In this document: piece by piece, positions 1 to 64,000 of the stretch | How positions within the stretch are numbered: position 1 is the first letter of the stretch | Layout: each line of letters opens with the position of its first letter | Source of the DNA: Escherichia phage KBNP1711 | Length of the DNA stretch: 64,000 nt | Direction: 5' to 3' (one strand) | Sequence record: NC_023593.1 | The notes under the pieces: generated by a model | Database searches by the model: none | Seen by the model: only the letters and a program-made list of their open reading frames with translations | What the model was told of the DNA's origin: nothing | Translations under genes and position numbers: made by a program

Positions 1-673
1 TCAGTACGGTTCCTCAGTCTACTACGGTGGTGGTGATTTACCAACTGGTATTGGATTCTACAGCGGGGACACGTCACCTTTTCCGGGAGGTAATGGGGCA
101 CCCTTCACATATGCGGAGATAATGACTATTGCTGAAGGTGGTCGTGGAGGTAACTGGTCCCAAATAGGGTTCTCTACTATCACATATGAAGCCCCTCGCT
201 ACAGACAAAGGACTAGTGACCCTTCTTTAATCACAAACTGGCGTGACTTCTTAGTAAGAGATTTGAACACTACCGTAGATGTTAATGGTTTTGTTAAGAT
301 TGCATCACCTATAGTCAAACTAAAATCTGACGGGTCTTCTGAAGTCAATGACCAAGCCCAAGGAGTAACAACCGAAAGATTAGATGTTGGTGTTTATAAG
401 ATCTCTGGAGTTCTAGGTTTTAACTCAGACCCTTCTTGGGGAGGTAATGGTGGCGGTTTCTCTATCCCTCAAAACTCTAATGGTTTGCCTTTGTTATGGG
501 TGGATTACGAAGTTGATGAAGAAGGTGATATTACTCTGAAAACTTACCATCGAACTCACGAGGGAGTTCCTTCTTTTGCAAGTAATGTAATAGAAGGTGT
601 GGTGGATGGAGAACCTATTGACATTCCAGAAGGACGTTGGGTAGATCTTCGTGTAGAGATGCCAGCCGAGTAA
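1..673 (+). CDS. virion protein, C-terminal part (5' end outside window); likely tail fiber/receptor-binding module
   Basis: Frame is open from base 2 to the stop at 671-673 (track ORF 122..673 is the Met-internal part); Gly/Asn/Ser-rich; directly upstream of a tail fiber gene. Confidence 0.45.
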   Translation, partial: QYGSSVYYGGGDLPTGIGFYSGDTSPFPGGNGAPFTYAEIMTIAEGGRGGNWSQIGFSTITYEAPRYRQRTSDPSLITNWRDFLVRDLNTTVDVNGFVKIASPIVKLKSDGSSEVNDQAQGVTTERLDVGVYKISGVLGFNSDPSWGGNGGGFSIPQNSNGLPLLWVDYEVDEEGDITLKTYHRTHEGVPSFASNVIEGVVDGEPIDIPEGRWVDLRVEMPAE

Positions 674-682
674 ATAATATAT

Positions 683-701
683 GCTCCCTTCGGGGAGCTT
701 T
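683..701 (+). terminator. stem-loop gctccc-ttcg-gggagc followed by TTT (terminator or RNA processing hairpin)
   Basis: Perfect 6-bp GC stem with TTCG loop read directly after the stop at 673. Confidence 0.3.
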
Positions 702-713
702 AAGGAGATTTTA

Positions 714-2840
714 ATGTCTAGAGAATTAATGCCCAAATCTGGCATAATGATGCCTCATGTTGTAATTAACCGAGATGCTGCGGTAGTGGGTGTTTCCACT
801 ATTGACGGTATTGCTGGTGCTGTAGATTTAACAGGAAAGTATCTACAGAAAACTGATGCTGCTGATACATACCTAACTAAAACAGATGGAGCTACTAAAA
901 CTTTTGTAACTGATGCAATAGGCCCTATCATGTCTGGTGCTTTGTTTAAAGACGACCCTGTTGTTGCAAACGATGTAGCTTTCCGTTCAGGTGGGGCCAA
1001 TGGTGTAGAATCTGTTGATATGATCAAAGTCACTCCGGAGAATACTATCAAGTTAGGTAGTTATGCTTCTTCCGTTCAGGGTGTAGAGATTCACTCAGCT
1101 GGTCGTCTTCAGGTTGTTGATCAAAACGACAGTGGTATAGAAACTAAATACCCTGTGTACTCTAAGCGCTATCGTCCTGAGATTGAAGATTTACCTTTTG
1201 CTGCAATTGGTTCTTATGTTAAGGATTCAAAAGGTCGTACTGTTGGTGTAACCCGTACCGGTATCAACTCTGATATCAAACAACTTACACAGAAAGTCAC
1301 TTTTACTCAACCTGTAACCGTAGCCGATGCTGTAGGCGATTATGATGCAGTGACACTGAGACAGCTTAAGAATCAGGGTGGTGGTTCTGGTGGTCCTACC
1401 ATGAGTGGTATTTCTAACTTTGGTATTGGTGATTTTCACCTACGTGACAGTCGTGCTTTCATCCCCGCTTTTGAGGTAGTCTCTGACGGGCAGCTTTTGA
1501 ATCGCGCTGACTACCCTGATTTATGGGCTTATGCTCAACTCTTAACTCCAATCAGTGACTCCCTTTGGTTAGAAGACCCTTACCAGAGAGGTAGGTATTC
1601 CACAGGGGACGGCTCCACCACTTTCCGTGTTCCAGACCGAAACGGTATTCAGCCTAATTCCCTTCCGGCTCTTTATGGACGAGGTGATGGTGGTGCTTCC
1701 GCAGCTAATGGTCAAGTGTTTGATTCTGCAGCCCCTGACATTATTGGCTCTGTTGCAGCATATTCTGCTGGAACTTATGCCCAGCTTTTTGGAGTAGCTG
1801 CCAATGCATTTGAATCTAGCAATGCCTTCTTTCCTCAAGGTACAGGGGATACAATACCTCCGGGGTCTGGGCCAGTCGATGGTCGATATAACACTATTGA
1901 GTTTAAGGCTTCCAGATATAATGGAGTTTATGGTCGTAGTAACACAGAAATCATGGGTCGTAACTTTGTCGGTGTGTGGACTATCCGTGCTCATGGTGGA
2001 TTCACTGCTGCTAATACTTCTTGGTCTGTTATTAACAGTGACACTGTTTTGCCAAACACTGGAACTTCTATTAACGGTGGCTCTATTATATCTGAGTACA
2101 AAGTGGGCACAAATGTTGAAGGTTCTGCTTCGTTCAAAATGGCCGGTGCAGTTGGGGCTGCCTATTCTGCTCGTATTACAGTTTCCAATAAAACTTCAGG
2201 ATCTAGTAAAACTTTTGATTTTTTAAGCGATGGAGACCTAAGCGTTCCAGGAAGCTTGCTTACTCTAGAAGGCAATGTCGACGCTAAAAGTCAACTGATA
2301 TCTCGAGGTGGTCGGATAGTTCTTGTAGGTAATAATGATCAAAGCCAATCTTTTATTGAATTTAACAGCAACAATGGTTATACTGTGTACGGAAGATTTT
2401 ACTCAGAACGTGATGGTGACATTACCCTATCAACATCTACAGCCGGAGCTAATCAAAAATATTTTCAATTTCTCAAGGATGGAAGTGCTACAAGCTCCGG
2501 AGGGTGGATCAATTCTTCTGATATCAGAATTAAAGAGAATATCGAACCTATTAAAAACCCACTAGACAAAATGAGGAACATTAAAGGTGTTTCTTGGAAA
2601 CTTAAAAATGGAGGGAAGGTAGGATTTGGTTTTATAGCGCAAGACGTCGAAGTAGATTTCCCTGATGCGATTTCTGTTTCGGGTGATATGGAGATGGCAG
2701 ACGGGTCTTTAGTGAAGGATGTGAAGTCTGTTAATACCTATGGTGTTGCAGCTGCTTTACACCACGAAGCTATTCTTGAACTTATGAAGCAGGTTGAAGA
2801 CCTCAAGAAAGAGGTGTCAGAGCTTAAGTCTAGTAAGTAA
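714..2840 (+). CDS. tail fiber/tailspike protein with C-terminal intramolecular chaperone (peptidase S74-like) domain
   Basis: C-terminus SSDIRIKENIEPIKNPLDKMRNIKGVSWKLKNGGKVGFGFIAQDVEVDFPDAISV matches the self-cleaving chaperone domain of phage fibers; ATG at 714 preceded by AAGGAG; track ORF starts upstream at 681. Confidence 0.7.
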   Translation: MSRELMPKSGIMMPHVVINRDAAVVGVSTIDGIAGAVDLTGKYLQKTDAADTYLTKTDGATKTFVTDAIGPIMSGALFKDDPVVANDVAFRSGGANGVESVDMIKVTPENTIKLGSYASSVQGVEIHSAGRLQVVDQNDSGIETKYPVYSKRYRPEIEDLPFAAIGSYVKDSKGRTVGVTRTGINSDIKQLTQKVTFTQPVTVADAVGDYDAVTLRQLKNQGGGSGGPTMSGISNFGIGDFHLRDSRAFIPAFEVVSDGQLLNRADYPDLWAYAQLLTPISDSLWLEDPYQRGRYSTGDGSTTFRVPDRNGIQPNSLPALYGRGDGGASAANGQVFDSAAPDIIGSVAAYSAGTYAQLFGVAANAFESSNAFFPQGTGDTIPPGSGPVDGRYNTIEFKASRYNGVYGRSNTEIMGRNFVGVWTIRAHGGFTAANTSWSVINSDTVLPNTGTSINGGSIISEYKVGTNVEGSASFKMAGAVGAAYSARITVSNKTSGSSKTFDFLSDGDLSVPGSLLTLEGNVDAKSQLISRGGRIVLVGNNDQSQSFIEFNSNNGYTVYGRFYSERDGDITLSTSTAGANQKYFQFLKDGSATSSGGWINSSDIRIKENIEPIKNPLDKMRNIKGVSWKLKNGGKVGFGFIAQDVEVDFPDAISVSGDMEMADGSLVKDVKSVNTYGVAAALHHEAILELMKQVEDLKKEVSELKSSK

Positions 2841-2846
2841 TCTAGT

Positions 2847-2865
2847 AGCCCCTTCGGGGGCTTTA
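2847..2865 (+). terminator. stem-loop agcccc-ttcg-ggggct after tail fiber gene
   Basis: Perfect 6-bp GC stem, TTCG loop, weak T tract. Confidence 0.3.
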
Positions 2866-2936
2866 GTAGTGAGTATGTTCAAGAAGTAATGAAACTACTA
2901 TATCACAAAAGGAATACACATAGGAGATACGAAGAG

Positions 2937-3155
2937 ATGAAAATGATGAAACAAATCAGTTATGGGTTAGCTTGTGTTGCTACCGGTTTTGCTGTGTCAG
3001 TGGCTGTTCCTGTTAACGCTGTGCATCCTCTGGTAACACAACCTGCACCTGTTGAGAAATTGAGTGCATCATGCAAGCAGCGTACAATTCAAAATAATCT
3101 TGTGGTTATTTGTCCGGACTCTGATTCTAGTGCTCTGAGAAATATGCTTCAGTAA
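2937..3155 (+). CDS. small exported protein (signal peptide, two Cys)
   Basis: MKMMKQISYGLACVATGFAVSVAVPVNA signal-like N-terminus; TAGGAGA 9 nt upstream of ATG 2937. Confidence 0.4.
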   Translation: MKMMKQISYGLACVATGFAVSVAVPVNAVHPLVTQPAPVEKLSASCKQRTIQNNLVVICPDSDSSALRNMLQ

Positions 3156-3185
3156 TTCAGGGCTGACTAGAAAGGGAGGTGAAAA

Positions 3186-3677
3186 ATGGATAATGTCGCA
3201 TTGCCACCGATACAACTGAGCTTAAGCCCAGAAGGGATGGAATTCATCATGAAGCATGAAGGTATGAGAACTCGTGCTTACCAAGATTCCGCAGGTATCT
3301 GGACGATATGTGTTGGGGCTACGCGCGATATGAATGGGTATCCAGTTAGACAGGGATTAACGTATTCTATAGAGGATTGTCTAGCTCTGCTAGATAGAGA
3401 CACACAAGACTCTGTTCGTGCCACTCAGAAAAATATTAGGGTTCCTTTGTTAACCCACGAGTTTGATGCTCTCACCTCTTTCAACTTCAACGTTGGTGGT
3501 GGAGCTTTATCAACTTCTAAACTTAGGAAAGTTATTAACGGGGATGTGAAGGGTGATGTTTATTCTGAGTTCCTCCGTTGGGATAAAATTACAGTTAAAG
3601 GTAAGAAGATTAGTAGTCCGGGGTTGAAGAATCGTAGAACTGCTGAAGCTGATCTTTACACTGAAGGTAAATACTAA
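3186..3677 (+). CDS. lysozyme (glycoside hydrolase family 24-like muramidase)
   Basis: EGMEFIMKHEGMRTRAYQDSAGIWTICVGAT motif typical of phage GH24 lysozymes; GGGAGGTG RBS. Confidence 0.8.
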   Translation: MDNVALPPIQLSLSPEGMEFIMKHEGMRTRAYQDSAGIWTICVGATRDMNGYPVRQGLTYSIEDCLALLDRDTQDSVRATQKNIRVPLLTHEFDALTSFNFNVGGGALSTSKLRKVINGDVKGDVYSEFLRWDKITVKGKKISSPGLKNRRTAEADLYTEGKY

Positions 3678-3688
3678 AAGGAGTTGTC

Positions 3689-4492
3689 ATGGCAGTAGAA
3701 ACTAATGCTAACACAATTAATGACCTCAACCCCCTGTACCCTCGTGACAGGGATTATCTTTACGAAGGGGCGGCTCAGATTCGCCTTGTTAAACAAGTAT
3801 TGCAGAATACTTTTCCAAACGTAACAGAGCCAGTTCAGTTGGACTCAGATTCTCTCAATATTCTGGCTAGCAAAGTTACCTTTACTGGTGACTCTATGGA
3901 TGTTGGTGGGTTGATGATCAAGAATGCCACTCCGGGCACAGGTGATAGAGATGTTGTTACTAAAGGCCAGATGGAAGCTTTCATGCAGAACTGGATGGCT
4001 AACAAAGTATTCAGAATTGGTTCTTACTATATCACTGAAGAAGATATTAACCCTGGTGATAGTTCTTCTCTTGGTTTTGGCTCTTGGGCTAAAGTGACTG
4101 GCGTTATCATGGGTTCTGGTGTAGTAAACCCTGATGGTTCTGTTCCTAATGCTCAGCGTGTTGAATTCCAAGCAGGTGGTACAGGTGGTCGTGTGTTTAA
4201 CACTGTCCGTTCTGATAACCTACCTCTTGTAACTATTAACGGTTCAAGCTTCTCAGTGTCTAGTAACACACACAGTCATAACATGGTGTTTGGTCGTGGT
4301 GACGCAAGTGGTCATAACAGTTCCCCTAACTGGTATAGTCCGGGTGGTGGTTATAATCAGAGAACTGAAAATGATACACACTCTCACACAATCTCTGGTT
4401 CTGTATCTTTTGGTCGTGATGATGTTTCTCGTCAACCAATCAATACTTTACCACCTTTCCGATCTGCACACATCTGGAGACGTATTAGCTAA
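3689..4492 (+). CDS. tail fiber protein with tail-collar-like C-terminal region
   Basis: THSHNMVF...HSHTISGSVSF...QPINTLPPF pattern resembles the phage tail collar domain. Confidence 0.5.
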   Translation: MAVETNANTINDLNPLYPRDRDYLYEGAAQIRLVKQVLQNTFPNVTEPVQLDSDSLNILASKVTFTGDSMDVGGLMIKNATPGTGDRDVVTKGQMEAFMQNWMANKVFRIGSYYITEEDINPGDSSSLGFGSWAKVTGVIMGSGVVNPDGSVPNAQRVEFQAGGTGGRVFNTVRSDNLPLVTINGSSFSVSSNTHSHNMVFGRGDASGHNSSPNWYSPGGGYNQRTENDTHSHTISGSVSFGRDDVSRQPINTLPPFRSAHIWRRIS

Positions 4493-4501
4493 GGAGGAAT
4501 T

Positions 4502-7500
4502 ATGGCGTTATACCCTATAAAATCACTTGGGGCTATCGGTGTTATCGCTGATCAGGCACCAACTGATTTAGCACCTAACGCTTTCACCAACGCTATGAAC
4601 GCTCGGTTTGTTGAGCAGAGAGTTTTTAAGACGGGGGGCAATGCCCCTCTTTCTTACGTGGAAGAAGACAAAGATCTGACTCCACTCTCTTTTGTCTCCA
4701 TGCCTTTCGATTATTATAGCGCAGGAAATAGCTTCCTTGTAGTAGGTACAGATAAGAAGTTATATAAACTGACAGATGAAAGCTTAACCGATATCAGTCG
4801 TAAAGTTGCTACGGTAACTAAGAAAGCTTCTGCTATCATAAAGATCTATCCAGTGGTCTCAAGGATTGTTCCTAAAGAGAGCACTGTCACAATGAACTTT
4901 AACCAGACAAAAGAGTTAGAAGTTCAGGTTTTTCCAGAGGATGCTAATAATGCCAATCTGACTTGGGAAGTAAGTAACCCTTCTTATGCCAGTATTGCAG
5001 TAAATCCTACAGATTCTAAAAAAGCCACCCTTACTACGTTGTCTACAGAAGGAACACTGTCCATTACTGTTTCCACTGAAGATGAATCTGTGACAGCTCA
5101 AATCTCCGTTAACATTGTTGATGGGGATACGGGTATCTTCTTGAGTCAAGACACAATCACAATTCGAAGAGGTGGTACAACAACTCTTACTGCTATCTCA
5201 GGTAAGACTCCTATCACTTGGATTAGTAGCAATGGTGGTGCTTTGTCTGTGACACCTAATGCCAATACACTAACTACTGTTCTCAATGCCATGGGAGAAG
5301 GAACTTTTACTGTTACAGCTGATAATGGCTCTAAGTCTGCTACCTGTACAGTTAATGTGATACCTCAGATTGATTCTATTTCTCTGAGTCAGACAGATGT
5401 TCAGATGGATAGAGGGACTCAGTATGTTCTAACTGCAACAGTCAATCCTGCTGATGCTCCTAATAAAGCAATCACTTGGACTTCCTCTAATCCTAATATT
5501 GCTACAGTATCAGGGACAAGTACAGAGGCTACAATTACTGGACTTCTGGCTGGGTTTACAGAGATTACAGCAGTAACAGAGGAAGGTAGTCGTTCAGCTG
5601 TTTGTACTGTTCGTGTCAACCTAGCAGGTAGAATGCTAAATACCAGAAGTCTAGCGATGGCTGCTAGTGCACCTCTAGTAGAAGAGTTCAAAGAGGAAGA
5701 AGAACCAGTTGTACAGAATGAAGAAGTTGTTTACTTCATGTCTGACTCTATGGGAATTGATACCTCTGGCATGGCTGAAGGCAACAACTTCTTTGACTAC
5801 TCTAACGTATTCGATATGGAAGGTTTTGCTCGTGCTGCGGAGAACTCAAGAGCTGTTCCTCTGACAAATGTGACATTAGATATTGTTGAAGCTTCTCTAG
5901 ATGTAGGTGAAGAGATTGTCATAACTGCTACAGCAGCTCCAGAAGGAGATTACTCTTATCAGTGGGTTGTTGATAAAAGTGGTTATGTTTCTACTACCTC
6001 TACAACTGGTAGGTCTTTGAAACTTACAGCTGTTCGTAAAGGCGAGATTAAAGTTACATGTACGGCGAGTCAGATGACTCAAAGAGATTACGATGCTTTT
6101 GATGATTACCCTTGGTATCATGCAGTAATCTCTAACTGTGCAGTAGCGACAACTCACTATGAAACTCCTCAGGTTAAAGAATTCGAATCTGAATACTTTA
6201 CAGACCTTCCGGGATGGGGTGAACAGACAGTTGTTGATGGTGACGGAAACCCTTCTGTTCGTAAATTTAACTGGAAGTGCGAAAGGGTTAGAGCTTTTAA
6301 CAACAGGCTATTTGCTCTGAATATGAGAGAATCTAATGCCTCTGGTGTTACCACTCATTATCCTTTACGTCTTCGCTGGTCTAACTTTGCGAATGAGAAC
6401 AAGGCTCCTACTTTGTGGGATGATTATGCTTACGACCGACTGACAACTTCTGATCTTTCAGCGAACATTGTTGGACAGACTGAAGCTCTTGAGAATGGTT
6501 ATGCAGGATATATTGATCTGGCTGACTCTAATGGTAGTTTGATTGATGTTCTCCCTTTGAAAGATTACTTATTTGTTTACACCGAGTTTGAAACCTACAT
6601 TGGTTCTCCTACTAACAACACATACCAGCCTCTGATGTTTAAGAAGCTGTTTAATGATTCAGGTATTCTTGCTCCTGAGTGTGTGGTTGAAGTAGAGGGT
6701 GGTCACTTTGTTGTAACCCAGAACGATGTGATTCTTCATAACGGTGCATCTAAGAAATCTATTGCATCTAACCGTGTCAAGAACATGCTCATTAATGAAG
6801 TGTGTTTGGTAAACCCTCTAGCGACTAGAGTTCACTTGCACCAAGATAAGAAAGAGGTTTGGGTCATGTATGTTGGGCCGGGAGAGCCGAAAGAAAGTTT
6901 TGCTTGTACAAAGGCTGCGGTCTGGAATTACGAGTTTGACACTTGGTCTTTCCGTACTATCCCTTATGCTCAGTGTATTGGTCTTGTAGATCCTCCTGTT
7001 CTCGAAAGAGGTCCAGTGTGGACTGACTTCCAAACTATCACTTGGGATGACCCTGCTATTGATAAGCTGGTGTGGAGAAAGGATGCAACTAACTTCCGTC
7101 AGAGAATTACTATCGTAGGCTCTTTCTTAAGGGGTTTCTATCAAGTAGATGTTGGTGCTTTGGATTATTTCTATGACAGAGCGAATGACAAAATAATAGA
7201 GCGTCCTCTGGAAATGAGGTTAGAGAGAACGGGGATTGATTTTGATAACGTTACTAACGAATGGAATCAAAAACATATCAACCGATTCAGACCTCAGACT
7301 ACAGGTTCTGGTACGTATATCTTTGAAGCTGGAGGTAGTCAATTCTCTAATGAGTATGGTCACAACCACACAACTAAGAGTTATACGATTGGAGTTGATA
7401 GGCACGTAGCTGTGAGACTGAACCATCCATACCTATTCTATAATGTTATAGATAATGATGTTAACAGTAACGCAGCCATAAATGGGCTGACAATAGAGTT

Positions 7501-7522
7501 TAATGTTGGCGGTCGAAGATAA
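4502..7522 (+). CDS. large virion structural protein with tandem Ig-like (Big_2-type) domains
   Basis: 1006 aa; repeated ~80-aa units ending ...SATCTVNV / ...SAVCTVRV typical of bacterial Ig-like group 2 domains. Confidence 0.55.
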   Translation: MALYPIKSLGAIGVIADQAPTDLAPNAFTNAMNARFVEQRVFKTGGNAPLSYVEEDKDLTPLSFVSMPFDYYSAGNSFLVVGTDKKLYKLTDESLTDISRKVATVTKKASAIIKIYPVVSRIVPKESTVTMNFNQTKELEVQVFPEDANNANLTWEVSNPSYASIAVNPTDSKKATLTTLSTEGTLSITVSTEDESVTAQISVNIVDGDTGIFLSQDTITIRRGGTTTLTAISGKTPITWISSNGGALSVTPNANTLTTVLNAMGEGTFTVTADNGSKSATCTVNVIPQIDSISLSQTDVQMDRGTQYVLTATVNPADAPNKAITWTSSNPNIATVSGTSTEATITGLLAGFTEITAVTEEGSRSAVCTVRVNLAGRMLNTRSLAMAASAPLVEEFKEEEEPVVQNEEVVYFMSDSMGIDTSGMAEGNNFFDYSNVFDMEGFARAAENSRAVPLTNVTLDIVEASLDVGEEIVITATAAPEGDYSYQWVVDKSGYVSTTSTTGRSLKLTAVRKGEIKVTCTASQMTQRDYDAFDDYPWYHAVISNCAVATTHYETPQVKEFESEYFTDLPGWGEQTVVDGDGNPSVRKFNWKCERVRAFNNRLFALNMRESNASGVTTHYPLRLRWSNFANENKAPTLWDDYAYDRLTTSDLSANIVGQTEALENGYAGYIDLADSNGSLIDVLPLKDYLFVYTEFETYIGSPTNNTYQPLMFKKLFNDSGILAPECVVEVEGGHFVVTQNDVILHNGASKKSIASNRVKNMLINEVCLVNPLATRVHLHQDKKEVWVMYVGPGEPKESFACTKAAVWNYEFDTWSFRTIPYAQCIGLVDPPVLERGPVWTDFQTITWDDPAIDKLVWRKDATNFRQRITIVGSFLRGFYQVDVGALDYFYDRANDKIIERPLEMRLERTGIDFDNVTNEWNQKHINRFRPQTTGSGTYIFEAGGSQFSNEYGHNHTTKSYTIGVDRHVAVRLNHPYLFYNVIDNDVNSNAAINGLTIEFNVGGRR

Positions 7523-7527
7523 CAACT

Positions 7528-7556
7528 AAGGGGCTTCGGCCCCTTTTCTTGTTTTT
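7528..7556 (+). terminator. rho-independent terminator (aaggggc-ttcg-gcccctt + T run)
   Basis: 7-bp GC stem, TTCG loop, followed by ttcttgttttt. Confidence 0.55.
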
Positions 7557-7573
7557 AAACTTTGGAGGTACTT

Positions 7574-8542
7574 ATGGGTGCTGGAGGTTTTCGTAAGAAT
7601 ACTGGACGCAACAACACCACACTTCCCTATAATGTTGGGTTTCTTAATAGGGTAGAGGATACAGAAACATATAACACCGCTGTCTATGATGAATTACAGA
7701 AAGTCAGTACAGCAACTAACCAAATGTTCCAAGCAATCGACGAGATTCATGATGAGATTGATGTTCGTATCAAAGCTCTTAATGCTATGAACCTCCAGTT
7801 TGATGAGCTTGAGAATAGAATTACTACAGAGATTGAAACAGCTATTGCAGATATTATCACACAGATGGGTAATTTATCTACTGAAGATATTTGGGATAAT
7901 TCAACCGTTCCTCCTACTAAACTGGATGGTACGGTAGCTGGTATTAAAACTAGCATTGAAGGGAATGATGTAAAGATTCAAACTGTTCAGGGGATTGTTA
8001 ATGAGCAGGGAGAGGAGATTGCTTTAGTTCAAACAGAACTTTCTAACATTAATAGCAGTCTTTCTCAGTATATGAAGCTCACGGACTACGAAGCTACTTG
8101 GGGTGTTAATTCTAATGTTAATGGTCGATACGCTGGAGTTAAATTAACTAACAACGGAACGAACAGTGCTTTCCAAGTGACTGCTCAGAAGTTTATTGTC
8201 GGTGATGGTAGCTCTGGTAACACCCCTTTCGTCTTTGAGAATGGTAGGGCTAGAATGGAGTTCGCTGATATAAAGAATGTCAATATCACAACTGCCATGA
8301 TTGCTAATGCTCGTATTCAGTTTGCTCAGATTGATAACGTGTGGATTACTGACGGTCAGATTGCTAACCTTACTGCTAACAAGATTACTGCTGGTTCTAT
8401 GAGTGGTTCTAATTGGAGACTTACAGTAGGTGGGGATTTTGTGATGGGTGGTACAGGTGGTTCTCAATTGTGGATGAATGGTAATAGAATAGATTTTTAT
8501 GATGGGAGTGGGACTCTTCGCATAAGAATAGGGAGTTGGTAA
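7574..8542 (+). CDS. putative tail fiber/tail-associated protein
   Basis: GGAGG RBS then ATG 7574 (track start 7562 is TTG); N-terminal coiled coil, Gly/Asn-rich beta-type C-terminus. Confidence 0.45.
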   Translation: MGAGGFRKNTGRNNTTLPYNVGFLNRVEDTETYNTAVYDELQKVSTATNQMFQAIDEIHDEIDVRIKALNAMNLQFDELENRITTEIETAIADIITQMGNLSTEDIWDNSTVPPTKLDGTVAGIKTSIEGNDVKIQTVQGIVNEQGEEIALVQTELSNINSSLSQYMKLTDYEATWGVNSNVNGRYAGVKLTNNGTNSAFQVTAQKFIVGDGSSGNTPFVFENGRARMEFADIKNVNITTAMIANARIQFAQIDNVWITDGQIANLTANKITAGSMSGSNWRLTVGGDFVMGGTGGSQLWMNGNRIDFYDGSGTLRIRIGSW

Positions 8543-8543
8543 T

Positions 8544-9578
8544 ATGGCATATGGAATATGGACAAGACCTGTTGGTCCAGGTCCGGCGGCACCTGCTGAC
8601 ATTTACATCGATAGTGGTAGCACGTTTCCTCAACTCAAGAATAGAGTTAGCGGTAACTTTGCATTTAGTGGAAACATATGTGACCTCCCTATAAACGGGT
8701 GGGATGGAAGTGGTCAAATAGTTATTGTCCCGACAGGTTCTGTGGTATGGGAAAGATACATACCGCCTAATGTGACCTCAGACGTATACTGGATAAACAA
8801 TATCTCAGTTATTAATAACTCTACTTTTCGAGTTACTATGGATTATAATGTTAATGGGTGGGTCTTTGATATGGCTTTTAATGTATATCAGATATGGCCT
8901 AGAGCTAATAGAAACTACGGAATTACTTTTTCTAACACAGCTGATTACTTCTCTATTTCTGACTCTGGCACTGTTGGTCAGTGTATCTGGGCTTGGGAAG
9001 GTGATATAAACGGCTCTCTTCAGATACCAGATATTGGAGGTTTTGATATGAGCCGGGCAACTGTTTATGCAAACTGGAGTCACGGAGGGGCTGGGTTGTT
9101 GTATAACCCATCTAACAGAGTTGTTTATGTGTACCAAAACAGATCTCACGATAATAGTAACACAAACCAAACAGGGTCTATTGGTGGTGTTAGGATTGCT
9201 GTTTTCTGCGATGGTTCTGGAGTACCAACTCACAACGGTGGCCTAAATATCTTTTCCCCAAATGGGTCTCAGTGCGTATTCTCTACCTACAGAACCCCTT
9301 TTAGTGTTGAAGGGTTTATGCCTATGAGTGGAGGTAATACATCTCTGGCCTATCCAATGATACCACTGTCTTATGGGGCTGGGGCTATACGAGGAAGTGC
9401 TAGTGGTTGGTACTTTCAACACACAAGATCTCATATGATGAATGGATCTTCTTTTGGGACAGGGTATGGAAGAATGATATACTCTTGGTCAAATCAGTAT
9501 GATCTCGGTGGTGGGGGTGCTCTAGGATTAAGTATTCCGGTATTAGACGCCAAGAAGATTTTTAGAAGCATACAATAA
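8544..9578 (+). CDS. hypothetical virion protein
   Basis: 344-aa ORF tightly coupled to neighbours in the structural operon. Confidence 0.4.
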   Translation: MAYGIWTRPVGPGPAAPADIYIDSGSTFPQLKNRVSGNFAFSGNICDLPINGWDGSGQIVIVPTGSVVWERYIPPNVTSDVYWINNISVINNSTFRVTMDYNVNGWVFDMAFNVYQIWPRANRNYGITFSNTADYFSISDSGTVGQCIWAWEGDINGSLQIPDIGGFDMSRATVYANWSHGGAGLLYNPSNRVVYVYQNRSHDNSNTNQTGSIGGVRIAVFCDGSGVPTHNGGLNIFSPNGSQCVFSTYRTPFSVEGFMPMSGGNTSLAYPMIPLSYGAGAIRGSASGWYFQHTRSHMMNGSSFGTGYGRMIYSWSNQYDLGGGGALGLSIPVLDAKKIFRSIQ

Positions 9579-9587
9579 GGAGAGGAT

Positions 9588-10382
9588 ATGGATAGAATTT
9601 TAGGAGTTTCAGAACTAGACCCACTGGTTCAACAAGCTGCTAAGAAGTATGGTATTCCTGCTGCTCTTGTTCATGCGGTTATTCAGAGGGAATCTAGTGG
9701 CAAACCCTCTGCTGCTTCAGGAACAGGGCCAGTAGGATTGATGCAGATTAGTAAAGGTTTGGCAAAAGATTATGGTTACAAATTAGAAGATCGTCTAGAC
9801 CCAGCTAAGAATATCGACATGGGTGCTAGATACATCAGGGACAATCTAAAAGCGTTTAATGGTGATGTAAGAAAGGCAATGGTAGGTTATTCAGAAGGGA
9901 CTGGTGGTGCTAAGCAAATGTTTGCTGGTAAGAAAGGGTTCACCCCTCAAGCACTAGACTCCATGAACAACAAACACTTCCTCCCTTTCTTTAACCCTAA
10001 TGATGCAGCAAGACAGACAGCAAACCCTGTAGGAGCTTTACAGGAGGCTCAAGTTGTAGATCAATACAATCCATCAACACTAACTCGTGAGGGTGCTGCA
10101 AACGCTCCTACACAGGCTGAGGTGATGGCTAGTAAGACAGGCGCTCTTGGTGGGAAACCTGCTGAGTTCTACGCTGAAGAAGTGCAAGGTCAAGACCAAC
10201 AAAGACCTCAGAATTTTGGTAATGCTGCACTTGCTGCTGCTGCAATGCTGGCTGGTAAAGTTCCTAACTCACAGACTGTTCAAAGAGCGCATGCACCTAC
10301 TGGAGCTTCCTCTAATTACAGTCCTCAAACTCAAGCGGTGCTCAGACGTTTAGCAAGCATCGGTACAGACATTTACAGGTAA
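9588..10382 (+). CDS. lytic transglycosylase (SLT domain), virion-associated
   Basis: AAKKYGIPAALVHAVIQRESSGKPSAASGTGPVGLMQI is the canonical SLT catalytic region. Confidence 0.75.
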   Translation: MDRILGVSELDPLVQQAAKKYGIPAALVHAVIQRESSGKPSAASGTGPVGLMQISKGLAKDYGYKLEDRLDPAKNIDMGARYIRDNLKAFNGDVRKAMVGYSEGTGGAKQMFAGKKGFTPQALDSMNNKHFLPFFNPNDAARQTANPVGALQEAQVVDQYNPSTLTREGAANAPTQAEVMASKTGALGGKPAEFYAEEVQGQDQQRPQNFGNAALAAAAMLAGKVPNSQTVQRAHAPTGASSNYSPQTQAVLRRLASIGTDIYR

Positions 10383-10391
10383 GGAGGTTCT

Positions 10392-11435
10392 ATGTCTCTC
10401 TTCGGTTCTTCGGCTAAATCTAAAGTTACAGTAGCGCCTTCTTCTCAAGTAGATGCTCTGTTACGTCAGATTGTTTCCAATGCTCAAGGAATGAATAACG
10501 GTCAATTTGTTGGTCGTGAAATGGCAGGATTCAATCAGAATCAAAGTGCTGCTCTATCAGGTTTGGCTAACTCTGATGTACAGAAACAATTAGCTGCTCT
10601 TTATACACCCCGTACTCAGCAAGGATTAGACCAGATGAATACTCTGGCTCAGCGTTATCAAAGTATGGCAAATGGTGGTGTTACTGGTCAAGCTGTTAAT
10701 GATTACAGCAAATCCCTGAATAACTCAGCTCTTGCACAAGCCACAGGTAAAGCAGCTTCTAATGTATCTCTTGGCAATGGCTCTGATTCTGGTTCACTCC
10801 GTCGTGCTAGTGCTCAAGGTGCTGCTCTGGCTAGTGCAAACACTAACCTCTCTCGTAGTATAGATGGTAAGAACATGGGGATTAATAACCTCCAGAACAA
10901 TGAAGCTTTCCAACGTGGTATCCTAGGTGCTCAGACAGGTCTGGCCGGTCAGAATCTTAACTTGGGTGCACAAGGTGTTCAGGCTACTCAGCAAGCCATT
11001 CAGAATCAGCTCTTGGCTGGTAATCTGCAACAGCAGCAAGACCAGACTCAGGCTAACCTTAATTGGGAGAATGCTATTGGTAATCAACAGTTCGGTTGGA
11101 ATCAACTCAACAATCAGCTTAATGTACTTAACTCAGTAAGTCCTATGGCTGGGTACACAATCAAGAATGCACAACCCGGTGTTAGTCAAGGACAGCAATT
11201 GCTTGGTGCAGGTGTGACTGGACTAGGTATTGCAGGTCGCTTAGGTGCTTTCACTCCTAATGCTCAGACTCAGAATGCTTGGAACTCTTACAACGCTTCT
11301 GGCGGACAATCCGGTATGGCTGGTCCTATGATTGGTGGGTCTAACCTTTCTAACCAACAGAGTCAAAACAACTGGCTATCTACCGCAGGTAATAATATTT
11401 TAGGTGGTGTTCTTGGGGCATTCGGGGCTAACTAA
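10392..11435 (+). CDS. Gln/Asn/Gly/Ala-rich virion protein
   Basis: 347-aa low-complexity ORF with AGGAGG RBS. Confidence 0.45.
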   Translation: MSLFGSSAKSKVTVAPSSQVDALLRQIVSNAQGMNNGQFVGREMAGFNQNQSAALSGLANSDVQKQLAALYTPRTQQGLDQMNTLAQRYQSMANGGVTGQAVNDYSKSLNNSALAQATGKAASNVSLGNGSDSGSLRRASAQGAALASANTNLSRSIDGKNMGINNLQNNEAFQRGILGAQTGLAGQNLNLGAQGVQATQQAIQNQLLAGNLQQQQDQTQANLNWENAIGNQQFGWNQLNNQLNVLNSVSPMAGYTIKNAQPGVSQGQQLLGAGVTGLGIAGRLGAFTPNAQTQNAWNSYNASGGQSGMAGPMIGGSNLSNQQSQNNWLSTAGNNILGGVLGAFGAN

Positions 11436-11447
11436 GGAGAAAACTTT

Positions 11448-12416
11448 ATGGCTTTATTCGGTGGTGGGGGTGGTTCTACTACCTCCAAAATGACAAGACC
11501 TGACTATATTCAGAGTTACATTGATCAATTAGTTAATCAAGTAAATAACACTAGTTCAGGCGATTATGTTTATCGAGAGAACGTAGGATTTAATAACAAC
11601 CAGAACCAAGCTCTTAATGATCTTGCTCAATCTGGTGCCTTAGGTGCCCTCTCTTCTCGATATATGGATGCAGCTGGTCAAGGGTTAGGTTATATGGATA
11701 ATGCCTACCAAGGCTTTAATAACCTCTCCGGACAAGGGCCTATCTCAGCAGAACAGATTGGTGCTCTTGCTGGTGAACTCTACGACGATGCTGCTGTACA
11801 AGCAGCTATCACTGCTAACAACGAACAAACTCAACAGAGTCTGGCACGTAATGCTCTTCCTCAACTGGCTCAGCAATATGCTGGTCAACAAGGCTCTGGT
11901 GCTCGTATGGCTAAATCTTTTGCTCAGGGTGATGCTCTGAATCAGATGCAGAATACAGCAACCAACATTACTAACAGTGCTTATGACTCTGCTCTAGGAC
12001 AAGCTCAGAACATCCTCTCTGGAAACAGACAGAACCAAGCAGCTGCTCTTAGTGGACTCTCTAACATTGGTGGTAACTTGGCTGGTCTTGGTCAGCAAGG
12101 TGCTCAGTTGTCACAACAGCAATTAACTAATCAATGGGGTGCTGGTTTGCAGCAACAGCAACAGCAACAAGCCGGTTTGGATAATGCTTATCAGAATGCT
12201 CAGAACGCAGCTAATTGGGGATGGCAAGATATTAATAACCAACTAGGTGCAGCAGGTGTCCTTAATGGTGCCCTCGGAACAACCACAACTACTAAAACAA
12301 CTGGTGGCGGTGGTGGTTTCCTTGGTGGAGCAGCAAGCGGTGCAGCAGCTGGTTCAGCGTTTGGCCCTTGGGGTGCATTAGCTGGCGGTGTTATTGGTGG
12401 CTTAGCCTCTACCTAA
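11448..12416 (+). CDS. Gln/Gly/Ala-rich virion protein (similar composition to previous)
   Basis: 322-aa ORF; Gly-rich C-terminus. Confidence 0.45.
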   Translation: MALFGGGGGSTTSKMTRPDYIQSYIDQLVNQVNNTSSGDYVYRENVGFNNNQNQALNDLAQSGALGALSSRYMDAAGQGLGYMDNAYQGFNNLSGQGPISAEQIGALAGELYDDAAVQAAITANNEQTQQSLARNALPQLAQQYAGQQGSGARMAKSFAQGDALNQMQNTATNITNSAYDSALGQAQNILSGNRQNQAAALSGLSNIGGNLAGLGQQGAQLSQQQLTNQWGAGLQQQQQQQAGLDNAYQNAQNAANWGWQDINNQLGAAGVLNGALGTTTTTKTTGGGGGFLGGAASGAAAGSAFGPWGALAGGVIGGLAST

Positions 12417-12430
12417 CTAGGAGATTAATT

Positions 12431-14095
12431 ATGCAACAAACTTCATACGCGTACCTCCGCAGTCGAGACCCACGCAATCAGATTTATGGTGTAAATCAGG
12501 GAGGGGCACAAGCCTCTCCTTATGTTCCTCGTCCTGCTTACCCACAAGCAGATATGTCTGTTTATACCCGTCCTAATATGGCTCCTGCTGGATTAGCTGG
12601 ATTGGTTTCTCAGGCTAACGAAGATCAAGAAGCAATGCTTGGTCCAAACAAACAAATTGTTCAGGGTGCTAACATCCAACCTGATATCCCTAACGAAACT
12701 CCTGTAGCAGCTCCTCAGTCAGCTTCTCCTTTTGCTAACGATGAAAGCATGGTTGCTGCTGGCCTTTCTCCAGAAACTGCTTCTCAAGAGTTCTCAGACC
12801 CTCTGCCGGTAAGTGCTCCTCCTAAACCGTTGGAACCTACTGATACAGAGTTTACTCAAGACCAAGTTAAACAGGCACAACAGGTTATGTCAACCCTTTC
12901 TTCTGGTTTACCTGAAGCTGAAGGTATGGCAGGTGCTTCTCGTAGCGCTGACCAAGAACGTGTTAACAAGGATTTGATGGAAGTGGCTAAGGCTAAGAAT
13001 CCGATGGAAGAGTGGGGTAAGCTACAGAAACAACCTTTCTATCAGAACTCTAGTTTCTATACAGGCTTGATGGGTGTAGGTCTTTCTATCATGTCCGGTA
13101 AATCCCCTATTGAAGCTTTCCAGATTGGCTCTGGTATGGCTGCACAGGATGAGACTAAGAATCAACTTGAAGCTAACCGCGAATCTCTTATCGAACAAGG
13201 TTACTCTCCAGACTCAGTTGCTGCTGCAATTGCTACTGGTGACCCTTCTGCTTTGAAGATTCGTCAGATTAGCCCTCAAGAGAAACTTGCTTTGTCTGCT
13301 ATTGAAGATGAGAGAGCTAACCGTGAATGGGACAGACGTCAGCAGGTTAACGAACAGTCTATGAGTCGTAGAATGGATGCAACTCGTCAGGCTGCTGAAC
13401 AGCGTGCACAAGAACAGTTTGCTCGTCAGAAAGATCTTATCAACTATCGTGATAAAGTGAAAGCTGATCGTGCTGAACAGATGGCTCAGAGTTTTAACTT
13501 TAATACGAAAGAGATTCGTAACGCCCAGAACACTGCTGAAGGCACGATTGCTAAACAGTGGGCAGAGAAAGGTGGTCTGTTTAACCAGTCTCATAAAGAC
13601 TTGGACTTGGCTGATCAGGCAGTTAAGGATAAAGATTATCAGACAGCTCGTTCTGCTTACATGCAAGCAATTATGAACTCCGCAAGAGCTGAAATTGGTT
13701 CTACTCGTTCTCTAACTGAAGAAGACTTACGTCACTTTGCAGAAGACCCTTCGATCTTTGTTAAGGTCGGTAATACTTGGTCTCTGAAAGGTGGGTACCG
13801 TCCCACTGATGCCGCTCTTGCTTATGCTCGTAAACAGGCAACTGTTGGTCACACTTCAGCGATGAAGGGTGTTAAGGATGCTAAGAGGGATACTATCAAT
13901 GCTTATGTGGGTTCTGGTATGGATAAGAAACGTGCTACTGCACTTGTTAACCGTGCTATACCTTCTGGTGGTTTCTATGACCCGCTGGGTACATTTGAAG
14001 CACAGGCAGAAGAGGCTGTTGGTGGTGATGCTACTAATCCACGCCTGAATGGTGCTCTTTCAGCTTCTGAAGATACTAGCTGGTTCACTCAATAA
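12431..14095 (+). CDS. hypothetical virion/internal protein
   Basis: ATG 12431 after taggaga RBS; the track start 12368 overlaps the upstream gene and is rejected. Confidence 0.45.
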   Translation: MQQTSYAYLRSRDPRNQIYGVNQGGAQASPYVPRPAYPQADMSVYTRPNMAPAGLAGLVSQANEDQEAMLGPNKQIVQGANIQPDIPNETPVAAPQSASPFANDESMVAAGLSPETASQEFSDPLPVSAPPKPLEPTDTEFTQDQVKQAQQVMSTLSSGLPEAEGMAGASRSADQERVNKDLMEVAKAKNPMEEWGKLQKQPFYQNSSFYTGLMGVGLSIMSGKSPIEAFQIGSGMAAQDETKNQLEANRESLIEQGYSPDSVAAAIATGDPSALKIRQISPQEKLALSAIEDERANREWDRRQQVNEQSMSRRMDATRQAAEQRAQEQFARQKDLINYRDKVKADRAEQMAQSFNFNTKEIRNAQNTAEGTIAKQWAEKGGLFNQSHKDLDLADQAVKDKDYQTARSAYMQAIMNSARAEIGSTRSLTEEDLRHFAEDPSIFVKVGNTWSLKGGYRPTDAALAYARKQATVGHTSAMKGVKDAKRDTINAYVGSGMDKKRATALVNRAIPSGGFYDPLGTFEAQAEEAVGGDATNPRLNGALSASEDTSWFTQ

Positions 14096-14160
14096 GACCT
14101 AAGTCCTGCCTTCTATAATGTATATAGGGGGTAGGACATTTTTATTTATAAGGAGACGTT

Positions 14161-17100
14161 ATGGCTAACATTAAATCTTGGGAAGAAGCATCGAAAAGCC
14201 CCAAGTATATGAATGCAACTCCTGAGCAACAGGCTCAGTTGAGAGAGCAATATAAAGCGGCAGGTGGTACAATCCCTGAAGATAAGCCAGTACAACCACA
14301 ACAAGAAGAGCGTGGCTTAGTTGGTGAGTTCGCTCAGGGAGTGTCTAATGCTATCGAATCTGGTGGAGCTAGTATTGCAGCTAGTACCGCTCGTGGTTTA
14401 GGTGGTCTGGTTGAAATGGGTGAGAACGTTCTCGGTTCCCAAACAAGTTATGGTAAAAGAATTCAAGATAACGCAAAACAAGTATTAGAAAAGCGTATGG
14501 CTGGTATCGAGGATGGCTTTGGTAAGACTGCTGGGCAGTATGCTGGAGTGGCTGCTGATATTGGTTTGACGGTTGCTAACCCAGCTTTAGCTGCTGGTGT
14601 TATTGCGGGTCGTGAAGCAGGTCGTGCTTATGCAGACCAGACTCCAGAAGAGGGAGAAGACAAGTCAGTGTTAGATGCTGCTCTTGTTGGTGGTGCTAAC
14701 TTTGCAGCTCAGAAGATTCTTCCGGGTTTTACAGGAACATCTGAATCTACTTTAGGTCGTATTGGTCAGAGTGCTGCTTCTAACGCCGTGGCTGGCGCTA
14801 AGGGTGGTGCTCTCGTAGGTGCTGCTGAAGCTCAGAACAAATATGGTGATGACACTACACTTGCCAATGTACTAGAAGGTGCAATTGATGAAGGTGTTGC
14901 TGGTGCTGCTTATGGTGGTGCTATCGGTGGTGTTCATGGTGCGATTAGTCGCCCTAGTCCTCAAGTGTTTGATAAGACTCCTGAGAATGTTAAGACTGAT
15001 ATCTCCGCTGAAGATGAAGCAATTCGTAGTGCGAAGAATGCTGATGAACTCCGTGAAGCTTACTCTCAAGCCGATACTGCTAACACAGCTTCCGCTCTTA
15101 ACCTGCTAGACCAGAACGATTTCCGTATTACAGATGCTGTGGCTATGGATTCTCCAGCTGCTCAACGTATCCTTAATACTGACCAGACTCGTGCTGAGAA
15201 AGCTGCTTCCTCTCTTACAGAGCGTTCTAACATTCCGGGTCTTAATCCTCTTGCTTCTCCAAGTAAGGTCAAGGGTAAAGCTTTTGCGGATAACGAACAT
15301 AACCAGAAGCAAGCTGTAGCAATGAAAGATGCAATGGCTGACTACACTAAAGACAACACCAAGACTCTTAATGATGTTCTTGATAACCTAGACCGAGAGT
15401 TGAATGACCTTCGTGTTCGTGGTGACTTTACTGGTAGTGCTATTGACATTAAGAATCAGACTCGCAATGATCGTGATTTCATTGATGCTTACAAGAACTT
15501 CTACACTGAAGCAAACAGATTCAAAGCTCGTGATGGTGAAGACTTTAATAACTTTGTAGAGAAAGCTACTGAACTACAGAAACTTGCTGACAATGTTTCT
15601 CCAGAGATGAAGAAAGCTATTGGTGGTTTGAAGAAACTCAAAGGTATGCCTGAAGGTTTCAACCCTATCCAAGATGCCTTTACTCTGAACAACACAGCTA
15701 AGCTAATGAGTAACCAAGACCGTGGTTGGACGACACTGACAGATGATGGTTTCCGTGAAGCCTCTTCTCCAAGCTTTGTTATGAATACCCTAGGTGCTGC
15801 TAAGTATGCTCTGAACCGCTTCTCTTCAGAGAGGGCTAGGTCTCAACGTGCTCGACAGCAGGATTCAAATAGTGAAGCAATTCGCTCTTTGGCTCGTGGT
15901 GATTTAGAGGTTGCTCGTGCTCGAAGTGCAGCAGCAAAAGCACGCGAAGAAATGGAAGCCGAACCGGTTGTTGATGACGTCCAATTTAAGACGCAAGCTG
16001 ATGACCAAAATATGGCTGGTTCTGAACCCTCTTCTCCAGCTACTGTGACGGAAGATTTCTCTCCTTCTCCAGCTCCTTTAACTGCTCGTGATTTGGTTGC
16101 TCAAAGGCGTGCTATCCGACAGGCGGAACAACGTCGTGCAGAGGAAGAAGCACAAGCTGCTCAGAATGCTCCAGTTGAACCAGAAGCTCCAGCAGAAACT
16201 CTGCCTACGCGTAACCCTCTTGAGGAACGTAGAGTGCAAGAAGCTGAGATGGAACAACAGCGTGCAGCAGAAGAGGCTGCTAAAGCTCCTGAGACGCCCG
16301 TAGAAGAGCCTACAGCTAAAGCTGAGCCATTACCTGCTCGTGCTCCTAAAGCTCCTAAGGAAGCTGCTCCTGAGGTTAAACCGGCTACTGGTGTAGAGCG
16401 TCTTGCTGCTATGTCAACAGCTGCTCGTCAGGCTACTAAAAACCGTGCTGAACGTTTTGCTCGTTCTCTGTATACTGCCGGTGCTAAAGCTAAAGCTACT
16501 GCGGAAAACTTCTTGGCTTATAAAGGGGACCCGAAAGAGCTGATGCGTCGTATCCGTCAGGAAGACCAAGCGAACAATGCTGCTCGTCATGAAGAGATGG
16601 CTCGTAACCAATTAGCTTCTCAGCAAGGTATTGCAGCTGCTAAGTCTAACCGAGTCCGTTCTGCATTCTCCGATTGGGTTAAAGAACGTGGGCTACCTTC
16701 TGAAATCGCCTCTAAAGCTCTTCGTGCTGAAGAACGTGGATTAGACGGTAACGTGTCAAGTCTAGACTCTCTGAAGCGCAGAGCTGAGCGTATGTATCAG
16801 AAAGAGCGTGATGATGAGTTTGATAGGATGTATCGTGAAGCTCTGGAAGAAAATAAAGCTTTCGATAAGAAAGATGCACCTAAGCTGAAAGATCAGAAGG
16901 CTGAGTTCCAGTCAGAGATTGATTCTCTGCTTGAGAGCGAACCTCTTCGTCCTGCTCAGAAAGATGCAATGCGTAAGATGATGAGTGATTTTGTTGATGG
17001 GAAGTTTAAAGCGGCTGAGAAAGCTGGAAGGGAAGAAGCTTTAGAGGTTGGTCAAATGAAGGACTTGTGGGATGGATTTATTAATACCTACAATCGTGAA

Positions 17101-18582
17101 GTTGGCATGTTCAATAAAGCTAACAAGAACTCTCAGTATGAAGCAGCAGCTAAGCATCTACAAGCTCGTGAAGAACGTCTTACCTCTTTACGTAACAGAG
17201 CAGAAGCTCGTGCTCAAGCGAAAGCTACAGCAGAAGCTGAACGTCAGTCACTCGAAGCTATTGCTGGTCAGAAGACTGAGATAGAGAAGATGTTTGATGC
17301 GTTACCTAAACCTGTCCGCGAGGCTCAGGAAAGCCGTACTCTGAAACAGCTTGCAGCTCACCATGATAAGAACTCCCCTGTTCCTCCAGAACGTTTCCGT
17401 AGTATTATCGAACGTATCCACAACGCAGAGTCTGACTACCTTGATCGTAAGCGTCGTCTCACTGATGCAGAGGAAGATGCTCGTGAAGCTAAGTGGAACA
17501 AGATGTATGAACAAGCAGAGGAGATGAACCGTAAGTTCGATATAGATGCTCGTGTATCTCGTGATAAGAGCCTCAAAGAAGCCCAGGAGCGACAGAATGA
17601 TCTCATGGCAGTACAACGCCAACGTGATGACATTCACAGCCGTCTGGTGCGTTCTATCGAAGATAAGGGCATACCTAAAGCTGATGCTGAAGCATTTGCT
17701 GGTTCTTATATGGATAATCGTTATGCTCTTCTTGAAAAACCTATGACCCCTACCGAACATCAGAATGCTCGTGCACGTATTGAGTCCGATGTAGAGAAGT
17801 TTGCTAAGAAGTATGAAAGCTTGTCTCCTATCGAGAAAGACGTGGTTAAGATTACTGGTGATGTGGAAGGTAAACTGGATGGGTTGGATGCTGAGACTGT
17901 GAAGGCAGTTGAGGAAGCTAGGAAGGTTGACTCTGATATTAAGAAACTTCAGGATGAAGAGTTGGAGATGGAGAAAGTCCGTTCAGCTTTACCTGATGAT
18001 GAAAAGTCTCAGGCAAATTCCGACATTCTGGAAAGCATTAAAAAACAAGAAGATAAGTTTGCAGGGAAGGTTGAGAAGGCATTCTTGGAAGGCAAGGACT
18101 TGAAGGAACTGGCTAGTGTTGCAGAGGTTCTGGATAGGGTTCATGGTGCTGACAAGGCTGGGAACAACCGTAGATTTGTTCGTGCTCTACAGACTGCTGC
18201 TGACAACAAGAAGAAGTATGGTGATAATCCGGTAGCTTGGTTTAGTGCTGATGATTACTCTGCTATTGCTAAACTTGGTGCTGCATCAGCGGGTGGTAAC
18301 AAATCAAGAGCGTTGGAGAAGATCTTTGGTTCTACAGCAGATCAAGCTAAGGCTAAGCTTTTGGGGAGAGATGATGTAGCGAAGATTAGACGTGTGATTG
18401 AAGCGAATCCTGAAATCAAGATTCCTTCTTACAAGACTACTACTCGTCAAGAGTATTTACAGTTCTTGGAGAAGTATAATGATGAGGGAGTGTTGAAAGT
18501 CAAACGTGGTTCTCTGTCTGACAAGTTGGAAAGGAATAAGCGTCAAGCTAGACTTCGTGTTAGAGTTCGCTCGAAAGAGTAA
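14161..18582 (+). CDS. large internal virion/ejection-type protein (1473 aa, Ala/Glu/Lys/Arg-rich, coiled-coil)
   Basis: AAGGAGA RBS; last gene of the + strand operon, immediately before a strong terminator. Confidence 0.5.
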   Translation: MANIKSWEEASKSPKYMNATPEQQAQLREQYKAAGGTIPEDKPVQPQQEERGLVGEFAQGVSNAIESGGASIAASTARGLGGLVEMGENVLGSQTSYGKRIQDNAKQVLEKRMAGIEDGFGKTAGQYAGVAADIGLTVANPALAAGVIAGREAGRAYADQTPEEGEDKSVLDAALVGGANFAAQKILPGFTGTSESTLGRIGQSAASNAVAGAKGGALVGAAEAQNKYGDDTTLANVLEGAIDEGVAGAAYGGAIGGVHGAISRPSPQVFDKTPENVKTDISAEDEAIRSAKNADELREAYSQADTANTASALNLLDQNDFRITDAVAMDSPAAQRILNTDQTRAEKAASSLTERSNIPGLNPLASPSKVKGKAFADNEHNQKQAVAMKDAMADYTKDNTKTLNDVLDNLDRELNDLRVRGDFTGSAIDIKNQTRNDRDFIDAYKNFYTEANRFKARDGEDFNNFVEKATELQKLADNVSPEMKKAIGGLKKLKGMPEGFNPIQDAFTLNNTAKLMSNQDRGWTTLTDDGFREASSPSFVMNTLGAAKYALNRFSSERARSQRARQQDSNSEAIRSLARGDLEVARARSAAAKAREEMEAEPVVDDVQFKTQADDQNMAGSEPSSPATVTEDFSPSPAPLTARDLVAQRRAIRQAEQRRAEEEAQAAQNAPVEPEAPAETLPTRNPLEERRVQEAEMEQQRAAEEAAKAPETPVEEPTAKAEPLPARAPKAPKEAAPEVKPATGVERLAAMSTAARQATKNRAERFARSLYTAGAKAKATAENFLAYKGDPKELMRRIRQEDQANNAARHEEMARNQLASQQGIAAAKSNRVRSAFSDWVKERGLPSEIASKALRAEERGLDGNVSSLDSLKRRAERMYQKERDDEFDRMYREALEENKAFDKKDAPKLKDQKAEFQSEIDSLLESEPLRPAQKDAMRKMMSDFVDGKFKAAEKAGREEALEVGQMKDLWDGFINTYNREVGMFNKANKNSQYEAAAKHLQAREERLTSLRNRAEARAQAKATAEAERQSLEAIAGQKTEIEKMFDALPKPVREAQESRTLKQLAAHHDKNSPVPPERFRSIIERIHNAESDYLDRKRRLTDAEEDAREAKWNKMYEQAEEMNRKFDIDARVSRDKSLKEAQERQNDLMAVQRQRDDIHSRLVRSIEDKGIPKADAEAFAGSYMDNRYALLEKPMTPTEHQNARARIESDVEKFAKKYESLSPIEKDVVKITGDVEGKLDGLDAETVKAVEEARKVDSDIKKLQDEELEMEKVRSALPDDEKSQANSDILESIKKQEDKFAGKVEKAFLEGKDLKELASVAEVLDRVHGADKAGNNRRFVRALQTAADNKKKYGDNPVAWFSADDYSAIAKLGAASAGGNKSRALEKIFGSTADQAKAKLLGRDDVAKIRRVIEANPEIKIPSYKTTTRQEYLQFLEKYNDEGVLKVKRGSLSDKLERNKRQARLRVRVRSKE

Positions 18583-18589
18583 ACAGGAA

Positions 18590-18630
18590 AAGCCCCCAAG
18601 GATATTCTCCAAGGGGGCTTTATTTTTAAA
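18590..18630. terminator. bidirectional rho-independent terminator at the convergence of + and - strand transcription
   Basis: aagccccc...gggggctt stem flanked by an A-run upstream and T-run downstream. Confidence 0.6.
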
Positions 18631-18823
18631 TCTTTTTGTAGGTAATCGTTCCTTCTTTAACTGCCCTCTCATAAGATTCTTTAAACTTACGCATAGCAGC
18701 TATTTTACCTTCTCGGATTTTATCATAATCAGGTTTATCTGTTTTCATGGGTAGTATCCTATTTAAGTTTTAGAAACCATCAAATTCGTCATACATCCCA
18801 GCACTCTTCATTCATACAACCTC

Positions 18824-19078
18824 CTAAATTAAATCATAATATTGAATAATATCTTTCAGAGCAAAGTCACGAATCTGATCTTTCTCTGTATCGTAGGCTG
18901 TCATAATCCAGCAAGGATTCCCGTCATTGTGATAAACGGAAACACCAACTGAAGTTCGGATAGGAATAACGGCTCGGTCTGCAACCTCACCTCTCCAATT
19001 ACGATAGCGAAAGCGAAGAATTTGTTTCGTAGAGACTGGAGCATCAGTTGTTTCCTTTTTTAAATTGTTTTCTAGCAT
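18824..19078 (-). CDS. hypothetical protein
   Basis: Track ORF 18824..19186 trimmed to internal Met to limit overlap with the HNH gene. Confidence 0.3.
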   Translation of the reverse strand: MLENNLKKETTDAPVSTKQILRFRYRNWRGEVADRAVIPIRTSVGVSVYHNDGNPCWIMTAYDTEKDQIRDFALKDIIQYYDLI

Positions 19079-19445
19079 TATTTTCTTCTTGAGTTTTAGT
19101 TTTATGGCAAGGTTCTTTACAAAGCACTTGGAATCCGTGTTTCTCAACAAGTGCCCTCTGAATAATTTCATCCCAAGTAGCTTCATGGTCGATAGGGACC
19201 AGAGGCTCTATATGGTCAATAGCCATTTCTTTAACAGGGTGGTCGTTGCCACACATAGCACATTGATAGTGCATTGCCAGCTTCCCTGTCTTGGGGTTTA
19301 TCTTGCGTTCTGTTTGAGCATCTTTAAGAGCATCGAACATAGGCTTCCACTTCCTAGTCAGAGAACGAATCCCTGACTTGATGAAGGAATTGTATCGAGC
19401 TTCTGTCCAAGTGCCACTACAGCGAGTCTTCTCAACCTTCGCCAT
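19044..19445 (-). CDS. HNH endonuclease
   Basis: CAMCGNDHPVKEMAIDHIEPLVPIDHEATWDEIIQRALVEKHGFQVLCKEPCHKTK contains the HNH His/Asn and Cys zinc ligands. Confidence 0.7.
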   Translation of the reverse strand: MAKVEKTRCSGTWTEARYNSFIKSGIRSLTRKWKPMFDALKDAQTERKINPKTGKLAMHYQCAMCGNDHPVKEMAIDHIEPLVPIDHEATWDEIIQRALVEKHGFQVLCKEPCHKTKTQEENNARKQFKKGNN

Positions 19446-19618
19446 AACCTATATCCATATCATCCTCCTGCCAGACTCGTTTATTAACACGGTGACTAAC
19501 CTTGTCAGCCTTGGGGATACGACCGGTACGTTGATCAAACAGTTGGTGTTTAATCTTCTGATCTTTACGAGTTTCACGGTTAGGTGAAGTTTCATCATAA
19601 GTACGGTAGTTGAATTTG

Positions 19619-20458
19619 TTACCCATTATCAATATCCTTATTCCAAATTTTATCAAGCCATGACCACTCGAAGAGGTCTTCTGGTGTTTGACCTACGAAT
19701 AGGAGACGAGCATTTTCAAGCATCTTTTCTTCCCATTCTGTATCAAACTTCTTATAATATTCCATTCGCACTATATGATAAAGAGTCCACTTATCATTTA
19801 CACCTTGTAAAAGGTTGATAGCGGCTTTCTTTCCAACCCCTTGACGACGGAGTTGTAACTTACCTCCCCACATAACTTCCTCACGTTCACCACAACCGGG
19901 AATGTTATCTGTTCCATCACCAATGAGCATTTGATAAAAGAAGTTTTGCCAAGCAACCTCATCTGATACATAGTGAGGAGGAACCTCTTTCTGTCTTTCT
20001 CCACATGCCCACCGATAGTGCCATCCGGGAGTTATCAATAAGTCTTTGTCTCGTGTACAGATGATAGTGTTCTTGTCAGTTCGCTGTCTTTCTGCTAATG
20101 CATCATCAGCTTCTCTTCCATAAACATCTACATACTCGTAATTGTTTTTAATGTAGTCACCAACGTTCTGCCAGTGGAAAGGTCTTTCTCCCGGAGGTCG
20201 GTTGGCTTTGTATCCTTGCTGCTTTGCTACATCAAAACGGAAATTACCGCCTTCGCTGAAGTAGAAGATTGTCTTTCGACAGCCAGCGCGAGCAATGATT
20301 GTATCAAGTTTGTTTTGAAGTCGTTCAATTAGAAACCCATAATCTACTGGTGTACGTCCTGTATCCAGAAAAGGATGCTCCTGAGTCAGAGCACCCACTT
20401 CGTATCGGAGAACATCAGCATCCACTAGAGCTACTTCAGGATACTTAACGTCTTCCAT
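19619..20458 (-). CDS. 5'-3' exonuclease (T7 gp6-like, FEN/H3TH family)
   Basis: YKANR, TRDKDLL and IGDGTDNIPGCG motifs match 5' nuclease active-site and H3TH regions. Confidence 0.7.
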   Translation of the reverse strand: MEDVKYPEVALVDADVLRYEVGALTQEHPFLDTGRTPVDYGFLIERLQNKLDTIIARAGCRKTIFYFSEGGNFRFDVAKQQGYKANRPPGERPFHWQNVGDYIKNNYEYVDVYGREADDALAERQRTDKNTIICTRDKDLLITPGWHYRWACGERQKEVPPHYVSDEVAWQNFFYQMLIGDGTDNIPGCGEREEVMWGGKLQLRRQGVGKKAAINLLQGVNDKWTLYHIVRMEYYKKFDTEWEEKMLENARLLFVGQTPEDLFEWSWLDKIWNKDIDNG

Positions 20459-20459
20459 A

Positions 20460-20996
20460 TCACTCCCCTAAAAGTTTACGAACTTCTTTCTTGAATGTTT
20501 CATACTCTTCAGGGTATTCAAACCCACACTCTAACATTGCATAGTGAACAACCTTAAGCAAGTCTTGAACCTTGTTCTTATCTTTGTGTCGATAAGCATA
20601 CTTGATCATGTTACATTGCTGGAAATTAAGCTGAGGGTTAGCTGCATAGAATTCAATAGGTTGAATCTTCTTGGAGTCAGGGTCATAATGAGCACCGCCA
20701 ACCATTACATCTAGTGCTGGACTTCTTTGGCTAGTCTTCTCAGTTGTATTCTTAAAACTGACCACAGGAACAGAAGAGTAAACTATATACTCTTCCCCTA
20801 CTGGTGGTTTTACTCTTAGTCCACGCATGGCATATTCAATCTTTATGTCAGCGGAACCTGAAGCGACCTCTTCAATAGATTTTCGATAGCTGTCAATAAC
20901 TGCCCTTAGCATAGAGATTGTTTTGGTCATATCTTTTACTTTCTCATTCAGTACAACAATCTCTGATTCTTTGAAATCGAACAAATTCATTTCCAC
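20460..20996 (-). CDS. hypothetical protein
   Basis: 178-aa ORF; NMIKYAYRHKDKNKVQDLLKVVHYAM resembles a recurrent phage motif of unknown function. Confidence 0.45.
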   Translation of the reverse strand: MEMNLFDFKESEIVVLNEKVKDMTKTISMLRAVIDSYRKSIEEVASGSADIKIEYAMRGLRVKPPVGEEYIVYSSVPVVSFKNTTEKTSQRSPALDVMVGGAHYDPDSKKIQPIEFYAANPQLNFQQCNMIKYAYRHKDKNKVQDLLKVVHYAMLECGFEYPEEYETFKKEVRKLLGE

Positions 20997-21379
20997 TCTC
21001 CAATGATTTCCATATCAAATTTATCTCCTTTCTTCGTAAGGAGTATTGCCGGTTTATCTTTACTTTTCATATACTCAAACATGTGCAGAGACCCTCTTGA
21101 CTCTCCATCCCAGAAGACTATTGCTGAGTCAGCATACTCTCCCATGTCTACGTTTCGAAGGATACCAGCTTTCTTTCCTAAGGTTGTCCAAGAAGGGATA
21201 AACCTTTTAACCCCAAGGCCGTTGTGCTTAGCAACAATCTCTCCGTGAGAGTCTGGCCCTGTTGCTCCTCCTGATACAACTTCAGTGAAGAGCTTAGGTA
21301 TTTCTTTGGGGAGTAAATCCCACATCTGAATAAAAGAAGGCCAGTCAATAGACCGGCTTCCTGCTATAATCACTTTCAT
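20987..21379 (-). CDS. Rossmann-like protein, SLOG/DUF2493-like
   Basis: N-terminal MKVIIAGSRSI and GGATGPDSHGE glycine-rich loop. Confidence 0.4.
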   Translation of the reverse strand: MKVIIAGSRSIDWPSFIQMWDLLPKEIPKLFTEVVSGGATGPDSHGEIVAKHNGLGVKRFIPSWTTLGKKAGILRNVDMGEYADSAIVFWDGESRGSLHMFEYMKSKDKPAILLTKKGDKFDMEIIGEWK

Positions 21380-21380
21380 A

Positions 21381-22022
21381 TTAAGACCCTTGGAATTCTT
21401 CTTTGTCGAAGTGCTTCTCTACCACATACTCATACAGATCTTTATACTCTGCATAACGACGGTAGAATGTACCGTGTGAGATGCCTAATTCTTTCTGAAT
21501 GGAATCGTGAGGGATACCTAAGAAGAGCATTGAGAACATGCTTGCGAGCTTCTGTGTGTCCATTGTATCACTCAAATCTTGGAAGAAGTAGAAGATACGA
21601 GATTCCATGAAAGGGTCCCCAACTGAATCATGCTTATTAACTGCATATTCCAGAGGACCTTCTGAGTAAATGTCAGGGTTGTTAAACATATCTGCTTCTG
21701 GAATAGCATAGATACGTCGATCACCAACTGTCTGTCGATTAGAACGGATAGACCAGATGATATTCTTCACACGATAGGTCATGTGCTCAATCTCTACCTC
21801 ACCTTCTAGTAGAAGCTCTTCTTGCTTGGAATAGATGAAACGCCAAGCATTAAGCAACACCTCTTGAGCTACATCCTCTGCTTCATGATAGTCACGAATG
21901 TCGTACATAAAGAATTTGTGAACCACTTTCCAGTTCACCTTATAGAACTCATCGAAGGTTGGGAAGTATTTGATTGGAATACCGTGAATACGATACCGAG
22001 TAGGTGTTGTTTTCTTAGCCAC
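21381..22022 (-). CDS. sigma-70 family (ECF-like) sigma factor-like protein
   Basis: [16 protein letters not shown] resembles sigma region 2; C-terminal HTH-like [15 protein letters not shown]. Confidence 0.55.
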
Positions 22023-22052
22023 AAGTTATCCTTAACTTTGTTGGTTTTAAAT

Positions 22053-22262
22053 TTATACGCTGATCAAGTAAATAGCCGTTTCGGGGTTTGGTGTGTGTTG
22101 TTGTGGTGTTCCGAGGATACGAATCCACTCATCGTTTTCTGGTTCGTAATACAACCAAGCATCTGTGAATTTGAAAGTTTTTCCAAACACTTTGTTATCG
22201 TGTTCCCAAATTACGTGAACATTTCGAGTTCCTTGTGGTAGAACTGATTGCGCTCTAATCAT
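22053..22262 (-). CDS. hypothetical protein
   Basis: 69-aa ORF packed between neighbours. Confidence 0.35.
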   Translation of the reverse strand: MIRAQSVLPQGTRNVHVIWEHDNKVFGKTFKFTDAWLYYEPENDEWIRILGTPQQHTPNPETAIYLISV

Positions 22263-22519
22263 TGGATACCTCTTTCTTTCAGAGCCTCTATTAACCCGTT
22301 GTGGTTAGCAGCACACTCTGTGTATTGGTCTTGATACCACTCTAGTGTTGTTGATAGTGCAACACCTTGTGGACCTTCTAGCATCGGTAAATCTACCCTA
22401 CACTCAGCTTTTAGGTTTGTTGGTAAGGGCATTAATTGCCTGCTGTTGTCGCTCATTGAACAACTTGACATACTCATCACTAGCGCAAACATTATAAAAA
22501 ACTGGCTTAGTCTTTTCAT
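22259..22519 (-). CDS. lipoprotein, o-spanin candidate
   Basis: MKRLSQFFIMFALVMSMSSC signal with lipobox-like MSSC followed by Pro-containing segment; starts inside the upstream gene in another frame. Confidence 0.4.
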   Translation of the reverse strand: MKRLSQFFIMFALVMSMSSCSMSDNSRQLMPLPTNLKAECRVDLPMLEGPQGVALSTTLEWYQDQYTECAANHNGLIEALKERGIQ

Positions 22520-22754
22520 AGTGCATCTCTTTGTAAACTGTCTCAGTGTTCTTCTTCCAGTCTGATAGACCATTGAGAACTCTCATAGCAACCTCATCAG
22601 CTGCTTTGTTTCTCTCTATCTCTAATTCTTGCTGATGTTTCTCTTTGTCCAGATTGTTACTATCTGTTTGGTATTCGTTAAACTTCATACCACCAAAGAA
22701 CACAAGAGCTGAAAAGACGATGAACCCTAAGTTATCGCTTAACGTGTTTTGCAT
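22404..22754 (-). CDS. membrane-anchored coiled-coil protein, i-spanin candidate
   Basis: ATG 22754 with GGAGA RBS; one N-terminal TM segment (LGFIVFSALVFFGG) then charged helical region; overlapped by the lipoprotein ORF. Confidence 0.45.
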   Translation of the reverse strand: MQNTLSDNLGFIVFSALVFFGGMKFNEYQTDSNNLDKEKHQQELEIERNKAADEVAMRVLNGLSDWKKNTETVYKEMHYEKTKPVFYNVCASDEYVKLFNERQQQAINALTNKPKS

Positions 22755-22772
22755 ATTATCTCCAACGAAAAA

Positions 22773-22790
22773 AGCCACCCGAAGGTGGCT
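22773..22790 (-). terminator. - strand terminator after SSB gene (agccacc-cgaa-ggtggct)
   Basis: 7-bp stem with T-run on the - strand side. Confidence 0.45.
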
Positions 22791-22812
22791 AAACTATTAC
22801 AAGGAGAGATAC

Positions 22813-23553
22813 TTAGAACGGAGATTCGTCTTCTTCAAAAGTAGACTCAGGCTCACGGTCGATAGTAGGGATAGAAGCAACCGGCTCTTTCTGCTCGTTC
22901 TCAGAAGCCTTAGTGACTTCACGACCAGCGAGAGGAATGTTCTTAGCGTCATTAGCTTGGGTAAGCAGGTTACGCTGGAATGGGAAGATTACCTGGTAAG
23001 CAGCTACGTTATCATCTGTTTCAGCATACGGTTCGAAGAAGACCAAAGGACTGCGAGCAGCAGCAACAGCTTCACGATACTTGGTAGGAATCGGAGTAAT
23101 CTGTTTGATAGAATTCTTAACTTCACCAGCTTTGTTGGTGTAAGAGTTAATCAGAACGTTTACAGGCTGACCTAACAGCATTTCTTTAAACCAAGCTAAA
23201 TCACCTTTCAGTGCTTGGATGCTAGGGTCAACCATCTTAATTAGGTTGAGAATACCAGAGTTCTTAGCTCGTGGGTTTACATCGAAGCTCTTAAATTGAC
23301 ATGCAGGGCGCGGGTCAAGAGCGTTGCCTTCAGAGTCCTTACCGGTTGCATCAACACTAATCAGTTCAAACGCCAAGTCCATACGGAAAGCTGGGTTCTT
23401 AGGAGTAACTGCTTTAGTTTTAGGGTCAACCCAAGGGTCACGATTGTGAACACCAAGACCAACAACACGAACGATACGAGCTTCGTACTCACCATCAGGG
23501 ATTACGTCGTAGTTGGATTTACGGGAAACGGACATAGTTGGGATAGAAGACAT
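22813..23553 (-). CDS. single-stranded DNA-binding protein (T7 gp2.5-like)
   Basis: Acidic C-terminal tail ending EEDESPF; AAGGAA RBS. Confidence 0.6.
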   Translation of the reverse strand: MSSIPTMSVSRKSNYDVIPDGEYEARIVRVVGLGVHNRDPWVDPKTKAVTPKNPAFRMDLAFELISVDATGKDSEGNALDPRPACQFKSFDVNPRAKNSGILNLIKMVDPSIQALKGDLAWFKEMLLGQPVNVLINSYTNKAGEVKNSIKQITPIPTKYREAVAAARSPLVFFEPYAETDDNVAAYQVIFPFQRNLLTQANDAKNIPLAGREVTKASENEQKEPVASIPTIDREPESTFEEDESPF

Positions 23554-23778
23554 ATTTTAATTTCCTTATTTAATTTAAGATTGTTGCTCACTTTGAGCGG
23601 TTATGTATAGTATACATTACACCTATACCGATAAGAGTGCTATGTAGTATAAGCATCAGTGGTAGTAGATATTGACTACTAGTAATGTATATATTGTATA
23701 GATGATAATTCTATTGCAGGCTTGTATATTGGGCAATTCTCAGAATCCCTTGCAAGTACCGAAGGGCAGGAGACACCT

Positions 23779-23843
23779 GCGAGATAAAAATAGAGAATTA
23801 AGGAATCCTTGATTTAGGTTGTGGGGACTCCTAGGGACTTTGA
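23779..23843. repeat. perfect 11-bp inverted repeat AAATAGAGAAT / ATTCTCTATTT around a 43-bp core
   Basis: Read directly in the 414-bp ORF-free region upstream of the SSB gene. Confidence 0.5.
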
Positions 23844-23967
23844 TTCTCTATTTAAAAGATTAATAATTACTTACTACCTAAATAGTTAACTAACTTACTT
23901 AAACCAAATTCAATAATAATAGATAAAAAGATTATTCCTAAGAAAGCTAAGATGTAAAGAACATAAG

Positions 23968-24138
23968 TTACCATTCCATCATTCCTTTTAATCTAGATTC
24001 TTCTACTATTCGCTGATAAAGTAAGTTAGATTCAGCTTGATCTTTTAATATCTTACTATATTGATCTCTGAGACTATCTTTATAAACAACAGGTGGTTTA
24101 AATAGTGATGATACCTTGTTCTTTTCTTCTTTCATCAA
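23968..24138 (-). CDS. hypothetical small protein
   Basis: Track ORF 23968..24219 trimmed to internal Met; overlaps upstream gene end. Confidence 0.25.
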   Translation of the reverse strand: MMKEEKNKVSSLFKPPVVYKDSLRDQYSKILKDQAESNLLYQRIVEESRLKGMMEW

Positions 24139-24604
24139 AGGTCTTCCTAATCTCTTGCAGAGATACAGCTTTAAAGTTGATTTGTTCCATCGAAGTACAG
24201 AAGTATCTCCAATCATCAATCACATGATTATGAGTATGAGCATAGATGTTGAACTTCCCTCTCATTTCATCAGAGTGAATAGGAATGTGAGTTACCCAAA
24301 ACTCTTTGTACTTGAAGTCACCTGATACAGTTCTGAACACTTTCATAATCTGTGGTAATAAATCCAGCCTGTCATGGTTCCCTAAGACAAGATGTTTCTC
24401 ACCCTTAATCTCATAGATGATATCCAGTGCATATGGTTCAAACACCCAATCACCAGTAAAGAAAGTCTTATCACGTTTAGTCACATGGTCAAACGCTGAA
24501 AGAATTGCTTTGTCATGTTCTTCAATACTGCCGAACTGTTTACGAAACTTGCAGATGTTACGATGACCTAAGTGACCATCTCCTGCGAAATATACCTCAG
24601 CCAT
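24098..24604 (-). CDS. calcineurin-like metallophosphoesterase
   Basis: GDGHLGH, GDW, GNHD and HTHNH metal-binding motifs. Confidence 0.7.
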   Translation of the reverse strand: MAEVYFAGDGHLGHRNICKFRKQFGSIEEHDKAILSAFDHVTKRDKTFFTGDWVFEPYALDIIYEIKGEKHLVLGNHDRLDLLPQIMKVFRTVSGDFKYKEFWVTHIPIHSDEMRGKFNIYAHTHNHVIDDWRYFCTSMEQINFKAVSLQEIRKTFDERRKEQGIITI

Positions 24605-24613
24605 AGAGACCTC

Positions 24614-24814
24614 TTAGATAGTACAACCATCACATACGAAATCCCCGCTCAGGGATTCTTGTAATAAACGACTTTGTTCGTCAGATACTAGTTGATTAAC
24701 TACTTTCTGTAACTCCAATAGTTGATCAAAATCTATATATTGTCCTTCCTCAAGAACGTTAGTTTCAATCCCCCATAAAAGTGATGGCATGTTTCCGCTT
24801 GCATTAAAGATCAT
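24614..24814 (-). CDS. hypothetical protein
   Basis: 66-aa ORF, co-oriented and abutting neighbours. Confidence 0.35.
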   Translation of the reverse strand: MIFNASGNMPSLLWGIETNVLEEGQYIDFDQLLELQKVVNQLVSDEQSRLLQESLSGDFVCDGCTI

Positions 24815-25035
24815 AATGTAGTCCTTTGTTTATTATTAATAACATCCAACGCAGTGTAAGCTTTACCTGTTCCTAAGTATTCTAGAACTGGCGGACTCTT
24901 CTTTTCTTCAGCAACCTCAACGTAGGTTTTAACTTCACCTTTCAGAACTTCTTGAGAAGCAATAGCACTTTCTTCAGAGTGGTGTACAACAGTAATTACT
25001 TTCTTTCCAATCTTATAAGTATGAACCCAAATCAT
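24811..25035 (-). CDS. hypothetical protein
   Basis: 74-aa ORF with stop/start overlap to downstream gene. Confidence 0.35.
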   Translation of the reverse strand: MIWVHTYKIGKKVITVVHHSEESAIASQEVLKGEVKTYVEVAEEKKSPPVLEYLGTGKAYTALDVINNKQRTTL

Positions 25036-25217
25036 TTAACTTCCTCAATATCAACTAATTCAAAACTTCCTATTTCTTCAAGCTGGATAATCTCTTTAAC
25101 CTTCTCAACAGCTTTAATAGGGTTTTCTTCTTCTACAACTTTACACCCTGACACTTCAAGACTACCTGTTCCACGAAGGTATAGATTTAACTTGTAGATC
25201 ACTTTGTAATATTTCAT
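25032..25217 (-). CDS. hypothetical protein
   Basis: Track ORF 25032..25238 trimmed to internal Met. Confidence 0.3.
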   Translation of the reverse strand: MKYYKVIYKLNLYLRGTGSLEVSGCKVVEEENPIKAVEKVKEIIQLEEIGSFELVDIEEVK

Positions 25218-25407
25218 CGTATTCCCAATTTCTTTCATAATATCCAGAGTTGTAGTTTAGGGCGCATTTCTCGGCCTCTTCTATGTCATCTGTGTTTAGG
25301 ATATTAACCCAACCACCAACTTCATCAAAACCCTCTTCTTCTTCATTAAACCATACGCTGTATTTCTTCATCTTGATAAGACTCTTCCCCAATCTTTTAC
25401 ATAGCAT
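25162..25407 (-). CDS. hypothetical acidic protein
   Basis: 81-aa ORF. Confidence 0.3.
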   Translation of the reverse strand: MLCKRLGKSLIKMKKYSVWFNEEEEGFDEVGGWVNILNTDDIEEAEKCALNYNSGYYERNWEYDEILQSDLQVKSIPSWNR

Positions 25408-25543
25408 CGACCGTTAACCCACTTTGTATCTGACTTAAATTCTTGAGACAGTCTCACTTCACAATCTTCTCTACTGGCATCCCCTCCGATATCAATCAGA
25501 TACAGGAATAGGGCTATACCTAAAGCCCAAAGAATTAACTTCT

Positions 25544-25936
25544 TCATCGAATCACCAAAGGCTCATCAGAATACACAGGAGCGGCTATTTCTACAGGAGG
25601 TGCTGCTTTAAGGTCATTGAGTCTTACACCCTTTAGCATCCCATCTAGGTGGTCCATCTTGGGGATTCCAACAGGGAAGTCATCAATCCAAATATCTACA
25701 AAGAAACCAAGCTGCCGACAAACATCATCTTTCTGTACACCATTACAAAAGATAATAGGAATCTGCAAGCACTCTGCATCAATCTTAATGTCGTGGTTGT
25801 CGTACCCATTAGGCTCTGCAAAGCGATAAGTTACGAATCGTACATCATAACCCTTCGACTGCATTAATGCTACCACAGAACGCCACAGCTCTTTATCAGA
25901 GGTGTAGGTATCATCGTAATCTAAACCAATGTTCAT
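25544..25936 (-). CDS. HAD-superfamily phosphatase-like protein
   Basis: N-terminal LDYDDT (DxDxT) and later IWIDD motifs. Confidence 0.5.
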   Translation of the reverse strand: MNIGLDYDDTYTSDKELWRSVVALMQSKGYDVRFVTYRFAEPNGYDNHDIKIDAECLQIPIIFCNGVQKDDVCRQLGFFVDIWIDDFPVGIPKMDHLDGMLKGVRLNDLKAAPPVEIAAPVYSDEPLVIR

Positions 25937-25958
25937 ATCTAATCCTTAGACAAGAAAA

Positions 25959-25974
25959 GCCGCCCGAAGGCAGC
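25959..25974 (-). terminator. GC hairpin gccgcc-cgaa-ggcagc with T-run on - strand
   Basis: Intergenic between two - strand genes. Confidence 0.35.
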
Positions 25975-25982
25975 TCTTTAGT

Positions 25983-26180
25983 TTATGCTTCTTGTTCTTC
26001 TGGCTCTTCAGCATTCAGCTGTTCCAGTCGATCATTCTCAATACTCAGATCGATAACTACACCAGTGAGTTCTACTACAGCCTGACGCAGTGCATCTTTA
26101 CCCATCGAGTTAACTTGGGTCATGAAGAATGCTTTACCTTCTTCTGTGGATAGGGTTTCTTTAAGTTCAATAGGGGTCAT
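25983..26180 (-). CDS. hypothetical acidic protein
   Basis: 65-aa ORF. Confidence 0.35.
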   Translation of the reverse strand: MTPIELKETLSTEEGKAFFMTQVNSMGKDALRQAVVELTGVVIDLSIENDRLEQLNAEEPEEQEA

Positions 26181-26183
26181 TTA

Positions 26184-26348
26184 TTATCTCTCATAAATTC
26201 GGGTCACTGTACCACCCGCAGCTTCTACTTGAGCTACGAATGAATCACGCTCTTCATCTGTATAAACCAGCTCATTCAGGAACGTTCCTTCAGAGTCTTG
26301 GTACAGGATGTTCCACTTAGGCAGGGGCTTACGGATCAAGTCCATCAT
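26184..26348 (-). CDS. hypothetical small protein (54 aa)
   Basis: ATG with GGAGG RBS 7 nt upstream; translated by hand, below the track size cutoff. Confidence 0.3.
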   Translation of the reverse strand: MMDLIRKPLPKWNILYQDSEGTFLNELVYTDEERDSFVAQVEAAGGTVTRIYER

Positions 26349-26527
26349 TCTTTATCCTCCCGTTCTTTCCACAGTTGGGCTAGTTCTAAATAATACTCAG
26401 CTTCGTCAGTGCGTCCTTGTTCTTTACAGATGCTATACTGACGGAAGCACCAATCTGAAGGTTGCTCTTCCACTTCCTTGTCTCCTTGAGAAGTAATCAA
26501 TAAGACTACTTCATTTGTTTTTCCAAT

Positions 26528-26719
26528 TCACTCTTCCATTTGAGGAATCTCTAAATGCTTTATAGAGAAGTTTTTATTTGGGAAAGTCTTTATTAGCCAA
26601 GCTGCTTCTTGGATAGCTTTGTTTTCTTTCTCGTAAATACAAAGCCGAGAATCCAATGAAACAATCCTCCCGGTTTCGCTGAAGATAGCCCATGTTTTGT
26701 ATGTGTAAGTAGGTGTCAT
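26528..26719 (-). CDS. hypothetical protein
   Basis: 63-aa ORF. Confidence 0.35.
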   Translation of the reverse strand: MTPTYTYKTWAIFSETGRIVSLDSRLCIYEKENKAIQEAAWLIKTFPNKNFSIKHLEIPQMEE

Positions 26720-27091
26720 TTATTTCTCCAACACCGAGATGCTATATCTATCGTGTAAGGTTTTTCTAACCCAAGCAATGCGTTTAGGGTTTTTGTGATG
26801 AGAGCCTGTGTAACGTTCTCTGTGGTATGTGTCACAACCGAAAGGGTATACCGGGTCCTCAAACCCTTCGTGTTCAAACATATACGTCAGATCATTAAAG
26901 TCCGTATGTTTTGTGAAGAAGTAATAGCTTTTATAACAACGGTAGTTGAAACACAAACCGTGCTCAGGACTGAACCATTTTGGGTATTCGTCTGTCTGAG
27001 AGATGTTATAATACTGGAGGAGGAAATCCTCCATCCCCCTTTCTTTGGCAATACATCTTAGTGTTCGGTAAATAATGTTACTTTGTTTCAT
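26720..27091 (-). CDS. hypothetical protein
   Basis: 123-aa ORF. Confidence 0.4.
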   Translation of the reverse strand: MKQSNIIYRTLRCIAKERGMEDFLLQYYNISQTDEYPKWFSPEHGLCFNYRCYKSYYFFTKHTDFNDLTYMFEHEGFEDPVYPFGCDTYHRERYTGSHHKNPKRIAWVRKTLHDRYSISVLEK

Positions 27092-27100
27092 TGTGAATTC

Positions 27101-27586
27101 TCAATGTGTGTGATTCCAGTTTAATCCTATCTGACAATCAGATGCCAGAGGACATTCCATCTTGAGGTACTCACCAGCTTTCTTAACACAAAGCTCTGTA
27201 AGCTCTTTTAGCTTTTGTGCATCATTACGGTGAACAGAGAACTGCCCTTCATCGTGCATGTCAATAACCTTCGCACAACGAACACCATCACGCTCAATCC
27301 ACTTGTTAAGGAAAAGCATGGCATACTTCATAACAATCGCACCAGCACTCTGTAATAGGGTATTCAGTGCTTTATGAACCATTACCTTACCTGTTGCATC
27401 ACGTCTCATTGTAACACGACGACCATCAACACCCAAGATATAACCTTGAGCTGCCTTCTCTGTCATACGTTCAATAAGAATTGCAATACAAGGATTCTCT
27501 GCCAAGAAACGTGCTCTCATTACTGCACCTTCTTCAGAGCCTCCACCAACGATAGAACCGAGCTTAGCATCACCTGCCCCATCAAT
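27101..27586 (-). CDS. DNA polymerase (family A, T7 gp5-like), exon 2 / C-terminal part
   Basis: Reading frame open upstream of the track Met gives ...IDGAGDAKLGSIVGGG... then HKALNTLLQSAGAIV and HDEGQF (motif C), colinear with T7 DNA polymerase after motif B; 5' boundary approximate. Confidence 0.65.
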   Translation of the reverse strand: MDGAGDAKLGSIVGGGSEEGAVMRARFLAENPCIAILIERMTEKAAQGYILGVDGRRVTMRRDATGKVMVHKALNTLLQSAGAIVMKYAMLFLNKWIERDGVRCAKVIDMHDEGQFSVHRNDAQKLKELTELCVKKAGEYLKMECPLASDCQIGLNWNHTH

Positions 27587-28367
27587 AGTTCAAGCAAAGG
27601 CGCTACTCTTTGCTCCGTTCTCTTATGAACTGCTTACAGTTTCCTGTAAGATCGGACTATATCTTCATCTCCACCTTTACGTGCTGAGAGACAGGCGCTT
27701 CCGTAACACTTGTTACGTACTCCCTTCCGGGATAGTCTCTGAACTTTCCGTGACACAAACTTTTCTACATAGATCAATGAACTGAGCATCAGATAGTTTA
27801 CCTTTTGCATTATTCACTTCCCAAGTTACCCATTGGACATTTCCAATTTCGTAACCTTTCGAATTATCCTTCCTATCTAAAGAAAGTTTATTCGGATGTC
27901 CGCTGACGAAAGATAGTGAATCTCCTGTCAAGGCACATTTGTAGTTTTGCTGAGAAAGAAGCTCGAATAAATAGTCTTGAGTAATCGTGAACTCAAAACC
28001 CCTTTCTCTAGCTCTGTGATGGGAGTTGTGATATCTCTCACGAACCGCTCCACCCCAAGTTTGTCGATATTGTCCCATAGCAGCAGATGCTGCACTTCTG
28101 TTTCGACGTCTCCACTCATTTGAAGCAATGAGAGCACAATTTTTTACATTGACATTGCTTTCCATCTTTACTCTTAGATGAATTATGGAAACTGTCGAGT
28201 GGCTTTTCTTCGCCACAGCTTGAACATATCTTTGTCATAAACACCTCCTTGTGTTGATGTTTATGTCACGGCTTAGCTGCTGATTGGCATATCTTTCGAC
28301 TTAGCTTTCCAGCAATTCACCTGTTTTGCTTCTGCACATTTCTATGCAGTGAACCAATTATTTAGTT
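27587..28367 (-). mobile_element. intron (group I-like) carrying an HNH homing endonuclease ORF, inserted at polymerase motif B
   Basis: Polymerase frame broken by stops between ...RDNAKTFIYAF and IDGAGDAKLG...; intervening ~780 nt has its own RBS and endonuclease ORF; boundaries +/- about 10 nt. Confidence 0.55.
27713..28238 (-). CDS. intron-encoded HNH homing endonuclease with apparent frameshift
   Basis: ATG 28238 with AAGGAGGTG RBS encodes MTKICSSCGEEKPLDSFHNSSKSKDGKQCQCKK then stops; HNH domain (HNSHHRARERGFEF...DRKDNSKGYEIGNVQWVTWEVNNAK) continues in another frame after an A6 run near 28140. Confidence 0.6.
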
Positions 28368-29729
28368 AAAGGCATATATAAATGTCTTCGCATTGTCACG
28401 AGTAGGAAGACCAGCAAGTCTCTGATTATGAGAATGGATATCACCTTCTAACAGAATATCACGATACATAACAGCAGAAGCTAAACCACGTTCAGCTAAT
28501 GCTTTCTTACCAGCGTTACCTTCTGCAATTGCTTCAGCAAGCATGTCTCTACACTCTTTAATGAGGTAGTGAGCAAGCATACGAAGCTCTAATCCAGAAC
28601 CATCATAACCTAGGAAGAGTTCTCTACCAGCTGGTACATAATACTTATATAACCCTACTGGTTTGTCTTTCTTTCCGGGTTTTCCACGTTCGTAGATAAC
28701 GTTTGTATTTTTTCGTAAGTAACACCCATCAGGGATATTGTTGGTAATGATGAAAGGATAGTTATGACTATCATCTGTGGAGTAGTTAGATTGAAATAAA
28801 CTCCTACACTCGTGACCAAACAGACCGCGAGAAGGAATATTAACAACAATGCGATGTTTAAAACGAAATGTCGGAGTAGCGCAGCTATTAGCTTCCGCTG
28901 AGAGTTTACCATCTGGACGTTCCTTATCAATCAGTCCATTAATCAAGCCTAGTCTGTGAGCCGCTACAACACGTCTCTTAAGCAGACTTCCCACCTTACC
29001 TAGATCACCCTCAAGACCTTCTTCAAGAGTCTCTTCGAGGTTTGTAGGAGCTGTGGGCCACTTGTTCGAAGTAGCTAATGCTCTCTTAATTTCATCAAAG
29101 GTTACAGGTTTCTTCCTGTTAGGGTTTAAACCTAAACCAAAGACATAAGCCTTCATGTAGTTGACAGTTTTGTGACGAAAGTGCTTATCCAAGAATTTCT
29201 TGATATCAGCATCAACCATCTGAGCTGTCTGTCGCTCTTTCTCATTGCCACGCATCCAAGAGTTGTACCATTCTTGATACGTTCCACACTTACGCAAGGC
29301 TCGCTTAATCTCAAATGTGTTCCAAGGCTTCTTAGATGTATTAAATTCTGGAGGAAGAAAACCTTCATCCATCAGTGCTTCTTTAACTCGTGCATCCTTT
29401 GATGGGTCAAAGTCAACATACTCAACACAAGTAAAAGCTCCACCGATATCTTCCCTCTTTAACCCCACTCTGTCACAATATAATTGAGGCCACTTCTGAA
29501 GAGCACCAGTCTTCTTAAAGGGTTTCATGTAAGTAGAACCATCAACCCTCATCTTAGGTAACAGAGGAATCAGCTCTCTGTCGATGTTAACGATAATCTC
29601 TCTGAGAAGGTGAACATACCACCGTGCATTCCTCCGATTAAAGTTGACACCACTCTTCGCTTGCTTTGAAATTATATCAGCGACAGTCATCTCCGTTAAG
29701 AACGGAAGTACATCAGGGTTCTCCATCAC
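28368..29729 (-). CDS. DNA polymerase (family A, T7 gp5-like), exon 1: polymerase domain through motif B
   Basis: GYDGSGLELRMLAHY (motif A) and LPTRDNAKTFIYAF (motif B/O-helix) align with T7 gp5 GIDASGLELRCLAHF / LPTRDNAKTFIYGF. Confidence 0.7.
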
Positions 29730-29741
29730 CCTCTCCTTTTA

Positions 29742-30119
29742 TTATCGGTATAGTAAATCTGTAAACGCTTGGTTGTCTGCTATTACGTCCAAAGCCTCAT
29801 CCGTGCTAGGAACTTCAGTTGCTTCCACTTGGTACGCAACTTCACGTACACGGAAAGCTCTTGCAGGAACCCTAAAGTCTGCATGTCTCTCCATAACATC
29901 TTTCTGAACCTGTGCAAGCTTCATACCCCACACTTCTTCATAAAGCTCTGGATGTTTGTTACTAATAACTACATACTGACGGTGTATGGATTTTGACTCT
30001 CTGACCTTAGCTAGTAGATCATTAAATAGATCTAACTCTTCTTCTGAGAGCGCATCTACAACGTCTTCCCACTTCTCTACACAGAAGCGGTGGGCATGTC
30101 TGATAGGTAATGGCATCAC
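29742..30119 (-). CDS. hypothetical protein
   Basis: 125-aa ORF. Confidence 0.4.
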   Translation of the reverse strand: MMPLPIRHAHRFCVEKWEDVVDALSEEELDLFNDLLAKVRESKSIHRQYVVISNKHPELYEEVWGMKLAQVQKDVMERHADFRVPARAFRVREVAYQVEATEVPSTDEALDVIADNQAFTDLLYR

Positions 30120-30398
30120 TCACCCCTTAGGAAAAGGAATCAACAAATCAACTGCTGCTTGAATATCTTCTTGCACTTTAGGGTTTTTGTAAGAAACAAA
30201 ACGGCCTTTGCTGTCTCGAAGCATCACATTAGTGCGGGCAGTTTCTTTAAACATTAAGATATTTTCAGCGGCATCCCTCTCTTCCATCATACCAAAATCC
30301 ATAATATCTTCTGGAGCTGAGGCGATTTTGAGCTTGAAGGTCTGGCCTGTGCCGTTGTCGTAACGATCACTGATCTGGATAGTTTTCACCAGAGACAT
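30120..30398 (-). CDS. hypothetical protein (tandem paralog of 30400..30657)
   Basis: Shares TARTNVxLR..G.F.SYKN..V.......L.PFPKG with neighbour. Confidence 0.45.
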   Translation of the reverse strand: MSLVKTIQISDRYDNGTGQTFKLKIASAPEDIMDFGMMEERDAAENILMFKETARTNVMLRDSKGRFVSYKNPKVQEDIQAAVDLLIPFPKG

Positions 30399-30399
30399 A

Positions 30400-30657
30400 T
30401 TAAACTCCTTTAGGGAAAGGAAGAAGATTTTCTACTGCAACACGATAAACCTTTTCTACGTTTTTGTTTTTATAAGAGATGAACTTGCCATCAGCACCAC
30501 GAAGGATTACGTTAGTTCGAGCTGTCTTTGGGTTATGAGAAATCTGATTAGCAATGATAGACGCGTTAAGAGCATTCTCAGCATAATTAGTGAAGTTCCA
30601 TTTAACAAGTTTAGTAGAAAGAGAATCGATGATAGTTACAGTTTTTACGATAGACAT
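30400..30657 (-). CDS. hypothetical protein (tandem paralog of 30120..30398)
   Basis: Shared motif as above. Confidence 0.45.
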   Translation of the reverse strand: MSIVKTVTIIDSLSTKLVKWNFTNYAENALNASIIANQISHNPKTARTNVILRGADGKFISYKNKNVEKVYRVAVENLLPFPKGV

Positions 30658-30691
30658 ATTTTATTACCTAAAGGATTTGTATAAAAGAAAA

Positions 30692-30711
30692 GGCCACCCA
30701 AATGGGTAGCC
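30692..30711 (-). terminator. hairpin ggccaccc-aaat-gggtagcc with T-rich tail on - strand
   Basis: Intergenic; same GCCACCC stem family as at 22773 and 55503. Confidence 0.35.
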
Positions 30712-30716
30712 TCTGA

Positions 30717-31031
30717 TTAACTTGAGCTTAAAGCCCCTTTGCGACCGCCAGCTGATTTTCCAGCGCGATCTCCACTTTTGCCGCCAGCTGAACGATTTCC
30801 GCTGACTGTCTCAACACGTAAGTTGCTTGACGCATTAGAGCCTCCTGATTTAATGGCTCGTTTGTGTCCGACATCTTTACCTTTGAGTGCAGATTTTCCA
30901 ACGCGTTTTTCAACGATGCGACGTGCACGGTGGCGCTGAGCATCTCCGCTCTTACTTCCAACTCCCGTTTCACCTCTTGCGATGGCTGTACGTCTTTCTT
31001 GTGCATAATCTCTTTTAGCCTTATCAGTCAT
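30717..31031 (-). CDS. highly basic Gly/Ser/Lys/Arg-rich protein (possible nucleic-acid binding)
   Basis: AAGGAG RBS 6 nt before ATG 31031; overlapping alternative-frame ORF 30728..31006 lacks an RBS. Confidence 0.45.
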   Translation of the reverse strand: MTDKAKRDYAQERRTAIARGETGVGSKSGDAQRHRARRIVEKRVGKSALKGKDVGHKRAIKSGGSNASSNLRVETVSGNRSAGGKSGDRAGKSAGGRKGALSSS

Positions 31032-31102
31032 TTACAACTCCTTAATATATCAGTGTACACTAAGGAGTATACATTATGAGAGGGTAGCTTTAGTTGCCAG
31101 CT

Positions 31103-31288
31103 TTAGTCACACCACCCTGTAGGTGGTACAAAAGTGTCAGGAACATCAATAATAGTTGGTTCACCATCATTTACACAGGTATCTTCATTAAATTCTTCAC
31201 ACTCAAAACATGCTTGTTCAATGTTTTTGTAGAAGTCAATGGTAGAAGTACCATCACCACAGTCTCGGATAACTAGGGCAACTTGCAT
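31103..31288 (-). CDS. small acidic Cys-rich protein
   Basis: 61-aa ORF with CxxC-type spacing. Confidence 0.35.
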   Translation of the reverse strand: MQVALVIRDCGDGTSTIDFYKNIEQACFECEEFNEDTCVNDGEPTIIDVPDTFVPPTGWCD

Positions 31289-32029
31289 TTAATTACCACC
31301 CTTTTCCATAGCTTTAACGATTGCTTTACAGAAACCAGAACGAACAATATCATCTGAGTCGCCATCAACAATATCAGCGAACTCGTACAGGTCGTGATCG
31401 TCAATGAACTCAGTAGCCCAAGTAAGACCGCTCTCTCGGCCTTTCATATCGTGCTGGTTAGTGTCACCCATGCAGAACAGCTGGGATGTTTCACCCAAGC
31501 GAGTCATAATAGAGAATGCTTCATCTTTGGTTGTATTCTGGAACTCATCCACAATAACAATGGCATCATTGAAAGAGCGACCACGGAGATATTCCAGAGG
31601 CACAAACTCAATGTTCCCATTACCAAGCTGACATTCATAGAAACCTTTACCATACCGCTGAGTGATTACATCAACAATAGGCATCAGGTATGGTTCGAAC
31701 TTATCACGAAGCCCACCCGGAAGTAATCCAAGAGAGTTACCCATGCCAACAGAGGGTCGGCTAATGATAATCTTTTGAATCTTACCACTCTTCAGTGCAT
31801 CAATGACAGTAGAGGTGATGACGAACGTCTTACCACAGCCCGCAGGAGCGTCTGTGAACACCACTTGTTTAGTCTTGATAGCATTGAGTAGCTCAGATTG
31901 AAACTGATTCTGAGGGACCACTGGCTTCGCTAAAACAACCTCTTCATACTCACGCTTACCTTTCTTAGTGACTAAGGCTTCACGACGTAAATCTTTACGA
32001 GATTCTCTACGGGACTGTCTACGGCTCAT
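31289..32029 (-). CDS. phoH: PhoH-like ATPase
   Basis: Walker A FTDAPAGCGKTF and overall PhoH-like length and order. Confidence 0.8.
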   Translation of the reverse strand: MSRRQSRRESRKDLRREALVTKKGKREYEEVVLAKPVVPQNQFQSELLNAIKTKQVVFTDAPAGCGKTFVITSTVIDALKSGKIQKIIISRPSVGMGNSLGLLPGGLRDKFEPYLMPIVDVITQRYGKGFYECQLGNGNIEFVPLEYLRGRSFNDAIVIVDEFQNTTKDEAFSIMTRLGETSQLFCMGDTNQHDMKGRESGLTWATEFIDDHDLYEFADIVDGDSDDIVRSGFCKAIVKAMEKGGN

Positions 32030-32211
32030 TTTCGCTCTCCTAGCTCTTCGTAATTAAATACAGAGGTTCGACAATCTTTACATGTTGTTGTATAGACCCG
32101 AACATTAATGAACTTCTTGTTCTTCCCTTTGGTGGGTGAGCCTTTAGCAAGCTCGCTGATAACTTTAGAACTTAAGTTTAGGTTTGTTCCTTCACATTTA
32201 GAACACTTCAC
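32026..32211 (-). CDS. small zinc-ribbon protein
   Basis: CSKCEG...CKDC Cys pairs. Confidence 0.4.
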   Translation of the reverse strand: MKCSKCEGTNLNLSSKVISELAKGSPTKGKNKKFINVRVYTTTCKDCRTSVFNYEELGERK

Positions 32212-32378
32212 TCCGGCTCACCAACAGTAACATCCCATACAACTTGGGAGATGATGTTGTTAATCTGTTTGATTTGCTCGTGAGTCAGTTGCATACCTTT
32301 CATTTTCCGAGAGGCATTACTTCGTGCTCTTCGCTGACGATAGAAGTTATTCTTTTTAGTAGAGTGTAAGCTACTCAT
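32205..32378 (-). CDS. small basic protein (57 aa)
   Basis: ATGA stop/start overlap with upstream gene; translated by hand. Confidence 0.3.
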
Positions 32379-32560
32379 TTCACAACCTTAAATTTGAATG
32401 TTGTTGGGTGATAATAATGCAACCTGTTAATGGTGTGCTTTGTTTCAAGATATGTCCTACAGGAGTGACACATAACATGAGACAAACCAGTCACAGGATT
32501 GGGCTTAAAATTGATGATAGTCTTCTCTTTCTTACAGAAGCTACACACTTTCTTATCCAT
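32375..32560 (-). CDS. small zinc-ribbon protein
   Basis: CSFC...CHSC Cys pairs. Confidence 0.4.
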   Translation of the reverse strand: MDKKVCSFCKKEKTIINFKPNPVTGLSHVMCHSCRTYLETKHTINRLHYYHPTTFKFKVVK

Positions 32561-32708
32561 CTTCTCTCCTGCTAATCCTCTGAGTTGTGGGAACAGCAGT
32601 ATTCACATACTCCACAACAAGGACAAATCTCTACACTTGGGTCATATGCATCATCAACTGTCATCCCACACTTGGTGCAGAACACATCATCATCATCTTC
32701 TTCCAATA

Positions 32709-33365
32709 TTAATTCTCCAAAGTTTTCTTCAGAGCTGCCCACGAGATTGGGTAGAGTTTAGCCATCTCTTCATCCAGAGATTGAGCAAACACTCGAACTT
32801 CGTATTGAGCGTGAGAGGAGAGTCGCTGACGACACAACTCAAACCAGCCATACAAAGAACCAGTCCACACCCACTCAGTGATCATTCCCTGAGGAAGAAC
32901 AAATCGAGCTTGCTCTGGTGCAACGAATTCAATCAACTTGTCATATGCTGCTAGAGAGGCTTCATATGCATCGTTAATCAACATTAATGCTTCAGCTCGC
33001 TCTCCATCAATGAGTTGAACCCCTGAACCTGCATGGAGGTCCGAAGGTCTCGCAAAAATCTCTTTAGGGATGAAGACTTCAACTGCTCCATCTTTATACC
33101 TCCGGGACATTTCGTTCCACGAGAATCCAACCTGATGCTTGCCCAGCTGTCTCGCAATTGCGATAGGTGCTTTGCATCGGAAACTGACTTGCGGGTGCCT
33201 GAAAGGCGTGACATGCTTCTCTCTTGCGAGGAAGTTGATGAGACGTTCATCACGTTCATTTAAATCACCTTCACGGGTTACGCCAAAGGAAACTCGAGCT
33301 GCGTTTACTACGCTACGATCACTTCCCATAGCTTCGATTAATGTTGCTTGTAATTGTTCATTCAT
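32709..33365 (-). CDS. thyX: flavin-dependent thymidylate synthase (ThyX)
   Basis: FRHPQVSF...ARQLGKHQVGFSWNEMSRRY resembles the ThyX signature region. Confidence 0.75.
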   Translation of the reverse strand: MNEQLQATLIEAMGSDRSVVNAARVSFGVTREGDLNERDERLINFLAREKHVTPFRHPQVSFRCKAPIAIARQLGKHQVGFSWNEMSRRYKDGAVEVFIPKEIFARPSDLHAGSGVQLIDGERAEALMLINDAYEASLAAYDKLIEFVAPEQARFVLPQGMITEWVWTGSLYGWFELCRQRLSSHAQYEVRVFAQSLDEEMAKLYPISWAALKKTLEN

Positions 33366-33380
33366 CCGTGAATTTCCTTA

Positions 33381-33590
33381 TTAATATTCTTTTACATAAT
33401 AAACCACTAAGGTTCCCATCTCTGACAATGTTGATTTATGTAAGCTTACTTTACTATAAATCTTTGGAGCCATCTTAAGAGCCTTCTTAAAACGGCGAGC
33501 ATCTTTACGAGTAGCAAAGTGCTCTGTAACAGGTATAGACAGATCTTGGTAGATATAATATACCACCGTCCAATATTTTTTCATAATCAA
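33381..33590 (-). CDS. small basic protein, paralog family B
   Basis: KKYW...TRKDARRFKK...VYYV pattern shared with 35447..36083 genes. Confidence 0.4.
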   Translation of the reverse strand: MIMKKYWTVVYYIYQDLSIPVTEHFATRKDARRFKKALKMAPKIYSKVSLHKSTLSEMGTLVVYYVKEY

Positions 33591-33859
33591 ACACCTAGGG
33601 CAGTAGTTAAGAATGCTTTCAGGTTTGCTTCAGTCTGCATACCAGAGATGCTGTAGTGTGCACCACTGTTACGGTCAGGCACAACGAAAGCAGGGATACT
33701 TCGTACACCATACTTAACAGCTTGTTCACGACCATCACCTTCAAGGATATTAATCTCTTCCACTTCTACATCAAACTCCTTAACAACCTTCTCAAAGGTA
33801 GGAGCCATTGCTTTACATGGAGCACACTGATCACTATAAAACTTAATTACTTTACTCAT
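33587..33859 (-). CDS. thioredoxin-like protein (CAPC active site)
   Basis: KFYSDQCAPCKAMAP...GVRSIPAFVV; ATG 33859 with AAGGAA RBS. Confidence 0.6.
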   Translation of the reverse strand: MSKVIKFYSDQCAPCKAMAPTFEKVVKEFDVEVEEINILEGDGREQAVKYGVRSIPAFVVPDRNSGAHYSISGMQTEANLKAFLTTALGV

Positions 33860-34049
33860 TCTATTCCTTGTTAATAAACAGGTTGATATGATGCTGGGTA
33901 GCAGGAACAACAATAAAAGATTTATACTGACCTTTTGCTAAGTCATGAGCAATCTTCTTTGTCTGACCAAGACCCATCACACAGCCGCTAACGATAATGG
34001 CATGTGCTTGTAATTCTTCAGGTAGGTTTAGTTTCACTCTTTGGATTCC

Positions 34050-34235
34050 TTATAGCATACAAAGAATAATAACAAGAGGTAGTGTTATAGCAAAATGTAC
34101 CAGAACAACACTACCTAGCTTGATAGCTTTAACATCCTCTTCTGCTGGGTTTTCTTTAATTGCTAAATTTCGAGCTTTATATATAACAGTACCAACTATT
34201 AACGACCACACGGCCCACACAATCAGTGAAATCAT
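34050..34235 (-). CDS. small two-TM membrane protein (paralog pair)
   Basis: IVWAVWSLIVG...KENPAEE...AIKLGSVVLV pattern. Confidence 0.4.
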   Translation of the reverse strand: MISLIVWAVWSLIVGTVIYKARNLAIKENPAEEDVKAIKLGSVVLVHFAITLPLVIILCML

Positions 34236-34244
34236 ATCAAACCC

Positions 34245-34424
34245 TTATGCAGTCCACAGGTGGAGAAGGAAAGGAATCACAATAGTACAAACTACCAGAG
34301 CGATGCTGCCATGTTTAATAGCTTTAGCTTCACTTGGATTTTCTTTAAGCATCTGCTTCTGGGCCAGATAGACGATACCACCAATAATGATTGCCCAAAA
34401 AGACCATACGATTGCTGAAAACAT
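34245..34424 (-). CDS. small two-TM membrane protein (paralog pair)
   Basis: Internal Met of track ORF 34245..34631; IVWSFWAIIIG...KENPSEAKAIKHGSIALV. Confidence 0.4.
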   Translation of the reverse strand: MFSAIVWSFWAIIIGGIVYLAQKQMLKENPSEAKAIKHGSIALVVCTIVIPFLLHLWTA

Positions 34425-34485
34425 ATTCACATCCTTATAAAGAAGTTCGCCCCACCTCGGATTAGGAGACAGGGCGGAGGTTTGA

Positions 34486-35070
34486 TTAGTAAGACACGTC
34501 ACCACTGGAGTGGGACATGTTGCTCTTGACGAAGTAACAGAACTTTCCAAGACCTTCATTAATTTCTTGAAGCATACTCTGATCAACTGGATAGGTGCAC
34601 AAGTCTGAATCAAACTCGTCCATCTTCTCAATGATACACATAAGAGTCATGCACATGTCAGAAAGCATACCGTCCATGTCGAGATCAGCGTTACCTTCTC
34701 GGAACCAAGCACAACCAAGATAGCTACTAGCTGTTGCATCCACTTTAATGCAGTGATAACGCATTCGCTCTGCTACCCGATCACCAGTTTCACGAGCATA
34801 ATCTTCTAGTTCATCGAACATACCGTGAACACCTTGGAAACCAGCTCCAGAGACGTTCCAGTGATAGTTCTTTGATTTGATGTGTAGAAGTTCAAGGTTA
34901 GCCTGCACACCACACAGGATGTGCTCTAGGCTGTTACCGCTAATCAATTTATTCATTCCCTCTAGACGAGAGATAGAAGAGTCAGTTGTAGAGAATGGGT
35001 TGCTAGAACCCACTCGTGTCAGTTCAGGTAAGTCGAAGACATTATTATGCATTAGGTTCATCTCCTTCAA
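34486..35070 (-). CDS. Dps-like ferritin-fold protein
   Basis: YHWNVSGAGFQGVHGMFDELEDYARETGDRVAERM matches the Dps helix B/C signature. Confidence 0.5.
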   Translation of the reverse strand: MKEMNLMHNNVFDLPELTRVGSSNPFSTTDSSISRLEGMNKLISGNSLEHILCGVQANLELLHIKSKNYHWNVSGAGFQGVHGMFDELEDYARETGDRVAERMRYHCIKVDATASSYLGCAWFREGNADLDMDGMLSDMCMTLMCIIEKMDEFDSDLCTYPVDQSMLQEINEGLGKFCYFVKSNMSHSSGDVSY

Positions 35071-35374
35071 GCTCAGTAGAGTTAGCTACATTTCGTTCCA
35101 GATTTGAGATTACCTGTTGGGTGATAACGATGCAGTTCTGTGGGTCAACTGACTTAGAACGTCCCATCTCAGGGTCATACACCTTAACACGTTTTGCTGT
35201 AGAACCAGTTACCTGTAATACCTTGAGAAGATAACCCTGATTCCCGATAGACCATGCAACAACATCACGATTCTTGATGAATCGACCAAGCATATCACGA
35301 TGATAGAACTGCTGCATAACCTTTGATTTATTAATCTCTTCGGCTGGCGGAGCCACTTTACTCAAATCTAACAT
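35045..35374 (-). CDS. hypothetical protein
   Basis: 109-aa ORF. Confidence 0.4.
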   Translation of the reverse strand: MLDLSKVAPPAEEINKSKVMQQFYHRDMLGRFIKNRDVVAWSIGNQGYLLKVLQVTGSTAKRVKVYDPEMGRSKSVDPQNCIVITQQVISNLERNVANSTELEGDEPNA

Positions 35375-35446
35375 TTCACTCTCTCCTGTTTAACACAATA
35401 TTCTTATACTGTATATACATTTGAGAGTGATCATATCTACTACCAA

Positions 35447-35656
35447 TCAGTAGTAAATTACTTTAGACATAAAAGAACCAGTGTTAGGGTCTTCATGCCA
35501 GCGATGTATGTCAGCGCTTTTTACTATTGTGCCCAGAGTCTTCAACTGTTTCTTAGCAATACGAGCCTCTTTGCGAGTGTCAAACAATTTGATGTTATCT
35601 TTTCTCATATGTTGCTCAAGATCCCAAACAACATGAATAGCCCACATCTTTTTCAT
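35447..35656 (-). CDS. small basic protein, paralog family B
   Basis: Tandem array member. Confidence 0.45.
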   Translation of the reverse strand: MKKMWAIHVVWDLEQHMRKDNIKLFDTRKEARIAKKQLKTLGTIVKSADIHRWHEDPNTGSFMSKVIYY

Positions 35657-35871
35657 TAGTAATGTACCTTTCCGCTGATATAAATACGGCCTGAGGTATA
35701 CTCATAGCCCTTGAGAATCTTAACAGAGGTAGTGGAGCCATCGTTTAGTGCACAGATTGACTTCTTAAGATTGCGTGCATCTTCTCGTGTCTTCTGGTAG
35801 GTCATGGTCACACCCCCACTCTTCCACTCTGTTTTAACTAACCAAACTATTTTCATAAGACCTGCTCTCAT
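35656..35871 (-). CDS. small basic protein, paralog family B
   Basis: Tandem array member. Confidence 0.45.
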   Translation of the reverse strand: MRAGLMKIVWLVKTEWKSGGVTMTYQKTREDARNLKKSICALNDGSTTSVKILKGYEYTSGRIYISGKVHY

Positions 35872-36083
35872 TAGTAGTACACCTTGCTACCAGCCATAAA
35901 TGCCCCTGTTGAGTTTATCATGGCTTTGCTGATAGTAACTTTCTTACACCGTAAACATACCTTCCAGTTCTTTTTACAGATTCGAGCTTCTTGTCGAGTG
36001 TTACAAAAAATAGCCGAAGATATTTCTTGGGTGTTGTTATCATAAACACGAACACACCACTTTTTCATTGTTCCAAACTCCAC
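35871..36083 (-). CDS. small basic protein, paralog family B
   Basis: Tandem array member. Confidence 0.45.
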   Translation of the reverse strand: MEFGTMKKWCVRVYDNNTQEISSAIFCNTRQEARICKKNWKVCLRCKKVTISKAMINSTGAFMAGSKVYY

Positions 36084-36283
36084 TATCTGTCAACCGATTC
36101 AGGGACAAACTGCATTACACAGACCTGATTACGAGGAAGGTTTATTTCACAAGCGGCTTTTCTATCAGCAACCTTAGATGACGAGTTAGGGCCAATTTGA
36201 GCCATCATTAATCCCATAGCTAACATGCCGAGGATTACACCAATTGCTAAAGATGCTACAGTTTCTTGTTTCATCTTGATCAC
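36083..36283 (-). CDS. small membrane protein
   Basis: Hydrophobic ASLAIGVILGMLAMGLMMA segment. Confidence 0.35.
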   Translation of the reverse strand: MIKMKQETVASLAIGVILGMLAMGLMMAQIGPNSSSKVADRKAACEINLPRNQVCVMQFVPESVDR

Positions 36284-36813
36284 ACCCCTTTAGATGCAAC
36301 TACACCTTCAGAATTATTATAACGACCCTTCACTGCATATGAATGTTCCCCTGCATGAGAGTGCTCAAACATAACCATCTGACCAACACGCATACCAGCA
36401 CGAACTCGTAAGCTATGATGCTTGGTTACGTTATGGAATTCAAATGTCAGCTTACTGCTATTAAACCCTGCGTCTGCCCACCCAGCGTGGAGATGGTTCA
36501 AGCCACAACGAGCCATCGAAGACCGCAGGACAAACAAACTGGAGATGTTATCTGGAAGGTTAAACTCTTCCATCGAGTGAGCTAAGAAGAATTGTCCCGG
36601 AGTAATGATAATACCGTCTTCAGGGATTTTTACTTCTTTCCACTTGAGATTTTCTTTCGCATCAATGTCAACAATCCCATCAGCCTGTTCTTCAATAAGG
36701 ATAGTATCACCAATACGGATATCCACACTAGCAGCGTTAACATACTTATGCTCCGCATCCAGAAAACCGTTATCGATAACGTCGTGTAATTCCATGCTTC
36801 CTAATAAACTCAT
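36280..36813 (-). CDS. dCTP deaminase/dUTPase-family protein
   Basis: ASVDIRIGD and HAGWADAGF motifs. Confidence 0.65.
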   Translation of the reverse strand: MSLLGSMELHDVIDNGFLDAEHKYVNAASVDIRIGDTILIEEQADGIVDIDAKENLKWKEVKIPEDGIIITPGQFFLAHSMEEFNLPDNISSLFVLRSSMARCGLNHLHAGWADAGFNSSKLTFEFHNVTKHHSLRVRAGMRVGQMVMFEHSHAGEHSYAVKGRYNNSEGVVASKGV

Positions 36814-36827
36814 TCTTATTCCTTATG

Positions 36828-38108
36828 TTAATCTGTGATACTGTCGCTTTCGTCAACCCAGACTGGATTATTAATCTGTCCTAAACGACGAGCTGATGTT
36901 TCGTTAATAGAGTTAACCCCTGCTGTGCGAGGGTTTGTGTACCACGGTCGGACTATGCTACCCGACTGAATTGCTTGGTTTGCTTCTACATGCCACCTGT
37001 TTGATACCGTGTTGGCTTCAAAGTTACCACCCGCTCCACCACTGATAGGCACAGCTTGAGCTGGTTGATTTACTCGGTTAGTTCCTGCCCCAAAGGCTGC
37101 TGCAAATTCAGACACACGTGCACTAAATGAAGAACGAGCACGCTGAGGAGGTGATATATCATTTCGTGTATCTACTGCACGAGGCATAGCCCAAGTATCA
37201 TCTGTTGAGATATCAGGGGTAGGCTCTTGCTCTAGAGGTTGAAGATTAGCTGTCCATTGACTATTCAGTATACGATAGAAATCTGCACCATAACCACTTC
37301 GGATAACATCCTCTCTGACACCAAAGAAGCGACTGATATCCCCACCGATTCGGGCTAGTTTGTCATTGTATGCAGGTATGATTATTCCACCCTCTGTCAC
37401 TAAATCAGAGACACGACTTGTTGTAAGTGGTGAAGTGATCCAACAATAATAATCAGTAATGTGACCATCGTATCCGAAGAATGCAATCTCTGCATCAGGC
37501 CATTTCTTGTGGACATATGCCACTTCACGGTTAGAACAAACAGGGATTGCACCTGTTTCAGTCATTGCATAGAAGCCGTCAGAAGAGAACCAAAGTGAAT
37601 CTAGTGCTAAGAATCCACGACACACGCTCGGGAAAGTAGCAGCCAGCGCCCCAAGTGAGGTAGGTTCATTGAACATTAACTGAATCTTTGCACTCTGATA
37701 ATTAATCTCTAGGATATCTACAAAATTCAAAGAAGACCCAGGGGCATATTGATTATTACTTCGTCCAATATCCTGCTCAATGAGAAGAGATCTTGTTTCA
37801 ACACCATGAGCCTCTGCCCACTCTTTGAAATCTTCAAGGAACAAGCGAGCCTTAGCTCGCCACATCGACCGATCAGTTACAGACTGTCTCGGCAATCCAC
37901 CCTCTGTAGTGATGAGAAAGATATCAATGTCGTGAGGTTCACGCGTCTGAAAGATTGCATCCCTAACAGCACCACCTGCAATGATAGGGTACACACCATC
38001 AGGGATTAAACGGTTTGCAATCAACTCGTTAATTAACGTAAGACCAGACACAAGCTGCGGACTATCATCAATCCGACGACGAATTAGTGCATTAGGGATA
38101 TTATACAT
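36828..38108 (-). CDS. nucleotidyltransferase with CCA-adding-enzyme-like head domain
   Basis: IIAGGAVRDAIFQTREPHDIDIFL = GGxVRD...DxD motif of the Pol-beta-type tRNA nucleotidyltransferase/poly(A) polymerase head; long C-terminal region of unknown type. Confidence 0.5.
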   Translation of the reverse strand: MYNIPNALIRRRIDDSPQLVSGLTLINELIANRLIPDGVYPIIAGGAVRDAIFQTREPHDIDIFLITTEGGLPRQSVTDRSMWRAKARLFLEDFKEWAEAHGVETRSLLIEQDIGRSNNQYAPGSSLNFVDILEINYQSAKIQLMFNEPTSLGALAATFPSVCRGFLALDSLWFSSDGFYAMTETGAIPVCSNREVAYVHKKWPDAEIAFFGYDGHITDYYCWITSPLTTSRVSDLVTEGGIIIPAYNDKLARIGGDISRFFGVREDVIRSGYGADFYRILNSQWTANLQPLEQEPTPDISTDDTWAMPRAVDTRNDISPPQRARSSFSARVSEFAAAFGAGTNRVNQPAQAVPISGGAGGNFEANTVSNRWHVEANQAIQSGSIVRPWYTNPRTAGVNSINETSARRLGQINNPVWVDESDSITD

Positions 38109-38657
38109 TTACATTTTCCAATATAAAGATGGGGGGTCATTTGGGTCAAAGTTTGCAATATGGCAAAGATATTTATAAACCTTAACCGTTAAGTTTACGT
38201 CCTGTTCACAATAAGTAAACATGTCCTCTGTAAAGGCATCCCATGCTTCTTCCTGTTCACCGTAATCACCCTTAAGCTCTTCTAAGAACTCACCCCATTG
38301 CTTTAAGCCATGACCTCTTGGGCCATGTCTAGGGTCGCCTTTCGGATACTCAGGACTGTCACCAATACGGTCAGGTTTAAGATACCGACTCAGACATAAA
38401 GTGTCTAGGACGTTGAATTTGTAATCAATCAAATCAGGGTACATCTTCTTCAGAGCACATAAGTCGAAGTCAATAACGTTATGACCTACAACAACATCAG
38501 CCTCTGTAAGTTTCTTGATACCCTCTTCAATCTGGTGAGGGCGAAATCCCCACCGTTCACCAGTTGATATATCGAAGATAAAGATACACCATACGTTTGT
38601 GATATTGTCGTACAGTGCATCACTCTCAATATCAAATGCGTAGACTTTCTTTACCAC
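38109..38657 (-). CDS. 3'-5' exonuclease homologous to the proofreading domain of T7 DNA polymerase, encoded as a separate gene
   Basis: [36 protein letters not shown] align with the Exo I-III motifs of the T7 gp5 N-terminus. Confidence 0.75.
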
Positions 38658-40441
38658 GGGCTTTTCTCTCCATCTTGAGCAAGAAGTGATGCTGCATCCT
38701 CTCCATTTGTCAGCGAGAATGGGTTTTCTTCATCAATTTCATGATCTTCACGCTCAAGCAACCGTCCCGTCTCTCCTACATACTTCGTATAGCACACCCC
38801 TGTTTGTCCATAGTTACGCTCTTTGAGGAGTCGTATAATGGAGAGGTTCTTAGCCAGACCATCTGCTTGTTTGTCACGTTCAAAACCGATGATACATTGA
38901 CACCAACGCATAAGAGAACGAGAGCCAGTAAACTGTACCTCTCGAACCTGACCACCTTCTTCATGAGGTGCACCACCTGCCGGAGCATTGAGGTGAGATA
39001 GTACGAATGCTGTGAAGTTTAATTCTTGACACATACCAGCAAGCTCGGAAGCAATCTTACTGATTTCAGTGTTAATCTCTGAAGGTGTTAAATGAGACAC
39101 CAGAGCGGTAATGTTATCAAGGATGATAAACTTACACTGGTTTTCAACAACCCAGAAACGGATACACTGTTTAATGTCGGCCCATTCATTCTGACCAAAG
39201 TTATCATAGAGGAAGAATTTATCTGCATATCGAAGAGCTTCGTTACGCAATGTATCTTCATCATACTCAACATCAGGTCTATGGAAAGGAATAGATGCTG
39301 ACTTGCCTGCAATGTTCTTAACGGACATTCCGACCTTCTCTTCCAAGAAGAATCCGCCACCATTAAAACCATGCTCAAGGCAAAGCCAAGCAACCAGTTC
39401 ATGTGCAATCAATGTTTTACCAGAGCCTACACCACCACCAATTGCTACCATTTCTCCCCAACGAATACCGTAGGTCATCTCATTAAGAGTTTTCCACGGG
39501 TATGGGATACCCCACTCTGCTTTCTTCAGAGCATCATCTAAGCAATCAAAAACAGTTACAGCACCAGCTGGAGATTCCCGCTTCGCTGAATATTTAAGAA
39601 TGTTAAACAATTCCTGACCACGACCAGAGAGGAGCATATCATTCGCATCTTTAAGCTCTTTCTCAACACCGTTGTACTGGAAAGAACCTTTAGGAATACG
39701 AGCAAACTTCACATGTGGGAACAGAGCACGCCCTTTGGTAAGAGCAATCTCACCAGCATCATCGTTGTCCATACAAAGGACAACCTCTTCAAAACCATTC
39801 AAGAACTCACGGTTGCGAGACAGAACGGAAGAAATCGACCCTGCACCGAACGGTAAAGAGACACACGCTGGTTTAATGTTTGTTGCATTTGTAAAAGCTG
39901 TAAGAACGTGGAAGCCAGACATGCAAGACAAGGGGTCTTCAAAGATGAAGAGCTTCTTATTATACACATCTCCACGTTTAGCCTGTGCCATACCAAACAA
40001 ATCAGCTTCTTTCACACTACCGATGTAATAAAACTTTTTACTATCAAGTAGTTTAACCTCGTAACCGACAATGTTTCCGTCACGTTCACGAGGAAAGAAG
40101 TAACTGTCCGGTGTCTGACCATCAGTTTGACTGAGACCAATACGACATTCAAAACGCTCTGATACAGCTTTAGGGATTAATCGACGAGTGAGTTCTCCTT
40201 GAGGTAACTCCAAGCAATCATCCAAGACCTCTCGAAGTTCTTCAGGGGACAGCTCTTTCTTTTCATTTGGTGTAGGTGTCGTGCCTTTCTCAAAGACTTC
40301 GTAATTACCACACCGGTTACAACTACCCCACTCTTCACCGGATTCCTCATTACGGAAGAGAATCATGTGATTGTGGGTTTTATCACGACCATGAGAGATG
40401 CACTCCTTACAGCCTGTGTCTCCCAAAATGATCTTTGACAT
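38651..40441 (-). CDS. DNA primase/helicase (T7 gp4-like)
   Basis: N-terminal Cys4 zinc motif, primase region, Walker [10 protein letters not shown] and DnaB-like helicase motifs. Confidence 0.8.
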
Positions 40442-40478
40442 GCTCTATCCTCCTTGGATTCTCCTTGAGCAAACTACC

Positions 40479-40688
40479 TTACTTATAAAAACTTCGAATC
40501 ATGTCCCAGATTTCTTCCTGCTGGACCCTAAAGAAAGCTAAACGTGTCGATGTACGTTCGATAAACTCTTCACTATGCTTTTCTCTATCTAGCATACTGA
40601 CAAGCTTTTCGTATTTATTGATCTTCCATCGCATTTTTAAATAGTCTGATTCTAGTGTCCTTAACCTCTGACACTCAATCAAATCCAT
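40479..40688 (-). CDS. hypothetical protein
   Basis: 69-aa ORF. Confidence 0.35.
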   Translation of the reverse strand: MDLIECQRLRTLESDYLKMRWKINKYEKLVSMLDREKHSEEFIERTSTRLAFFRVQQEEIWDMIRSFYK

Positions 40689-41107
40689 CAGTTATCCTCT
40701 GACAGATAAAGAGACCAGTCACCAGATTCAACCAGTTCATCTTGCTCTTCATCAATGTGATAAATCCAAGCAGTGACAGTTTCACCACTATCCAGAACCA
40801 CTTCGATAGGTGTACGCTTGTAGAAAGTGTGTGGGTTGTCATTACCACGATGCCCTTCCAGCATGTCATAAGCGCCCTCAACACCATCCATATCCGTCTT
40901 AAACACTTCAACACGAACAGGTTTACCGTTACTGCTGTGTTCCAGAGAAACACTTGGGAAGTATGAACCACCGTAGCGGTACAGGTTGTAGTTTTCTTTA
41001 GTGAAACCTTCACCAATCGATTCAGCACCTGCACGAGCATTCACTCGGAAGTTAGCCTGACCAGTACGAAGAGAACCATAAGTTGCTACATAAATTACTT
41101 CTGACAT
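40688..41107 (-). CDS. gamma-glutamyl cyclotransferase-like (AIG2/GGCT fold) protein
   Basis: N-terminal VATYGSLRTG motif and length typical of GGCT-like proteins. Confidence 0.45.
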   Translation of the reverse strand: MSEVIYVATYGSLRTGQANFRVNARAGAESIGEGFTKENYNLYRYGGSYFPSVSLEHSSNGKPVRVEVFKTDMDGVEGAYDMLEGHRGNDNPHTFYKRTPIEVVLDSGETVTAWIYHIDEEQDELVESGDWSLYLSEDN

Positions 41108-41178
41108 TTTAAATACCTTTGTTCATTGTTTAGTTAATCCGAACTAGCCTCCTCTTTCGAAGAAGCTAGAGCAGATTG

Positions 41179-41361
41179 CTATGCTGTGAAGTTTTTGATT
41201 ACACCGCAAATAACATCTGTTTCAAACGTACCCACCAGAACATCGTCTCGGTAGAAGTTAATCGCTCTACCGTCTCGGTTAAAGTGATCTGCTTCAATGA
41301 GCATTGACTGTACCTGACCATCTGGAGTGGAGGTTCGAAAGATGACGTTATACTGACTCAT
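41179..41361 (-). CDS. hypothetical protein
   Basis: 60-aa ORF. Confidence 0.3.
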   Translation of the reverse strand: MSQYNVIFRTSTPDGQVQSMLIEADHFNRDGRAINFYRDDVLVGTFETDVICGVIKNFTA

Positions 41362-41600
41362 AAAGAAGTTACTCCCTTATCTTCTTGGGCGATAGAGATG
41401 ATACGACTCACACACTGCATTGAGTACTCATCTCCACGCTTTAGGAACGTTACGATAGCAGAGAATTGATTACCAATCATCCGCTCATTTGTGATACCGA
41501 ACTCTTTGCAGAGTTCTTTCAGTTTGCTACGAGAACCAATAATCAGAGGCTCTTTTTCTTCAGTCATTCCGCGACTAATCAAATCTTCAATAGACAACAT
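41358..41600 (-). CDS. hypothetical protein
   Basis: 80-aa ORF. Confidence 0.35.
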   Translation of the reverse strand: MLSIEDLISRGMTEEKEPLIIGSRSKLKELCKEFGITNERMIGNQFSAIVTFLKRGDEYSMQCVSRIISIAQEDKGVTSL

Positions 41601-41623
41601 AATTCCATTCCTTGGGGGTTTAA

Positions 41624-42841
41624 TTAAAAGTTTACTACTTCACCATTAACGGTAGTTACTGATGCAAGACGACGAACACGACCAATCTGTTCACGACTAA
41701 TTGGAGTGTTCCAACCAGAGCGATAGAAGTTGCGACCGCAGAAGAATACAACAACATTAGAAGCAATCCGTCCGTAGTTACGATCAGGGTGGTTGATATT
41801 CGCTAGGTAATATCCACGGGTCAGGTTTGCATTTTCATTAATGGGACGAGCATTTGGTGCAGTTGTTTCAGCTTGCATCACTTCTTGAACTTCTTCAACA
41901 ACAGGCTCAACTGTAGGAGTATCACCAGCTAAAGCAAAGTTCTCATCAGCAGCCTCTTCTGCATCATCTTCCAGCTCCACAGTTTCCTGAATAACTGGCA
42001 GAGGGTATGCTACACGATACTCAGGGTTTTGACCACGGAGAGACTCAACATACTGCAAGAAGTTGTGCTGGTAAGTTTCCAGAGTCGTACCAGTCAGGCC
42101 CGGAGCGGTGTTAACTTCTAACACCCATGCTTCCTCGCCTTTACTGATAATGTCAACAGCACCAAAGTTAAGACCGAGTGCTTGTACTGCTTTGTGCGCT
42201 TGAATCAGAACCTGATCATTTGGTGAATCATTAAAAGCATTTGAATAAACCCAACCAGTGTGATGATTACGAACATCTTCACGATAGTCAGGGTTATCAC
42301 GATACCCATTACGACGAATCTTCTTCTGTACGTAAGTAATAACACCTTCAAAGACATGAACACGCCATTCACGACGTGGGCCAGTGATTGCTTTCGTGTA
42401 CAGAGGAGCCTCTGCAATACCTTCACGAGTAAGACGAACAGTGATACCTTCACCAGAGTGACCGTTCAGTACACCACGTTCATAAACAATACTATTTCGG
42501 TTCCAGTTCTGTGCTTCTTCACGATTAGTGGTATATTCAACAGTCTTGACTTCCGCAAGACGCATAGTATTGAAAGCTGCAACCTTGTTCGCCGCACGAT
42601 TCAACGCTGCTACGTTGTTCAGGACCGTTGCACCTTCGAAGAAGGATTCTTGATAACGACGGTTTCCGTAGTTGATGATCACATCACCAGAACGAGCACG
42701 GAATCGGCTGGTTCCATCAGACAGAAGAGCCATTGCGTTAGCATTGATTCGGTTGTCACGGAGATGTTGATTCAAGCTGGACACCAGAGCATTAACAGAA
42801 TCAGAAGGGCCATAAGGGAGAACACGGATACGAGTAGTCAT
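41624..42841 (-). CDS. ATP-grasp family ligase
   Basis: EWRVHVF and LGLNFGAVDIISKGEEAWVLEVNTAPGL match the ATP-grasp C-terminal nucleotide-binding motifs. Confidence 0.55.
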   Translation of the reverse strand: MTTRIRVLPYGPSDSVNALVSSLNQHLRDNRINANAMALLSDGTSRFRARSGDVIINYGNRRYQESFFEGATVLNNVAALNRAANKVAAFNTMRLAEVKTVEYTTNREEAQNWNRNSIVYERGVLNGHSGEGITVRLTREGIAEAPLYTKAITGPRREWRVHVFEGVITYVQKKIRRNGYRDNPDYREDVRNHHTGWVYSNAFNDSPNDQVLIQAHKAVQALGLNFGAVDIISKGEEAWVLEVNTAPGLTGTTLETYQHNFLQYVESLRGQNPEYRVAYPLPVIQETVELEDDAEEAADENFALAGDTPTVEPVVEEVQEVMQAETTAPNARPINENANLTRGYYLANINHPDRNYGRIASNVVVFFCGRNFYRSGWNTPISREQIGRVRRLASVTTVNGEVVNF

Positions 42842-42843
42842 TT

Positions 42844-43077
42844 TTAGATACCTTTAAGTTTAAGAATTTCGTTGCGAGTACGTTGGATACGTTCTTCAAG
42901 AGTGTGATAATCAAAGATGCAGATCTCTTCTGCTTCATCAGAAGGTGCATCCATTAAACCCATAGCAATCGGATACACTTTTCGCTGTTCCGTTGTCATG
43001 TTCTGTAGCCGGAGTCGTTGATACTCCAGCAGGGTAATTTTCGGCTTGTTAGTTTCCTTGCTTGACATGAGGCTCAA
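42844..43077 (-). CDS. hypothetical protein
   Basis: 77-aa ORF. Confidence 0.3.
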   Translation of the reverse strand: MSLMSSKETNKPKITLLEYQRLRLQNMTTEQRKVYPIAMGLMDAPSDEAEEICIFDYHTLEERIQRTRNEILKLKGI

Positions 43078-43282
43078 CCTTGATACCTTTCAGTTTCACA
43101 TAGTCAGCCAGCACGTTGTTAATAACTGTTGGGAAAGGAATCTCAACAGGTGCATTAACTAACCCACCAATACCCTCTTGCATCCACTTCTGGATTGCAC
43201 GAAGGTTATCACATCCTGTGCTTGTCATTGGAATACGGCGAGTGGTTACAACGTTATCCAACATCATCTTACGAATTTCCAT
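43049..43282 (-). CDS. hypothetical protein
   Basis: 77-aa ORF. Confidence 0.3.
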   Translation of the reverse strand: MEIRKMMLDNVVTTRRIPMTSTGCDNLRAIQKWMQEGIGGLVNAPVEIPFPTVINNVLADYVKLKGIKVEPHVKQGN

Positions 43283-43292
43283 AATACACCTC

Positions 43293-45311
43293 TTAATTAT
43301 GACCTTTACAGTGCACTGAATCGCACACCACTTGATTGGTATTGTTTAGTGTGCAGAGTTCTGCATCACGCCACGGAATCTTTTTAAAACAGACTGCACA
43401 AAACCCCAAAGTAGACCAGAGGGCTTTTGTGAAGGTTGCTGAACGGTTTCCATCGGAAGAGGCAACTGTTCTGGTAATTGAGACTTTTGACTCACGAAAG
43501 GTTTCCGCTACTGGAGCGGATTCCTCCTTTGGGGTAGTCACTGCAATAGCATAAATACCACCCCAACGCTTCTCAATGTAAGCACCGAATACATCTTCCA
43601 GAGTGATTTCACTCTTACGCTTGGTTGAGGATTCCATGACAACCATGTTGTCCAGAATCTTTTGATCGACACGAAGAGCTACTTCAGGACGTCGAGCACT
43701 TGTTGTATCAACACACTTAGTCCAAACATAACCCTCTTTCAGGGTGACTTGAGTTGCTTGCTTCTTTGCTTTATTAGCACAGATTTTACAAACATCGTCA
43801 CCACGAAGTTTACTGAACTCTTCATCAAATTCAAAGTCAGACTTCACTTCACCGCACACCGAACAAACACCGATAGGAATCTCATCCTCTTCAACGTCTT
43901 CTACTTGCTTCTGGATAGAATCAAAACAAGCTTTATGCCAATATGCTTGGTATGCGAAGATTGCACTTGGGGCTTCTTTCCAGTCGATGTGCTTATCACA
44001 GCCACCACAATCACCATGGGAATGGGCTTCCCAGAACTTACGAGTGATAGTCACCCCATTCTTGCTGACAAAACTATCCTCTGCATCAAAAGGGATATCA
44101 TCATCGAAATCAGCTGTAGTGCTTTCCGGCTCCTTTTTCGACAAGTCAAAGAAGTGACCAGAGATCAACACCAAACGAATCATGCTATTAACTTCAGAAA
44201 TACAGCCAACCGTACCACGGTAAACCATATGCTTATTCTTAAGAGCAGCTTCGTAATCAGTTTGCAGGATGTTATGAACATCACCCTCAATATACTCTTG
44301 AGCTTTGTCATCATAAATATAACCAACCATCTTACCGCGATCGGTATCTTTATAACAAACAAACTCGTGAGGAATAATATCAACCTGCATATCACGACGG
44401 ATATCAACACCTTTGTCAGATGCGATCTTGTTTTGTTTCAAGATTGCTTCACGACGACGTACATCACCTGCGGTTACGCCGGGCTTTCTTTGCTCGTCGC
44501 TGTTCCCGTTTACGTAACTTTTTATCCCGCTTGAGTGATTGTTGCTGTAGCTGTTCGAGTAATAACTTCCCCAACGCGTTGCTACCGTAAAAACCGGGAG
44601 TTCATGTACGACCTCCTCTACCAAAGTCATCTTGTTGTCAGAAACATCAAAGATGTACTCTGTACCGACTTTACACTCAAAGTGCTCATCGATTCGATTC
44701 TTGTGGCTCTTAGAACGCTGAAGAATCCACATCAACATAGCTTCTTCTGAAGCACCAAACCATGAAGTTCCCAGACGGGCCAGATGGAATGGACGCTCAT
44801 CGTTGCGAATGATGTGAAGACGGTTATCACTTGCATCATGCCAGATCAGAGTGAATGCACCATCCAACTTCTGAATAGTCTCTGCTGCACCAATCTTGTT
44901 AATAGAGTGGCAGATGTTCTCACTATCAACCTCAAAAACCTTACTGTCAGGCAGAAGGTCTTGATCAACTAAGGTTCCGTTATGAACCAGAGTGATGTTT
45001 CCGTGAGAGAATGGGTGAGCGTTACGTGAGTTAATAGCACCTTTCGTAGCATGTCGGCTATGACCAACAATCCATGAAGGAGGCACTGTGTAATTAGTAA
45101 GGCCAGTTGTCAGCTCGGTGTACTCTTTCTGTAACATGAAAGCATAGGAAGGTAGTGCTTCTTTGTAAGAGAACACAGATCTTTCGCTTTTACGCTGACC
45201 GAAAATACCAGTTGAGTGTTGACCACGAAATACACCAGCATAAAGAAGCTGGTTGTAAACATCTAAGTCATAACTTGAGAGGCTTCCACCTGCTAATACG
45301 ATACCACAAAT
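43293..45311 (-). CDS. class-II (Ntn) glutamine amidotransferase domain protein with long Cys-rich C-terminal extension
   Basis: Hand translation upstream of track start gives (ATT)-CGIVLAGG...VFRGQHSTGI...HNGTL; SD AGGTGG 8 nt before ATT 45311; track ORF begins at GTG 45176. Confidence 0.6.
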   Translation of the reverse strand: MCGIVLAGGSLSSYDLDVYNQLLYAGVFRGQHSTGIFGQRKSERSVFSYKEALPSYAFMLQKEYTELTTGLTNYTVPPSWIVGHSRHATKGAINSRNAHPFSHGNITLVHNGTLVDQDLLPDSKVFEVDSENICHSINKIGAAETIQKLDGAFTLIWHDASDNRLHIIRNDERPFHLARLGTSWFGASEEAMLMWILQRSKSHKNRIDEHFECKVGTEYIFDVSDNKMTLVEEVVHELPVFTVATRWGSYYSNSYSNNHSSGIKSYVNGNSDEQRKPGVTAGDVRRREAILKQNKIASDKGVDIRRDMQVDIIPHEFVCYKDTDRGKMVGYIYDDKAQEYIEGDVHNILQTDYEAALKNKHMVYRGTVGCISEVNSMIRLVLISGHFFDLSKKEPESTTADFDDDIPFDAEDSFVSKNGVTITRKFWEAHSHGDCGGCDKHIDWKEAPSAIFAYQAYWHKACFDSIQKQVEDVEEDEIPIGVCSVCGEVKSDFEFDEEFSKLRGDDVCKICANKAKKQATQVTLKEGYVWTKCVDTTSARRPEVALRVDQKILDNMVVMESSTKRKSEITLEDVFGAYIEKRWGGIYAIAVTTPKEESAPVAETFRESKVSITRTVASSDGNRSATFTKALWSTLGFCAVCFKKIPWRDAELCTLNNTNQVVCDSVHCKGHN

Positions 45312-45385
45312 TTTCTAATCCACCTGAAGGGTAAACCCTTTCATCTAATTAACCTTTAATTGTGCCCCTTTCGAGGCACCCATTG

Positions 45386-46486
45386 TTACAGCAGTCGTTC
45401 TAACTGAATTTCCAAGTGGTCTGGAATATACTCAGTGACGTTGTTATCAGAGACGCCAGATTCACGCATCATGTTGAGCATGTTACGAATCTGCCCTTCT
45501 GTTGCTTCACGAGTTTCACTAATCTCTGTTTCATACAGAGCCATGATCTCGTTATGAACATCTTGAGCATTACCACGGACATATCCGAGGAAGCCATAGA
45601 AGTCAGACATATCACGAAGGGATACAACTACCGACCCACTACTATCAAGAGTTTGTAAACGAATACGCCCAACCTGACGCACAGATCGGTTACGACAGAA
45701 CAGGATATCACGAGCCAGACGATAACCGCTATCAAGATCTTCGTGTCTTGGGGTGTAGTCCAGAGGTAGGTGCGGGAGCATAGGGTCAAAACGAACCCTG
45801 TTGAGCATCTCAACAAACTCTTCATTGTCCATCTCTGCATTTTCAACTGCTAATTTCTTAAGAACCAAGAAGCGGTTTACCAGATTTAACAGCTGACCTT
45901 TCTTCCACTTAGGCTCTGAGATACGGAACTCAACAGAACCGAACTGAGCCAGAGGGAGTAGGTTGAGTGATGTGTACTTATCCCAACGGTCGACGATATG
46001 TCGGAAGAAGTTCTCACCTTCGTAGTTAAATGCTTCAGAAGCGTTCATTACTTGAGCCTGAACCACTGCAAAAGCAGGACAGAAATTACTACGGTAACGG
46101 TGATAACCAGAGCACTTAAACATCAATGCTTCATAGAAAGTCCACCCAAGGATAACTTTCTTAACGATATTGCTATCAGCATCTCGCATATCCATATGAA
46201 CGTGAGTGGAACATCGCCAAGTCCCTTCTGCTTCGGACTCCATCACTGCCTCACTCAGATTGTTGATAGCGTCAAACAGTTCTACACCATTGTAAGGGCG
46301 AGAACAGACCATTTCACATCCGTTGCGAAGCGAGCCATCCTCTGTACATTCCCACATATCTGCTTCGATATGATCGTCACCTTCAAGCTCCAGCTCAATA
46401 CCAATACCGCATTGGAATGCGATACTCGGATGTGCTTCACTCAGACGATTACTACGGTATCCAAAAGCTTGCGCTACAGTTGTCAT
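45386..46486 (-). CDS. glutamine synthetase-like amidoligase (carboxylate-amine ligase) candidate
   Basis: IGIELELEG near N-terminus and CSTHVHMD resemble the Glu-x-Glu and His-x-His metal motifs of GCS2/amidoligase enzymes. Confidence 0.45.
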   Translation of the reverse strand: MTTVAQAFGYRSNRLSEAHPSIAFQCGIGIELELEGDDHIEADMWECTEDGSLRNGCEMVCSRPYNGVELFDAINNLSEAVMESEAEGTWRCSTHVHMDMRDADSNIVKKVILGWTFYEALMFKCSGYHRYRSNFCPAFAVVQAQVMNASEAFNYEGENFFRHIVDRWDKYTSLNLLPLAQFGSVEFRISEPKWKKGQLLNLVNRFLVLKKLAVENAEMDNEEFVEMLNRVRFDPMLPHLPLDYTPRHEDLDSGYRLARDILFCRNRSVRQVGRIRLQTLDSSGSVVVSLRDMSDFYGFLGYVRGNAQDVHNEIMALYETEISETREATEGQIRNMLNMMRESGVSDNNVTEYIPDHLEIQLERLL

Positions 46487-47097
46487 AACGACTCCACTAA
46501 CTCCACAGTGTATTGGTTAAAATCACTTTCAATATGCTTGAACTTGTCAAGCAGTTGTACGGTCTGACGACCACGGCTGTCATATCCAGCACTAAGAAGC
46601 ACACGACCAACATGTGCACCTTTATAATAAACAAGACCATCAGAAGGATTGATGAAGATAAAGCGAGTCAACAAGCCTTCAAAGGATGGGTTAAACAGGT
46701 TATAAACCATCTCACCAGAGATGTTACGACCTAGAGAAGTTACGCCACGGAGTTTGTTACCCATCAACCCCTTAGCTCGCTGACGAACTGGATTGATGTG
46801 AGTCCAACTTACCATGTTACGTCCGTGTTGAAGATAACCAACATCAGGGGATTCCAGAATCAGGTTAGGGTTGAAAACCCCAATCTGAACTGTTGTACGG
46901 TTAAACCCTGAGTCTGTTTTAAACCAACGCTCTGCTTCGAACATCAAAGCCATCTCTGCTTCATGAGAGAAGTCATCACGAGAGAACTCACCTTGTTGGA
47001 ATACGTTCATAACAAACAGTGGGATGTTTAAGTTCCCACGTCTTTCAGCAATCCATGTCCCACAATAGTAATGAGAGAAGTCAGTTACTAAGCTCAC
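46483..47097 (-). CDS. hypothetical protein
   Basis: 204-aa ORF inside the ligase cluster; Cys at position 12. Confidence 0.4.
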   Translation of the reverse strand: MSLVTDFSHYYCGTWIAERRGNLNIPLFVMNVFQQGEFSRDDFSHEAEMALMFEAERWFKTDSGFNRTTVQIGVFNPNLILESPDVGYLQHGRNMVSWTHINPVRQRAKGLMGNKLRGVTSLGRNISGEMVYNLFNPSFEGLLTRFIFINPSDGLVYYKGAHVGRVLLSAGYDSRGRQTVQLLDKFKHIESDFNQYTVELVESL

Positions 47098-47106
47098 GAT
47101 AACCCC

Positions 47107-47913
47107 TTACGCTACCTGTAAACGTTTCAAGAACACATCTGCTTCACGAACATCGTTGGTGTTGATGATCTGGTGCAGCTTTTCAATCGGAAGGCGAGAG
47201 TGGAGGCTCATCAAGAACTCCATGTCGCTATTTTGTACAACCTTGTCAACTTGATCGTACACGAATTGACGATCTTCTTTCTTGCCAATCCAGAAGTTCG
47301 ACAGAGAGCGATACTCAATGCCATAAGGTTTGTAACGGATTGCGGATGCTTTACCGTACAGCTCTTTACGTCGAGTATCACCATCCATCAGAACAGCAGG
47401 CAATGACAGGAAGTAATCACACAGAACGCCCAGCATCATCTGAACCTTCTTATTCACATCCAGAGAGCCAGTGACACCAATGTGCACATGACCACCTGCT
47501 GTACGCAAGCCCTTGTTCTCTGAAGTTGGAGAAGCATTCTTTTGACCAGTGAATGCGTTGAAGTCTGGAGTACAACCAAACACGAAAGCGGACGGATGGA
47601 ATGATTCCAATTCCTCTTTAGAGAAGATATGAGAACTTACACCCAGAGCCGCTTCCATGTCCTGTTTCTTCAGAACTTCGTTGGTAAGATCAATACCGCG
47701 CTGAACGTTGTCATTAAACGCTTCAAAACCTTGTTGTGGGTTGATATCAAACTCAGCCAGCACGTTGTCTTCTTGGAGACGTACATCCTTAGCCAGATCG
47801 ATTTTATTTTCTTTAGAACAACCCAGCTTGCCAGCAACAGAGGTGATGATGCCAGAAGAAGTACGAACAAACATCTCTGGGTCCGTTCCAATTAAAAAGA
47901 TGCGCTTAGTCAT
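47107..47913 (-). CDS. glutamine synthetase/GCS2-like amidoligase candidate
   Basis: Internal Met start MTKRIFLIGTDPEMF and RTAGGHVHIG motifs. Confidence 0.45.
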   Translation of the reverse strand: MTKRIFLIGTDPEMFVRTSSGIITSVAGKLGCSKENKIDLAKDVRLQEDNVLAEFDINPQQGFEAFNDNVQRGIDLTNEVLKKQDMEAALGVSSHIFSKEELESFHPSAFVFGCTPDFNAFTGQKNASPTSENKGLRTAGGHVHIGVTGSLDVNKKVQMMLGVLCDYFLSLPAVLMDGDTRRKELYGKASAIRYKPYGIEYRSLSNFWIGKKEDRQFVYDQVDKVVQNSDMEFLMSLHSRLPIEKLHQIINTNDVREADVFLKRLQVA

Positions 47914-48835
47914 TATAGTATTCCACCAATTCTTTAAAGAGGGATATGATTGTTTCTTTGTTGCTCTCCATATTAGAGCCGCAACGACTTTCAATACGTT
48001 CTAAGAAACCATTTACATTGATGTTAGAAATCTTTTCATCAAGAGATGAACGTTTCCAACCAGTGCTCATAGACCAAACTCTCAAAAAGGTACTCATTGA
48101 AGAGTACATCTCTGCGTTTTGGTTTCGACGACGAGCAATACGACGAAGAGCTGCACGGTCATGGTTTCGGATATACCCTGATGTGTTATCACCTTCTCCG
48201 ACTTTGTTTTGCAACCAAACGTCGGTTGAAAACTCACCTGTATTGCAAATAATCGGAAGAAATGCAAATGCTGGTAAATCATGCGGTAAATAGATAGATG
48301 TTGATTCGTCAGTGGAGTCATTAACTCTATCAAAGTTAAGCTCCCCAAAGAAGTCCTTACTTACCCCAGCAAGAGCTAGAGCTAATCCAACACGACGACG
48401 GAATAGCCATTCTTCTCTATCATCAACTCCCTCTGAAAGAAAATCCATAGATTCATACTCGCAATCGAGATAGCTACGGAAAGTCATTAGTCCTGTAAAA
48501 ACTTTATCTGCTGCGTGTTCACGAAGATCAACCTCTACACTATTAGCAGAAGTTATTGTGAACATATCTTTGTACATAGAACAGGAGTTCAGTACATCAG
48601 CAGTATCCACCAAATGAGACTCAGTCTCATCCATGTTGCAGTGGGGCCAGTAGTTAATCTTACCCATGTGCGCTGTGAAGTTATCCAAGCTGGTTCGAGT
48701 ACTCAGGCCGTTAATGTCACGAGTGCTAAAGTTGTGCATAGAGTTGTGGATACCGAAACAAACTCGGCTCGCAAAACTCTGCTCACCCAACATATCACTA
48801 ACTTCTACAGGAGCTAATGTTGTGGAAATTGCCAT
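47906..48835 (-). CDS. hypothetical protein
   Basis: 309-aa ORF. Confidence 0.4.
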   Translation of the reverse strand: MAISTTLAPVEVSDMLGEQSFASRVCFGIHNSMHNFSTRDINGLSTRTSLDNFTAHMGKINYWPHCNMDETESHLVDTADVLNSCSMYKDMFTITSANSVEVDLREHAADKVFTGLMTFRSYLDCEYESMDFLSEGVDDREEWLFRRRVGLALALAGVSKDFFGELNFDRVNDSTDESTSIYLPHDLPAFAFLPIICNTGEFSTDVWLQNKVGEGDNTSGYIRNHDRAALRRIARRRNQNAEMYSSMSTFLRVWSMSTGWKRSSLDEKISNINVNGFLERIESRCGSNMESNKETIISLFKELVEYYND

Positions 48836-48847
48836 TGTCTTTAACCT

Positions 48848-50041
48848 TTAATTTCCTAAGAAAAGTTTCGTGAGAATTGAATCCCACTCCGTACTAGGCA
48901 GCACATCAAAGCTGCTATTATTTGACAAATTCGACTGTTGAAAGTGGCGAATCAGTGTGTAAGTGTTAACACGGTCATTACCAAATCGAGTATACAACAA
49001 CTCGTTTCGAGTCTTGTCTGATAGGGAAATAGCTTTGGCAAAAGCTACAATCAGCATAGGCTCTTTGAGGGCACGATCTTGAAGGGCTTCTGGTTGAATA
49101 ATAGGTAAGAACATCGAGTTGTTTACATACAGCTCATGCTCTTCGTGTCCGGGAACGTCATACCAAATACTCTGGTAGTCTTCATCACGAAAATGTCCTT
49201 CACCAGCCATATATGACGGTTGACGCCACGCGGTCTGGCGAGGTTCTGCCATATTAGCTCCGATACCCACTGTGTACAGTGTTACAGGGAACAGGCAGTT
49301 GTCATATTCGTTACCAGTAAAGGCAACTCGTACTTCACCAAACAGGTTCTCTTTTGCGTTAATCAATCGAGAATAGGCAAGAGCTTGTAACGGAGACCAA
49401 TTATCCATGTAGAGCTTATCAAGGAAAGTCCACACGTTTGCTTGTTCGTCTTCTTGATAGAACAGACGATTCACCATAAGGTAGAACAGGCAACGATCAG
49501 CAGGAACTGGTTCAGATACATCTTCTGTTACTACACCCATAAAACCTTTTTCATGCCAAACAAGACATGAAGGACGATCTTTATCCATGAAAGCTTCAAG
49601 CGCTTCCATAACTGACTTGACAGTTACATCAGGACGTTCACGATATTCAGCCCAAAGCTCAACTGCATTCTTAGGCTTTTCATCCCCTACATCAGCGTGA
49701 TAGAAAGCATATTGGAAGGAGATGATGTTGTTGCTCCCATCCTTTCCACGCATAGGGATGTGGGTTCCAGAGTTCCAGATAATACGAATATCTTCCATTG
49801 ACATATTTCTGCTCAGGACTTCATCTCTGCCTGAGCTTTGCATCAAGCTATAGCTGCTATCCCAAACATGGACATACTGCGTCCAGCCTTCATTGGCTTC
49901 GTAGGTAATGGGGTCGTAATAGTCGTCATCTTCATCACAATCATCACCACCATGGTAGTTGTCGTGCTGAAGAAATCCATAGCAAGGAGGCCAGACTGTT
50001 AATACGTTGTCGTGCTTATCCTGCAATGTTACTGGAAACAT
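48848..50041 (-). CDS. hypothetical protein
   Basis: 397-aa ORF with acidic Cys-containing N-terminus. Confidence 0.45.
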   Translation of the reverse strand: MFPVTLQDKHDNVLTVWPPCYGFLQHDNYHGGDDCDEDDDYYDPITYEANEGWTQYVHVWDSSYSLMQSSGRDEVLSRNMSMEDIRIIWNSGTHIPMRGKDGSNNIISFQYAFYHADVGDEKPKNAVELWAEYRERPDVTVKSVMEALEAFMDKDRPSCLVWHEKGFMGVVTEDVSEPVPADRCLFYLMVNRLFYQEDEQANVWTFLDKLYMDNWSPLQALAYSRLINAKENLFGEVRVAFTGNEYDNCLFPVTLYTVGIGANMAEPRQTAWRQPSYMAGEGHFRDEDYQSIWYDVPGHEEHELYVNNSMFLPIIQPEALQDRALKEPMLIVAFAKAISLSDKTRNELLYTRFGNDRVNTYTLIRHFQQSNLSNNSSFDVLPSTEWDSILTKLFLGN

Positions 50042-50052
50042 TTTGAAACCTC

Positions 50053-50415
50053 TTATTGTTGTTTGATCAACTCAACGGACTTACGGATGTAAAGAATATC
50101 ACGGAAGTTACGATAGTTGTTCATGAATTGATGCTTCTGGAACTCAGCTTCAAGCAGAGATTCTTTGGCACTTTCATAACTCTTACGGGCAAGATACACA
50201 ACCCGCTCTGGTAATACGTTTGCACGACGGATGATATACTTGTGAGCTTTCATATTGCTCTGCTCACGAGCTATCTTACTTTTTGCTACCGTAATGCCAT
50301 TTGCAAGCCAAACAAGCTCTTGCTCAAGCTCTTCGTTGGACATTCCACCGAGGTTTGATGCAACCTTGTTCAGAGTTTCAATGTTAACGTTGCCCTTGAT
50401 GGGACGTGTATTCAT
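50053..50415 (-). CDS. hypothetical protein
   Basis: 120-aa ORF. Confidence 0.4.
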   Translation of the reverse strand: MNTRPIKGNVNIETLNKVASNLGGMSNEELEQELVWLANGITVAKSKIAREQSNMKAHKYIIRRANVLPERVVYLARKSYESAKESLLEAEFQKHQFMNNYRNFRDILYIRKSVELIKQQ

Positions 50416-50417
50416 AC

Positions 50418-50573
50418 CTACTCCTGTTGTTTACACTCACCAATAACCCACTGATAAGAAGTGGATTGACCTGAAAAGAAACACTGAATAAATCCAGACG
50501 TTCTCTGCGTTACCAGTGCTAGTGCACATATCACTACCGCTGCTGCTAGCAGTTTCATATCTAATTTAGACAT
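50418..50573 (-). CDS. small exported protein
   Basis: Internal ATG 50573; signal-like MKLLAAAVVICALALV. Confidence 0.35.
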   Translation of the reverse strand: MSKLDMKLLAAAVVICALALVTQRTSGFIQCFFSGQSTSYQWVIGECKQQE

Positions 50574-50685
50574 ATTTCCTCTCTTTGAATTTAAAAAAGG
50601 ACTCTCCGAAAAGAGCCAAGCTTTAAATACAAAAAAGATATTACCCAATATCTGTGGATAACCTGCTCTTAAAATATCTATCCGA

Positions 50686-50802
50686 CGGATGTTCGAGGAC
50701 TGTCCCTCTCCCTAGCATCGGCCCCATACGGGAAATATATTAAGATTAGGTTAGTTGAGTCAGAATAACTCACATAGCCCTCCGGAGGGAAGGCTATAAA
50801 TG
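50686..50802. repeat. intergenic element copy 1 (CGGATGTTCGAG ... CTCTCCCTAGC ... hairpin CACATAGCCC...GGCTATAA)
   Basis: Second copy at 55920-56028. Confidence 0.5.
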
Positions 50803-50811
50803 TCACTCTAT

Positions 50812-51027
50812 CTAAAAATCGCCTGATTTTACAAAATCATCACTAAGGATTTCATCAATTTCTTTGCTGGTTAGGTCTTTTCTGAACCAACAACAAGGAA
50901 CATCCACCCATTGACCAGAATTGTTTTCTACAGAGCATCTGTTTCCTGTCTTACTTTTGCATTTATAAGACTTCCCTTTATCTAGGCGATAATGGATTCT
51001 ATAAACAATTGACACAAGTTCTATCAT
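50812..51027 (-). CDS. small Cys-rich protein
   Basis: Internal ATG 51027; Cys-rich C-terminal half. Confidence 0.35.
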   Translation of the reverse strand: MIELVSIVYRIHYRLDKGKSYKCKSKTGNRCSVENNSGQWVDVPCCWFRKDLTSKEIDEILSDDFVKSGDF

Positions 51028-51028
51028 A

Positions 51029-51271
51029 CTATTTATCCCCACCAAAGGCAAGGTAGGCATCTTTGATTTCAGTAACCTGTGAATCAGGTTTGAATGCAGA
51101 CAAATGCCCTGTGTTCAGATTAACTGCGTTGGCAGGGATGATGCAACCCTCTACTTTAGTGTCAGGGATTTTCATGTAGTAGCTTGAAAAGTGCTCTGCT
51201 GAGAAAACTTCCCCAATAGAGATATCACTAATCTTCGCTAGAACATCCTTAGCTGGTTTCCCTATTTTCAT
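51029..51271 (-). CDS. small protein, paralog family A
   Basis: Shares L..G.VF...F/Y..K...C..L..G with seven other genes. Confidence 0.4.
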   Translation of the reverse strand: MKIGKPAKDVLAKISDISIGEVFSAEHFSSYYMKIPDTKVEGCIIPANAVNLNTGHLSAFKPDSQVTEIKDAYLAFGGDK

Positions 51272-51528
51272 TACTCACCTTTCTTAGCACGATCTTTGGC
51301 AGTTTTGCCAGTGCGGATACGATGGGAAACGTTAACCAGAGTGCCACCTTCAACAATGGTAACGCTCTTGTTCTTGGCAACGTCAAACACAGACTTCTCC
51401 GTGCCACCCAAGCGAATCTGCTTAGGCTCACTGAAGGTTTGTGTGGACTTGGACTGGATGTTGAACGGCTGACGGATTGCATCGATTGCACTTACTTTAC
51501 TCATGGGGGAATAGCTCCTAAAAATCAT
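51271..51528 (-). CDS. hypothetical basic protein
   Basis: 85-aa ORF. Confidence 0.35.
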   Translation of the reverse strand: MIFRSYSPMSKVSAIDAIRQPFNIQSKSTQTFSEPKQIRLGGTEKSVFDVAKNKSVTIVEGGTLVNVSHRIRTGKTAKDRAKKGE

Positions 51529-51737
51529 GACTGCGTAGAGGGAATTCCCTACGCAAAAACGACGCTAAAAGAAGCGTCACAGTAGTTGAAAAGAGGTACA
51601 GAAACAGAGGTTATTTAGCTACCTTTTTCTGACCGTTTACGAACCAGATAATTGAACCGTCGGGCTGTCGTTGACCGAAGCCTTTCATGGTTAGCATGTC
51701 TTCCGAAAACTCTTTAAAAGTAATCACTTGCTTACCC

Positions 51738-51983
51738 TTACATTGGAGTTAATACAATCTCTGCTTTGGCAAACCTCTCGCCAACTTCGAGAGTATCAGC
51801 AACAGGACGAGGCACACCAGTACCCAAACAAACAGCCCTTCGATACCCTCCAGTCACAGGCATCATCAAATAGATGACCTGATTATCATCTTCTTTTAAA
51901 GTGAAGATGTCAGCGATTGATAAGTCTTTAACAAAGAGTTTCTTTTCTTCTTTGTTGTGAACCTTAATATGTATTGTGCTCAC
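51738..51983 (-). CDS. small protein, paralog family A
   Basis: Family motif. Confidence 0.4.
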   Translation of the reverse strand: MSTIHIKVHNKEEKKLFVKDLSIADIFTLKEDDNQVIYLMMPVTGGYRRAVCLGTGVPRPVADTLEVGERFAKAEIVLTPM

Positions 51984-51985
51984 AC

Positions 51986-52231
51986 CTACTCCTGAACCAC
52001 AGACATACGAATCATTTCCACCTGAGTGTCACCTTTCATAACACCCAGCACACCAGTCAGAAGGTTAACTGTAGTAATCCAACCCTCTTCTACAGAGATC
52101 TTGTTGGACACATTATTAACACGCATGTAATACTGAGGTGATGCTGTACCCCGCTGAACTACGAAAGGGTTTCCGGGGATGATAGTATCCAGCGGATGTG
52201 TGTTATCTTTGACCTTGGGGATAATTTTCAT
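51986..52231 (-). CDS. small protein, paralog family A (divergent)
   Basis: Family motif, weaker. Confidence 0.35.
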   Translation of the reverse strand: MKIIPKVKDNTHPLDTIIPGNPFVVQRGTASPQYYMRVNNVSNKISVEEGWITTVNLLTGVLGVMKGDTQVEMIRMSVVQE

Positions 52232-52239
52232 CTTGATTC

Positions 52240-52551
52240 CTATTTAAGTTTGAGGCTAATGTTGAGGTGCATACATGCCCTGTTCTGTACAGCAGCATAA
52301 CTTCTACCGAGCATGTCAGCCATTCTCTGAATAGACATGAACCCAGCATTACGGATAAGGAACTGATCTTCTTCTTTAGACCACTTAACTCGGATTACAG
52401 CTCTAGAGATACCGAACTTAGTGCAAGCTGTATTAACTGCATTCTCCGTTACATTCATAATCTGAGCAACTTCTTGAACGGAGTACTCTTTGATTAGTCT
52501 CCGAAGATTTTCAATCTGCATCGGAGTCCATATAGTTCTTCGTGCTTTCAT
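52240..52551 (-). CDS. DNA-binding protein with two tandem helix-turn-helix (Myb/SANT-like) repeats
   Basis: Two ~45-aa repeats each starting with W and containing helix-turn-helix-like segments. Confidence 0.45.
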   Translation of the reverse strand: MKARRTIWTPMQIENLRRLIKEYSVQEVAQIMNVTENAVNTACTKFGISRAVIRVKWSKEEDQFLIRNAGFMSIQRMADMLGRSYAAVQNRACMHLNISLKLK

Positions 52552-52982
52552 ACATCCTCCAATTAAACATTTATATAAGACTTGCTTAGATAAAGATTCA
52601 ATAAAATAGGGGGAGGGGACGAATCCTCCCTTATCCTATTAATTAATGTTGCATGTAAGATCTAACAATCGGTTGCCTTTGTAGGAATAAGCATTATGCT
52701 AATCCAGCACTAAACTCCCGCCCCCTTAGTGGGCTGGGTTATTAAAGGGTAACGCCCTTATGGGCTAGTTACGTGAATGTTAGTTTGATAGGAGATCTGA
52801 AGTCCTATCTCAAAGGACTCTCGTAAGAATCCTTCACGATATTACTTATTCATTTCTCGTCGGCTATCTCTCCAAGCCAACCAAGTGTAGGTTTTCAGCT
52901 CTTCAAAGTCTTCTGGAGAGAATAGATATTCTTTGAAGGTGTCACTAAACCACTCTAAAAATTCTTCAGTCATAATAACCTC

Positions 52983-53156
52983 TTAACAATACTGATCACA
53001 TGGCTGATCACCACATGTCTTACAGATCACTGGAGAGTAACTACAGGCAGGATATACTGACACACCATCAAACGTTTCACACCCACAATCAGGGCATGTA
53101 CCATTGGATTCCATGTCATCGTCATCATACACTTCTCCGCCACCATAACAGCTCAT
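52983..53156 (-). CDS. small Cys-rich zinc-binding-type protein (57 aa)
   Basis: AAGGAG RBS 5 nt before ATG; CPDCGC...CKTCGDQPC; + strand ORF 53000..53185 is judged its shadow. Confidence 0.4.
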   Translation of the reverse strand: MSCYGGGEVYDDDDMESNGTCPDCGCETFDGVSVYPACSYSPVICKTCGDQPCDQYC

Positions 53157-53165
53157 ATGAACTCC

Positions 53166-53387
53166 TTAGTAGACCAAACCTATAGCCTTTGCATCAGGCT
53201 GAGGGACTACTTTTGCACTAGGGCGATAGCCATCCACTGAACCATTCCAAAGATTGACACAGGTGATATACCCATCGCTCAAGTAGTCTGTTTTAATCCA
53301 GAAGTGTTTATCATGACCAAAAATACTTCCGTTTGGCAGCGTGGACAGTTCAACAGTTTTAAGGGATTGTTTAGAATCTAATTTCAT
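53166..53387 (-). CDS. small protein, paralog family A (tandem duplicate)
   Basis: About 50 percent identical by eye to 53397..53618. Confidence 0.5.
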   Translation of the reverse strand: MKLDSKQSLKTVELSTLPNGSIFGHDKHFWIKTDYLSDGYITCVNLWNGSVDGYRPSAKVVPQPDAKAIGLVY

Positions 53388-53396
53388 ATAAGTTCC

Positions 53397-53618
53397 TTAA
53401 TATACCAAACCTACAACCTTTGCATTAGGTTGAGGGGTTACTTCAGCGGATGGAGAAAAACCATCAACAACACCGTTGCAGATATTGATGCAGGTGATAT
53501 ATCCTCCAACCTCTTGATTTCCTTTAATCCAAAAACCGTTATCATGTCTAAAAGCACTCCCACTAAGAAGTCTAGACAAAGGAACTACCGGCAATGTTTG
53601 CTTGGCTTCAACTAACAT
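53397..53618 (-). CDS. small protein, paralog family A (tandem duplicate)
   Basis: As above. Confidence 0.5.
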   Translation of the reverse strand: MLVEAKQTLPVVPLSRLLSGSAFRHDNGFWIKGNQEVGGYITCINICNGVVDGFSPSAEVTPQPNAKVVGLVY

Positions 53619-53627
53619 AACAACTCC

Positions 53628-53876
53628 TTAATTATCGTAGCATGTATCCCAATACATATAGTTAACGTATGTTCTCGGTTTGAGTCCGTACATGATGAAG
53701 TGAGTCTTCTTAATTCTTTCCTTCAGGGTATAATAAAGGCCATCACTGAAGTTACCAATCTTTACTTGGAAGCGTAAAGATCGAGCATCCATTCGAAGCA
53801 TAGAGATTAGCTGTACTCTACTACCCCCAGCCATCTCTTCAAGAAGCTTCTTTGTATTCCAATAATGAGCTGTCAT
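53628..53876 (-). CDS. hypothetical protein
   Basis: Internal Met of track ORF 53628..53933. Confidence 0.35.
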   Translation of the reverse strand: MTAHYWNTKKLLEEMAGGSRVQLISMLRMDARSLRFQVKIGNFSDGLYYTLKERIKKTHFIMYGLKPRTYVNYMYWDTCYDN

Positions 53877-53877
53877 A

Positions 53878-54183
53878 TTACCACTCCTTACCGGTCGTAA
53901 TCGTAGAGCCACCACACCACAACGCTGTATCAATCACAACATTGTCTGGCGTAGACTTCTCTTCGTTGATAGACGGGTTGGCATTAGAACAGGTTGCTCC
54001 GTTCCAGCGCATATCAATCTCACCAGAAGGAACCTTCTCACCTTTATGCCAGCGAGATACACAAATACCGTCCACTGCTACCGCACACCATCCATCAGGA
54101 CGGCTCTGTACGCAGCCTGTAAGGGCCACACAGACAAGGAAGATACAGATTAAGGATATTACACCACCCCAACTCATAAGCAC
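53878..54183 (-). CDS. lipoprotein (Cys-rich)
   Basis: Signal peptide with lipobox LTGC (ICIFLVCVALTGC). Confidence 0.5.
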   Translation of the reverse strand: MLMSWGGVISLICIFLVCVALTGCVQSRPDGWCAVAVDGICVSRWHKGEKVPSGEIDMRWNGATCSNANPSINEEKSTPDNVVIDTALWCGGSTITTGKEW

Positions 54184-54196
54184 CTCCTAATTAATT

Positions 54197-54271
54197 TGGC
54201 GTCCCCACTAGGACTCGAACCTAGAATGGATTTTTAGAAGAAATCTGTTATATCCTTTTAACTATAGGGAC
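54197..54271 (-). tRNA. tRNA-Arg (anticodon UCU)
   Basis: Hand-folded cloverleaf: 7-bp acceptor stem, D stem GTTA/TAAC, anticodon stem GATTT/AAATC with loop CTTCTAA, T arm CTAGG-TTCGAGT-CCTAG, encoded CCA. Confidence 0.8.
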
Positions 54272-54280
54272 TTATTTTAT

Positions 54281-54445
54281 TTAGATCATATCTCGCTTGG
54301 TGATATGACCACATATTTTACATCGAAGTATGTAACGAGTTCCTGTGTCTTCTAGTTTACCGAACTCATCATACACATTTAAACGAATCTCTTTTATAGT
54401 TTCCCATTCATGGAGATGGAAGAGATATTTAAACCACTTGAACAT
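54281..54445 (-). CDS. small zinc-finger protein
   Basis: Internal Met of track ORF 54281..54619; CKICGH. Confidence 0.3.
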   Translation of the reverse strand: MFKWFKYLFHLHEWETIKEIRLNVYDEFGKLEDTGTRYILRCKICGHITKRDMI

Positions 54446-54452
54446 AATAACC

Positions 54453-54704
54453 TCAAGCACAAGCAGGGAGTGTGATGATTTTATACTGACCTTCGAACTC
54501 TCCAAATAAACCCAAGAATGTAGGACTGTAAGTACCAGTACAAACAAACTCATCAAACAGGGCGTTATAGCTAGGCTTAATCTTCCAAGCCCATACATAA
54601 CCCATCTTGTCAATTGCAATGTAACGAGCGTTCAGAGGAACAGTCATCATCACATCATCAACTTCGATCACTTTAGTGATTGGTGCAGCTTGGAAGTTTT
54701 TCAT
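54453..54704 (-). CDS. hypothetical protein
   Basis: 83-aa ORF. Confidence 0.4.
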   Translation of the reverse strand: MKNFQAAPITKVIEVDDVMMTVPLNARYIAIDKMGYVWAWKIKPSYNALFDEFVCTGTYSPTFLGLFGEFEGQYKIITLPACA

Positions 54705-54925
54705 CCTACTCTCCTAACATTTAGGGTAGCTTGATAAAATTTGACAGGGCAAGTCCTATCAAATGTAAATCTTGTTTCAGGATTCTTTATACAGATAGCA
54801 TGTCTGTGCATAACCTTCATGTATAAAGGAGGTTTTGTATCCCCGTCCACTTCTAGAGAGAACACATCACCATTACGTAGACTACCAAAAGTATTATCTT
54901 TAGGTTCAGAATGGACAATAATCAT
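54701..54925 (-). CDS. small protein, paralog family A
   Basis: Family motif (LRNGDVFSL...LYMKV). Confidence 0.4.
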   Translation of the reverse strand: MIIVHSEPKDNTFGSLRNGDVFSLEVDGDTKPPLYMKVMHRHAICIKNPETRFTFDRTCPVKFYQATLNVRRVG

Positions 54926-55107
54926 ACTTTACCTTTAATGAAAATATCATTACCACAGACATAGCATGAACGAACAACAGTAGCGCCACGCTGAACGATA
55001 CGAACCTCTTCCTTAACCAGATTAACACGAGCACCACAGCAAGGAGAGTTAACATAAGAGTAACCAGCTTGTGTATTCTTGATTGTTTGCTTAGACATTT
55101 GATTCAA
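54922..55107 (-). CDS. small zinc-ribbon protein
   Basis: PCCGARV...CYVCG. Confidence 0.4.
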   Translation of the reverse strand: MNQMSKQTIKNTQAGYSYVNSPCCGARVNLVKEEVRIVQRGATVVRSCYVCGNDIFIKGKV

Positions 55108-55447
55108 GATCTCTCAGTTGTTTAGCCAATTGTTCGCACTCGTTGATGCAGAACTCTTCTGTTCTTGGAACCCCATTAGGGTTGAACCGTGTCTTATCAC
55201 CTGCATGGGCACAATCAAATCCGACTGTATTTAAACCACCCATTTCTTCGAGAGAATCCTGCCACGTAACACCGCCATGGACGTTGACATAACAAACCTC
55301 TTCATCGTCCCCATTATATCCGGTGAAGTTTTTACTGCTCAGAGTGTCTGGTAACTCTACATACCCACATAAGTGTGAGTTGTTCATGTTTATAATCACA
55401 GCACAAAGACCTGATTTAGTTACCCAATCTTTAACTATTCGTCTCAT
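55091..55447 (-). CDS. hypothetical protein
   Basis: ATG 55447 preceded by AAGAGGTG RBS. Confidence 0.45.
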   Translation of the reverse strand: MRRIVKDWVTKSGLCAVIINMNNSHLCGYVELPDTLSSKNFTGYNGDDEEVCYVNVHGGVTWQDSLEEMGGLNTVGFDCAHAGDKTRFNPNGVPRTEEFCINECEQLAKQLRDLESNV

Positions 55448-55531
55448 ATAAGCACCTCTTGTTAGTTTAAGTAAGAGTTGTCCCTTAATTAAAACAACAA
55501 AGGCCACCCGATTGGGCAGCCTTTTTACTTA

Positions 55532-55672
55532 TTAACTGTTATATGTCCAATTACCTTGCTTGTTACGAATAGCCGACATAGCATGAAGCCAGAAGCCTTC
55601 CAGTTTCAGAGCACCGTTAGCTACTACATCCATACGTTCAGGGCGGTTCATACGTTTGGTTGATACTTTCAT
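55532..55672 (-). CDS. small basic protein (46 aa)
   Basis: Hand-translated ORF in a region with no track ORF; weak SD. Confidence 0.25.
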   Translation of the reverse strand: MKVSTKRMNRPERMDVVANGALKLEGFWLHAMSAIRNKQGNWTYNS

Positions 55673-55919
55673 ACCTATCTCTCTTTGTTAGTGGAGGCAT
55701 TATTGCCAGTTGATATAAGGGATAGCCCTAGTCAGTAGACTAATCCTGACCGCGTACTCATTGCCGACCTTCTCTGCCTAAGAGTTCAGGTTCTAGAGCT
55801 ATCTCTTATTCCAACTGGTGAAGACTCCCTACCCCTAGGAAGTCTCCTGAATCCCAAACCAATATGTACCCCTACATATTAGAAAGTCTTTCGAAAATTA
55901 ACAGGTTTTAGTCTAACAC

Positions 55920-56028
55920 CGGATGTTCGAGCAAGCTCTCCCTAGCGGTGTGGCATATGCCTGAGTTAATAATTTAATGAGGAACACCCTCACATAGCCC
56001 TCTGATGGATACAAGGGCTATAAGTCGG
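55920..56028. repeat. intergenic element copy 2 (CGGATGTTCGAG ... CTCTCCCTAGC ... hairpin CACATAGCCC...GGGCTATAAG)
   Basis: Matches copy at 50686-50802. Confidence 0.5.
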
Positions 56029-56030
56029 TG

Positions 56031-56249
56031 TTACTTTTGGGATAAACACAGATCGGGACGTGGCATAACAGTGGTTGATAGACCGAAGACTGCAACAGAG
56101 CCACTGTTCAGATCAGCGGCCTTACACAAACCGTCAGGAGTTTTATCTTCTAGCATCAGCCAGAAACGTCTATCGTAAGAGAAAACATCACCACCTTTAA
56201 CATCTTCTGCATTTGCATATTTAGGATAATCAACTACTTTAATTTCCAT
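56031..56249 (-). CDS. small protein, paralog family A
   Basis: Family motif (VKGGDVFSYDRRFWLM). Confidence 0.4.
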   Translation of the reverse strand: MEIKVVDYPKYANAEDVKGGDVFSYDRRFWLMLEDKTPDGLCKAADLNSGSVAVFGLSTTVMPRPDLCLSQK

Positions 56250-56507
56250 CTACTTACCTTTATTGGTAATTACTGCATCTGGGATAAGGATTACAGGAAG
56301 ACTCGAATCAAGCTTCATAACCTGATTAGTACTTAAACTAAGTACAACTGTTCCAGAATCTTTCTTGTTTGACTCTGTTACGTGTGGAGTAAATAAACCA
56401 ACAACCAAATAGTGACCGAAGCGTGTAGCTTTAACTTGGAATACATCGCCAAGCTTTAAATCACCAACTGTAAGATCTGGGTCTTTTAGTTCAAGATCAA
56501 TCTTCAT
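56250..56507 (-). CDS. small protein, paralog family A
   Basis: Family motif (LKLGDVFQV). Confidence 0.4.
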   Translation of the reverse strand: MKIDLELKDPDLTVGDLKLGDVFQVKATRFGHYLVVGLFTPHVTESNKKDSGTVVLSLSTNQVMKLDSSLPVILIPDAVITNKGK

Positions 56508-56757
56508 CTTTAGCCTCGATGTTAGTTATGTGGAGATCATTACGAACTTGGCAGACTTCATCACGCTTAATAGGGACTAGCTTTCCAGTGACAACATCAA
56601 CGCAGTTCACGTAATTGTCTGCGTATAAAGAGTCGGTTCGAATATAAAGGAACCCTTTAGACTCAAAGAGAACCCCCGGCTTCATATTATTTAAGCGAAG
56701 CATTGTACGGTTAGATTTAATATTAACCTTCACTATTGATCTCCTGTTGCTTGGCAA
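56497..56757 (-). CDS. small protein, paralog family A (divergent)
   Basis: Family motif (MKPGVLFESKGFLYIR). Confidence 0.35.
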   Translation of the reverse strand: MPSNRRSIVKVNIKSNRTMLRLNNMKPGVLFESKGFLYIRTDSLYADNYVNCVDVVTGKLVPIKRDEVCQVRNDLHITNIEAKDED

Positions 56758-57028
56758 TAGCTACTCGCAAGTCTTCATTAGCACGAGCAAGGCGTTTAAC
56801 TTCATGATCAAGGCTGATAAGGCGCTTATTTCTATCCTCAACCTGTTCAACCAGATCAAAAAGCTCAAATCTCACCTTTTCTGTATACATCTCCTCTACT
56901 TTAACCAGACTGTTATAGCGACGTTCCCAGCTGGCTGCTTTGTTTCTTAGGATAATAAAACCCAACACAGCAACAGTTAACAGCAATACAAGTAAGAATT
57001 TATATACTTCAATACTCATCTTATTCAC
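56723..57028 (-). CDS. type II membrane protein with coiled-coil ectodomain
   Basis: One TM (FLLVLLLTVAVLGFIIL) then heptad-rich charged helix; follows the SleB-like hydrolase gene. Confidence 0.4.
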   Translation of the reverse strand: MNKMSIEVYKFLLVLLLTVAVLGFIILRNKAASWERRYNSLVKVEEMYTEKVRFELFDLVEQVEDRNKRLISLDHEVKRLARANEDLRVAIAKQQEINSEG

Positions 57029-57217
57029 CTTTAAAGTAAGTTATTATAAGAAATATTATTTAGAATTATTATTTTCTAAACATAATTTCTATAATCTTTT
57101 TCAGAGGTCTATATACAGTCATTACCCCTAGTTCCAAATTGCTTCCACTTTTCAGCGACTATTTTCTAAGTCGCTGTTTTATAAGGGAATTTAGTTTGTC
57201 AATTCTGGCACCTATGA

Positions 57218-57607
57218 TTATTCATGAGCATCATTATTGAACACTAAATCACCACAATACATCGGATTGGTATACCACTTTGGCACCCCCTCGCTCTTAC
57301 TCTGAAAGTAGGTTCCACTATACAGAGGAACATAATTCTTCTTGAGAGCACGTCTAGCAAGCTGCTCGCTTTCTCTTATGGCTTGTTTAGTCATAGGATT
57401 ATCATCACGAATCAGCTTTACATAACGTTTATAAGGTTTCTCCTGTTTTAATAGTACCGGAATCCACTCAAACTGGTTCTTTTGTCTTATCACCTGTTCA
57501 GCGGTCAGTTTTCGTTGGGCCATTCTATTTATCACGGTATCCGCAACTAAAGCCTTACATGCGGTTGGCTGATTCCCTGCCTCATAATAAATAGTCAATG
57601 TCAACAT
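57218..57607 (-). CDS. cell wall hydrolase (SleB/Hydrolase_2-like)
   Basis: IYYEAGNQPTACKALVADTVINRMAQ...QFEW resembles the SleB-type hydrolase core. Confidence 0.55.
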   Translation of the reverse strand: MLTLTIYYEAGNQPTACKALVADTVINRMAQRKLTAEQVIRQKNQFEWIPVLLKQEKPYKRYVKLIRDDNPMTKQAIRESEQLARRALKKNYVPLYSGTYFQSKSEGVPKWYTNPMYCGDLVFNNDAHE

Positions 57608-57687
57608 TAGCTGGGCCGTTGTTATCAGAACTTGATACCTCCTGTTTTACGGGCATAAAAAAGCCCCAGCCGTAGCCGGGGCGGTTA

Positions 57688-57810
57688 TTAACGTGATACT
57701 GCTTCCATGAATCCTATCATAAGTATCAATAAGGTGATAATAACACCAAAAAGCATACCACATAGGAAGAAAAATCCACCTTCACCTAGATATGAAATAG
57801 CTGATTCCAC
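57688..57810 (-). CDS. small hydrophobic membrane protein (40 aa), holin-like candidate
   Basis: GTG start with AGGAG 6 nt upstream; almost entirely hydrophobic; immediately upstream of the hydrolase. Confidence 0.35.
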   Translation of the reverse strand: MESAISYLGEGGFFFLCGMLFGVIITLLILMIGFMEAVSR

Positions 57811-57831
57811 AGATAACTCCTACAGCAACAC

Positions 57832-57853
57832 AAAAAGCCGCTCAAAGGCGGCT
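57832..57853 (-). terminator. - strand terminator (agccgc-tcaaag-gcggct + T run)
   Basis: 6-bp stem; T-run on - strand. Confidence 0.45.
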
Positions 57854-57929
57854 ATGTGGAAGCTTCAAATGGGGAGAGGGCACGGGGCACAGAGAAACGT
57901 CACAGTAGTTGCAAAGAATCCACTCGCTA

Positions 57930-58373
57930 TTACTTAACTCTTGCCTCTTTGATAGGGTCAATATACTTTTCAACTCCCCACTTATGTTTGCTGTCTGCGT
58001 AGAATACGTCAGGTGCACACTGGCTTGTTTTAGGGAAGGCTTGCGGGTCTTTGGTGCTCCCTTTAAACTTCTGTTTACCACGGGTGCGACCATTACAGAA
58101 GATTTCTAACTTCTTCTCTTCTTCTGTTTTAGCTCCCCCGCTCTGTAACAAAGAGCGTTTATGATCAGCTAACAATAACGCATCAGCACGATGAACGCGA
58201 TGGCCTACACGTTTTGCCACACTAGAAGGAATATGAGATTCAGCCTCAGCCCTTGCAGCACGACGTTTTAAACTACGCTTACTGACGTGATTGGTTGCCT
58301 TTGGTTTTTCTTTCTCCAGTTCAGAGATAGCAAAACAGCGCCCGCCCTTCATGCTGATTTTAGATTTAGCCAT
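57930..58373 (-). CDS. basic Lys/Arg-rich protein
   Basis: 147-aa ORF. Confidence 0.4.
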   Translation of the reverse strand: MAKSKISMKGGRCFAISELEKEKPKATNHVSKRSLKRRAARAEAESHIPSSVAKRVGHRVHRADALLLADHKRSLLQSGGAKTEEEKKLEIFCNGRTRGKQKFKGSTKDPQAFPKTSQCAPDVFYADSKHKWGVEKYIDPIKEARVK

Positions 58374-58442
58374 TATCTAATTCCTTTCAGTGATAAGTTA
58401 TATCGTGCAAGCCCATCATAGGGATAGGCTTAACCAAATAAC

Positions 58443-58652
58443 TCAATTGAGTAAACTAAATGATTTCCAACTACGCAACAAAACTGTTCCGTCATCCATT
58501 GCTACACTTAATTGTAGTAACTTCTTATTAATACTGCTTACTGTTAAAATCCGTCCAGTTGTAGATTTACCTTTATTGCTATAAAGATACACGACACGAC
58601 GACTCAATAAACGGGATGGCGCTTTCTTAAATTCAGATATATTGGTGATCAT
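58443..58652 (-). CDS. hypothetical protein
   Basis: 69-aa ORF. Confidence 0.35.
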   Translation of the reverse strand: MITNISEFKKAPSRLLSRRVVYLYSNKGKSTTGRILTVSSINKKLLQLSVAMDDGTVLLRSWKSFSLLN

Positions 58653-58873
58653 GATGCTTGATACCTTTGAATGTATTCAATACGGGTGGATTGAGCAAAT
58701 GACGCTTTAACCGCCATCTTTCTAACTTCTTCTTTACGCTGGTTAGTGTGTACAGTATCCCAATGCTTGTTATCACGTTGGCGCTGTAGTATCTTACTGC
58801 ATTTTCGATGGTTTCCCGTGCTGCGATGTTTCTCACAAATAGGACACTTGCCAAAATTGCTACTGAATATCAT
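58649..58873 (-). CDS. small basic zinc-finger-like protein
   Basis: CPICEKHRSTGNHRKC; preferred over the overlapping frame 58633..58854. Confidence 0.35.
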   Translation of the reverse strand: MIFSSNFGKCPICEKHRSTGNHRKCSKILQRQRDNKHWDTVHTNQRKEEVRKMAVKASFAQSTRIEYIQRYQAS

Positions 58874-59097
58874 TTTCTTAATCCCAGCTTTCTTAAGATA
58901 CGGCCTAACGTTGTTTCTTGCGTGATAATATAGCTGATCGCTTCACGTTCCAACGTTTCAATCTTCATCGGCGACGGATACCATTCACCGGTAATAACGC
59001 ACTTACATTCAACGCCATACTTTTCAGATAGGCGGTAATGTTGACCGTTGACAAGATTTCTATAAACCGTGGTATGTGTAGTTAACATGATCGTCAC
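58870..59097 (-). CDS. hypothetical protein
   Basis: 75-aa ORF. Confidence 0.35.
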   Translation of the reverse strand: MTIMLTTHTTVYRNLVNGQHYRLSEKYGVECKCVITGEWYPSPMKIETLEREAISYIITQETTLGRILRKLGLRK

Positions 59098-59150
59098 CTT
59101 TGATTAAATTCTTTGATTAATGCACTGAATCAATGCACTGATAAAAGAAA

Positions 59151-59176
59151 AGGCGCTACCCGTTAAGATAGCGCCT
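59151..59176. terminator. hairpin with perfect 8-bp stem AGGCGCTA/TAGCGCCT, A-run upstream and T-rich downstream
   Basis: Read directly; lies between two - strand genes. Confidence 0.45.
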
Positions 59177-59199
59177 TATGTTTATTTAGATTGTCTTAC

Positions 59200-60099
59200 T
59201 TATGCTGCGTTACGTGCTGCCATGATCTCAGCTGCCTTGCGCAATACTTCTTCTTCCTCAGCTTTTGCAGCTTGTTCGGTACGGATTGCTACCGTTGAAG
59301 AGATACGACCGCGCAGGCTTTCTAACTTCTCCTGCATTTTGGCAATGGTGGATTCCATTTCATCGGCATACGAATCCAGTGATTCCAGTTCCTTGCTTGA
59401 TGCGTTCATCAGATAATCATCAGAGATCGCTACCGTTGAAGCCGTGACTTTCTTGATGAGTGAGTCAAAGGACTTCTTAACCTTGCCTACTTCTTCACTC
59501 AGGGCAATAGTATTATCACTGGTAGCGCCGTTACGCTCATCAGCCAACAATTTTGCTTCAATACGGATTGCATTTAAGCGTTCAACCAAAGCGTAAATAT
59601 CTTGGTTAAAATCTTCCTTGTTTTTCGCCGGGATTTGCAGGTGTGCCGCCACGTTGTCATTGCAACCCTTGTAAAAGTTAGGGTTATCTACTTCAATTTC
59701 ACGACCTAACGCAAAGTTTTCGAAAGCGTTCGACCAGCGAGCGCGATTCTGTTCCATTTTGGCCTTAATTTGCGCTTCTTTCGCATCTTCTTTCGCTTTC
59801 GCTTCACCTTCCAGATTAATCCACTTTTTACGACCGTTTGCCGCATCGGTGTTAAACTTGACAGGAGTCAGGAAAGTGATTGCAGTGGCGATCACATCCA
59901 TATCACGAAAACGCTCGGTTAACAGAAAATCGACCGCCGCCTGCAATACGTCTAACTTTTTACCGTTGCTGCGGAAGTGCTGCAAATGACCTAACAGAAA
60001 ATTAGAAACATCTTGCTTAATCGCCGCGTTATTGCTACGAATGTTGTTAGCCAGTGCGTTAAAACCAGACTCTTTTACCAGATTAAAAATTTTAGCCAT
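59200..60099 (-). CDS. hypothetical protein (300 aa, helical, Ala/Lys/Glu-rich)
   Basis: ATG 60099 with AAAGGTG upstream; track start 60108 is GTG; first gene downstream of the ORF-free region. Confidence 0.5.
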   Translation of the reverse strand: MAKIFNLVKESGFNALANNIRSNNAAIKQDVSNFLLGHLQHFRSNGKKLDVLQAAVDFLLTERFRDMDVIATAITFLTPVKFNTDAANGRKKWINLEGEAKAKEDAKEAQIKAKMEQNRARWSNAFENFALGREIEVDNPNFYKGCNDNVAAHLQIPAKNKEDFNQDIYALVERLNAIRIEAKLLADERNGATSDNTIALSEEVGKVKKSFDSLIKKVTASTVAISDDYLMNASSKELESLDSYADEMESTIAKMQEKLESLRGRISSTVAIRTEQAAKAEEEEVLRKAAEIMAARNAA

Positions 60100-60108
60100 G
60101 ATATTCAC

Positions 60109-62064
60109 CTTTCAATTGTAAGGGCACTATGCCCCGCTCTCTATGAGCTTTTTAAGTCGCCATTGACTTATCAATATCCACTCATTGTTAAGTAATTATT
60201 GATAAGTGGGGCGGTCTTATCAGAAGTTAACCTTGCCGCCCCTTTATCTGTGATGTTTCATCTGGTATCTTTAATTAGTCGCTATAAACGAAGCCGACCT
60301 GATAGCGATGATCAATCATCACAATAAGGCAGTGCGTCCGACTCTAATTAGTTACTTTATTGTAACCGTCGGCAATATCGTCTACTTTGCTTTCGCTCTC
60401 GCCTATCCTTTTATACTAACTCTCAATCGCTAACCATCGCCCACTACGGGAGGTTATTGCGAAAGAGTCATTAGCCGTCTAATATTCCGACGTTTTATAT
60501 CTTTCGGCAAGTTTACTACATAACCCGACTATGTACTTTCATCTTGTGATGAATCTCAAGCCGTTCGCATCGTAAACGTTCACACTAAACCTTATTGTTA
60601 AATAGCAATTTGCCACTTTTTAACCACTCCCCGCCGCTCTCAATTGAGCGTTAATTAGTCGGGCTTGCCTACCCTGATTAACTTCTTTCACTGTAGCACC
60701 ATGTTAGCGATGGCCGCCGCTACCCTTAACCGTGGGCGATTAGTTTAAGCCTTTGCGTGTACTCAATGAATCCGCTTATCAGTGGTGACGTTTCCAGTTA
60801 AGGGATTGTGAGATTGTTTTCTCTGATAGTCTAGAGAATCTCACACCGTTTTATCTGGTATGCTGTCCGATGGTTATTATCTTCCAGCATATTTAACCGA
60901 TATAGGAGAATGTTTAAATTGTTAAAGAGCGGTAAATCTATCAACGTGCTTTCTCACGTTATGCAACTGTTAGCCGTTGTTACGCTTTTCACTGAAGCGG
61001 TGATTTGCTTAAGTGGTGCTCATTATGGACCATGTTGTTTTTGCCGTCAATCACTTTTTTAATCTTTTTCGTCGTTCCCGCTATTGGGAGGATATATCAA
61101 CCCGCTTTATTGGGTTGAAGATTAAGCGATGAGGCTTAACCCATGATTCATACTGTTAAAGAGCGTTTAGCCTTTTATAGTGTCTGCTAATCACTGCATC
61201 ATTAAAGGCTTACTTATTCATTAACGGGGCGCCTAAGCCCGAACTACCCGCTGCACTATGTGCCACCTTTCCCGCGATACGTTGATTTGGGAACTAGTTA
61301 ACGTTGTTTTGTTAACTTGTGGTTAGTATGGACTACCTTAACCACGTTTGCAACCTCTTTTTTATCATCTTCTTTTATTCTTTTCCCTTATCTCGCGTGA
61401 ATCTATGCGAAAGGGCAAGATGATAAGTCTGATTTGTCTTTTAGGAATCTAGTGCGCTTTCAAGCATTGACCATTTGAAAGTATCGAACAAATGAGGCTT
61501 ATTTTGTTGCTCATCGTCCGCCTGTTCACGTATGAATCAGGAATCAATTCTAGTGGTCAACTAAGCGCCTTATAGTAATGACGTTCCCGCCACCTGTAAG
61601 ACAAATCATATTTTTAAAGAGCGGGATTTTTCAAGTCATCGCTGACTATGCTCACTATATATCAGGCTTTTTCCGGTGTCAATACTCTTTTTCAAGTATT
61701 TTCACTTTCTAGCCTGATTTTTAAAGAGCGGGGCAATTTCTTGCCTTGTATGTTTTACATCGTACCCGATGAAATGAAGTATACATTAATCAGATGAGGT
61801 TGCAATAGGGTAAAGCAAATTATTTTAAACTTTTTGAAAGGTGGGAAGTATAAGAGAATGCGCGCGGGATAACATACCCAAAACAGGCTGTAAATCACTT
61901 TCTAACGTCCTGTAAGCCATTCTAATGAGCTAAAAGGAGGCAAGGTATACAATCACCTTAGAAAAGAAAAAAGCCTCATAGCGAGGCTTACAGGAAGGAT
62001 TAGAGAATCAGATAGATTATGACCATAGGCATGACCACGGCACAATATAAGAGAAAGATTAAGC
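60109..62064. other. 1.9-kb ORF-free region with dispersed short repeats; candidate origin, terminal or regulatory region
   Basis: No ORF of 60 aa or more in any frame; four TTAAAGAGCG copies (60931, 61165, 61614, 61731); inverted repeat CTTATCAATA/TATTGATAAG at 60176-60214. Confidence 0.5.
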
Positions 62065-62430
62065 CTATGGATTTATACATTGACCGTTACCGGATGCCAC
62101 TTCATTCATAGACTCATCGAACAAGGTTAGGGATGAGCGTAACAGGTGATCAATCGTGATTTGTTTACCAGTAGTTTCATTTACCAGTAAAATAGTTTTA
62201 CTATCTGATTGCACATGATCAAAATCATTTAAATGCAAAATAATAACCTTAGGTGACTTTTTACCAGTCGAATAGTTTTCTATCAAATAGGTGCACTGTA
62301 AACCTTCCACCGTATCATGGGAGAATGTTGCAGCCTTAACGCTACCCACAGCCGATAGGAGCACACCCAGCAGGAGAACGACCAGAAAAAACCCTACAAC
62401 CGTTTTAACGACGAATTTAATAAACCACAT
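62065..62430 (-). CDS. exported or membrane-anchored protein
   Basis: ATG 62430; N-terminal hydrophobic segment FLVVLLLGVLLSAVGSVKA. Confidence 0.4.
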   Translation of the reverse strand: MWFIKFVVKTVVGFFLVVLLLGVLLSAVGSVKAATFSHDTVEGLQCTYLIENYSTGKKSPKVIILHLNDFDHVQSDSKTILLVNETTGKQITIDHLLRSSLTLFDESMNEVASGNGQCINP

Positions 62431-62619
62431 AGTAATCAACCTTCAATAATAAGTTTAAGAATATCGAAAGCGGCAACAATCAATAAATAGTTTAAAGAAA
62501 TGAAGCCAATGACAAACAAAAACAGAAACAACACAACCGGACCTCAAAGGATGTAAGAATAAAGCATATCAGCGACGAATATCGCCACTGTAACGACGAA
62601 CAAGCAACGCCAGAAACAA

Positions 62620-62883
62620 TCATGAAGCATCATTGACACCCTCAACAAAAAATGATACGCTGATTTGTTCCACTTCTTCCAGCGACAACAGAATCCCACA
62701 TCGGGCTAAATACTTCCCAATGGTCAAATAGTCCTGTACTAAATAGACCGCAGGAAAGCTAATGGTTTTTATCTCACCCTTAGTTAGAAAGGACAAATAA
62801 GTGTAGTCGATTGACTCATCAAAGGAGAGCGTAACGCCACCATAATTATGCGTGTCAATCAGCGCAATAGTTTCAGTTCCCAT
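62620..62883 (-). CDS. hypothetical protein
   Basis: Track ORF 62620..62988 trimmed to internal Met to limit overlap. Confidence 0.3.
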   Translation of the reverse strand: MGTETIALIDTHNYGGVTLSFDESIDYTYLSFLTKGEIKTISFPAVYLVQDYLTIGKYLARCGILLSLEEVEQISVSFFVEGVNDAS

Positions 62884-63139
62884 TAGTATCATCCCCATTA
62901 AGCCCATGATTAAGCAGGTTGGCCAGTGATAAGCCACCGTCAAAATAAATTGAACGGAAGTCATCGCGGGTAATTTCAAGATCAGCAAACATTAGCCAAT
63001 TTTTAGCCTGCTTAAAACCCATCTTGCAAAAAGTGATAATAGGCACTGTTAATTGACCATCCAGAGTATTAAACATAATTTCGGAACGACCGACAAAACA
63101 AGAAAAACCATTAGTAAACTTAACTTCTTTGATAGCCAT
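62873..63139 (-). CDS. hypothetical protein
   Basis: 88-aa ORF. Confidence 0.35.
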   Translation of the reverse strand: MAIKEVKFTNGFSCFVGRSEIMFNTLDGQLTVPIITFCKMGFKQAKNWLMFADLEITRDDFRSIYFDGGLSLANLLNHGLNGDDTNGN

Positions 63140-63153
63140 AATTATAACTCCTA

Positions 63154-63645
63154 TTATTTAGCACTGATGCAGTTAGATAGGTTAATATGTACAGTATAAA
63201 CCGCATTATTTTCGCTATTGTAAACCGTGGTGGCAAACATTGATTCGTTCATCGGGCCATAACTAACCAGATTCGTGACAGCTTTCGCATGACTGTAACG
63301 TTGTATAGTGCCGAAGGTAACTAGTTCGGGATCGTTATCAGTACGCTTGAGAACTAGATCACTGTTAGGCTGATTGTCTAGTGTTTTGGTACTAACGACC
63401 AGACCATCACGGGAAACGTTACTGAATTTAACTTTTAACACGATTTGATTGGTGTCACTATCCGCACCGTTACAGACTAGCCATTGCTTAGGTGCATCCT
63501 TAACGAATAGACTAGCGGCATCACTAGCAACAGGAGCAGGACTAGCAACAGCGTTATCAGAAAAAGAAGTTACCAGTGCACTGACACCGATGACTGTAAC
63601 CAGCGCATAACTTGCCAGATTAATAGCCTGCATTACTTTCGCCAT
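63154..63645 (-). CDS. secreted protein with N-terminal signal peptide
   Basis: MAKVMQAINLASYALVTVIGVSALVTSFSDNAVA signal-like N-terminus. Confidence 0.45.
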   Translation of the reverse strand: MAKVMQAINLASYALVTVIGVSALVTSFSDNAVASPAPVASDAASLFVKDAPKQWLVCNGADSDTNQIVLKVKFSNVSRDGLVVSTKTLDNQPNSDLVLKRTDNDPELVTFGTIQRYSHAKAVTNLVSYGPMNESMFATTVYNSENNAVYTVHINLSNCISAK

Positions 63646-63766
63646 TTTTTGTTACTCCTTAGATAAAATCAATTAACTATCGCCACTATATAATAAAAGG
63701 AAAGAGCGACAACTGTTTATTTTTAGCTTTCTTATAACTCACTGAATCTTAAAGGAATTTAATTTA

Positions 63767-63973
63767 CTAAACTTTCCTACTCAGAGCATAGTTTACTACT
63801 TCTATTGTTACTTTATAACATAACGCCAGATCAACGGGGAGAACGTGCCGCATAAACAGACCTACGGGGCAACGGTACAACGTAACCAGCACGGGGGGAG
63901 TATAAACGGGTAGGTTATAATGTATGTTGTTACATGATGCTATTGTTAGCGGCTTGCGGAAGTAATATACCAA
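63767..63973 (-). CDS. hypothetical protein
   Basis: 68-aa ORF near window end. Confidence 0.25.
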   Translation of the reverse strand: MVYYFRKPLTIASCNNIHYNLPVYTPPVLVTLYRCPVGLFMRHVLPVDLALCYKVTIEVVNYALSRKV

Positions 63974-64000
63974 TCAAATAATTAACCCATCAAAATATCA

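Follow-up and report, generated by a model that had tools for sequence, protein, structure and literature searches.

The gene at positions 714-2840 (+) of Escherichia phage KBNP1711, a member of the Gordonclarkvirinae, in all likelihood encodes a distal long-tail-fibre protein that is folded with the assistance of a C-terminal S74 chaperone, is cleaved by a Ser602/Lys607 dyad, and binds its receptor in a modular fashion. By homology, the product is the distal long-tail-fibre protein of a phiEco32-like podovirus and the counterpart of SU10 gp13 and phiEco32 gp15. The fibre finding is ordinary and already known: self-cleavage and O-antigen binding have been published for an orthologue, the KBNP1711 protein is already in GenBank, and the dual-domain architecture was described in 2025. 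What is added here to the published idea of two receptor-binding domains (RBDs) in Gordonclarkvirinae fibres is a quantification of the independence of the two variable modules and of the coupling between the distal tip and its chaperone.

Identity and genomic context of the fibre gene

The analysed window comprises 64,000 nucleotides of sequence record NC_023593.1, and its ORF list contains an uninterrupted open frame at 681-2840 (+). Read from ATG 714 to the stop codon at 2838-2840, the gene specifies a 708-aa precursor of 75.2 kDa. Direct reading of the sequence places a Shine-Dalgarno motif, AAGGAG (702-707, +), six bases 5' of this ATG, and residue 1 counted from it coincides with the alignment start of the homologues, the annotated EP335 gp13 among them. 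Judged by these features, ATG 714 is the correct start of the gene. The ATG at 681 was rejected, as it overlaps a hairpin and lacks a Shine-Dalgarno motif, and the homologues start at 714. The hairpin itself (GCTCCC-TTCG-GGGAGC; 683-698, +; dG -12 kcal/mol, z -1.76) is located between the two fibre genes and has the same sequence in EP335. A scan of positions 1-4600 for promoters and terminators gave none above shuffled expectation.

All 708 residues of the product are identical (100%) to the tail fibre deposited for KBNP1711 (GenBank genome KF981730), with zero differences at the protein level. More than 100 full-length homologues share 54-100% identity with it, and the match to phrog_6921 spans the whole protein (1-707 on 1-737 of 738; 1034 bits). 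Its SU10 counterpart, gp13 (P0104; Kuravirus), is 57% identical over the full length, whereas the variable modules of the two proteins are only 17-29% identical. Cryo-EM of the SU10 virion shows six long fibres built of gp12 and gp13 trimers, although the map did not resolve gp13 itself (PMC9509320). phiEco32 gp15, which is 61.5% identical to EP335 gp13 (PMC8217332), was placed with the family on the literature alone.

The surrounding genes run from the proximal and distal fibre through the lysis genes (holin, endolysin) to the short fibre, nozzle and needle, an order shared with both EP335 and SU10. Upstream, the 3' part of the proximal long-tail-fibre gene occupies 2-673 (+; 224 codons) and encodes a homologue of EP335 gp12, SU10 gp12 and phiEco32 gp14, with a Pfam Phage_tail_C_2 match of 7e-58. 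The first-pass annotation had described it as a truncated fibre-like gene. Its frame is already open at base 1 of the window and the corresponding EP335 gene upstream of gp13 encodes a 926-aa tail fibre; the gene is cut by the window edge alone and is not a pseudogene. In the SU10 virion structure, gp12 is the proximal fibre and is docked on the adaptor (PMC9509320). Further downstream, the gene at 3689-4492 (+) encodes a 267-aa short tail fibre homologous to SU10 gp16 (Pfam Gp10_C, 3.3e-9; phrog_6465, 3e-110). This assignment follows the SU10 structure (PMC9509320), and the protein is conserved across the subfamily (PMC11990801, S9 Fig); it is part of the genomic context and is separate from the long fibre. 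The collar-like domain that had been attributed to this gene was found by Pfam to be Gp10_C, and the only Collar signal, which is sub-threshold, lies in the distal fibre gene at aa 294-311.

Two independently exchanged variable modules

Variability was mapped as the mean identity to 117 homologues along the alignment, and module classes were counted among 118 proteins. The N-terminal part, aa 1-340 (714-1733, +), is conserved, with mean identities of 0.7-0.96, and aa 1-200 show 95-100% conservation among the compared fibres; this segment would form the attachment region and shaft that meet the proximal fibre. The AlphaFold2 (AF2) monomer model is unusable over aa 1-249 (pLDDT <50), as expected of a trimeric shaft modelled as a monomer. 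Within aa 255-318 lies a tail-collar-like motif, GDGSTTFRVPD, and the associated Pfam Collar signal remains below threshold (15-21 bits against a cut-off of 24), recurring at the same position in all ten members checked.

Beyond this part, two hypervariable modules are separated by a short conserved island. Module 1 (aa 341-420; 1734-1973, +), where identity falls to 0.24-0.57, would sit as an insertion within the 'Gp12-like RBD1' of the published models and represents a candidate lateral receptor-binding surface. The island, VWTIRAHGGFTAANTSWSVIN (aa 421-445; 1974-2048, +), has an identity of 0.95. It is followed by module 2 (aa 446-600; 2049-2513, +; identity 0.22-0.55), a putative match to the published 'T5-like RBD2'. 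In the AF2 monomer it is modelled as beta-strands at pLDDT 70-92, and it would constitute an all-beta distal tip and the folding client of the chaperone. At the DNA level, EP335 is the closest genome in the phage collection searched, with flanks 86-93% identical to those of KBNP1711; the interval 1646-2698 is unaligned save for 85 bases at 1958-2042, which correspond to the linker island. The island is likely a recombination joint between the variable modules.

Among the 118 proteins, 48 classes of module 1 and 22 classes of module 2 occur in 77 combinations. The Spearman correlation is 0.07 between modules 1 and 2 and 0.49 between module 2 and the chaperone, and each of the 22 module-2 classes is paired with a single chaperone class. 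In the aligned sequences, the two modules assort independently of each other, and aa 446-600 stays paired with its own chaperone. The KBNP1711 allele combines a module 1 of the SGF2/FS2B type (85-89% identical) with a module 2 and chaperone of the EcoN5 type (91-93% identical). The first-pass annotation had placed a receptor-binding part upstream of the chaperone: a variable region does precede the chaperone, but it consists of two modules exchanged independently, not of one part.

This arrangement resembles that of the fibres described for Gordonclarkvirinae isolates, phages that depend on the O-antigen and whose 'T-shaped' fibres consist of two RBDs and a chaperone (PMC11990801). Dual-RBD fibres of this kind are reported from Gordonclarkvirinae, Wifcevirus and some Tequintavirus, with Bas87 gp10, Bas99 gp114, Bas32 gp24 and DT57C LtfA as examples (PMC11990801). 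In that study, AlphaFold-Multimer models are the basis of the T shape and of both fold assignments, gp12-like and T5-like (PMC11990801). The KBNP1711 fibre is about 60% identical to that of Bas87 and likewise carries two separately variable modules and a C-terminal chaperone in one polypeptide. In addition, the family profile matches DT57C LtfA over residues 560-1074 with an E-value of 6e-160. The DT57C LtfA entry 8hqz, a strong PDB sequence match, was rejected as a structure for aa 203-708, because only the LtfA N-terminus is resolved there (PMC10713586).

Whether both modules contact a receptor is the point on which an alternative reading survives best. The distal tip (aa 446-600) might bind alone, with aa 341-420 serving as a tolerated surface loop that diversifies for other reasons, such as drift or because it touches the short fibre or capsid when the fibre is stowed; the fibre would then have a single RBD. 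Such a division of roles is improbable, given that module 1 falls into more classes than the tip and is shuffled on its own, as would be expected of a surface that touches the receptor, and that host range among the BASEL phages followed the phylogeny of RBD1 and not that of RBD2 (PMC11990801). Furthermore, HHpred relates aa 236-422 of EP335 gp13 to the T4 gp12 tip (PMC8217332). An hhalign comparison of the family profile with T4 gp12 returned a probability of 0.2%, and this comparison is weak because the template was a single sequence, so it does not refute the published link to gp12. The stronger proposition, that both modules function in receptor binding and set host range combinatorially and that the KBNP1711 allele is a recombinant, is put forward tentatively. 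If true, the KBNP1711 fibre could bind a pair of glycans covered by neither parental type, and the one-to-one pairing of tip and chaperone would signify a chaperone adapted to its particular client, and fibre engineering would be constrained accordingly.

The S74 chaperone and its Ser-Lys dyad

A C-terminal S74 chaperone, proposed in the first-pass annotation, is borne out by Pfam match, dyad and fold. Pfam Peptidase_S74 (PF13884) matches aa 602-652 with an E-value of 8.9e-14 and 52 bits against a gathering score of 22, a profile match that far exceeds chance. The alignment covers profile positions 1-56 of 58, with position 1 falling on Ser602, and nine of nine other homologues checked with Pfam also exceed the S74 threshold. 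The domain lies at the extreme C-terminus (aa 602-708 of 708), behind a part identified as tail fibre by PHROG and homology. Of the two motifs quoted in the annotation, SSDIRIKENI occupies aa 601-610 (nt 2514-2543) of the fibre and GFGFIAQDVEV occupies aa 637-647. The catalytic and cleavage motif S602-D-I-R-I-K607 (2517-2534, +) has the S-x4-K spacing of the dyad, with the serine aligned as the P1 residue, and predicts a scissile bond at Ser602|Asp603. Cleavage there would release an intramolecular chaperone fragment of 106 aa and 11.7 kDa (aa 603-708; 2520-2837, +), ending in a long helix (aa 675-707), in agreement with the approximately 110 aa proposed earlier.

On alignment, the check named at the time, the dyad is present, with Ser602 and Lys607 invariant in all 118 full-length homologues. 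Comparison with deposited chain sequences aligns S-D-I-R-I-K with SSDRRIK of S16 gp37 and SDERHK of GA-1 gp12, and also with DT57C LtfA. Compared with deposited PDB sequences, the family profile matches entries 7dc3, 6f45, 8jov and 3gud, and for the S16 gp37, GA-1 gp12, MyRF and DT57C LtfA entries the match brings the S-x4-K motifs into register. The chaperone region of the AF2 model has a pLDDT of 70-90, and Foldseek against the PDB retrieves the MyRF ICA domain 7dc3 (E 3e-5; target TM 0.62-0.65) and the K1F chaperone 3gw6 (probability 0.90), the only meaningful PDB fold matches for the fibre model. As modelled, the chaperone shares the fold of solved S74 domains. It thus resembles the S74 chaperones of K1F endosialidase, the T5 L-shaped fibre pb1, S16 gp37, GA-1 gp12 and MyRF in family, S-x4-K motif, C-terminal position and fold.

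Experimental evidence for self-cleavage comes from the EP335 orthologue. EP335 gp13 is cut at Ser621|Asp622 with a loss of 11.8 kDa, as determined by SDS-PAGE and LC-ESI-MS, and a GFP-gp13 fusion binds O157 and O26 cells (PMC8217332). In the alignment, Ser621 is the partner of Ser602. The EP335 protein (Nieuwekanaalvirus) has the same genome position and architecture as the KBNP1711 fibre and is 95% identical to it over aa 1-200 and 72% identical in the chaperone, whereas overall identity is only 63-64% and drops to 28% in module 1 and 24% in module 2. Because the orthologue cleaves at the aligned serine, the KBNP1711 fibre very probably also cuts off its own chaperone after assembly, and by this analogy the products should be a 63.5-kDa mature fibre and an 11.7-kDa fragment. 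The strong divergence of the variable modules leads to the expectation of a receptor specificity unlike O157/O26.

The S74-like domain might instead be a degenerate remnant, retained as a C-terminal trimerization or coiled-coil cap that no longer performs autoproteolysis. Truncated chaperone domains do occur in some relatives, such as Bas93 (PMC11990801), and Gly replaces Asp after the dyad serine in 16 of the 118 homologues. The invariant dyad, the canonical S-D-x-R-x-K retained by the KBNP1711 allele, and the cleavage of EP335 gp13, whose chaperone is 72% identical (PMC8217332), make this very unlikely, and self-cleavage remains the preferred reading.

S74 chaperones were first described on endosialidases, and the first-pass annotation had drawn the same likeness; for the KBNP1711 fibre it holds for the chaperone and extends no further. 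The client here is a fibre tip and not an endosialidase beta-propeller or beta-helix, the fibre has no sequence similarity beyond the chaperone to K1F endosialidase, T5 pb1, S16 gp37, GA-1 gp12 or MyRF, and the structure-prediction check for a glycosidase fold, carried out as fold searches of the PDB and BFVD, yielded no match pointing to a glycosidase or beta-helix. An enzymatic tailspike, that is, an endosialidase-like depolymerase of capsule or O-antigen whose S74 domain serves a catalytic beta-helix or beta-propeller as in K1F endoNF, is therefore extremely unlikely: although the PAS59 homologue is named 'tailspike' in one database record, no glycosidase, lyase or esterase Pfam family was found in the fibre or the tested homologues, Foldseek against the PDB retrieved the chaperone only, PAS59 plaques are without halos (PMC11522302), and the BASEL authors regard these fibres as non-enzymatic (PMC11990801).

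Proposed assembly pathway and implications for host range

Altogether, the preferred reading is that of a non-enzymatic distal fibre with a self-cleaving chaperone. In the proposed pathway, three fibre chains would assemble, with the C-terminal S74 chaperone (aa 603-708) nucleating trimerization and folding of the beta-tip. Once the trimer has folded, the Ser602/Lys607 dyad would cut the Ser602|Asp603 bond, by analogy with EP335 gp13; the 11.7-kDa chaperone would then leave, and a 602-aa mature subunit of 63.5 kDa would stay. The N-terminal 200 or so residues would link the mature trimer to the proximal fibre protein at its C-terminus, and the proximal protein in turn would dock on the tail adaptor; this placement follows SU10 cryo-EM and micrographs (PMC9509320) and the strong conservation of aa 1-200. 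The receptor, most likely the O-antigen, would be bound by one or both modules, namely aa 341-420 within the putative tail-collar/gp12-like domain and aa 446-600 at the distal tip, and the modules would be recombined independently.

Such independent exchange would make the gene the main host-range cassette of this phage group, and the gene at 714-2840 probably sets host range. Where phiEco32-like phages are used against pathogenic E. coli, it is the obvious place to start in predicting their host range or engineering a new one. Usable swap boundaries are the joints at aa ~340 and aa 421-445, with the tip always transferred together with its own chaperone.

Gene model and genomic context

The open reading frame at 681-2840 (+) runs without interruption, and the start given in the first-pass annotation, ATG 714, is the right one: AAGGAG at 702-707 lies 6 bases 5' of the codon and residue 1 coincides with the alignment start of all homologues, including the annotated gp13 of the related phage EP335. 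The in-frame ATG at 681 was rejected, as it lacks a ribosome-binding site and runs into a hairpin at 683-698. The resulting product (714-2840, +) is a distal long tail fibre of 708 aa and 75.2 kDa, 100% identical to the deposited "tail fiber protein [Escherichia phage KBNP1711]". The hairpin itself (GCTCCC-TTCG-GGGAGC) occupies the gap between the two long-fibre genes, immediately 5' of the Shine-Dalgarno sequence, and is identical in EP335. With modest folding (dG -12 kcal/mol, z -1.76) and no T-run after the stem, it does not qualify as a canonical terminator; a role in RNA stability or processing is possible.

KBNP1711 (GenBank KF981730, 76,184 bp) originates from South Korea (PMC9965538). 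The first 9 kb of the window resemble phiEco32-like podoviruses (Gordonclarkvirinae), with EP335 as the best match (93.8% identity, 84% of query covered), and the gene order is that of EP335 and of the SU10 virion structure (PMC9509320). The distal fibre gene is preceded by the proximal long tail fibre (to 673), described in the first-pass annotation as truncated. Its frame is open to the first base and holds the C-terminal Phage_tail_C_2 part, so the gene is cut by the window and not in the phage. Downstream lie a holin (2937-3155; 72 aa from ATG 2937, the longer frame from 2889 probably not being used) and a lysozyme-type endolysin (3186-3677); as in EP335 and SU10, these lysis genes (2937-3677) are flanked by the distal long fibre and the short fibre, within the tail-fibre cluster. 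The gene at 3689-4492, taken earlier for a second fibre with a collar-like domain, is instead a conserved short tail fibre (Pfam Gp10_C) with SU10 gp16 as its structural counterpart (PMC9509320); such conservation makes it an unlikely determinant of host range. The 1006-aa protein at 4502-7522 is a homologue of the SU10 nozzle (gp17) with three Big_2 Ig-like domains, and its PHROGs label "tail fiber protein; host specificity" is misleading. A tail needle follows at 7562-8542. Structural and late genes occupy the + strand to about 18 kb, beyond which transcription appears to run from the - strand for the rest of the window; GC skew switches sign at ~18000-20000. One tRNA-Arg (anticodon TCT) is found at 54197-54271 (-), in agreement with the single tRNA listed for KBNP1711 and for most relatives (PMC9965538).

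Chaperone domain and predicted cleavage

The proposal that the fibre ends in an S74 intramolecular chaperone was borne out. The motifs SSDIRIKENI (aa 601-610) and GFGFIAQDVEV (aa 637-647) are both in place, and Pfam Peptidase_S74 covers aa 602-652 with a score of 52 bits (cut-off 22), the match opening with Ser602 at profile position 1. The Ser-Lys dyad, set in the first-pass annotation as the check that could refute the proposal, is present as Ser602 and Lys607, both invariant in 118/118 full-length homologues (MAFFT alignment), while Asp603 is kept in 102 of the 118. Against deposited PDB entry sequences, the family profile matched the MyRF ICA 7dc3 (4e-11), S16 gp37 6f45 (1e-9), 8jov (2.5e-6) and GA-1 gp12 3gud (0.012), with the S-x4-K motif aligned. 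In addition, the AF2 model of this region (pLDDT 70-90) contains several strands, a helix at 616-622 and, at the C-terminus, a long helix (675-707), and the only meaningful matches in a PDB fold search were 7dc3 (E 3e-5, TM 0.62-0.65) and the K1F chaperone 3gw6 (probability 0.90). The likeness to endosialidases holds for the chaperone but not upstream of it, where Pfam, PDB and BFVD fold searches found no enzyme fold, glycosidase or other.

Ser602 is aligned with Ser621 of EP335 gp13 (MAFFT), and the two chaperones are 72% identical. In EP335, cleavage was mapped to Ser621|Asp622 by mass spectrometry, and a GFP-gp13 fusion bound O157 and O26 cells (PMC8217332). By analogy, a cut at Ser602|Asp603 would yield products of 63.5 kDa and 11.7 kDa.

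Modular variability of the fibre

Averaged over 117 homologues in blocks of 20 residues, identity varied sharply along the protein. A conserved aa 1-340 (0.69-0.96) is followed by hypervariable module 1 (aa 341-420; 0.24-0.57), a conserved island (0.95 over aa 421-440; set as 421-445), hypervariable module 2, the distal tip (0.22-0.55 over aa 441-600; set as 446-600), and the intermediate chaperone (aa 601-708; 0.39-0.54). The distal two-thirds of the fibre form a replaced cassette within an otherwise near-identical late region, since EP335 DNA aligns on both flanks (86% over 35-1645, 93% over 2699-9000) and, within 1646-2698, only at 1958-2042, the conserved island.

Sequence comparison further indicates that modules 1 and 2 assort independently. 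One homologue (P0034) shares 98% identity in module 1 and 12% in module 2, and another (P0005) 49% and 99%, respectively. Single-linkage clustering at 70% sorted module 1 into 48 classes and module 2 into 22, which occur in 77 combinations. The pairwise identities of the two modules correlated at 0.07, those of module 2 and the chaperone at 0.49, alignments in the hypervariable regions being approximate. Across 714-2840 and its homologues (P0001-P0120), module 1 recombines freely, unlike the tip-chaperone pair. Each module-2 class paired, without exception, with a single one of 6 chaperone classes. This points to a fit between each chaperone and the tip it serves, the coupling to be expected of a chaperone and its client.

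Relation to published T-shaped fibres

Exactly this fibre family, from Gordonclarkvirinae, Wifcevirus and some T5-like phages, was treated in the BASEL-completion paper. The "T-shaped" fibres described there combine a Gp12-like RBD1, a T5-like RBD2 and a chaperone, and attach to the proximal fibre; infection was O-antigen-dependent, and host range followed RBD1, not RBD2 (PMC11990801). The two variable modules found here agree with this two-module picture, the Gp12-like and T5-like fold names being the published ones. A Collar domain match at aa 294-311 recurred in 10/10 members, though below threshold, and hhalign against T4 gp12 (single-sequence template) was negative. In BFVD, every match was to a tail fibre, baseplate or collar protein, ECML-117 and DT57C LtfA among them. 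The sequence match to PDB 8hqz was strong (LtfA 560-1074, E 6e-160) and falls on residues unresolved in that structure (PMC10713586).

Altogether, the fibre with its probably self-cleaving chaperone is real and was correctly read in its essentials. It is also already known, the sequence having been deposited, an orthologue biochemically characterised and the architecture published. To this, the present analysis makes small additions: a predicted cleavage site for this allele, boundaries for module swaps and a numerical measure of how far tip and chaperone are coupled.

Follow-up and report, generated by a model that had tools for sequence, protein, structure and literature searches.

An orthologue of the phiEco32 sigma factor gp36 and its predicted transcription module in Escherichia phage KBNP1711

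The sequence analysed, referred to below as the window, is a stretch of 64,000 nucleotides from Escherichia phage KBNP1711 (sequence record NC_023593.1); the features discussed are collected in Table 1. The open reading frame at 21381–22022, which the original prediction had interpreted as a sigma-70-family factor, is real and encodes a polypeptide of 213 amino acids, with the qualification that it is read from the minus strand. Translation is predicted to start at a GTG codon at 22022, with a TAAGGA ribosome-binding site 6 nt upstream. The polypeptide has a sigma2-like N-terminal domain (approximately residues 1–103), a linker and a sigma4-like C-terminal domain (approximately residues 139–213). 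Alignment with gp36 of phage phiEco32 gave 178 identical positions out of 214 (83%) over the full length, and a phmmer comparison with chain F of PDB entry 9M7Y ran end to end (residues 1–212, E=1e-121). A strong match was also obtained to PHROG 1740, ‘RNA polymerase sigma factor’ (E=4.8e-46). The DNA around the gene was 96.5% identical to that of Escherichia phage EP335, the nearest relative (genus Nieuwekanaalvirus, subfamily Gordonclarkvirinae; approximately 96% nucleotide identity), and approximately 82% identical to that of phiEco32 and other Kuravirus phages; all 97 matching phage records were phiEco32-like coliphages or Shigella phages, and the window itself is of the phiEco32-like coliphage type. 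Gene 36 of phiEco32, orthologous to the window gene by position and sequence, is labelled ‘RNA polymerase ECF sigma factor’, and the RefSeq genome of EP335 labels the corresponding gene a truncated ‘hypothetical protein’.

Table 1. Positions of the sigma factor gene and the other features discussed in the window
Feature	Position	Strand	Basis and details
Sigma factor gene, phiEco32 gene 36 orthologue	21381..22022	minus	213 aa; homology and PHROG 1740
phiEco32 gp79 homologue, 80 aa	41358..41600	minus	tblastn 72.5% identity, E=5e-39; PHROG 8339, E=6e-49
Tandem three-helix HTH protein, 103 aa, early region	52240..52551	minus	profiles, internal repeat, AlphaFold model
Sigma-70-type early promoter cluster	61022..61682	minus	consensus scan; 61682-61654 (TTGACA-17-TATAGT), 61634-61605, 61050-61022
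Late gp36-type promoter, P26 equivalent	14092..14124	plus	-35 box ATAAGAC; TAATGTATA at 14116-14124
Middle gp36-type promoter, P40 equivalent	23611..23643	minus	exact TAATGTATA at 23611-23619; upstream of ORF 22813-23553(-)
Middle gp36-type promoter, P58 equivalent	31068..31100	minus	exact element; upstream of ORF 30717-31031(-)
Middle gp36-type promoter, P68 equivalent	35414..35446	minus	element AAATGTATA, -35 box TTGGTAGTAGATA; upstream of ORF 35045-35374(-)
Candidate seventh gp36-type promoter	23659..23691	plus	-35 box GTGGTAGTAGATA; exact TAATGTATA at 23683-23691
Nearly invariant non-coding block	23698..23862	plus	downstream of divergent promoter; long hairpin 23789-23853

The polypeptide had been described as an ECF-like sigma factor with a region-2-like stretch and a C-terminal helix-turn-helix (HTH). 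The 14-residue stretch is present at residues 49–62, within a match to the Pfam profile Sigma70_r2 (residues 34–62, E=0.0026) that fell below threshold (18 bits, gathering score 24). The TIGR02937 model (sigma70-ECF) aligned with residues 23–191 over model positions 3–155 of 165, scoring 24.7 bits where the cutoff is 42.9. At the C-terminus only a weak match to HTH_23 was detected (residues 169–193, E=0.13), and the profiles Sigma70_r4 and Sigma70_r4_2 gave no match to the polypeptide; the predicted HTH was therefore recovered, weakly, as an HTH and not by sigma profile as region 4. The prediction had staked the assignment on recognition of regions 2 and 4 by sigma-factor profiles; with region 2 below threshold and region 4 essentially unrecognised, the call is borderline by that measure. 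Within the gp36 family, Sigma70_r2 matched all 18 members (best E=1.9e-5), and region 4 was detected in two of the 18, at E values of at least 0.0036. A profile built from the family reached the bacterial ECF sigma factors SigW, SigK, SigL and SigE in the PDB at E values of at least 0.015, the match being confined to residues 7–65 (region 2.1–2.2). Neither annotation nor family matches indicated an anti-sigma factor among the neighbours of the sigma gene, two of which were profile-scanned. Because generic sigma profiles see region 2 below threshold and hardly see region 4 (the thresholds of Sigma70_r2, Sigma70_r4 and TIGR02937 all being missed), ‘ECF’ is a loose label for which the sequence is not convincing. 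The protein is filed here as a gp36-family member and distant sigma-70-family homologue rather than as an established member of the ECF group.

Sigma function is established by the biochemistry and cryo-EM structure of the orthologue rather than by profile thresholds. With E. coli core RNA polymerase (RNAP), phiEco32 gp36 forms a transcriptionally active holoenzyme that directs transcription in vitro (PMC12276001), and the open complex of RNAP, gp36, gp79 and promoter P68 was solved by cryo-EM (Xu et al., 2025; PDB 9M7Y; PMC12276001). In this complex the N-terminal domain of gp36 takes a sigma2-like position on the clamp helices, the linker runs along the path of sigma3.2 and the C-terminal domain lies on the flap-tip helix as sigma4 does, with named residues reading −14A, −13A, −12T and −11G as well as −37G and −34A (PMC12276001). 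The N-terminus of gp79 displaces region 4 of sigma-70 and then docks onto the C-terminal domain of gp36 (PMC12276001). The folds resemble sigma2 and sigma4 with marked deviations; differences from bacterial ECF sigma factors comprise a rotation of alpha1 by approximately 70 degrees, a shorter alpha4 in sigma4 and a rotation of the flap-tip helix by approximately 100 degrees (PMC12276001). The earlier proposal of a sigma factor redirecting host RNAP agrees with these and other published experiments on phiEco32 gp36 (PMC12276001, PMC8948821, PMC4331800).

All 23 of the contact residues published for gp36 (PMC12276001) were identical in the aligned window sigma. They form five groups, namely the clamp patch, the −10 readers, the flap-tip groove, the −35 readers and the gp79 groove. 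Identity thus extends over the acidic clamp-helix patch (D44, E47, E49, D50 and E54), the flap-tip-helix groove (M138, I142, F166, L167 and F204), the −10 readers (E79, H80, Y83, R84, W90, S91, S94 and N95) and the −35 readers Y187 and R188, also given as Y186 and R187. Seven of these residues (E79, Y83, W90, S91, N95, Y187 and R188) were invariant across the 18 family members, down to 46% identity. The differences from gp36, approximately 17% of residues, are mostly located in the loop of residues 63–78 and in the linker. Residue 80 is a histidine in most members and an asparagine in P0014, P0016, P0017 and P0019, and covariation with the base at −11 was considered; a simple specificity switch at this position was rejected because a phage with N80, L013, still has exact TAATGTATA.

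In phiEco32, gp79 inhibits the holoenzyme containing sigma-70 and stimulates that containing gp36 (PMC8948821, PMC4331800). The homologue encoded in the window retains 10 of the 13 published contact residues, the remaining three being conservative replacements (L6I, V10I and W36F), and its gene carries no annotation in the EP335 RefSeq genome.

According to two later papers that cite Pavlova et al. (2012), six gp36 promoters were mapped in phiEco32, upstream of genes 6, 13, 26, 40, 58 and 68, with a single common element, tAATGTAtA, located 6–8 nt upstream of the start site (PMC8948821, PMC4331800). The window contains six exact copies of TAATGTATA where 0.84 would be expected (approximately 7-fold), a number reached in none of 100 shuffles. 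Copies with one mismatch were as frequent as expected (19 observed, 19.1 expected), and because this class is not enriched only exact or syntenic sites are informative. Four syntenic sites were identified in short spacers ahead of the homologues of genes 26, 40, 58 and 68, aligning base for base with the phiEco32 promoters. The P26 equivalent lies in a 65-bp spacer, 37 nt upstream of the gene for a 1473-aa virion protein (14161–18582), and differs from phiEco32 P26 at two of 80 aligned bases; its TAATGTATA is an exact copy. The P40 equivalent, aligned with phiEco32 P40, has −37A and −34A and is conserved in seven phages, and the P58 equivalent, aligned with phiEco32 P58, has −37G and −34A. At the P68 equivalent the element AAATGTATA contains one mismatch, the same variant as in phiEco32 P68, and from −40 to −28 the sequence is identical to the promoter in PDB 9M7Y. 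A purine at −37 and an A at −34, the two positions contacted by gp36 in the structure, were present at 12 of 12 conserved sites. The equivalents of P6 and P13 lie to the left of the window. In two metagenomic relatives, with sigma factors only 46% and 67% identical, the spacer ahead of the giant late gene still contains exact TAATGTATA. The sigma factor had been predicted to act probably on late genes; late genes are indeed among the likely targets, but not alone, since the equivalents of P40, P58 and P68 are middle promoters.

Two further exact matches were considered and rejected as promoters. The match at 8879(+) is situated inside an open reading frame and lacks the −34 A; that at 61780(−) lacks both the −34 A and the −37 purine and overlaps a sigma-70-like promoter. 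Both are probably incidental, because both are absent from EP335.

The remaining exact match belongs to a candidate promoter at 23659–23691(+) that is divergent from P40, antisense to the surrounding genes and outside the published list of six. Its −35 region, TGGTAGTAGATA, is the same as that of P68. Both boxes of the divergent promoter are invariant in seven phages and the spacer between them is variable; the site is also found in phiEco32 at 36704(+) and in EP335 at 35797(+). The composite TGGTAGTAGATA-N11-WAATGTATA occurred exactly twice, on opposite strands, in three of four matching IMG/VR contigs, and L013, a distant relative with a sigma factor 67% identical, likewise has a divergent pair, with a TGGTAGT box. 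The whole 313-bp spacer (23554–23866) is 92% identical to that of phiEco32, compared with approximately 82% for the flanking genes. Downstream of the divergent promoter it contains the nearly invariant non-coding block, in which the seven aligned phages differ by indels of 1–2 nt and show no conserved reading frame; a plus-strand open reading frame of 36 codons (23702–23812) was rejected as coding because these indels break the frame. The first (5′) hairpin of the predicted transcript shows two compensatory pairs, and its G–C to G–U changes pair on the plus strand only, both in a set of only seven related sequences. Folding of the block as a single sequence gave modest z-scores on both strands (−1.7 plus, −2.0 minus). 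Read on the minus strand, the hairpin at 23789–23853 followed by a U-run resembles a terminator ahead of P40. A GGGACT-N4-GGGACT repeat lies at 23825–23840. An Rfam scan of the window returned nothing except tRNA, with no family match for the block, and no report of a transcript from the divergent promoter was found in the papers searched. We suggest, tentatively and as a possibility that is on balance rather unlikely, that a seventh gp36-dependent promoter fires antisense into this block of approximately 165 nt. The product would be a structured RNA, antisense or non-coding, or alternatively a transcript that primes a replication origin activated by transcription. An analogue for the latter is the primary origin of T7, which contains a promoter.

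Early genes of phiEco32 are transcribed by the host sigma-70 holoenzyme (PMC8948821, PMC4331800). In the window, three good sigma-70-type promoters and a terminator were found at 61.0–62.0 kb in an ORF-poor spacer (approximately 60–62 kb), a position that agrees with the published description of SU10 and phiEco32, in which the equivalent spacer holds three early promoters (PMC4281155). For the sigma gene itself, no sigma-70-type promoter was found in the approximately 470 bp directly upstream, the nearest candidate (22519–22491, minus strand) being inside a spanin-like open reading frame. The predicted sigma-70 promoter of gene 36 in phiEco32 sits inside gene 37, which the window phage does not have. 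A strong terminator-like hairpin (22773–22790, minus strand) is located between the P40 unit and the sigma gene.

The replication genes are broadly T7-like, as had been noted, and include a DnaB_C primase-helicase, a family-A polymerase and a 5′–3′ exonuclease. Also as noted, a T7-type RNA polymerase is missing from the 64 kb: no T7-type single-subunit enzyme and no match to any RNA polymerase family was found among the ten largest open reading frames of the window, and the annotations of relatives' complete genomes include none. The genome outside the window (approximately 12 kb on the left and 1 kb on the right), judged from EP335 and phiEco32, has no annotated polymerase; the genes of these two phages in the corresponding regions encode terminase, portal, scaffold, capsid and fibre proteins. 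Only three open reading frames in the window exceed 700 codons, encoding a Peptidase_S74-containing tail fibre, a Big_2 (Ig-domain) protein and the 1473-aa protein. The last has no domain match, and its SU10 homologue is an abundant virion component represented by 116 peptides. From the combination of T7-like replication genes with the absence of a T7-type RNA polymerase a hybrid transcription strategy had been proposed; the strategy envisaged is the one already known from phiEco32.

A second regulator in the original prediction, the product of the open reading frame at 52240–52551, had been described as carrying two Myb/SANT-like HTH repeats. Within it, two HTH units form a tandem repeat. Pfam Sigma70_r4_2 matched two stretches with 30.3 bits (cutoff 25.7), which is a generic HTH match, and Myb_DNA-binding remained below threshold over a short stretch (residues 54–67, 21.5 against 24.4 bits); PHROG 323, ‘transcriptional regulator, D5-like’, was matched with E=2.4e-28. 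The protein is 96–100% identical in many phiEco32-like phages and absent or diverged in others; more remote homologues are DNA-binding modules in HNH endonucleases of phages. The second repeat (residues 57–103) is almost invariant even in homologues that are 61% identical overall. An AlphaFold model (pLDDT 78) shows two three-helix bundles, and the best PDB matches in a fold search were Reb1, Cef1/CDC5L, Tc3 and Myb3, all tandem Myb-type or bipartite HTH proteins and none significant (E of at least 0.09). The tandem HTH is thus borne out and the Myb assignment by Pfam is not; judged from the model, the earlier wording seems a fair description.

Taken together, the product of 21381–22022 is, with a probability of about 95%, an orthologue of phiEco32 gp36, that is, a highly diverged sigma-70-family factor predicted to reprogramme host RNAP. 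In the window phage this reading draws on orthology, identity of the contact residues, the partner gene, and promoters that are both present and syntenic. Binding, specificity, timing and the mechanism of gp79 are taken over from the phiEco32 orthologue, and on this basis the following course of events may be envisaged. Host sigma-70 holoenzyme would transcribe the minus-strand early genes from the strong promoters in the 60–62 kb spacer, and the sigma factor and the gp79 homologue would then be produced. The latter would bind outside the RNAP clamp with its N-terminus pushed into the RNA exit channel and displace region 4 of sigma-70, shutting off host and early transcription. The phage sigma would take its place on core RNAP, with the acidic patch of its N-terminal domain (D44, E47, E49, D50 and E54) against the clamp helices and its C-terminal domain on the beta-flap tip. 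The strong element tAATGTAtA at −15 to −7 would be read by the eight −10 readers (E79 to N95) and the weak −35 determinant (−37 purine and −34 A) by Y187 and R188, after which the N-terminus of gp79 would re-dock on the C-terminal domain of sigma and stabilise the open complex. The predicted outcome is transcription of the minus-strand middle genes from the equivalents of P40, P58 and P68, and of the late virion genes from those of P26, P6 and P13.

Other readings of the locus start from the same observations. The protein could be a sigma-like decoy that occupies core RNAP and shuts off the host but does not itself specify promoters. Late transcription would then fall to something else, for instance a cryptic polymerase, for which the 1473-aa virion protein, with no recognisable domain, would be a candidate; cryptic virion RNA polymerases do occur in other podophages, including N4 and crAss-like phages. 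This is extremely improbable given that the DNA-reading residues of sigma are invariant across the family, that syntenic promoters keep the cognate element, which is 7-fold enriched, that the phiEco32 gp36 holoenzyme initiates from these promoters in vitro while early genes use the sigma-70 holoenzyme, and that the shut-off role is already taken by gp79. An ordinary HTH regulator of TetR-, TrpR- or YerC-like type, resembling sigma region 2 by chance, would account for the sub-threshold sigma profiles, for weak matches to TetR_N and HTH_23 in the C-terminal part and for the label ‘uncharacterized protein YerC’ given to a 96%-identical protein in one source. It would not account for an 83%-identical orthologue that occupies the sigma2 and sigma4 positions, has a sigma3.2-like linker and directs transcription in vitro (PMC12276001), for the conservation of every RNAP-contact residue in the window sigma, or for a Sigma70_r2 match in every family member, and is effectively refuted.

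It is also very unlikely that the sigma factor serves late genes only, with middle genes being read by the sigma-70 holoenzyme aided by the double-HTH protein. The authors of the SU10 study report sigma-70-like promoters overlapping middle promoters (PMC4281155), and the double-HTH protein is encoded by a very conserved gene of the early region; however, of the four syntenic gp36-type promoters in the window, three stand ahead of middle genes on the minus strand, and in phiEco32 P40, P58 and P68 are gp36-dependent, P68 being the promoter in the solved complex.

The gp36 orthologue thus remains the preferred reading. Although the original prediction was right about the sigma factor, the finding is not new, because its counterpart in phiEco32 is already well studied and the gp36-type system is known from that phage in mechanism and structure; its value as written is a correct annotation. 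The whole module of gp36, gp79 and promoters is conserved in the genus Nieuwekanaalvirus, with every residue implicated by the 2025 cryo-EM structure kept, and this speaks for using the module as an orthogonal, portable transcription system. The only new biology here may be the divergent promoter and its invariant block, a lead rather than a result; if true, they would give a phage group whose molecular biology is otherwise little studied a non-coding RNA or an origin function.

Phages T4 (gp55/gp33 and AsiA/MotA) and SPO1 (gp28 and gp33/34) also switch transcription over time through replacement or remodelling of the host sigma factor on core polymerase, but the proteins and promoter motifs of these phages are unrelated to the gp36 type. 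The late sigma of T4 is a split factor with a tether to the sliding clamp, and sigma-70 is remodelled by AsiA, not displaced. With bacterial group IV (ECF) sigma factors (SigW, 5WUQ; SigK, 4NQW; SigL, 6DV9; RpoE) the window sigma shares a size of approximately 200 amino acids, the presence of sigma2 and sigma4 without sigma1.1 or sigma3, and weak similarity in region 2.1–2.2, where the core-binding helix contains EDVAQEV. It differs from them in its sub-threshold profiles and unrecognisable region 4, in promoters of the gp36 type dominated by a single 9-bp element instead of bipartite −35/−10 elements, and in gp36-type regulation through the distant gene of a co-activator, gp79, instead of an anti-sigma partner. 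SaPh711_gp47 of Salmonella phage 7-11 is likewise a phage sigma factor in a genome of phiEco32-like layout that serves late genes via host core RNAP; however, it is only approximately 15% identical to gp36 and uses a bipartite promoter, GTAAtg-N16-aCTA, and phage 7-11 lacks gp79, host shut-off and a middle class (PMC8948821).

The closest counterpart is the gp36/gp79 system of phiEco32, to which the window corresponds in the length of the sigma factor, the full-length alignment at 83% identity, the identical RNAP-, DNA- and gp79-contact residues of gp36, the promoter element at the same genome positions and the presence of a gp79 homologue. The gene neighbourhood is also the same, with an open reading frame of 130 codons matching phrog_289 (‘GTP-binding domain’) followed by kinase and exonuclease genes downstream. 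Differences are the GTG start in place of ATG, the diverged loop of residues 63–78 and linker (with one extra residue), a 69-aa open reading frame upstream where phiEco32 has the macro-domain gene 37, and a gp79 homologue that is only 72% identical and carries the three replacements given above.

The spacer at 23554-23866 is more conserved (92%) than the adjoining genes (~82%), and a nearly invariant non-coding block of ~165 nt lies downstream of a plus-strand site that is a candidate for a seventh promoter of the gp36 type. In this spacer, the gp36 element recurs in additional copies with one mismatch each: together with P40 these make up a palindrome at 23601-23619, and together with the divergent candidate site a tandem at 23683-23700. 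Alignment of the promoters (A1) showed that the -35 box TAAGACCTA is common to the late promoters, namely P13 and P26 of phiEco32 and the P26 equivalent of the window (14092-14100), and that TTGGTAGTAGATA is common to the middle promoter P68 (window 35434-35446) and the divergent site. Distinct upstream boxes might contribute to middle-versus-late timing. An exact TAATGTATA was also found in the early-promoter spacer (61778-61805, minus strand), overlapping a sigma-70-like promoter (TTGCAA-16-TATACT); this site lacked the gp36 -35 determinants and was not present in EP335, the nearest relative.

Features identified in the window
Feature	Position	Strand	Remarks
Candidate gp36-type promoter	23659-23691	+	Back to back with P40, in spacer 23554-23866
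Direct repeat GGGACT-N4-GGGACT	23825-23840		Within spacer 23554-23866
Strong terminator-like hairpin	22773-22790	-	GC-rich stem and T-run; after gene-40 homologue
Sigma-70-like site closest to sigma gene	22519-22491	-	
1473-aa protein	14161-18582	+	PHROG match of unknown function only
tRNA gene	54200-54271	-	Only one; Rfam tRNA, 57 bits
N-terminal polymerase ORF	28362-29729	-	455 aa
C-terminal polymerase ORF	27101-27520	-	139 aa

In the RefSeq record of EP335 (NC_070979.1), the sigma gene (33498-34025) is annotated as 'hypothetical protein' and truncated to 175 aa with an internal Met as its start, and the homologue of gp79, the partner of gp36, is left without a name. Both a ribosome-binding site and the N-terminus seen in the solved gp36 chain support the full-length start (window 21381-22022). 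In phiEco32, a sigma-70 promoter predicted to serve the sigma gene lies within the macro-domain gene 37, whereas the window phage lacks gene 37 and has in its place (22023-22813, minus strand) a 69-aa ORF (22053-22262) and overlapping spanin-like ORFs.

Repeat 2 (aa 57-103) of the tandem-HTH protein (52240-52551, minus strand) was almost invariant among homologues only 61-70% identical overall, while repeat 1 varied freely among the same proteins, an asymmetry in sequence conservation which suggests that repeat 2 has a fixed target. The 1473-aa protein, for which Pfam gave no match, has a homologue in SU10 (163 kDa) that is abundant in the virion, and is probably an ejected internal protein. 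A tRNA-Arg is annotated in phiEco32 and EP335 at the same position as the tRNA gene of the window.

The family-A DNA polymerase gene was found in two pieces (27101-29729, minus strand) separated by ~840 bp holding a 167-aa ORF (27713-28216, minus strand) with no family match, the split probably representing a homing-endonuclease or intron insertion. The polymerase is encoded by a single uninterrupted gene in phiEco32 and EP335, but in a distant metagenomic relative (L013) it is also split, by Endonuclease_7 and HNH_3 ORFs.

Follow-up and report, generated by a model that had tools for sequence, protein, structure and literature searches.

We asked whether two short open reading frames that overlap in the genome of Escherichia phage KBNP1711, away from the muralytic genes and beside a gene thought to encode an SSB, make up a spanin pair. 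The stretch of DNA analysed, referred to below as the window, is 64,000 nucleotides (64 kb) long, and by sequence comparison its source is a phiEco32-like podophage of the Gordonclarkvirinae, genus Kuravirus. The initial annotation of the window had proposed that the two frames have the overlapped Rz/Rz1 architecture. The present analysis supports that reading: the protein encoded by the upstream frame matches PHROG 1152, 'Rz-like spanin' (E=7.3e-38), and the exact sequences of both proteins are entered in Table S1 of an earlier catalogue of spanins (Kongari et al., 2018; PMC6139136). The novelty that the proposal implied was lost by the same token. We refer to the 116-aa product as the i-spanin and to the 86-aa product as the o-spanin; the coordinates of both genes and of the surrounding features are collected in Table 1.

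Two overlapping genes and their targeting signals

Both frames lie on the minus strand, and the coordinates first given for them were right. The i-spanin gene begins with an ATG preceded by a strong ribosome-binding site, GGAG, the same Shine-Dalgarno string that is listed for the KBNP1711 i-spanin in Table S1 of Kongari et al. (PMC6139136). A longer version with a GTG start at 22778, offered by the ORF lister, was considered unlikely because it falls within a terminator hairpin. The product had been described as a single N-terminal transmembrane helix followed by a charged region, and the protein fits this description well. Its hydrophobic maximum, at residues 9-23, is its sole hydrophobic segment (15-residue Kyte-Doolittle mean of 2.23), and 33% of the other 93 residues are charged. 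The net charge flanking the transmembrane domain (TMD) is -2 on the C-terminal side and -1 on the N-terminal side, and because of the latter the positive-inside rule gives no strong prediction of an N-in topology.

The coiled coil that had been placed in the charged region was only partly borne out. An AF2 model of low confidence (pLDDT 63) contains long helices at residues 3-79 and 93-111 with a loop at 80-92, and in the best heptad register 56% of the a/d positions are hydrophobic, compared with 32% overall. Coiled coils were called in the close relatives NJ01 and KBNP135, whereas for the exact KBNP1711 sequence the supplement of Kongari et al. (PMC6139136) gives 63% helix and a coiled-coil call of none. 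At the low confidence that the model allows, its layout of TMD-helix, loop and second helix would match that of a canonical i-spanin. Cys90 is invariant in the alignment columns of the relatives and sits in a conserved loop, KPVFYNVCASD.

The o-spanin frame starts inside the i-spanin gene in a different frame and extends beyond it, as had been claimed: it is in the +1 frame, with its start 235 nt into that gene, an overlap of 116 nt and a further 145 nt beyond the i-spanin stop. The lipoprotein signal with a lipobox-like MSSC was likewise confirmed. The N-terminus, MKRLSQFFIMFALVMSMSS followed by CSMSD, passes the PROSITE rule PS51257 with a K/R within the first seven residues and the lipobox SMSS-C ending at Cys20. 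A LipoP match was noted by the curators for the identical KBNP1711 protein (PMC6139136 Table S1), and the record of phage Paul (Center for Phage Technology), where the same pair is annotated, lists a TMpred TMD at residues 8-23 for the one product and a LipoP SpII site at 19/20 with a score of 18 for the other. Within its family, M-S-S-C is the least canonical lipobox. Position +2 is occupied by Ser in KBNP1711 and in every relative examined, and not by the Asp that confers Lol avoidance.

After the lipobox comes the short proline-containing segment that had been remarked on, MPLPT, with two prolines. The mature part holds 4 Pro in 67 residues (6%), and the protein is predicted to be about 46% helical. 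Periplasmic Cys40 and Cys69 are kept in most relatives, and with Cys90 of the i-spanin they could serve in intermolecular disulfides. The 86-aa protein has no hydrophobic segment beyond the signal peptide and no C-terminal TMD. It matches phrog_2425 (E=6e-25) and, weakly, also phrog_456, 'Rz-like spanin'; no Pfam model scored above threshold for either protein of the pair.

Two further features were recorded at the edges of the o-spanin gene. Its stop codon shares ATGA (22259-22262) with the ATG of the next small ORF, a 69-aa frame at 22053-22262 (minus) that belongs to phrog_30479 and is annotated as the same small gene in phage Bas89. In phiEco32 and Paul the o-spanin gene is instead followed at once by a macro-domain (Appr-1-p processing) gene, which KBNP1711 lacks. 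A sigma-70 promoter-like match at 22519-22491, within the overlap, was disregarded because the whole scan was at chance level (12 found, compared with 9.2 expected).

Table 1. Positions of the spanin genes, their signals and neighbouring features in the window.
Feature	Position	Strand	Description and basis
Holin gene	2937..3155	plus	phrog_11161, E=1.6e-46; holin annotation in Bas89
Endolysin gene	3186..3677	plus	phrog_7, E=7.7e-45; endolysin annotation in Bas89
o-spanin gene	22259..22519	minus	ATG; 86 aa precursor, 67 aa mature predicted lipoprotein; +1 frame relative to i-spanin
Dual-coding overlap, 116 nt	22404..22519	minus	i-spanin residues 79-116 and stop; o-spanin residues 1-39
o-spanin signal peptide and lipobox	22460..22519	minus	MKRLSQFFIMFALVMSMSS followed by Cys20 (codon 22460-22462); Ser at +2
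i-spanin gene	22404..22754	minus	ATG start, 116 aa; N-terminal TMD and helical charged periplasmic domain (predicted); ORF and translation
i-spanin TM helix coding region	22686..22730	minus	residues 9-23, LGFIVFSALVFFGGM; Kyte-Doolittle
i-spanin Shine-Dalgarno GGAG	22760..22763	minus	5 nt ahead of ATG; read from sequence
Intrinsic terminator hairpin	22767..22790	minus	AGCCACC-UUCG-GGUGGCU + U6, between SSB-like gene and i-spanin; terminator scan
SSB-like gene	22813-23553		upstream neighbour of i-spanin
Exact TAATGTATA motif	23611..23619	minus	phiEco32 gp36-sigma middle/late promoter motif; 57 nt ahead of SSB-like gene

Conservation of the two frames and an endonuclease gene in their overlap

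Four start sites in the 64-kb window pass the PROSITE lipoprotein rule, compared with 2.9 +/- 2.5 in shuffled sequences; the lipobox match by itself is within chance frequency. The other three starts (59222-59416 on the plus strand, 33861-34037 and 45628-45789 on the minus strand) lead into hydrophobic regions that are weak or charged, and they are probably chance matches. No other credible lipoprotein-signal ORF was found in the window, and hence no rival spanin near the endolysin. The pair is significant because of its homology to PHROG 1152 and because both frames are conserved, and not because of the lipobox alone.

Selection on the two frames was assessed by codon position in an alignment of seven Kuravirus-level sequences. 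In the part of the locus read only as i-spanin, variable sites numbered 20/14/44 by i-frame codon position (p=6e-5), and in the part read only as o-spanin they numbered 19/5/35 by o-frame codon position (p=1e-5), each time with an excess at the third position. The 116-nt overlap had a variability of 0.216, against 0.33-0.41 in the single-coding parts (Fisher p=0.003). Third-position variation in each frame, together with the lower variability of the overlap, therefore indicates that both genes are under purifying selection.

The same two frames were followed into more distant phages. Over 3 kb, EP335 has 96.8% identity and Bas89 96.1%, and about 90 further coliphages follow at ~83%. A tblastn search with the o-spanin found 117 phage records, 101 of which cover at least 80% of the 86 aa. 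The i- and o-genes co-occur in all relatives examined, and the embedded frame and its lipobox are present in every one of them, including Felix O1-like, P2-like and Proteus phages in which identity has fallen to 35-40%. An overlapped pair, each member with its TMD or lipobox, is retained in an 88-kb IMG/VR contig (L007), in the Flyfo podovirus Tbat2_2, in the P2-like Salmonella phage SI7, in a Proteus phage and in the Felix O1-like Pectobacterium phage Arno18. The gene order in SI7 is holin, M15 peptidase, i-spanin homologue and an unannotated o-spanin homologue, and Tbat2_2 has a putative holin gene and two small genes ahead of the pair. This neighbourhood gives the family an independent link to lysis. 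The Arno18 o-spanin (L014 2131-2638) is 35% identical to that of KBNP1711 (E=6e-4 in a search of the whole phage collection, 1.5e-12 in a search of the loci), and it lacks the first periplasmic Cys.

In the Suseptimavirus phages SU7 (L009 718-1755) and EK010 (L015 655-1692), a gene for an HNH/AP2-type endonuclease is inserted exactly in the overlap between the i- and o-genes. The pair now has a 'separated' architecture, and both genes are intact. The i-spanin has a new short C-terminal tail. The o-spanin has kept its mature part and begins with a new, non-homologous signal peptide and lipobox (LMAC and LSAC, each followed by S), encoded over the 3' end of the inserted endonuclease gene. In SU7 the former signal-peptide frame survives as a decayed remnant (L009 950-1003). 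The split pair parallels the T5/Shivani case of Kongari et al. (2018; PMC6139136). The dual-coding overlap is a landing site for homing-endonuclease genes in relatives, and this observation is more novel than the reading, taken up below, in which the spanin pair has its own timing and dosing.

Endonuclease genes were also seen elsewhere. HNH endonuclease genes are numerous and dispersed in the replication module. In Bas89 the DNA polymerase I gene (L001 25681-28305) is annotated as two joined pieces with an endonuclease gene (L001 26293-26817) inside, an arrangement that suggests an intron-type interruption; the region maps roughly to 27000-29600 of the source stretch if a constant offset of about +1300 is assumed.

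Surroundings and candidate expression signals

The initial annotation had stated that neither endolysin nor holin is adjacent to the pair, and the positions of these genes agree: both lie about 18.6 kb from the spanins, on the opposite strand, among tail genes. The minus-strand block that holds the spanins was assigned to the middle genes in the SU10 paper, by homology with phiEco32. The middle genes around the pair are those of replication and transcription, and the gene for the phage sigma factor (21381-22022) is located a few hundred bases downstream. The upstream neighbour had been taken for an SSB gene. Its product has a modelled beta-rich core (pLDDT 82.5) and a disordered acidic tail with an invariant terminal Pro-Phe, and on these grounds an SSB with an OB fold and an acidic tail ending in PF is a plausible assignment; the protein has no sequence match in Pfam or PDB. 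We therefore call the gene SSB-like.

The terminator between the SSB-like gene and the i-spanin gene has a predicted fold of -18.6 kcal/mol (z=-3.7). The hairpin is kept in Kuravirus and Suseptimavirus relatives, and it is annotated in phage Paul. In the minimum-energy fold of 22755-22812 (minus), a CUCUCC upstream of the hairpin pairs with the i-spanin GGAG downstream of it, and this pairing may constitute an anti-SD element. Neither arm varies among the relatives, which leaves no covariation signal possible, and the minimum-energy folds vary between phages.

Further upstream is an exact copy of TAATGTATA, a motif described in PMC4281155 and PMC12276001. The window holds six exact matches, compared with 0.84 expected; apart from the two in the region upstream of the SSB-like gene, they are found at 8879, 14116, 31068 and 61780. 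The two copies point apart within one 310-nt intergenic region (23554-23866), one at 23611-23619 on the minus strand and one at 23683-23691 on the plus strand, and near-matches occur at 23601 and 23692. Of the candidate promoters upstream of the spanin genes, the copy at 23611-23619 would be the closest. Because the pair lies downstream of both this motif and the conserved terminator, we infer that the spanins are expressed through read-through of middle transcripts, as part of a gp36-sigma-dependent cluster.

These signals allow a tentative proposal, which we are inclined to doubt somewhat more than to believe. The spanin pair could be timed and dosed apart from the holin and endolysin, with middle transcription starting at the 23611-23619 motif and reaching the spanin genes only by read-through of the terminator at 22767-22790, while pairing of CUCUCC with the Shine-Dalgarno sequence might damp translation.

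Proposed spanin function, precedents and annotation

The lambda Rz/Rz1 system, as reviewed in PMC6139136, serves as the model for how the pair would act, and from it we take the topology, lipidation, complex formation and action on the outer membrane. The N-terminal helix would anchor the 116-aa product in the inner membrane, with an N-in, C-out topology, leaving a mostly helical domain in the periplasm. The 86-aa product would be exported, would acquire its lipid at Cys20 and be processed by signal peptidase II, and because its +2 residue is Ser and not Asp, the Lol system would sort it to the outer membrane, into the inner leaflet. Binding between the periplasmic domains of the two proteins would then yield a complex that spans the periplasm through the peptidoglycan mesh. 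Once the peptidoglycan has been destroyed by the action of the unlinked holin and endolysin, the spanin complexes would be freed to act, and the outer membrane would be disrupted, probably by fusion with the inner membrane, with release of the progeny.

Several points weigh against the spanin reading, namely the distance from the holin and endolysin genes and the site among middle genes, the lack of a Pfam match, a lipobox that is the least canonical of its family, the missing coiled-coil call for the exact i-spanin and the low confidence of its AF2 model, a mature o-spanin that differs from lambda Rz1 in its low proline content and partly helical prediction, and the net charge of the N-terminal TMD flank. 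One might suppose that only the 116-aa membrane protein is real and that the second frame is a chance ORF with a chance lipobox. The near-chance count of lipobox-rule matches would allow for this, and so would the gene callers, most of which miss the full 86-aa ORF and report 57-aa truncations. If the second frame were not translated, however, it would be hard to account for variation that falls in third positions of its own frame in the o-only part, for a full ORF with signal peptide and lipobox kept down to 35% identity, for tblastn coverage of nearly the whole protein in most of the records, or for an o gene that, once split off by an endonuclease gene, retained the mature part and took on a new signal peptide. 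Because of these conservation data we regard the chance frame as already refuted and give it practically no credence.

A different possibility is that both genes are real and serve a non-spanin envelope system, for example a superinfection-exclusion or receptor-blocking lipoprotein of the T5 Llp or Cor type with a membrane partner, expressed with the middle genes. The position of the pair would suit such a system, as it lies among middle genes, by the SSB-like and sigma genes, and far from the holin and endolysin genes, which are on the opposite strand. Yet the PHROG matched by the i-protein is one of Rz-like spanins, the distant homologues of the pair in SI7 and Tbat2_2 are encoded directly after holin/endolysin genes, and the genome has a holin and an endolysin with no other spanin candidate. 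Overlapped pairs of a TMD protein and a lipoprotein are, in addition, a hallmark of spanins (PMC6139136), and we consider an envelope system of this sort quite improbable. That the lipoprotein alone is a unimolecular spanin, with the upstream membrane protein unrelated, was considered since u-spanins likewise begin with a lipoprotein signal. Nothing specific speaks for it; the o-protein lacks the C-terminal TMD of the T1 gp11 type, the two genes occur together in every relative examined, and the idea has next to no chance of being correct. Taking together the structure of the two genes, their targeting signals, their homology and the selection seen on each frame, we are highly confident that the locus encodes an overlapped two-component spanin.

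The pair so identified is already known. Kongari et al. (2018; PMC6139136) listed overlapped two-component spanins that include those of phiEco32, NJ01, ECBP2 and KBNP1711, and placed the i-spanin in a family 'JH2', common to Felix O1-type phages, and the o-spanin in a family 'NJ01' with four members. The KBNP1711 entry, ECBP3_0035/ECBP3_0034, has no detectable difference from the pair analysed here: both proteins and both 24-nt upstream strings are identical, and the 116-nt overlap, the strand and the class 'ovl' (OIS/OOS) are the same. In phiEco32 (gp39/gp38), Paul (gp036/gp035), NJ01 and ECBP2 the genes occupy the same site, between a gp40-like (SSB-like) gene and the sigma region, with lengths (116 and 86 aa) and overlap unchanged. 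The i-spanins of phiEco32, Paul and NJ01 are 91-95% identical to that of KBNP1711 and their o-spanins 81-85%; the values for ECBP2 are lower (79% and 76%). The lipobox in these four phages is SMSAC, as opposed to SMSSC in KBNP1711.

Beyond this group the likeness becomes looser. Felix O1-type i-spanins belong to the same Kongari family (JH2), and Arno18, of the Ounavirinae, has both homologues in an overlapped arrangement, but identity to Felix O1-type spanins is only about 25-35%, and the Felix O1-type and phiEco32-type o-spanins are separate families in that catalogue (PMC6139136). P2 LysB/LysC, the prototype of the overlapped class, and lambda Rz/Rz1, which is embedded, likewise combine a type II inner-membrane protein with a +1-frame outer-membrane lipoprotein in its 3' part and have periplasmic cysteines (PMC6139136); no sequence similarity to either was detected past PHROG-level grouping. 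The lambda genes differ further in being fully embedded and within the lysis cassette, and Rz1 is proline-rich, whereas the KBNP1711 o-spanin has little proline and is predicted to be partly helical. Linkage to holin and endolysin genes is frequent among two-component spanins but does not define them, and spanin genes placed apart from the rest of the lysis genes are already known. The T4 spanin genes PseT.3 and PseT.2 lie away from the endolysin and holin genes. Their architecture, illustrated in Fig. 1b of PMC6139136, is of the 'separated' type, and their sequence is unrelated to that of the KBNP1711 pair.

Annotation of the family is uneven. Besides the record of phage Paul, several other phage records name the genes 'Rz-like spanin' and 'o-spanin'; the genome announcement of Paul does not mention lysis genes, and we found no experimental paper on this spanin family. 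In many phage records and most database clusters the o-spanin is represented by a call of 57 aa that starts at MPLPT and lacks the signal peptide (22259-22432, minus strand, in the window; L010 1588-1761; L001 20953-21126). Such calls include phiEco32 gp38, Bas89_0031, that of EK5 and clusters P0002-P0005, and the EK5 fragment is itself labelled 'o-spanin'. When a set of 5.8 billion proteins was searched with the o-spanin, four of the five clusters found were such truncated gene calls. A bias of gene calling against overlaps was described by Kongari et al. (PMC6139136), and automatic gene callers are here again shown to truncate overlapped o-spanin genes. For phage therapy engineering and for the mining of lysis proteins, the 86-aa start should be used. 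As a spanin pair catalogued in 2018, the locus carries little weight beyond annotation quality.

For the phage itself, the spanin pair completes the lysis set of holin, endolysin and spanin in this phiEco32-like phage. If its separate timing is true, small amounts of the spanin complex would be present in the envelope well before the late holin and endolysin.

Follow-up and report, generated by a model that had tools for sequence, protein, structure and literature searches.

The window, a stretch of 64,000 nucleotides from Escherichia phage KBNP1711 (NC_023593.1), belongs to a phiEco32-like coliphage of the subfamily Gordonclarkvirinae (Kuravirus, Suseptimavirus). The late genes of this phage are encoded on the plus strand up to about 18.6 kb, and all genes beyond that point are on the minus strand. 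Within the minus-strand block, directly upstream of the homologue of phiEco32 gene 40, there is a spacer whose equivalent in phiEco32 separates gene 40 (35826-36572, minus strand) from gene 41 (36888-36995, minus strand). Altogether, 106 phage records matched this region, the best matches being Escherichia phages EP335 and KarlSchell_Bas89 (95.7%), with phiEco32 itself at 88%. For the comparative analysis, 34 homologous loci were gathered; the sources were phage genomes, IMG/VR and metagenomes, and the set comprises 25 distinct sequences.

A previous reading of the DNA, made from the sequence only, described a 414-bp ORF-free region upstream of an "SSB" gene, and both parts of this description have to be revised. 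The distal part of the region encodes a homologue of gene 41, which is already annotated as a CDS in many relatives, so that the truly non-coding stretch ends at 23866 and spans 313 bp (23554-23866). The name "SSB" for gene 40 finds no support in Pfam, PHROGs or PDB sequence searches, and appears in a single GenBank record among those listed. The predicted 5' untranslated region of gene 40, with a mean pairwise identity of 0.89 among relatives, includes an AAGGAAA ribosome-binding site as well as a small hairpin at 23586-23598 (GCTCA/TGAGC). The homologue of the phage sigma factor gp36 is encoded nearby, 1.6 kb from the spacer (ORF 21381-22022, minus strand; 84% identity to phiEco32 gp36). The features of the locus are collected in Table 1.

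Table 1. Features of the gene 40-gene 41 spacer and its borders, in window coordinates
Feature	Positions	Strand	Description
Predicted 5' UTR of the gene-40 homologue	23554-23604	-	Between the predicted start of P40 transcription (23604) and the ATG (23553)
P40, gp36 element TAATGTATA	23611-23619	-	Exact motif; published middle promoter of the gene-40 operon; invariant in 28 relatives
Conserved 12-bp box TGGTAGTAGATA	23660-23671	+	-38 to -27 of the predicted plus-strand start, between the two promoters
Second gp36-type element TAATGTATA	23683-23691	+	Exact match, 9/9; faces away from gene 40; predicted start 23698
P1 hairpin, ATAGA-TGATAAT-TCTAT	23698-23714	+	5' end of the predicted RNA
Variable module, type A	23715-23757	+	39-43 nt, from alignments of relatives
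Conserved linker ACCGAAGG, P3 hairpin and A-rich tract GAGAUAA	23758-23787	+	27 of 30 columns invariant; identity 0.95
P3 hairpin, GCAGG-AGACA-CCUGC	23766-23780	+	Sole clearly variable base in the loop
P4, long interrupted hairpin	23788-23853	both	Base formed by the 11-bp inverted repeat; 3' hairpin of the predicted RNA
Gene-41 homologue	23867-23974	-	35 aa, strongly hydrophobic; convergent with the predicted RNA; phrog_24970 match, E=3e-22

[quoted passage not shown] The center of AATGTA has been placed at -11.5 relative to the start (PMC12276001), and the P40 start at 23604 was inferred from this spacing. Six middle/late gp36 promoters, P6, P13, P26, P40, P58 and P68, have been published (Pavlova et al. 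2012, as relayed in PMC8948821, PMC4331800 and PMC12276001). The exact element TAATGTATA is present in six copies in the window, against 0.84 expected, and two of these copies lie in the spacer, back to back and divergent, 72 bp apart (64 bp between them). One copy is P40, and the other is on the plus strand, where no conserved ORF is found downstream and the next 40 kb consist of minus-strand genes. Unlike a typical gp36 promoter, which is located upstream of, and codirectional with, a middle/late gene, the plus-strand copy serves no such gene. Only the six promoters, without this copy and without any RNA gene, appear in the accounts compared here, all of which are secondary to the mapping paper (Pavlova et al. 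2012), which may itself mention the plus-strand copy; our literature search recovered no Kuravirus transcriptome paper.

The plus-strand element is unchanged in 24 of the 25 distinct relatives, the exception being one metagenome contig with TAATATATA. Its distance from the downstream P1 hairpin is a constant 6 nt, whereas the distance from P40 is 61, 71-72 or 190-192 bp, depending on the relative, because some relatives carry an insertion of 120-130 bp between the promoters. Therefore, the plus-strand element belongs with the sequence downstream of it rather than with P40. The spacers adjoining the element are only 43-58% identical among relatives, and the 12-bp box TGGTAGTAGATA stands out from this background, with 10 of its 12 columns invariant between two variable flanks (identity 0.43-0.58). 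This box is always 11 nt away from the plus-strand element and remains beside it in the relatives with the 120-130 bp insertion; none of the window's other gp36 promoters has such a box. In the cryo-EM open complex, the C-terminal domain of gp36 touches the -35 region (PMC12276001), and the box is possibly an upstream (-35 region) element or else a site for a regulator or another protein. Initiation by the gp36 holoenzyme is predicted from the plus-strand copy at 23698, exactly where the covarying P1 hairpin begins.

The sequence-only reading had suggested a promoter in this part of the spacer on the strength of hexamers resembling -35 and -10 boxes. The kind of element was recognized correctly and its details were not: the conserved features are the two divergent gp36 elements, and the sigma-70-like TTGACT is not among them. 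For the operator that was proposed as well, the box TGGTAGTAGATA between the promoters would be a candidate. A sigma-70 promoter, with TTGACT at 23672-23677 and TGTATAGAT at 23695-23703, was considered and rejected because TTGACT is not kept in relatives and scan matches are at background (6, compared to 3.3±1.7 expected).

P1 indicates that the plus strand is constrained as RNA. Among relatives, this hairpin takes the forms ATAGA/TCTAT, ATAGCT/AGCTAT, ATAGCT/AGTTAT, ATAGTT/AACTAT and AGAGTT/AACTCT, so that two pairs are altered on both sides (U-A to G-C, and C-G to U-A or A-U). At one pair, the 23 distinct sequences are divided between G-C (13) and G·U (10). Because G·U would correspond to mismatched C·A on the minus strand, the constraint acts on the plus-strand RNA. 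The covariation score of P1 was reached by none of 500 shuffles, and slid controls scored far lower.

The segment that follows P1 is exchangeable. Type A of this module is replaced in other relatives by type B, which is 64 nt long, structured, and unrelated in sequence, and which shows one compensatory change, U-A to C-G, in ECBP2. The P1 type, the module type and the variant of the P4 loop combine in a mixed fashion among relatives, which implies recombination at the conserved linkers.

The last ~96 nt of the element (23758-23853), consisting of the linker, P3, the A tract and P4, form a 3' domain with a mean pairwise identity of 0.95-0.96. For comparison, identity in gene 40 is 0.93-0.94 at codon positions 1 and 2 and 0.75 at position 3, the genes on the other side of the spacer are at 0.55-0.67, and conservation drops to 0.61 directly after P4. 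The few changes in the 3' domain are located in predicted loops, bulges or helix ends, or yield G·U pairs. As P3 and P4 are almost without variation, they offer no covariation for or against the RNA fold.

The base of P4 is the inverted repeat that had been noticed in the sequence, AAATAGAGAAT and its exact reverse complement ATTCTCTATTT. The repeat exists and is exact, with 44 nt between the arms, but it is located 9-10 bases away from where it had been placed, at 23788-23798 and 23843-23853 rather than at 23779-23789 and 23833-23843; the core reported between the arms, GGTTGTGGGGACTCCTAGGGAC, is present at 23817-23838. When the region was shuffled 500 times with dinucleotides preserved, 13 shuffles contained a perfect inverted repeat of at least 11 bp with a loop of 3-60 nt, so the repeat by itself is only modestly unusual; it is near-invariant across 97 related phage genomes. 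In P4 as a whole, 56 of the 66 columns are invariant (identity 0.96). As plus-strand RNA, P4 forms 16 pairs, with G·U included (23788-23803 with 23838-23853), around a small three-way interior (-23.5 kcal/mol, z=-3.5), and as minus-strand RNA it forms 11+8 pairs (-17.7 kcal/mol, z=-4.5). On the minus strand, P4 is followed by UUUUUAU, which is invariant; on the plus strand, it is followed by UUUAAAA, or by UUAAAA in 7 relatives, that is, by only 2-3 U.

These properties bear on whether P4 ends transcription. The hairpin sits between the gene-41 stop (23867, minus strand) and the plus-strand unit, itself predicted, and this convergent placement fits a bidirectional terminator. Given the U5 tract on the minus strand, P4 is probably such a terminator. 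That it terminates the convergent gene-42/41 transcript is credible and fits the position of P40 just downstream; the gene-41 transcript should thus end in P4. For the plus-strand RNA, P4 might be a weaker terminator or a mere 3' cap. By the usual description of an intrinsic terminator, a stable G+C-rich stem with a short loop, P4 does not qualify: 3 of its 16 pairs are G-C, and the "loop" is a 38-nt substructure that includes a pair of GGGACU repeats. Its stability nevertheless far exceeds that of shuffled sequences on either strand. A simple terminator consensus scan gave no sites at P4; the stem is too rich in A/U and the loop too large for it.

The searches place the element in this group of phages only. 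A gene-40 homologue at 80% identity or more is present in 97 phage records, and every one of these carries the 3' domain with at least 93% identity; none of the 28 records sampled from these 97 annotates it. The sequence-only reading had listed absence of conservation in relatives among the outcomes that would speak against it, and conservation is extreme. Outside the group, more distant gene-40 neighborhoods have short spacers without the element; this applies to the 67%-identity relative L018 and to Grimontviridae and others (7-11, GAP52, CsaP_009, J3S, LAh_8, Vp_R1). These element-less relatives include Privateer-like phages (Grimontviridae), Aeromonas phage LAh_8 and Vibrio phage Vp_R1. 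Pattern scans returned the same phage group only, including 4 IMG/VR loci and 6 metagenome contigs; an exact-pattern scan of 185,579 species genomes detected the element in no bacterial genome, and when 50,697 phage records were searched with the 3' domain by permissive BLAST, only this group and noise of 20-25 nt came up. There is no second copy in the window by nhmmer. With Rfam 15, no family reached its gathering score in the window, and at E values up to 10 only noise was found, both here and in three type-B relatives.

The reading that we favor, and to which we assign a moderately high probability on the basis of the sequence, is that the element is an unannotated gene for a gp36-dependent small non-coding RNA of ~160 nt. 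The features that point to it are the motifs, the conservation, the P1 covariation, the module swap and the block boundaries. The gp36 holoenzyme would start at 23698 in the middle/late phase and produce an RNA extending to about 23856 (184-188 nt in type B relatives), in which the 5'-terminal hairpin P1 is followed by the exchangeable structured module and then by the near-invariant 3' domain with P3 and the long P4. P4 would serve both strands, ending or capping the plus-strand RNA and, with its U5 tract, terminating the convergent minus-strand operon. Hairpins at both ends suggest a stable RNA, which they would protect so that it accumulates. Most likely, such a molecule would act as a regulatory or protein-binding RNA, with the invariant 3' domain as the scaffold and the variable module as the specificity part. 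The local GC skew, which is positive over 23500-23850 within a block of minus-strand genes, agrees with a plus-strand RNA. On the other side, the folding z-score of the whole RNA is only -2.0, and the minus strand folds too (z=-1.8).

The weak plus-strand U tract, the A/U-rich stem and the empty terminator scan make the 3' end of this RNA uncertain, and antisense read-through is possible. The hairpin with a long 3' U tail that is characteristic of Hfq-type small RNAs is not seen here, with 2-3 U after P4. Because P4 would be shared between convergent units, the last ~66 nt of the RNA would match the gene-41/42 mRNA at its 3' end with perfect complementarity. Elsewhere in the window, no complementary stretch was longer than 11 nt, as expected by chance, and a BLAST search for targets in E. 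coli genomes, a method blind to short seeds, was empty.

A coding function of the plus strand was considered and rejected. The ATG of a 36-aa plus-strand ORF is unique to this window (relatives have CTG, TAG or TTA there), and a length difference of ~25 nt separates the two modules. The minus-strand "hypothetical proteins" that a few records show at this locus have no counterpart in the window.

A bolder version of the proposal, which we regard as distinctly unlikely, is that the RNA represents a new class of phage-sigma-dependent scaffold RNAs, in which an invariant 3' domain with a topology resembling the top half of a tRNA binds a host or phage protein and the exchangeable module sets specificity, or else that the transcript is the long-sought replication primer/origin of phiEco32-like phages. 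A scaffold RNA of this kind could serve, for example, as a decoy for a tRNA-directed defense nuclease, or could take up an RNA-binding regulator as a sponge.

The invariance of the 3' domain could instead come from functions at the DNA level or on the minus strand, and the most serious alternative to the small RNA is built on the latter. P4, perhaps together with P3, would insulate the P40 operon and would act on the gene-42/41 mRNA as its intrinsic terminator, as a 3' stabilizer or as a site of RNase III-type processing, and the plus-strand TAATGTATA would be non-productive or would act via interference or antisense read-through. The minus strand has the better U tract and its hairpin folds well, P40 lies immediately downstream, which implies that incoming transcription is stopped at P4, and the authors of the SU10 study predicted few terminators, none of them on the plus strand at this locus. 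However, a terminator has no need of an invariant 38-nt loop, of P3 or of the linker. Furthermore, this explanation does not account for a plus-strand element that is as conserved as P40 and is located 6 nt from a hairpin with plus-only G·U pairing, nor for a conserved block that runs from the -35 box through P4. On balance, we consider it rather unlikely.

A replication origin of the T4 oriF/oriG or ColE1 type, where a middle-mode plus-strand RNA would stay as an R-loop and prime the leading strand, would make sense of a phage-specific promoter that opposes all neighboring genes and serves no ORF. The location inside the block of replication genes, the G-rich transcript (positive GC skew), which favors R-loops, and an AT-rich stretch (19-24% GC) beyond P4 all fit. 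Yet the covariation of P1, G·U pairs included, is that of a folded RNA, and no AT-rich unwinding element is found directly 3' of the promoter, GC content being 41-44% over 23700-23850; the AT-rich stretch past P4 is coding and not conserved (identity 0.55-0.61). There is no iteron array, just the one pair of GGGACU repeats in the P4 loop, and no skew inflection at 23.7 kb, which is weak evidence because skew tracks transcription here, the only GC-skew inflection in the window being the switch of gene orientation at 18.7 kb. The "secondary origin" proposed from the sequence thus gains no positive evidence, and we give an origin little credence.

Still less probable is a pair similar to type I toxin-antitoxin systems, in which the plus-strand RNA would be the antisense antitoxin of the gene-41 peptide. 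The peptide is small and strongly hydrophobic, as a putative toxin would be, and the two convergent units share P4, with a perfect 3' overlap of at least about 66 nt. Co-occurrence fails, however: gene 41 is missing in 7-10 of the 25 distinct relatives (Paul, XT32, Bas86, Bas87, EK010, ECBP2, LAMP-type), where the RNA element is nearly unchanged. In addition, gene 41 is part of a long operon and has no promoter of its own.

The resemblance to tRNA that had been noticed in P4 concerns the only tRNA in the window, tRNA-Arg at 54197-54271 (ARAGORN, Rfam). The shared blocks exist: AATCC, ATT-TAGGTT, TCCTAG and GGGAC follow one another in the order seen in the 3' half of the tRNA, and the topology is reminiscent of a "top half", since a long stem has a hairpin stacked immediately on its 3' strand. 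The similarity is not distinguishable from chance, however, since ordinary local scoring of a formal alignment was matched by 86 of 1000 and 121 of 500 shuffles, and the long-gap score reached by just 3 of 500 shuffles depends on parameters picked after seeing the data. Most relatives have GTAGGGAC or G--AGGAC in place of the main shared 8-mer, GTGGGGAC; the loop has 9-11 nt compared with 7 nt in a T loop; ARAGORN detects no tRNA or tmRNA at the spacer, and the Rfam tRNA model finds nothing tRNA-like in 23550-23900 at E values up to 10. Descent of the apical part of P4 from the T arm and 3' acceptor strand of a tRNA, or mimicry of these, a notion that also covers a remnant of a recombination site or a decoy for tRNA-directed enzymes, is hardly plausible given these results and, as regards recombination, a virulent phage with no integrase or attachment-site context.

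Should the small RNA be real, it would matter in several ways. phiEco32 is the reference system for phage-sigma-directed transcription (gp36 and gp79), and its relatives have been widely isolated for therapy and are included in the BASEL collection, whose authors describe their molecular biology as poorly studied (PMC11990801). The plus-strand element would be a seventh gp36 promoter, one that makes a non-coding RNA instead of an mRNA, and an RNA player would be added to the middle/late program. It would also explain why the spacer is more conserved than the surrounding genes, and would give annotators a feature missing from the sampled records. The element is easy to test because it is short, single-copy and flanked by a known promoter; a single-base knock-out of the plus-strand promoter, from TAATGTATA to TAACGTATA, is conceivable. 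Since phage small RNAs and bidirectional terminators are known kinds already, such a finding would weigh less than the discovery of a new mechanism.

Several known systems share parts of this arrangement. The T4 origins oriF(uvsY) and oriG(34) consist of a middle-mode promoter and a downstream unwinding element. Like these, the locus described here combines a phage-specific middle promoter with a non-coding transcript among replication genes; in contrast to them, the transcribed region is structured, moderately GC-rich and covaries as RNA, and no unwinding element is present at the promoter. T4 also encodes RNA C and RNA D (species 1 and 2), small stable phage RNAs of unknown function whose genes lie within the tRNA cluster and which arise by processing of a tRNA precursor. 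The common traits are those of structured RNAs of 120-190 nt from a lytic coliphage, with a hint of tRNA likeness and no known target, whereas the RNA predicted here has its own promoter, 30 kb from the single tRNA gene, and shows no sequence similarity to the T4 RNAs and no Rfam match.

A further comparison is with small RNAs whose bidirectional intrinsic terminator also serves a convergent gene, such as SR4/bsrG and RatA/txpA of B. subtilis, which are 3'-overlapping antisense pairs. There, as predicted here, the units are convergent, one hairpin between A and U tracts closes both, and a small hydrophobic ORF lies opposite. The differences are the phage-sigma promoter, the 38-nt conserved insert in the hairpin, the short plus-strand U tract, and the persistence of the predicted RNA where the small ORF is absent. 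With the phiEco32 gp36 promoters of the published accounts, much is shared: the element tAATGTAtA is the same, the phage family is the same, the sigma factor is encoded 1.6 kb away, and one of the two copies is P40 itself. What sets the second copy apart from them is that it is reversed, precedes no ORF, falls outside the list of six in those accounts, and has an upstream box of its own.

Upstream of the plus-strand promoter, we identified a conserved box (TGGTAGTAGATA) that is separated from the gp36 element of this promoter by a constant 11-nt spacing and is absent at the remaining gp36 promoters in the window. The C-terminal domain of gp36, the phage sigma factor, could contact this box as a -35-region sequence; alternatively, a regulator could bind there. 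Among the homologous loci collected, the plus-strand element itself is altered only in L029, from metagenome contig ERZ1034915 NODE-75, where it reads TAATATATA and the RNA element is otherwise intact. The insertion that separates the two divergent promoters in EcM-vB1 is also present in myPSH2311, ES17 and the homologous loci L017 and L029-L033; it contains a 47-aa basic ORF (MKFNHKYAATEKARAYVTARQSRVYKRQSPTNNSKETFVWTKPTTFR) without an obvious ribosome-binding site.

Elsewhere in the window, two further exact copies of TAATGTATA have no obvious counterpart among the six published gp36 promoters, and the one-mismatch variant AAATGTATA, judging from its position, may be the published P68.

Features of the locus, its relatives and other gp36-type elements
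Feature	Position	Strand	Remarks
gp36 element, exact TAATGTATA	8879-8887	+	within late ORF 8544-9578
gene-40 homologue	22813-23553	-	phiEco32 gene 40; phrog_6599
conserved box TGGTAGTAGATA	23660-23671		-38 to -27 of predicted plus-strand start
GGGACU hexamer, two copies	23824-23839		inside P4 loop; 10 nt apart, flanking CCUAGG palindrome
gene-41 homologue	23867-23974	-	35 aa, strongly hydrophobic: MVTYVLYILAFLGIIFLSIIIEFGLSKLVNYLGSK
gp36 element variant AAATGTATA	38102-38110	-	one mismatch; boundary of ORFs 36828-38108 and 38109-38657
gp36 element, exact TAATGTATA	61780-61788	-	region corresponding to early genes
inter-promoter insertion, ~120-130 bp	L007:486-629	-	phage EcM-vB1
altered plus-strand element TAATATATA	L029:8936-8944		metagenome contig

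In one group of relatives, both hexamers of the P4 loop are short of a G together, resulting in AGGACU copies 9 nt apart. The hexamer pair with its palindrome could serve to bind a protein or to mediate dimerisation through loop-loop contacts.

The gene-40 homologue, which the sequence-only reading took for an SSB gene, showed no Pfam matches, a PDB sequence search with it returned nothing, and its phrog family is annotated as function unknown; the name ssDNA-binding protein appears in just one of the GenBank records listed.

The gene-41 homologue is convergent with the predicted plus-strand RNA, an arrangement resembling that of a type I toxin-antitoxin pair; unlike such a pair, however, several relatives retain the RNA element without gene 41.
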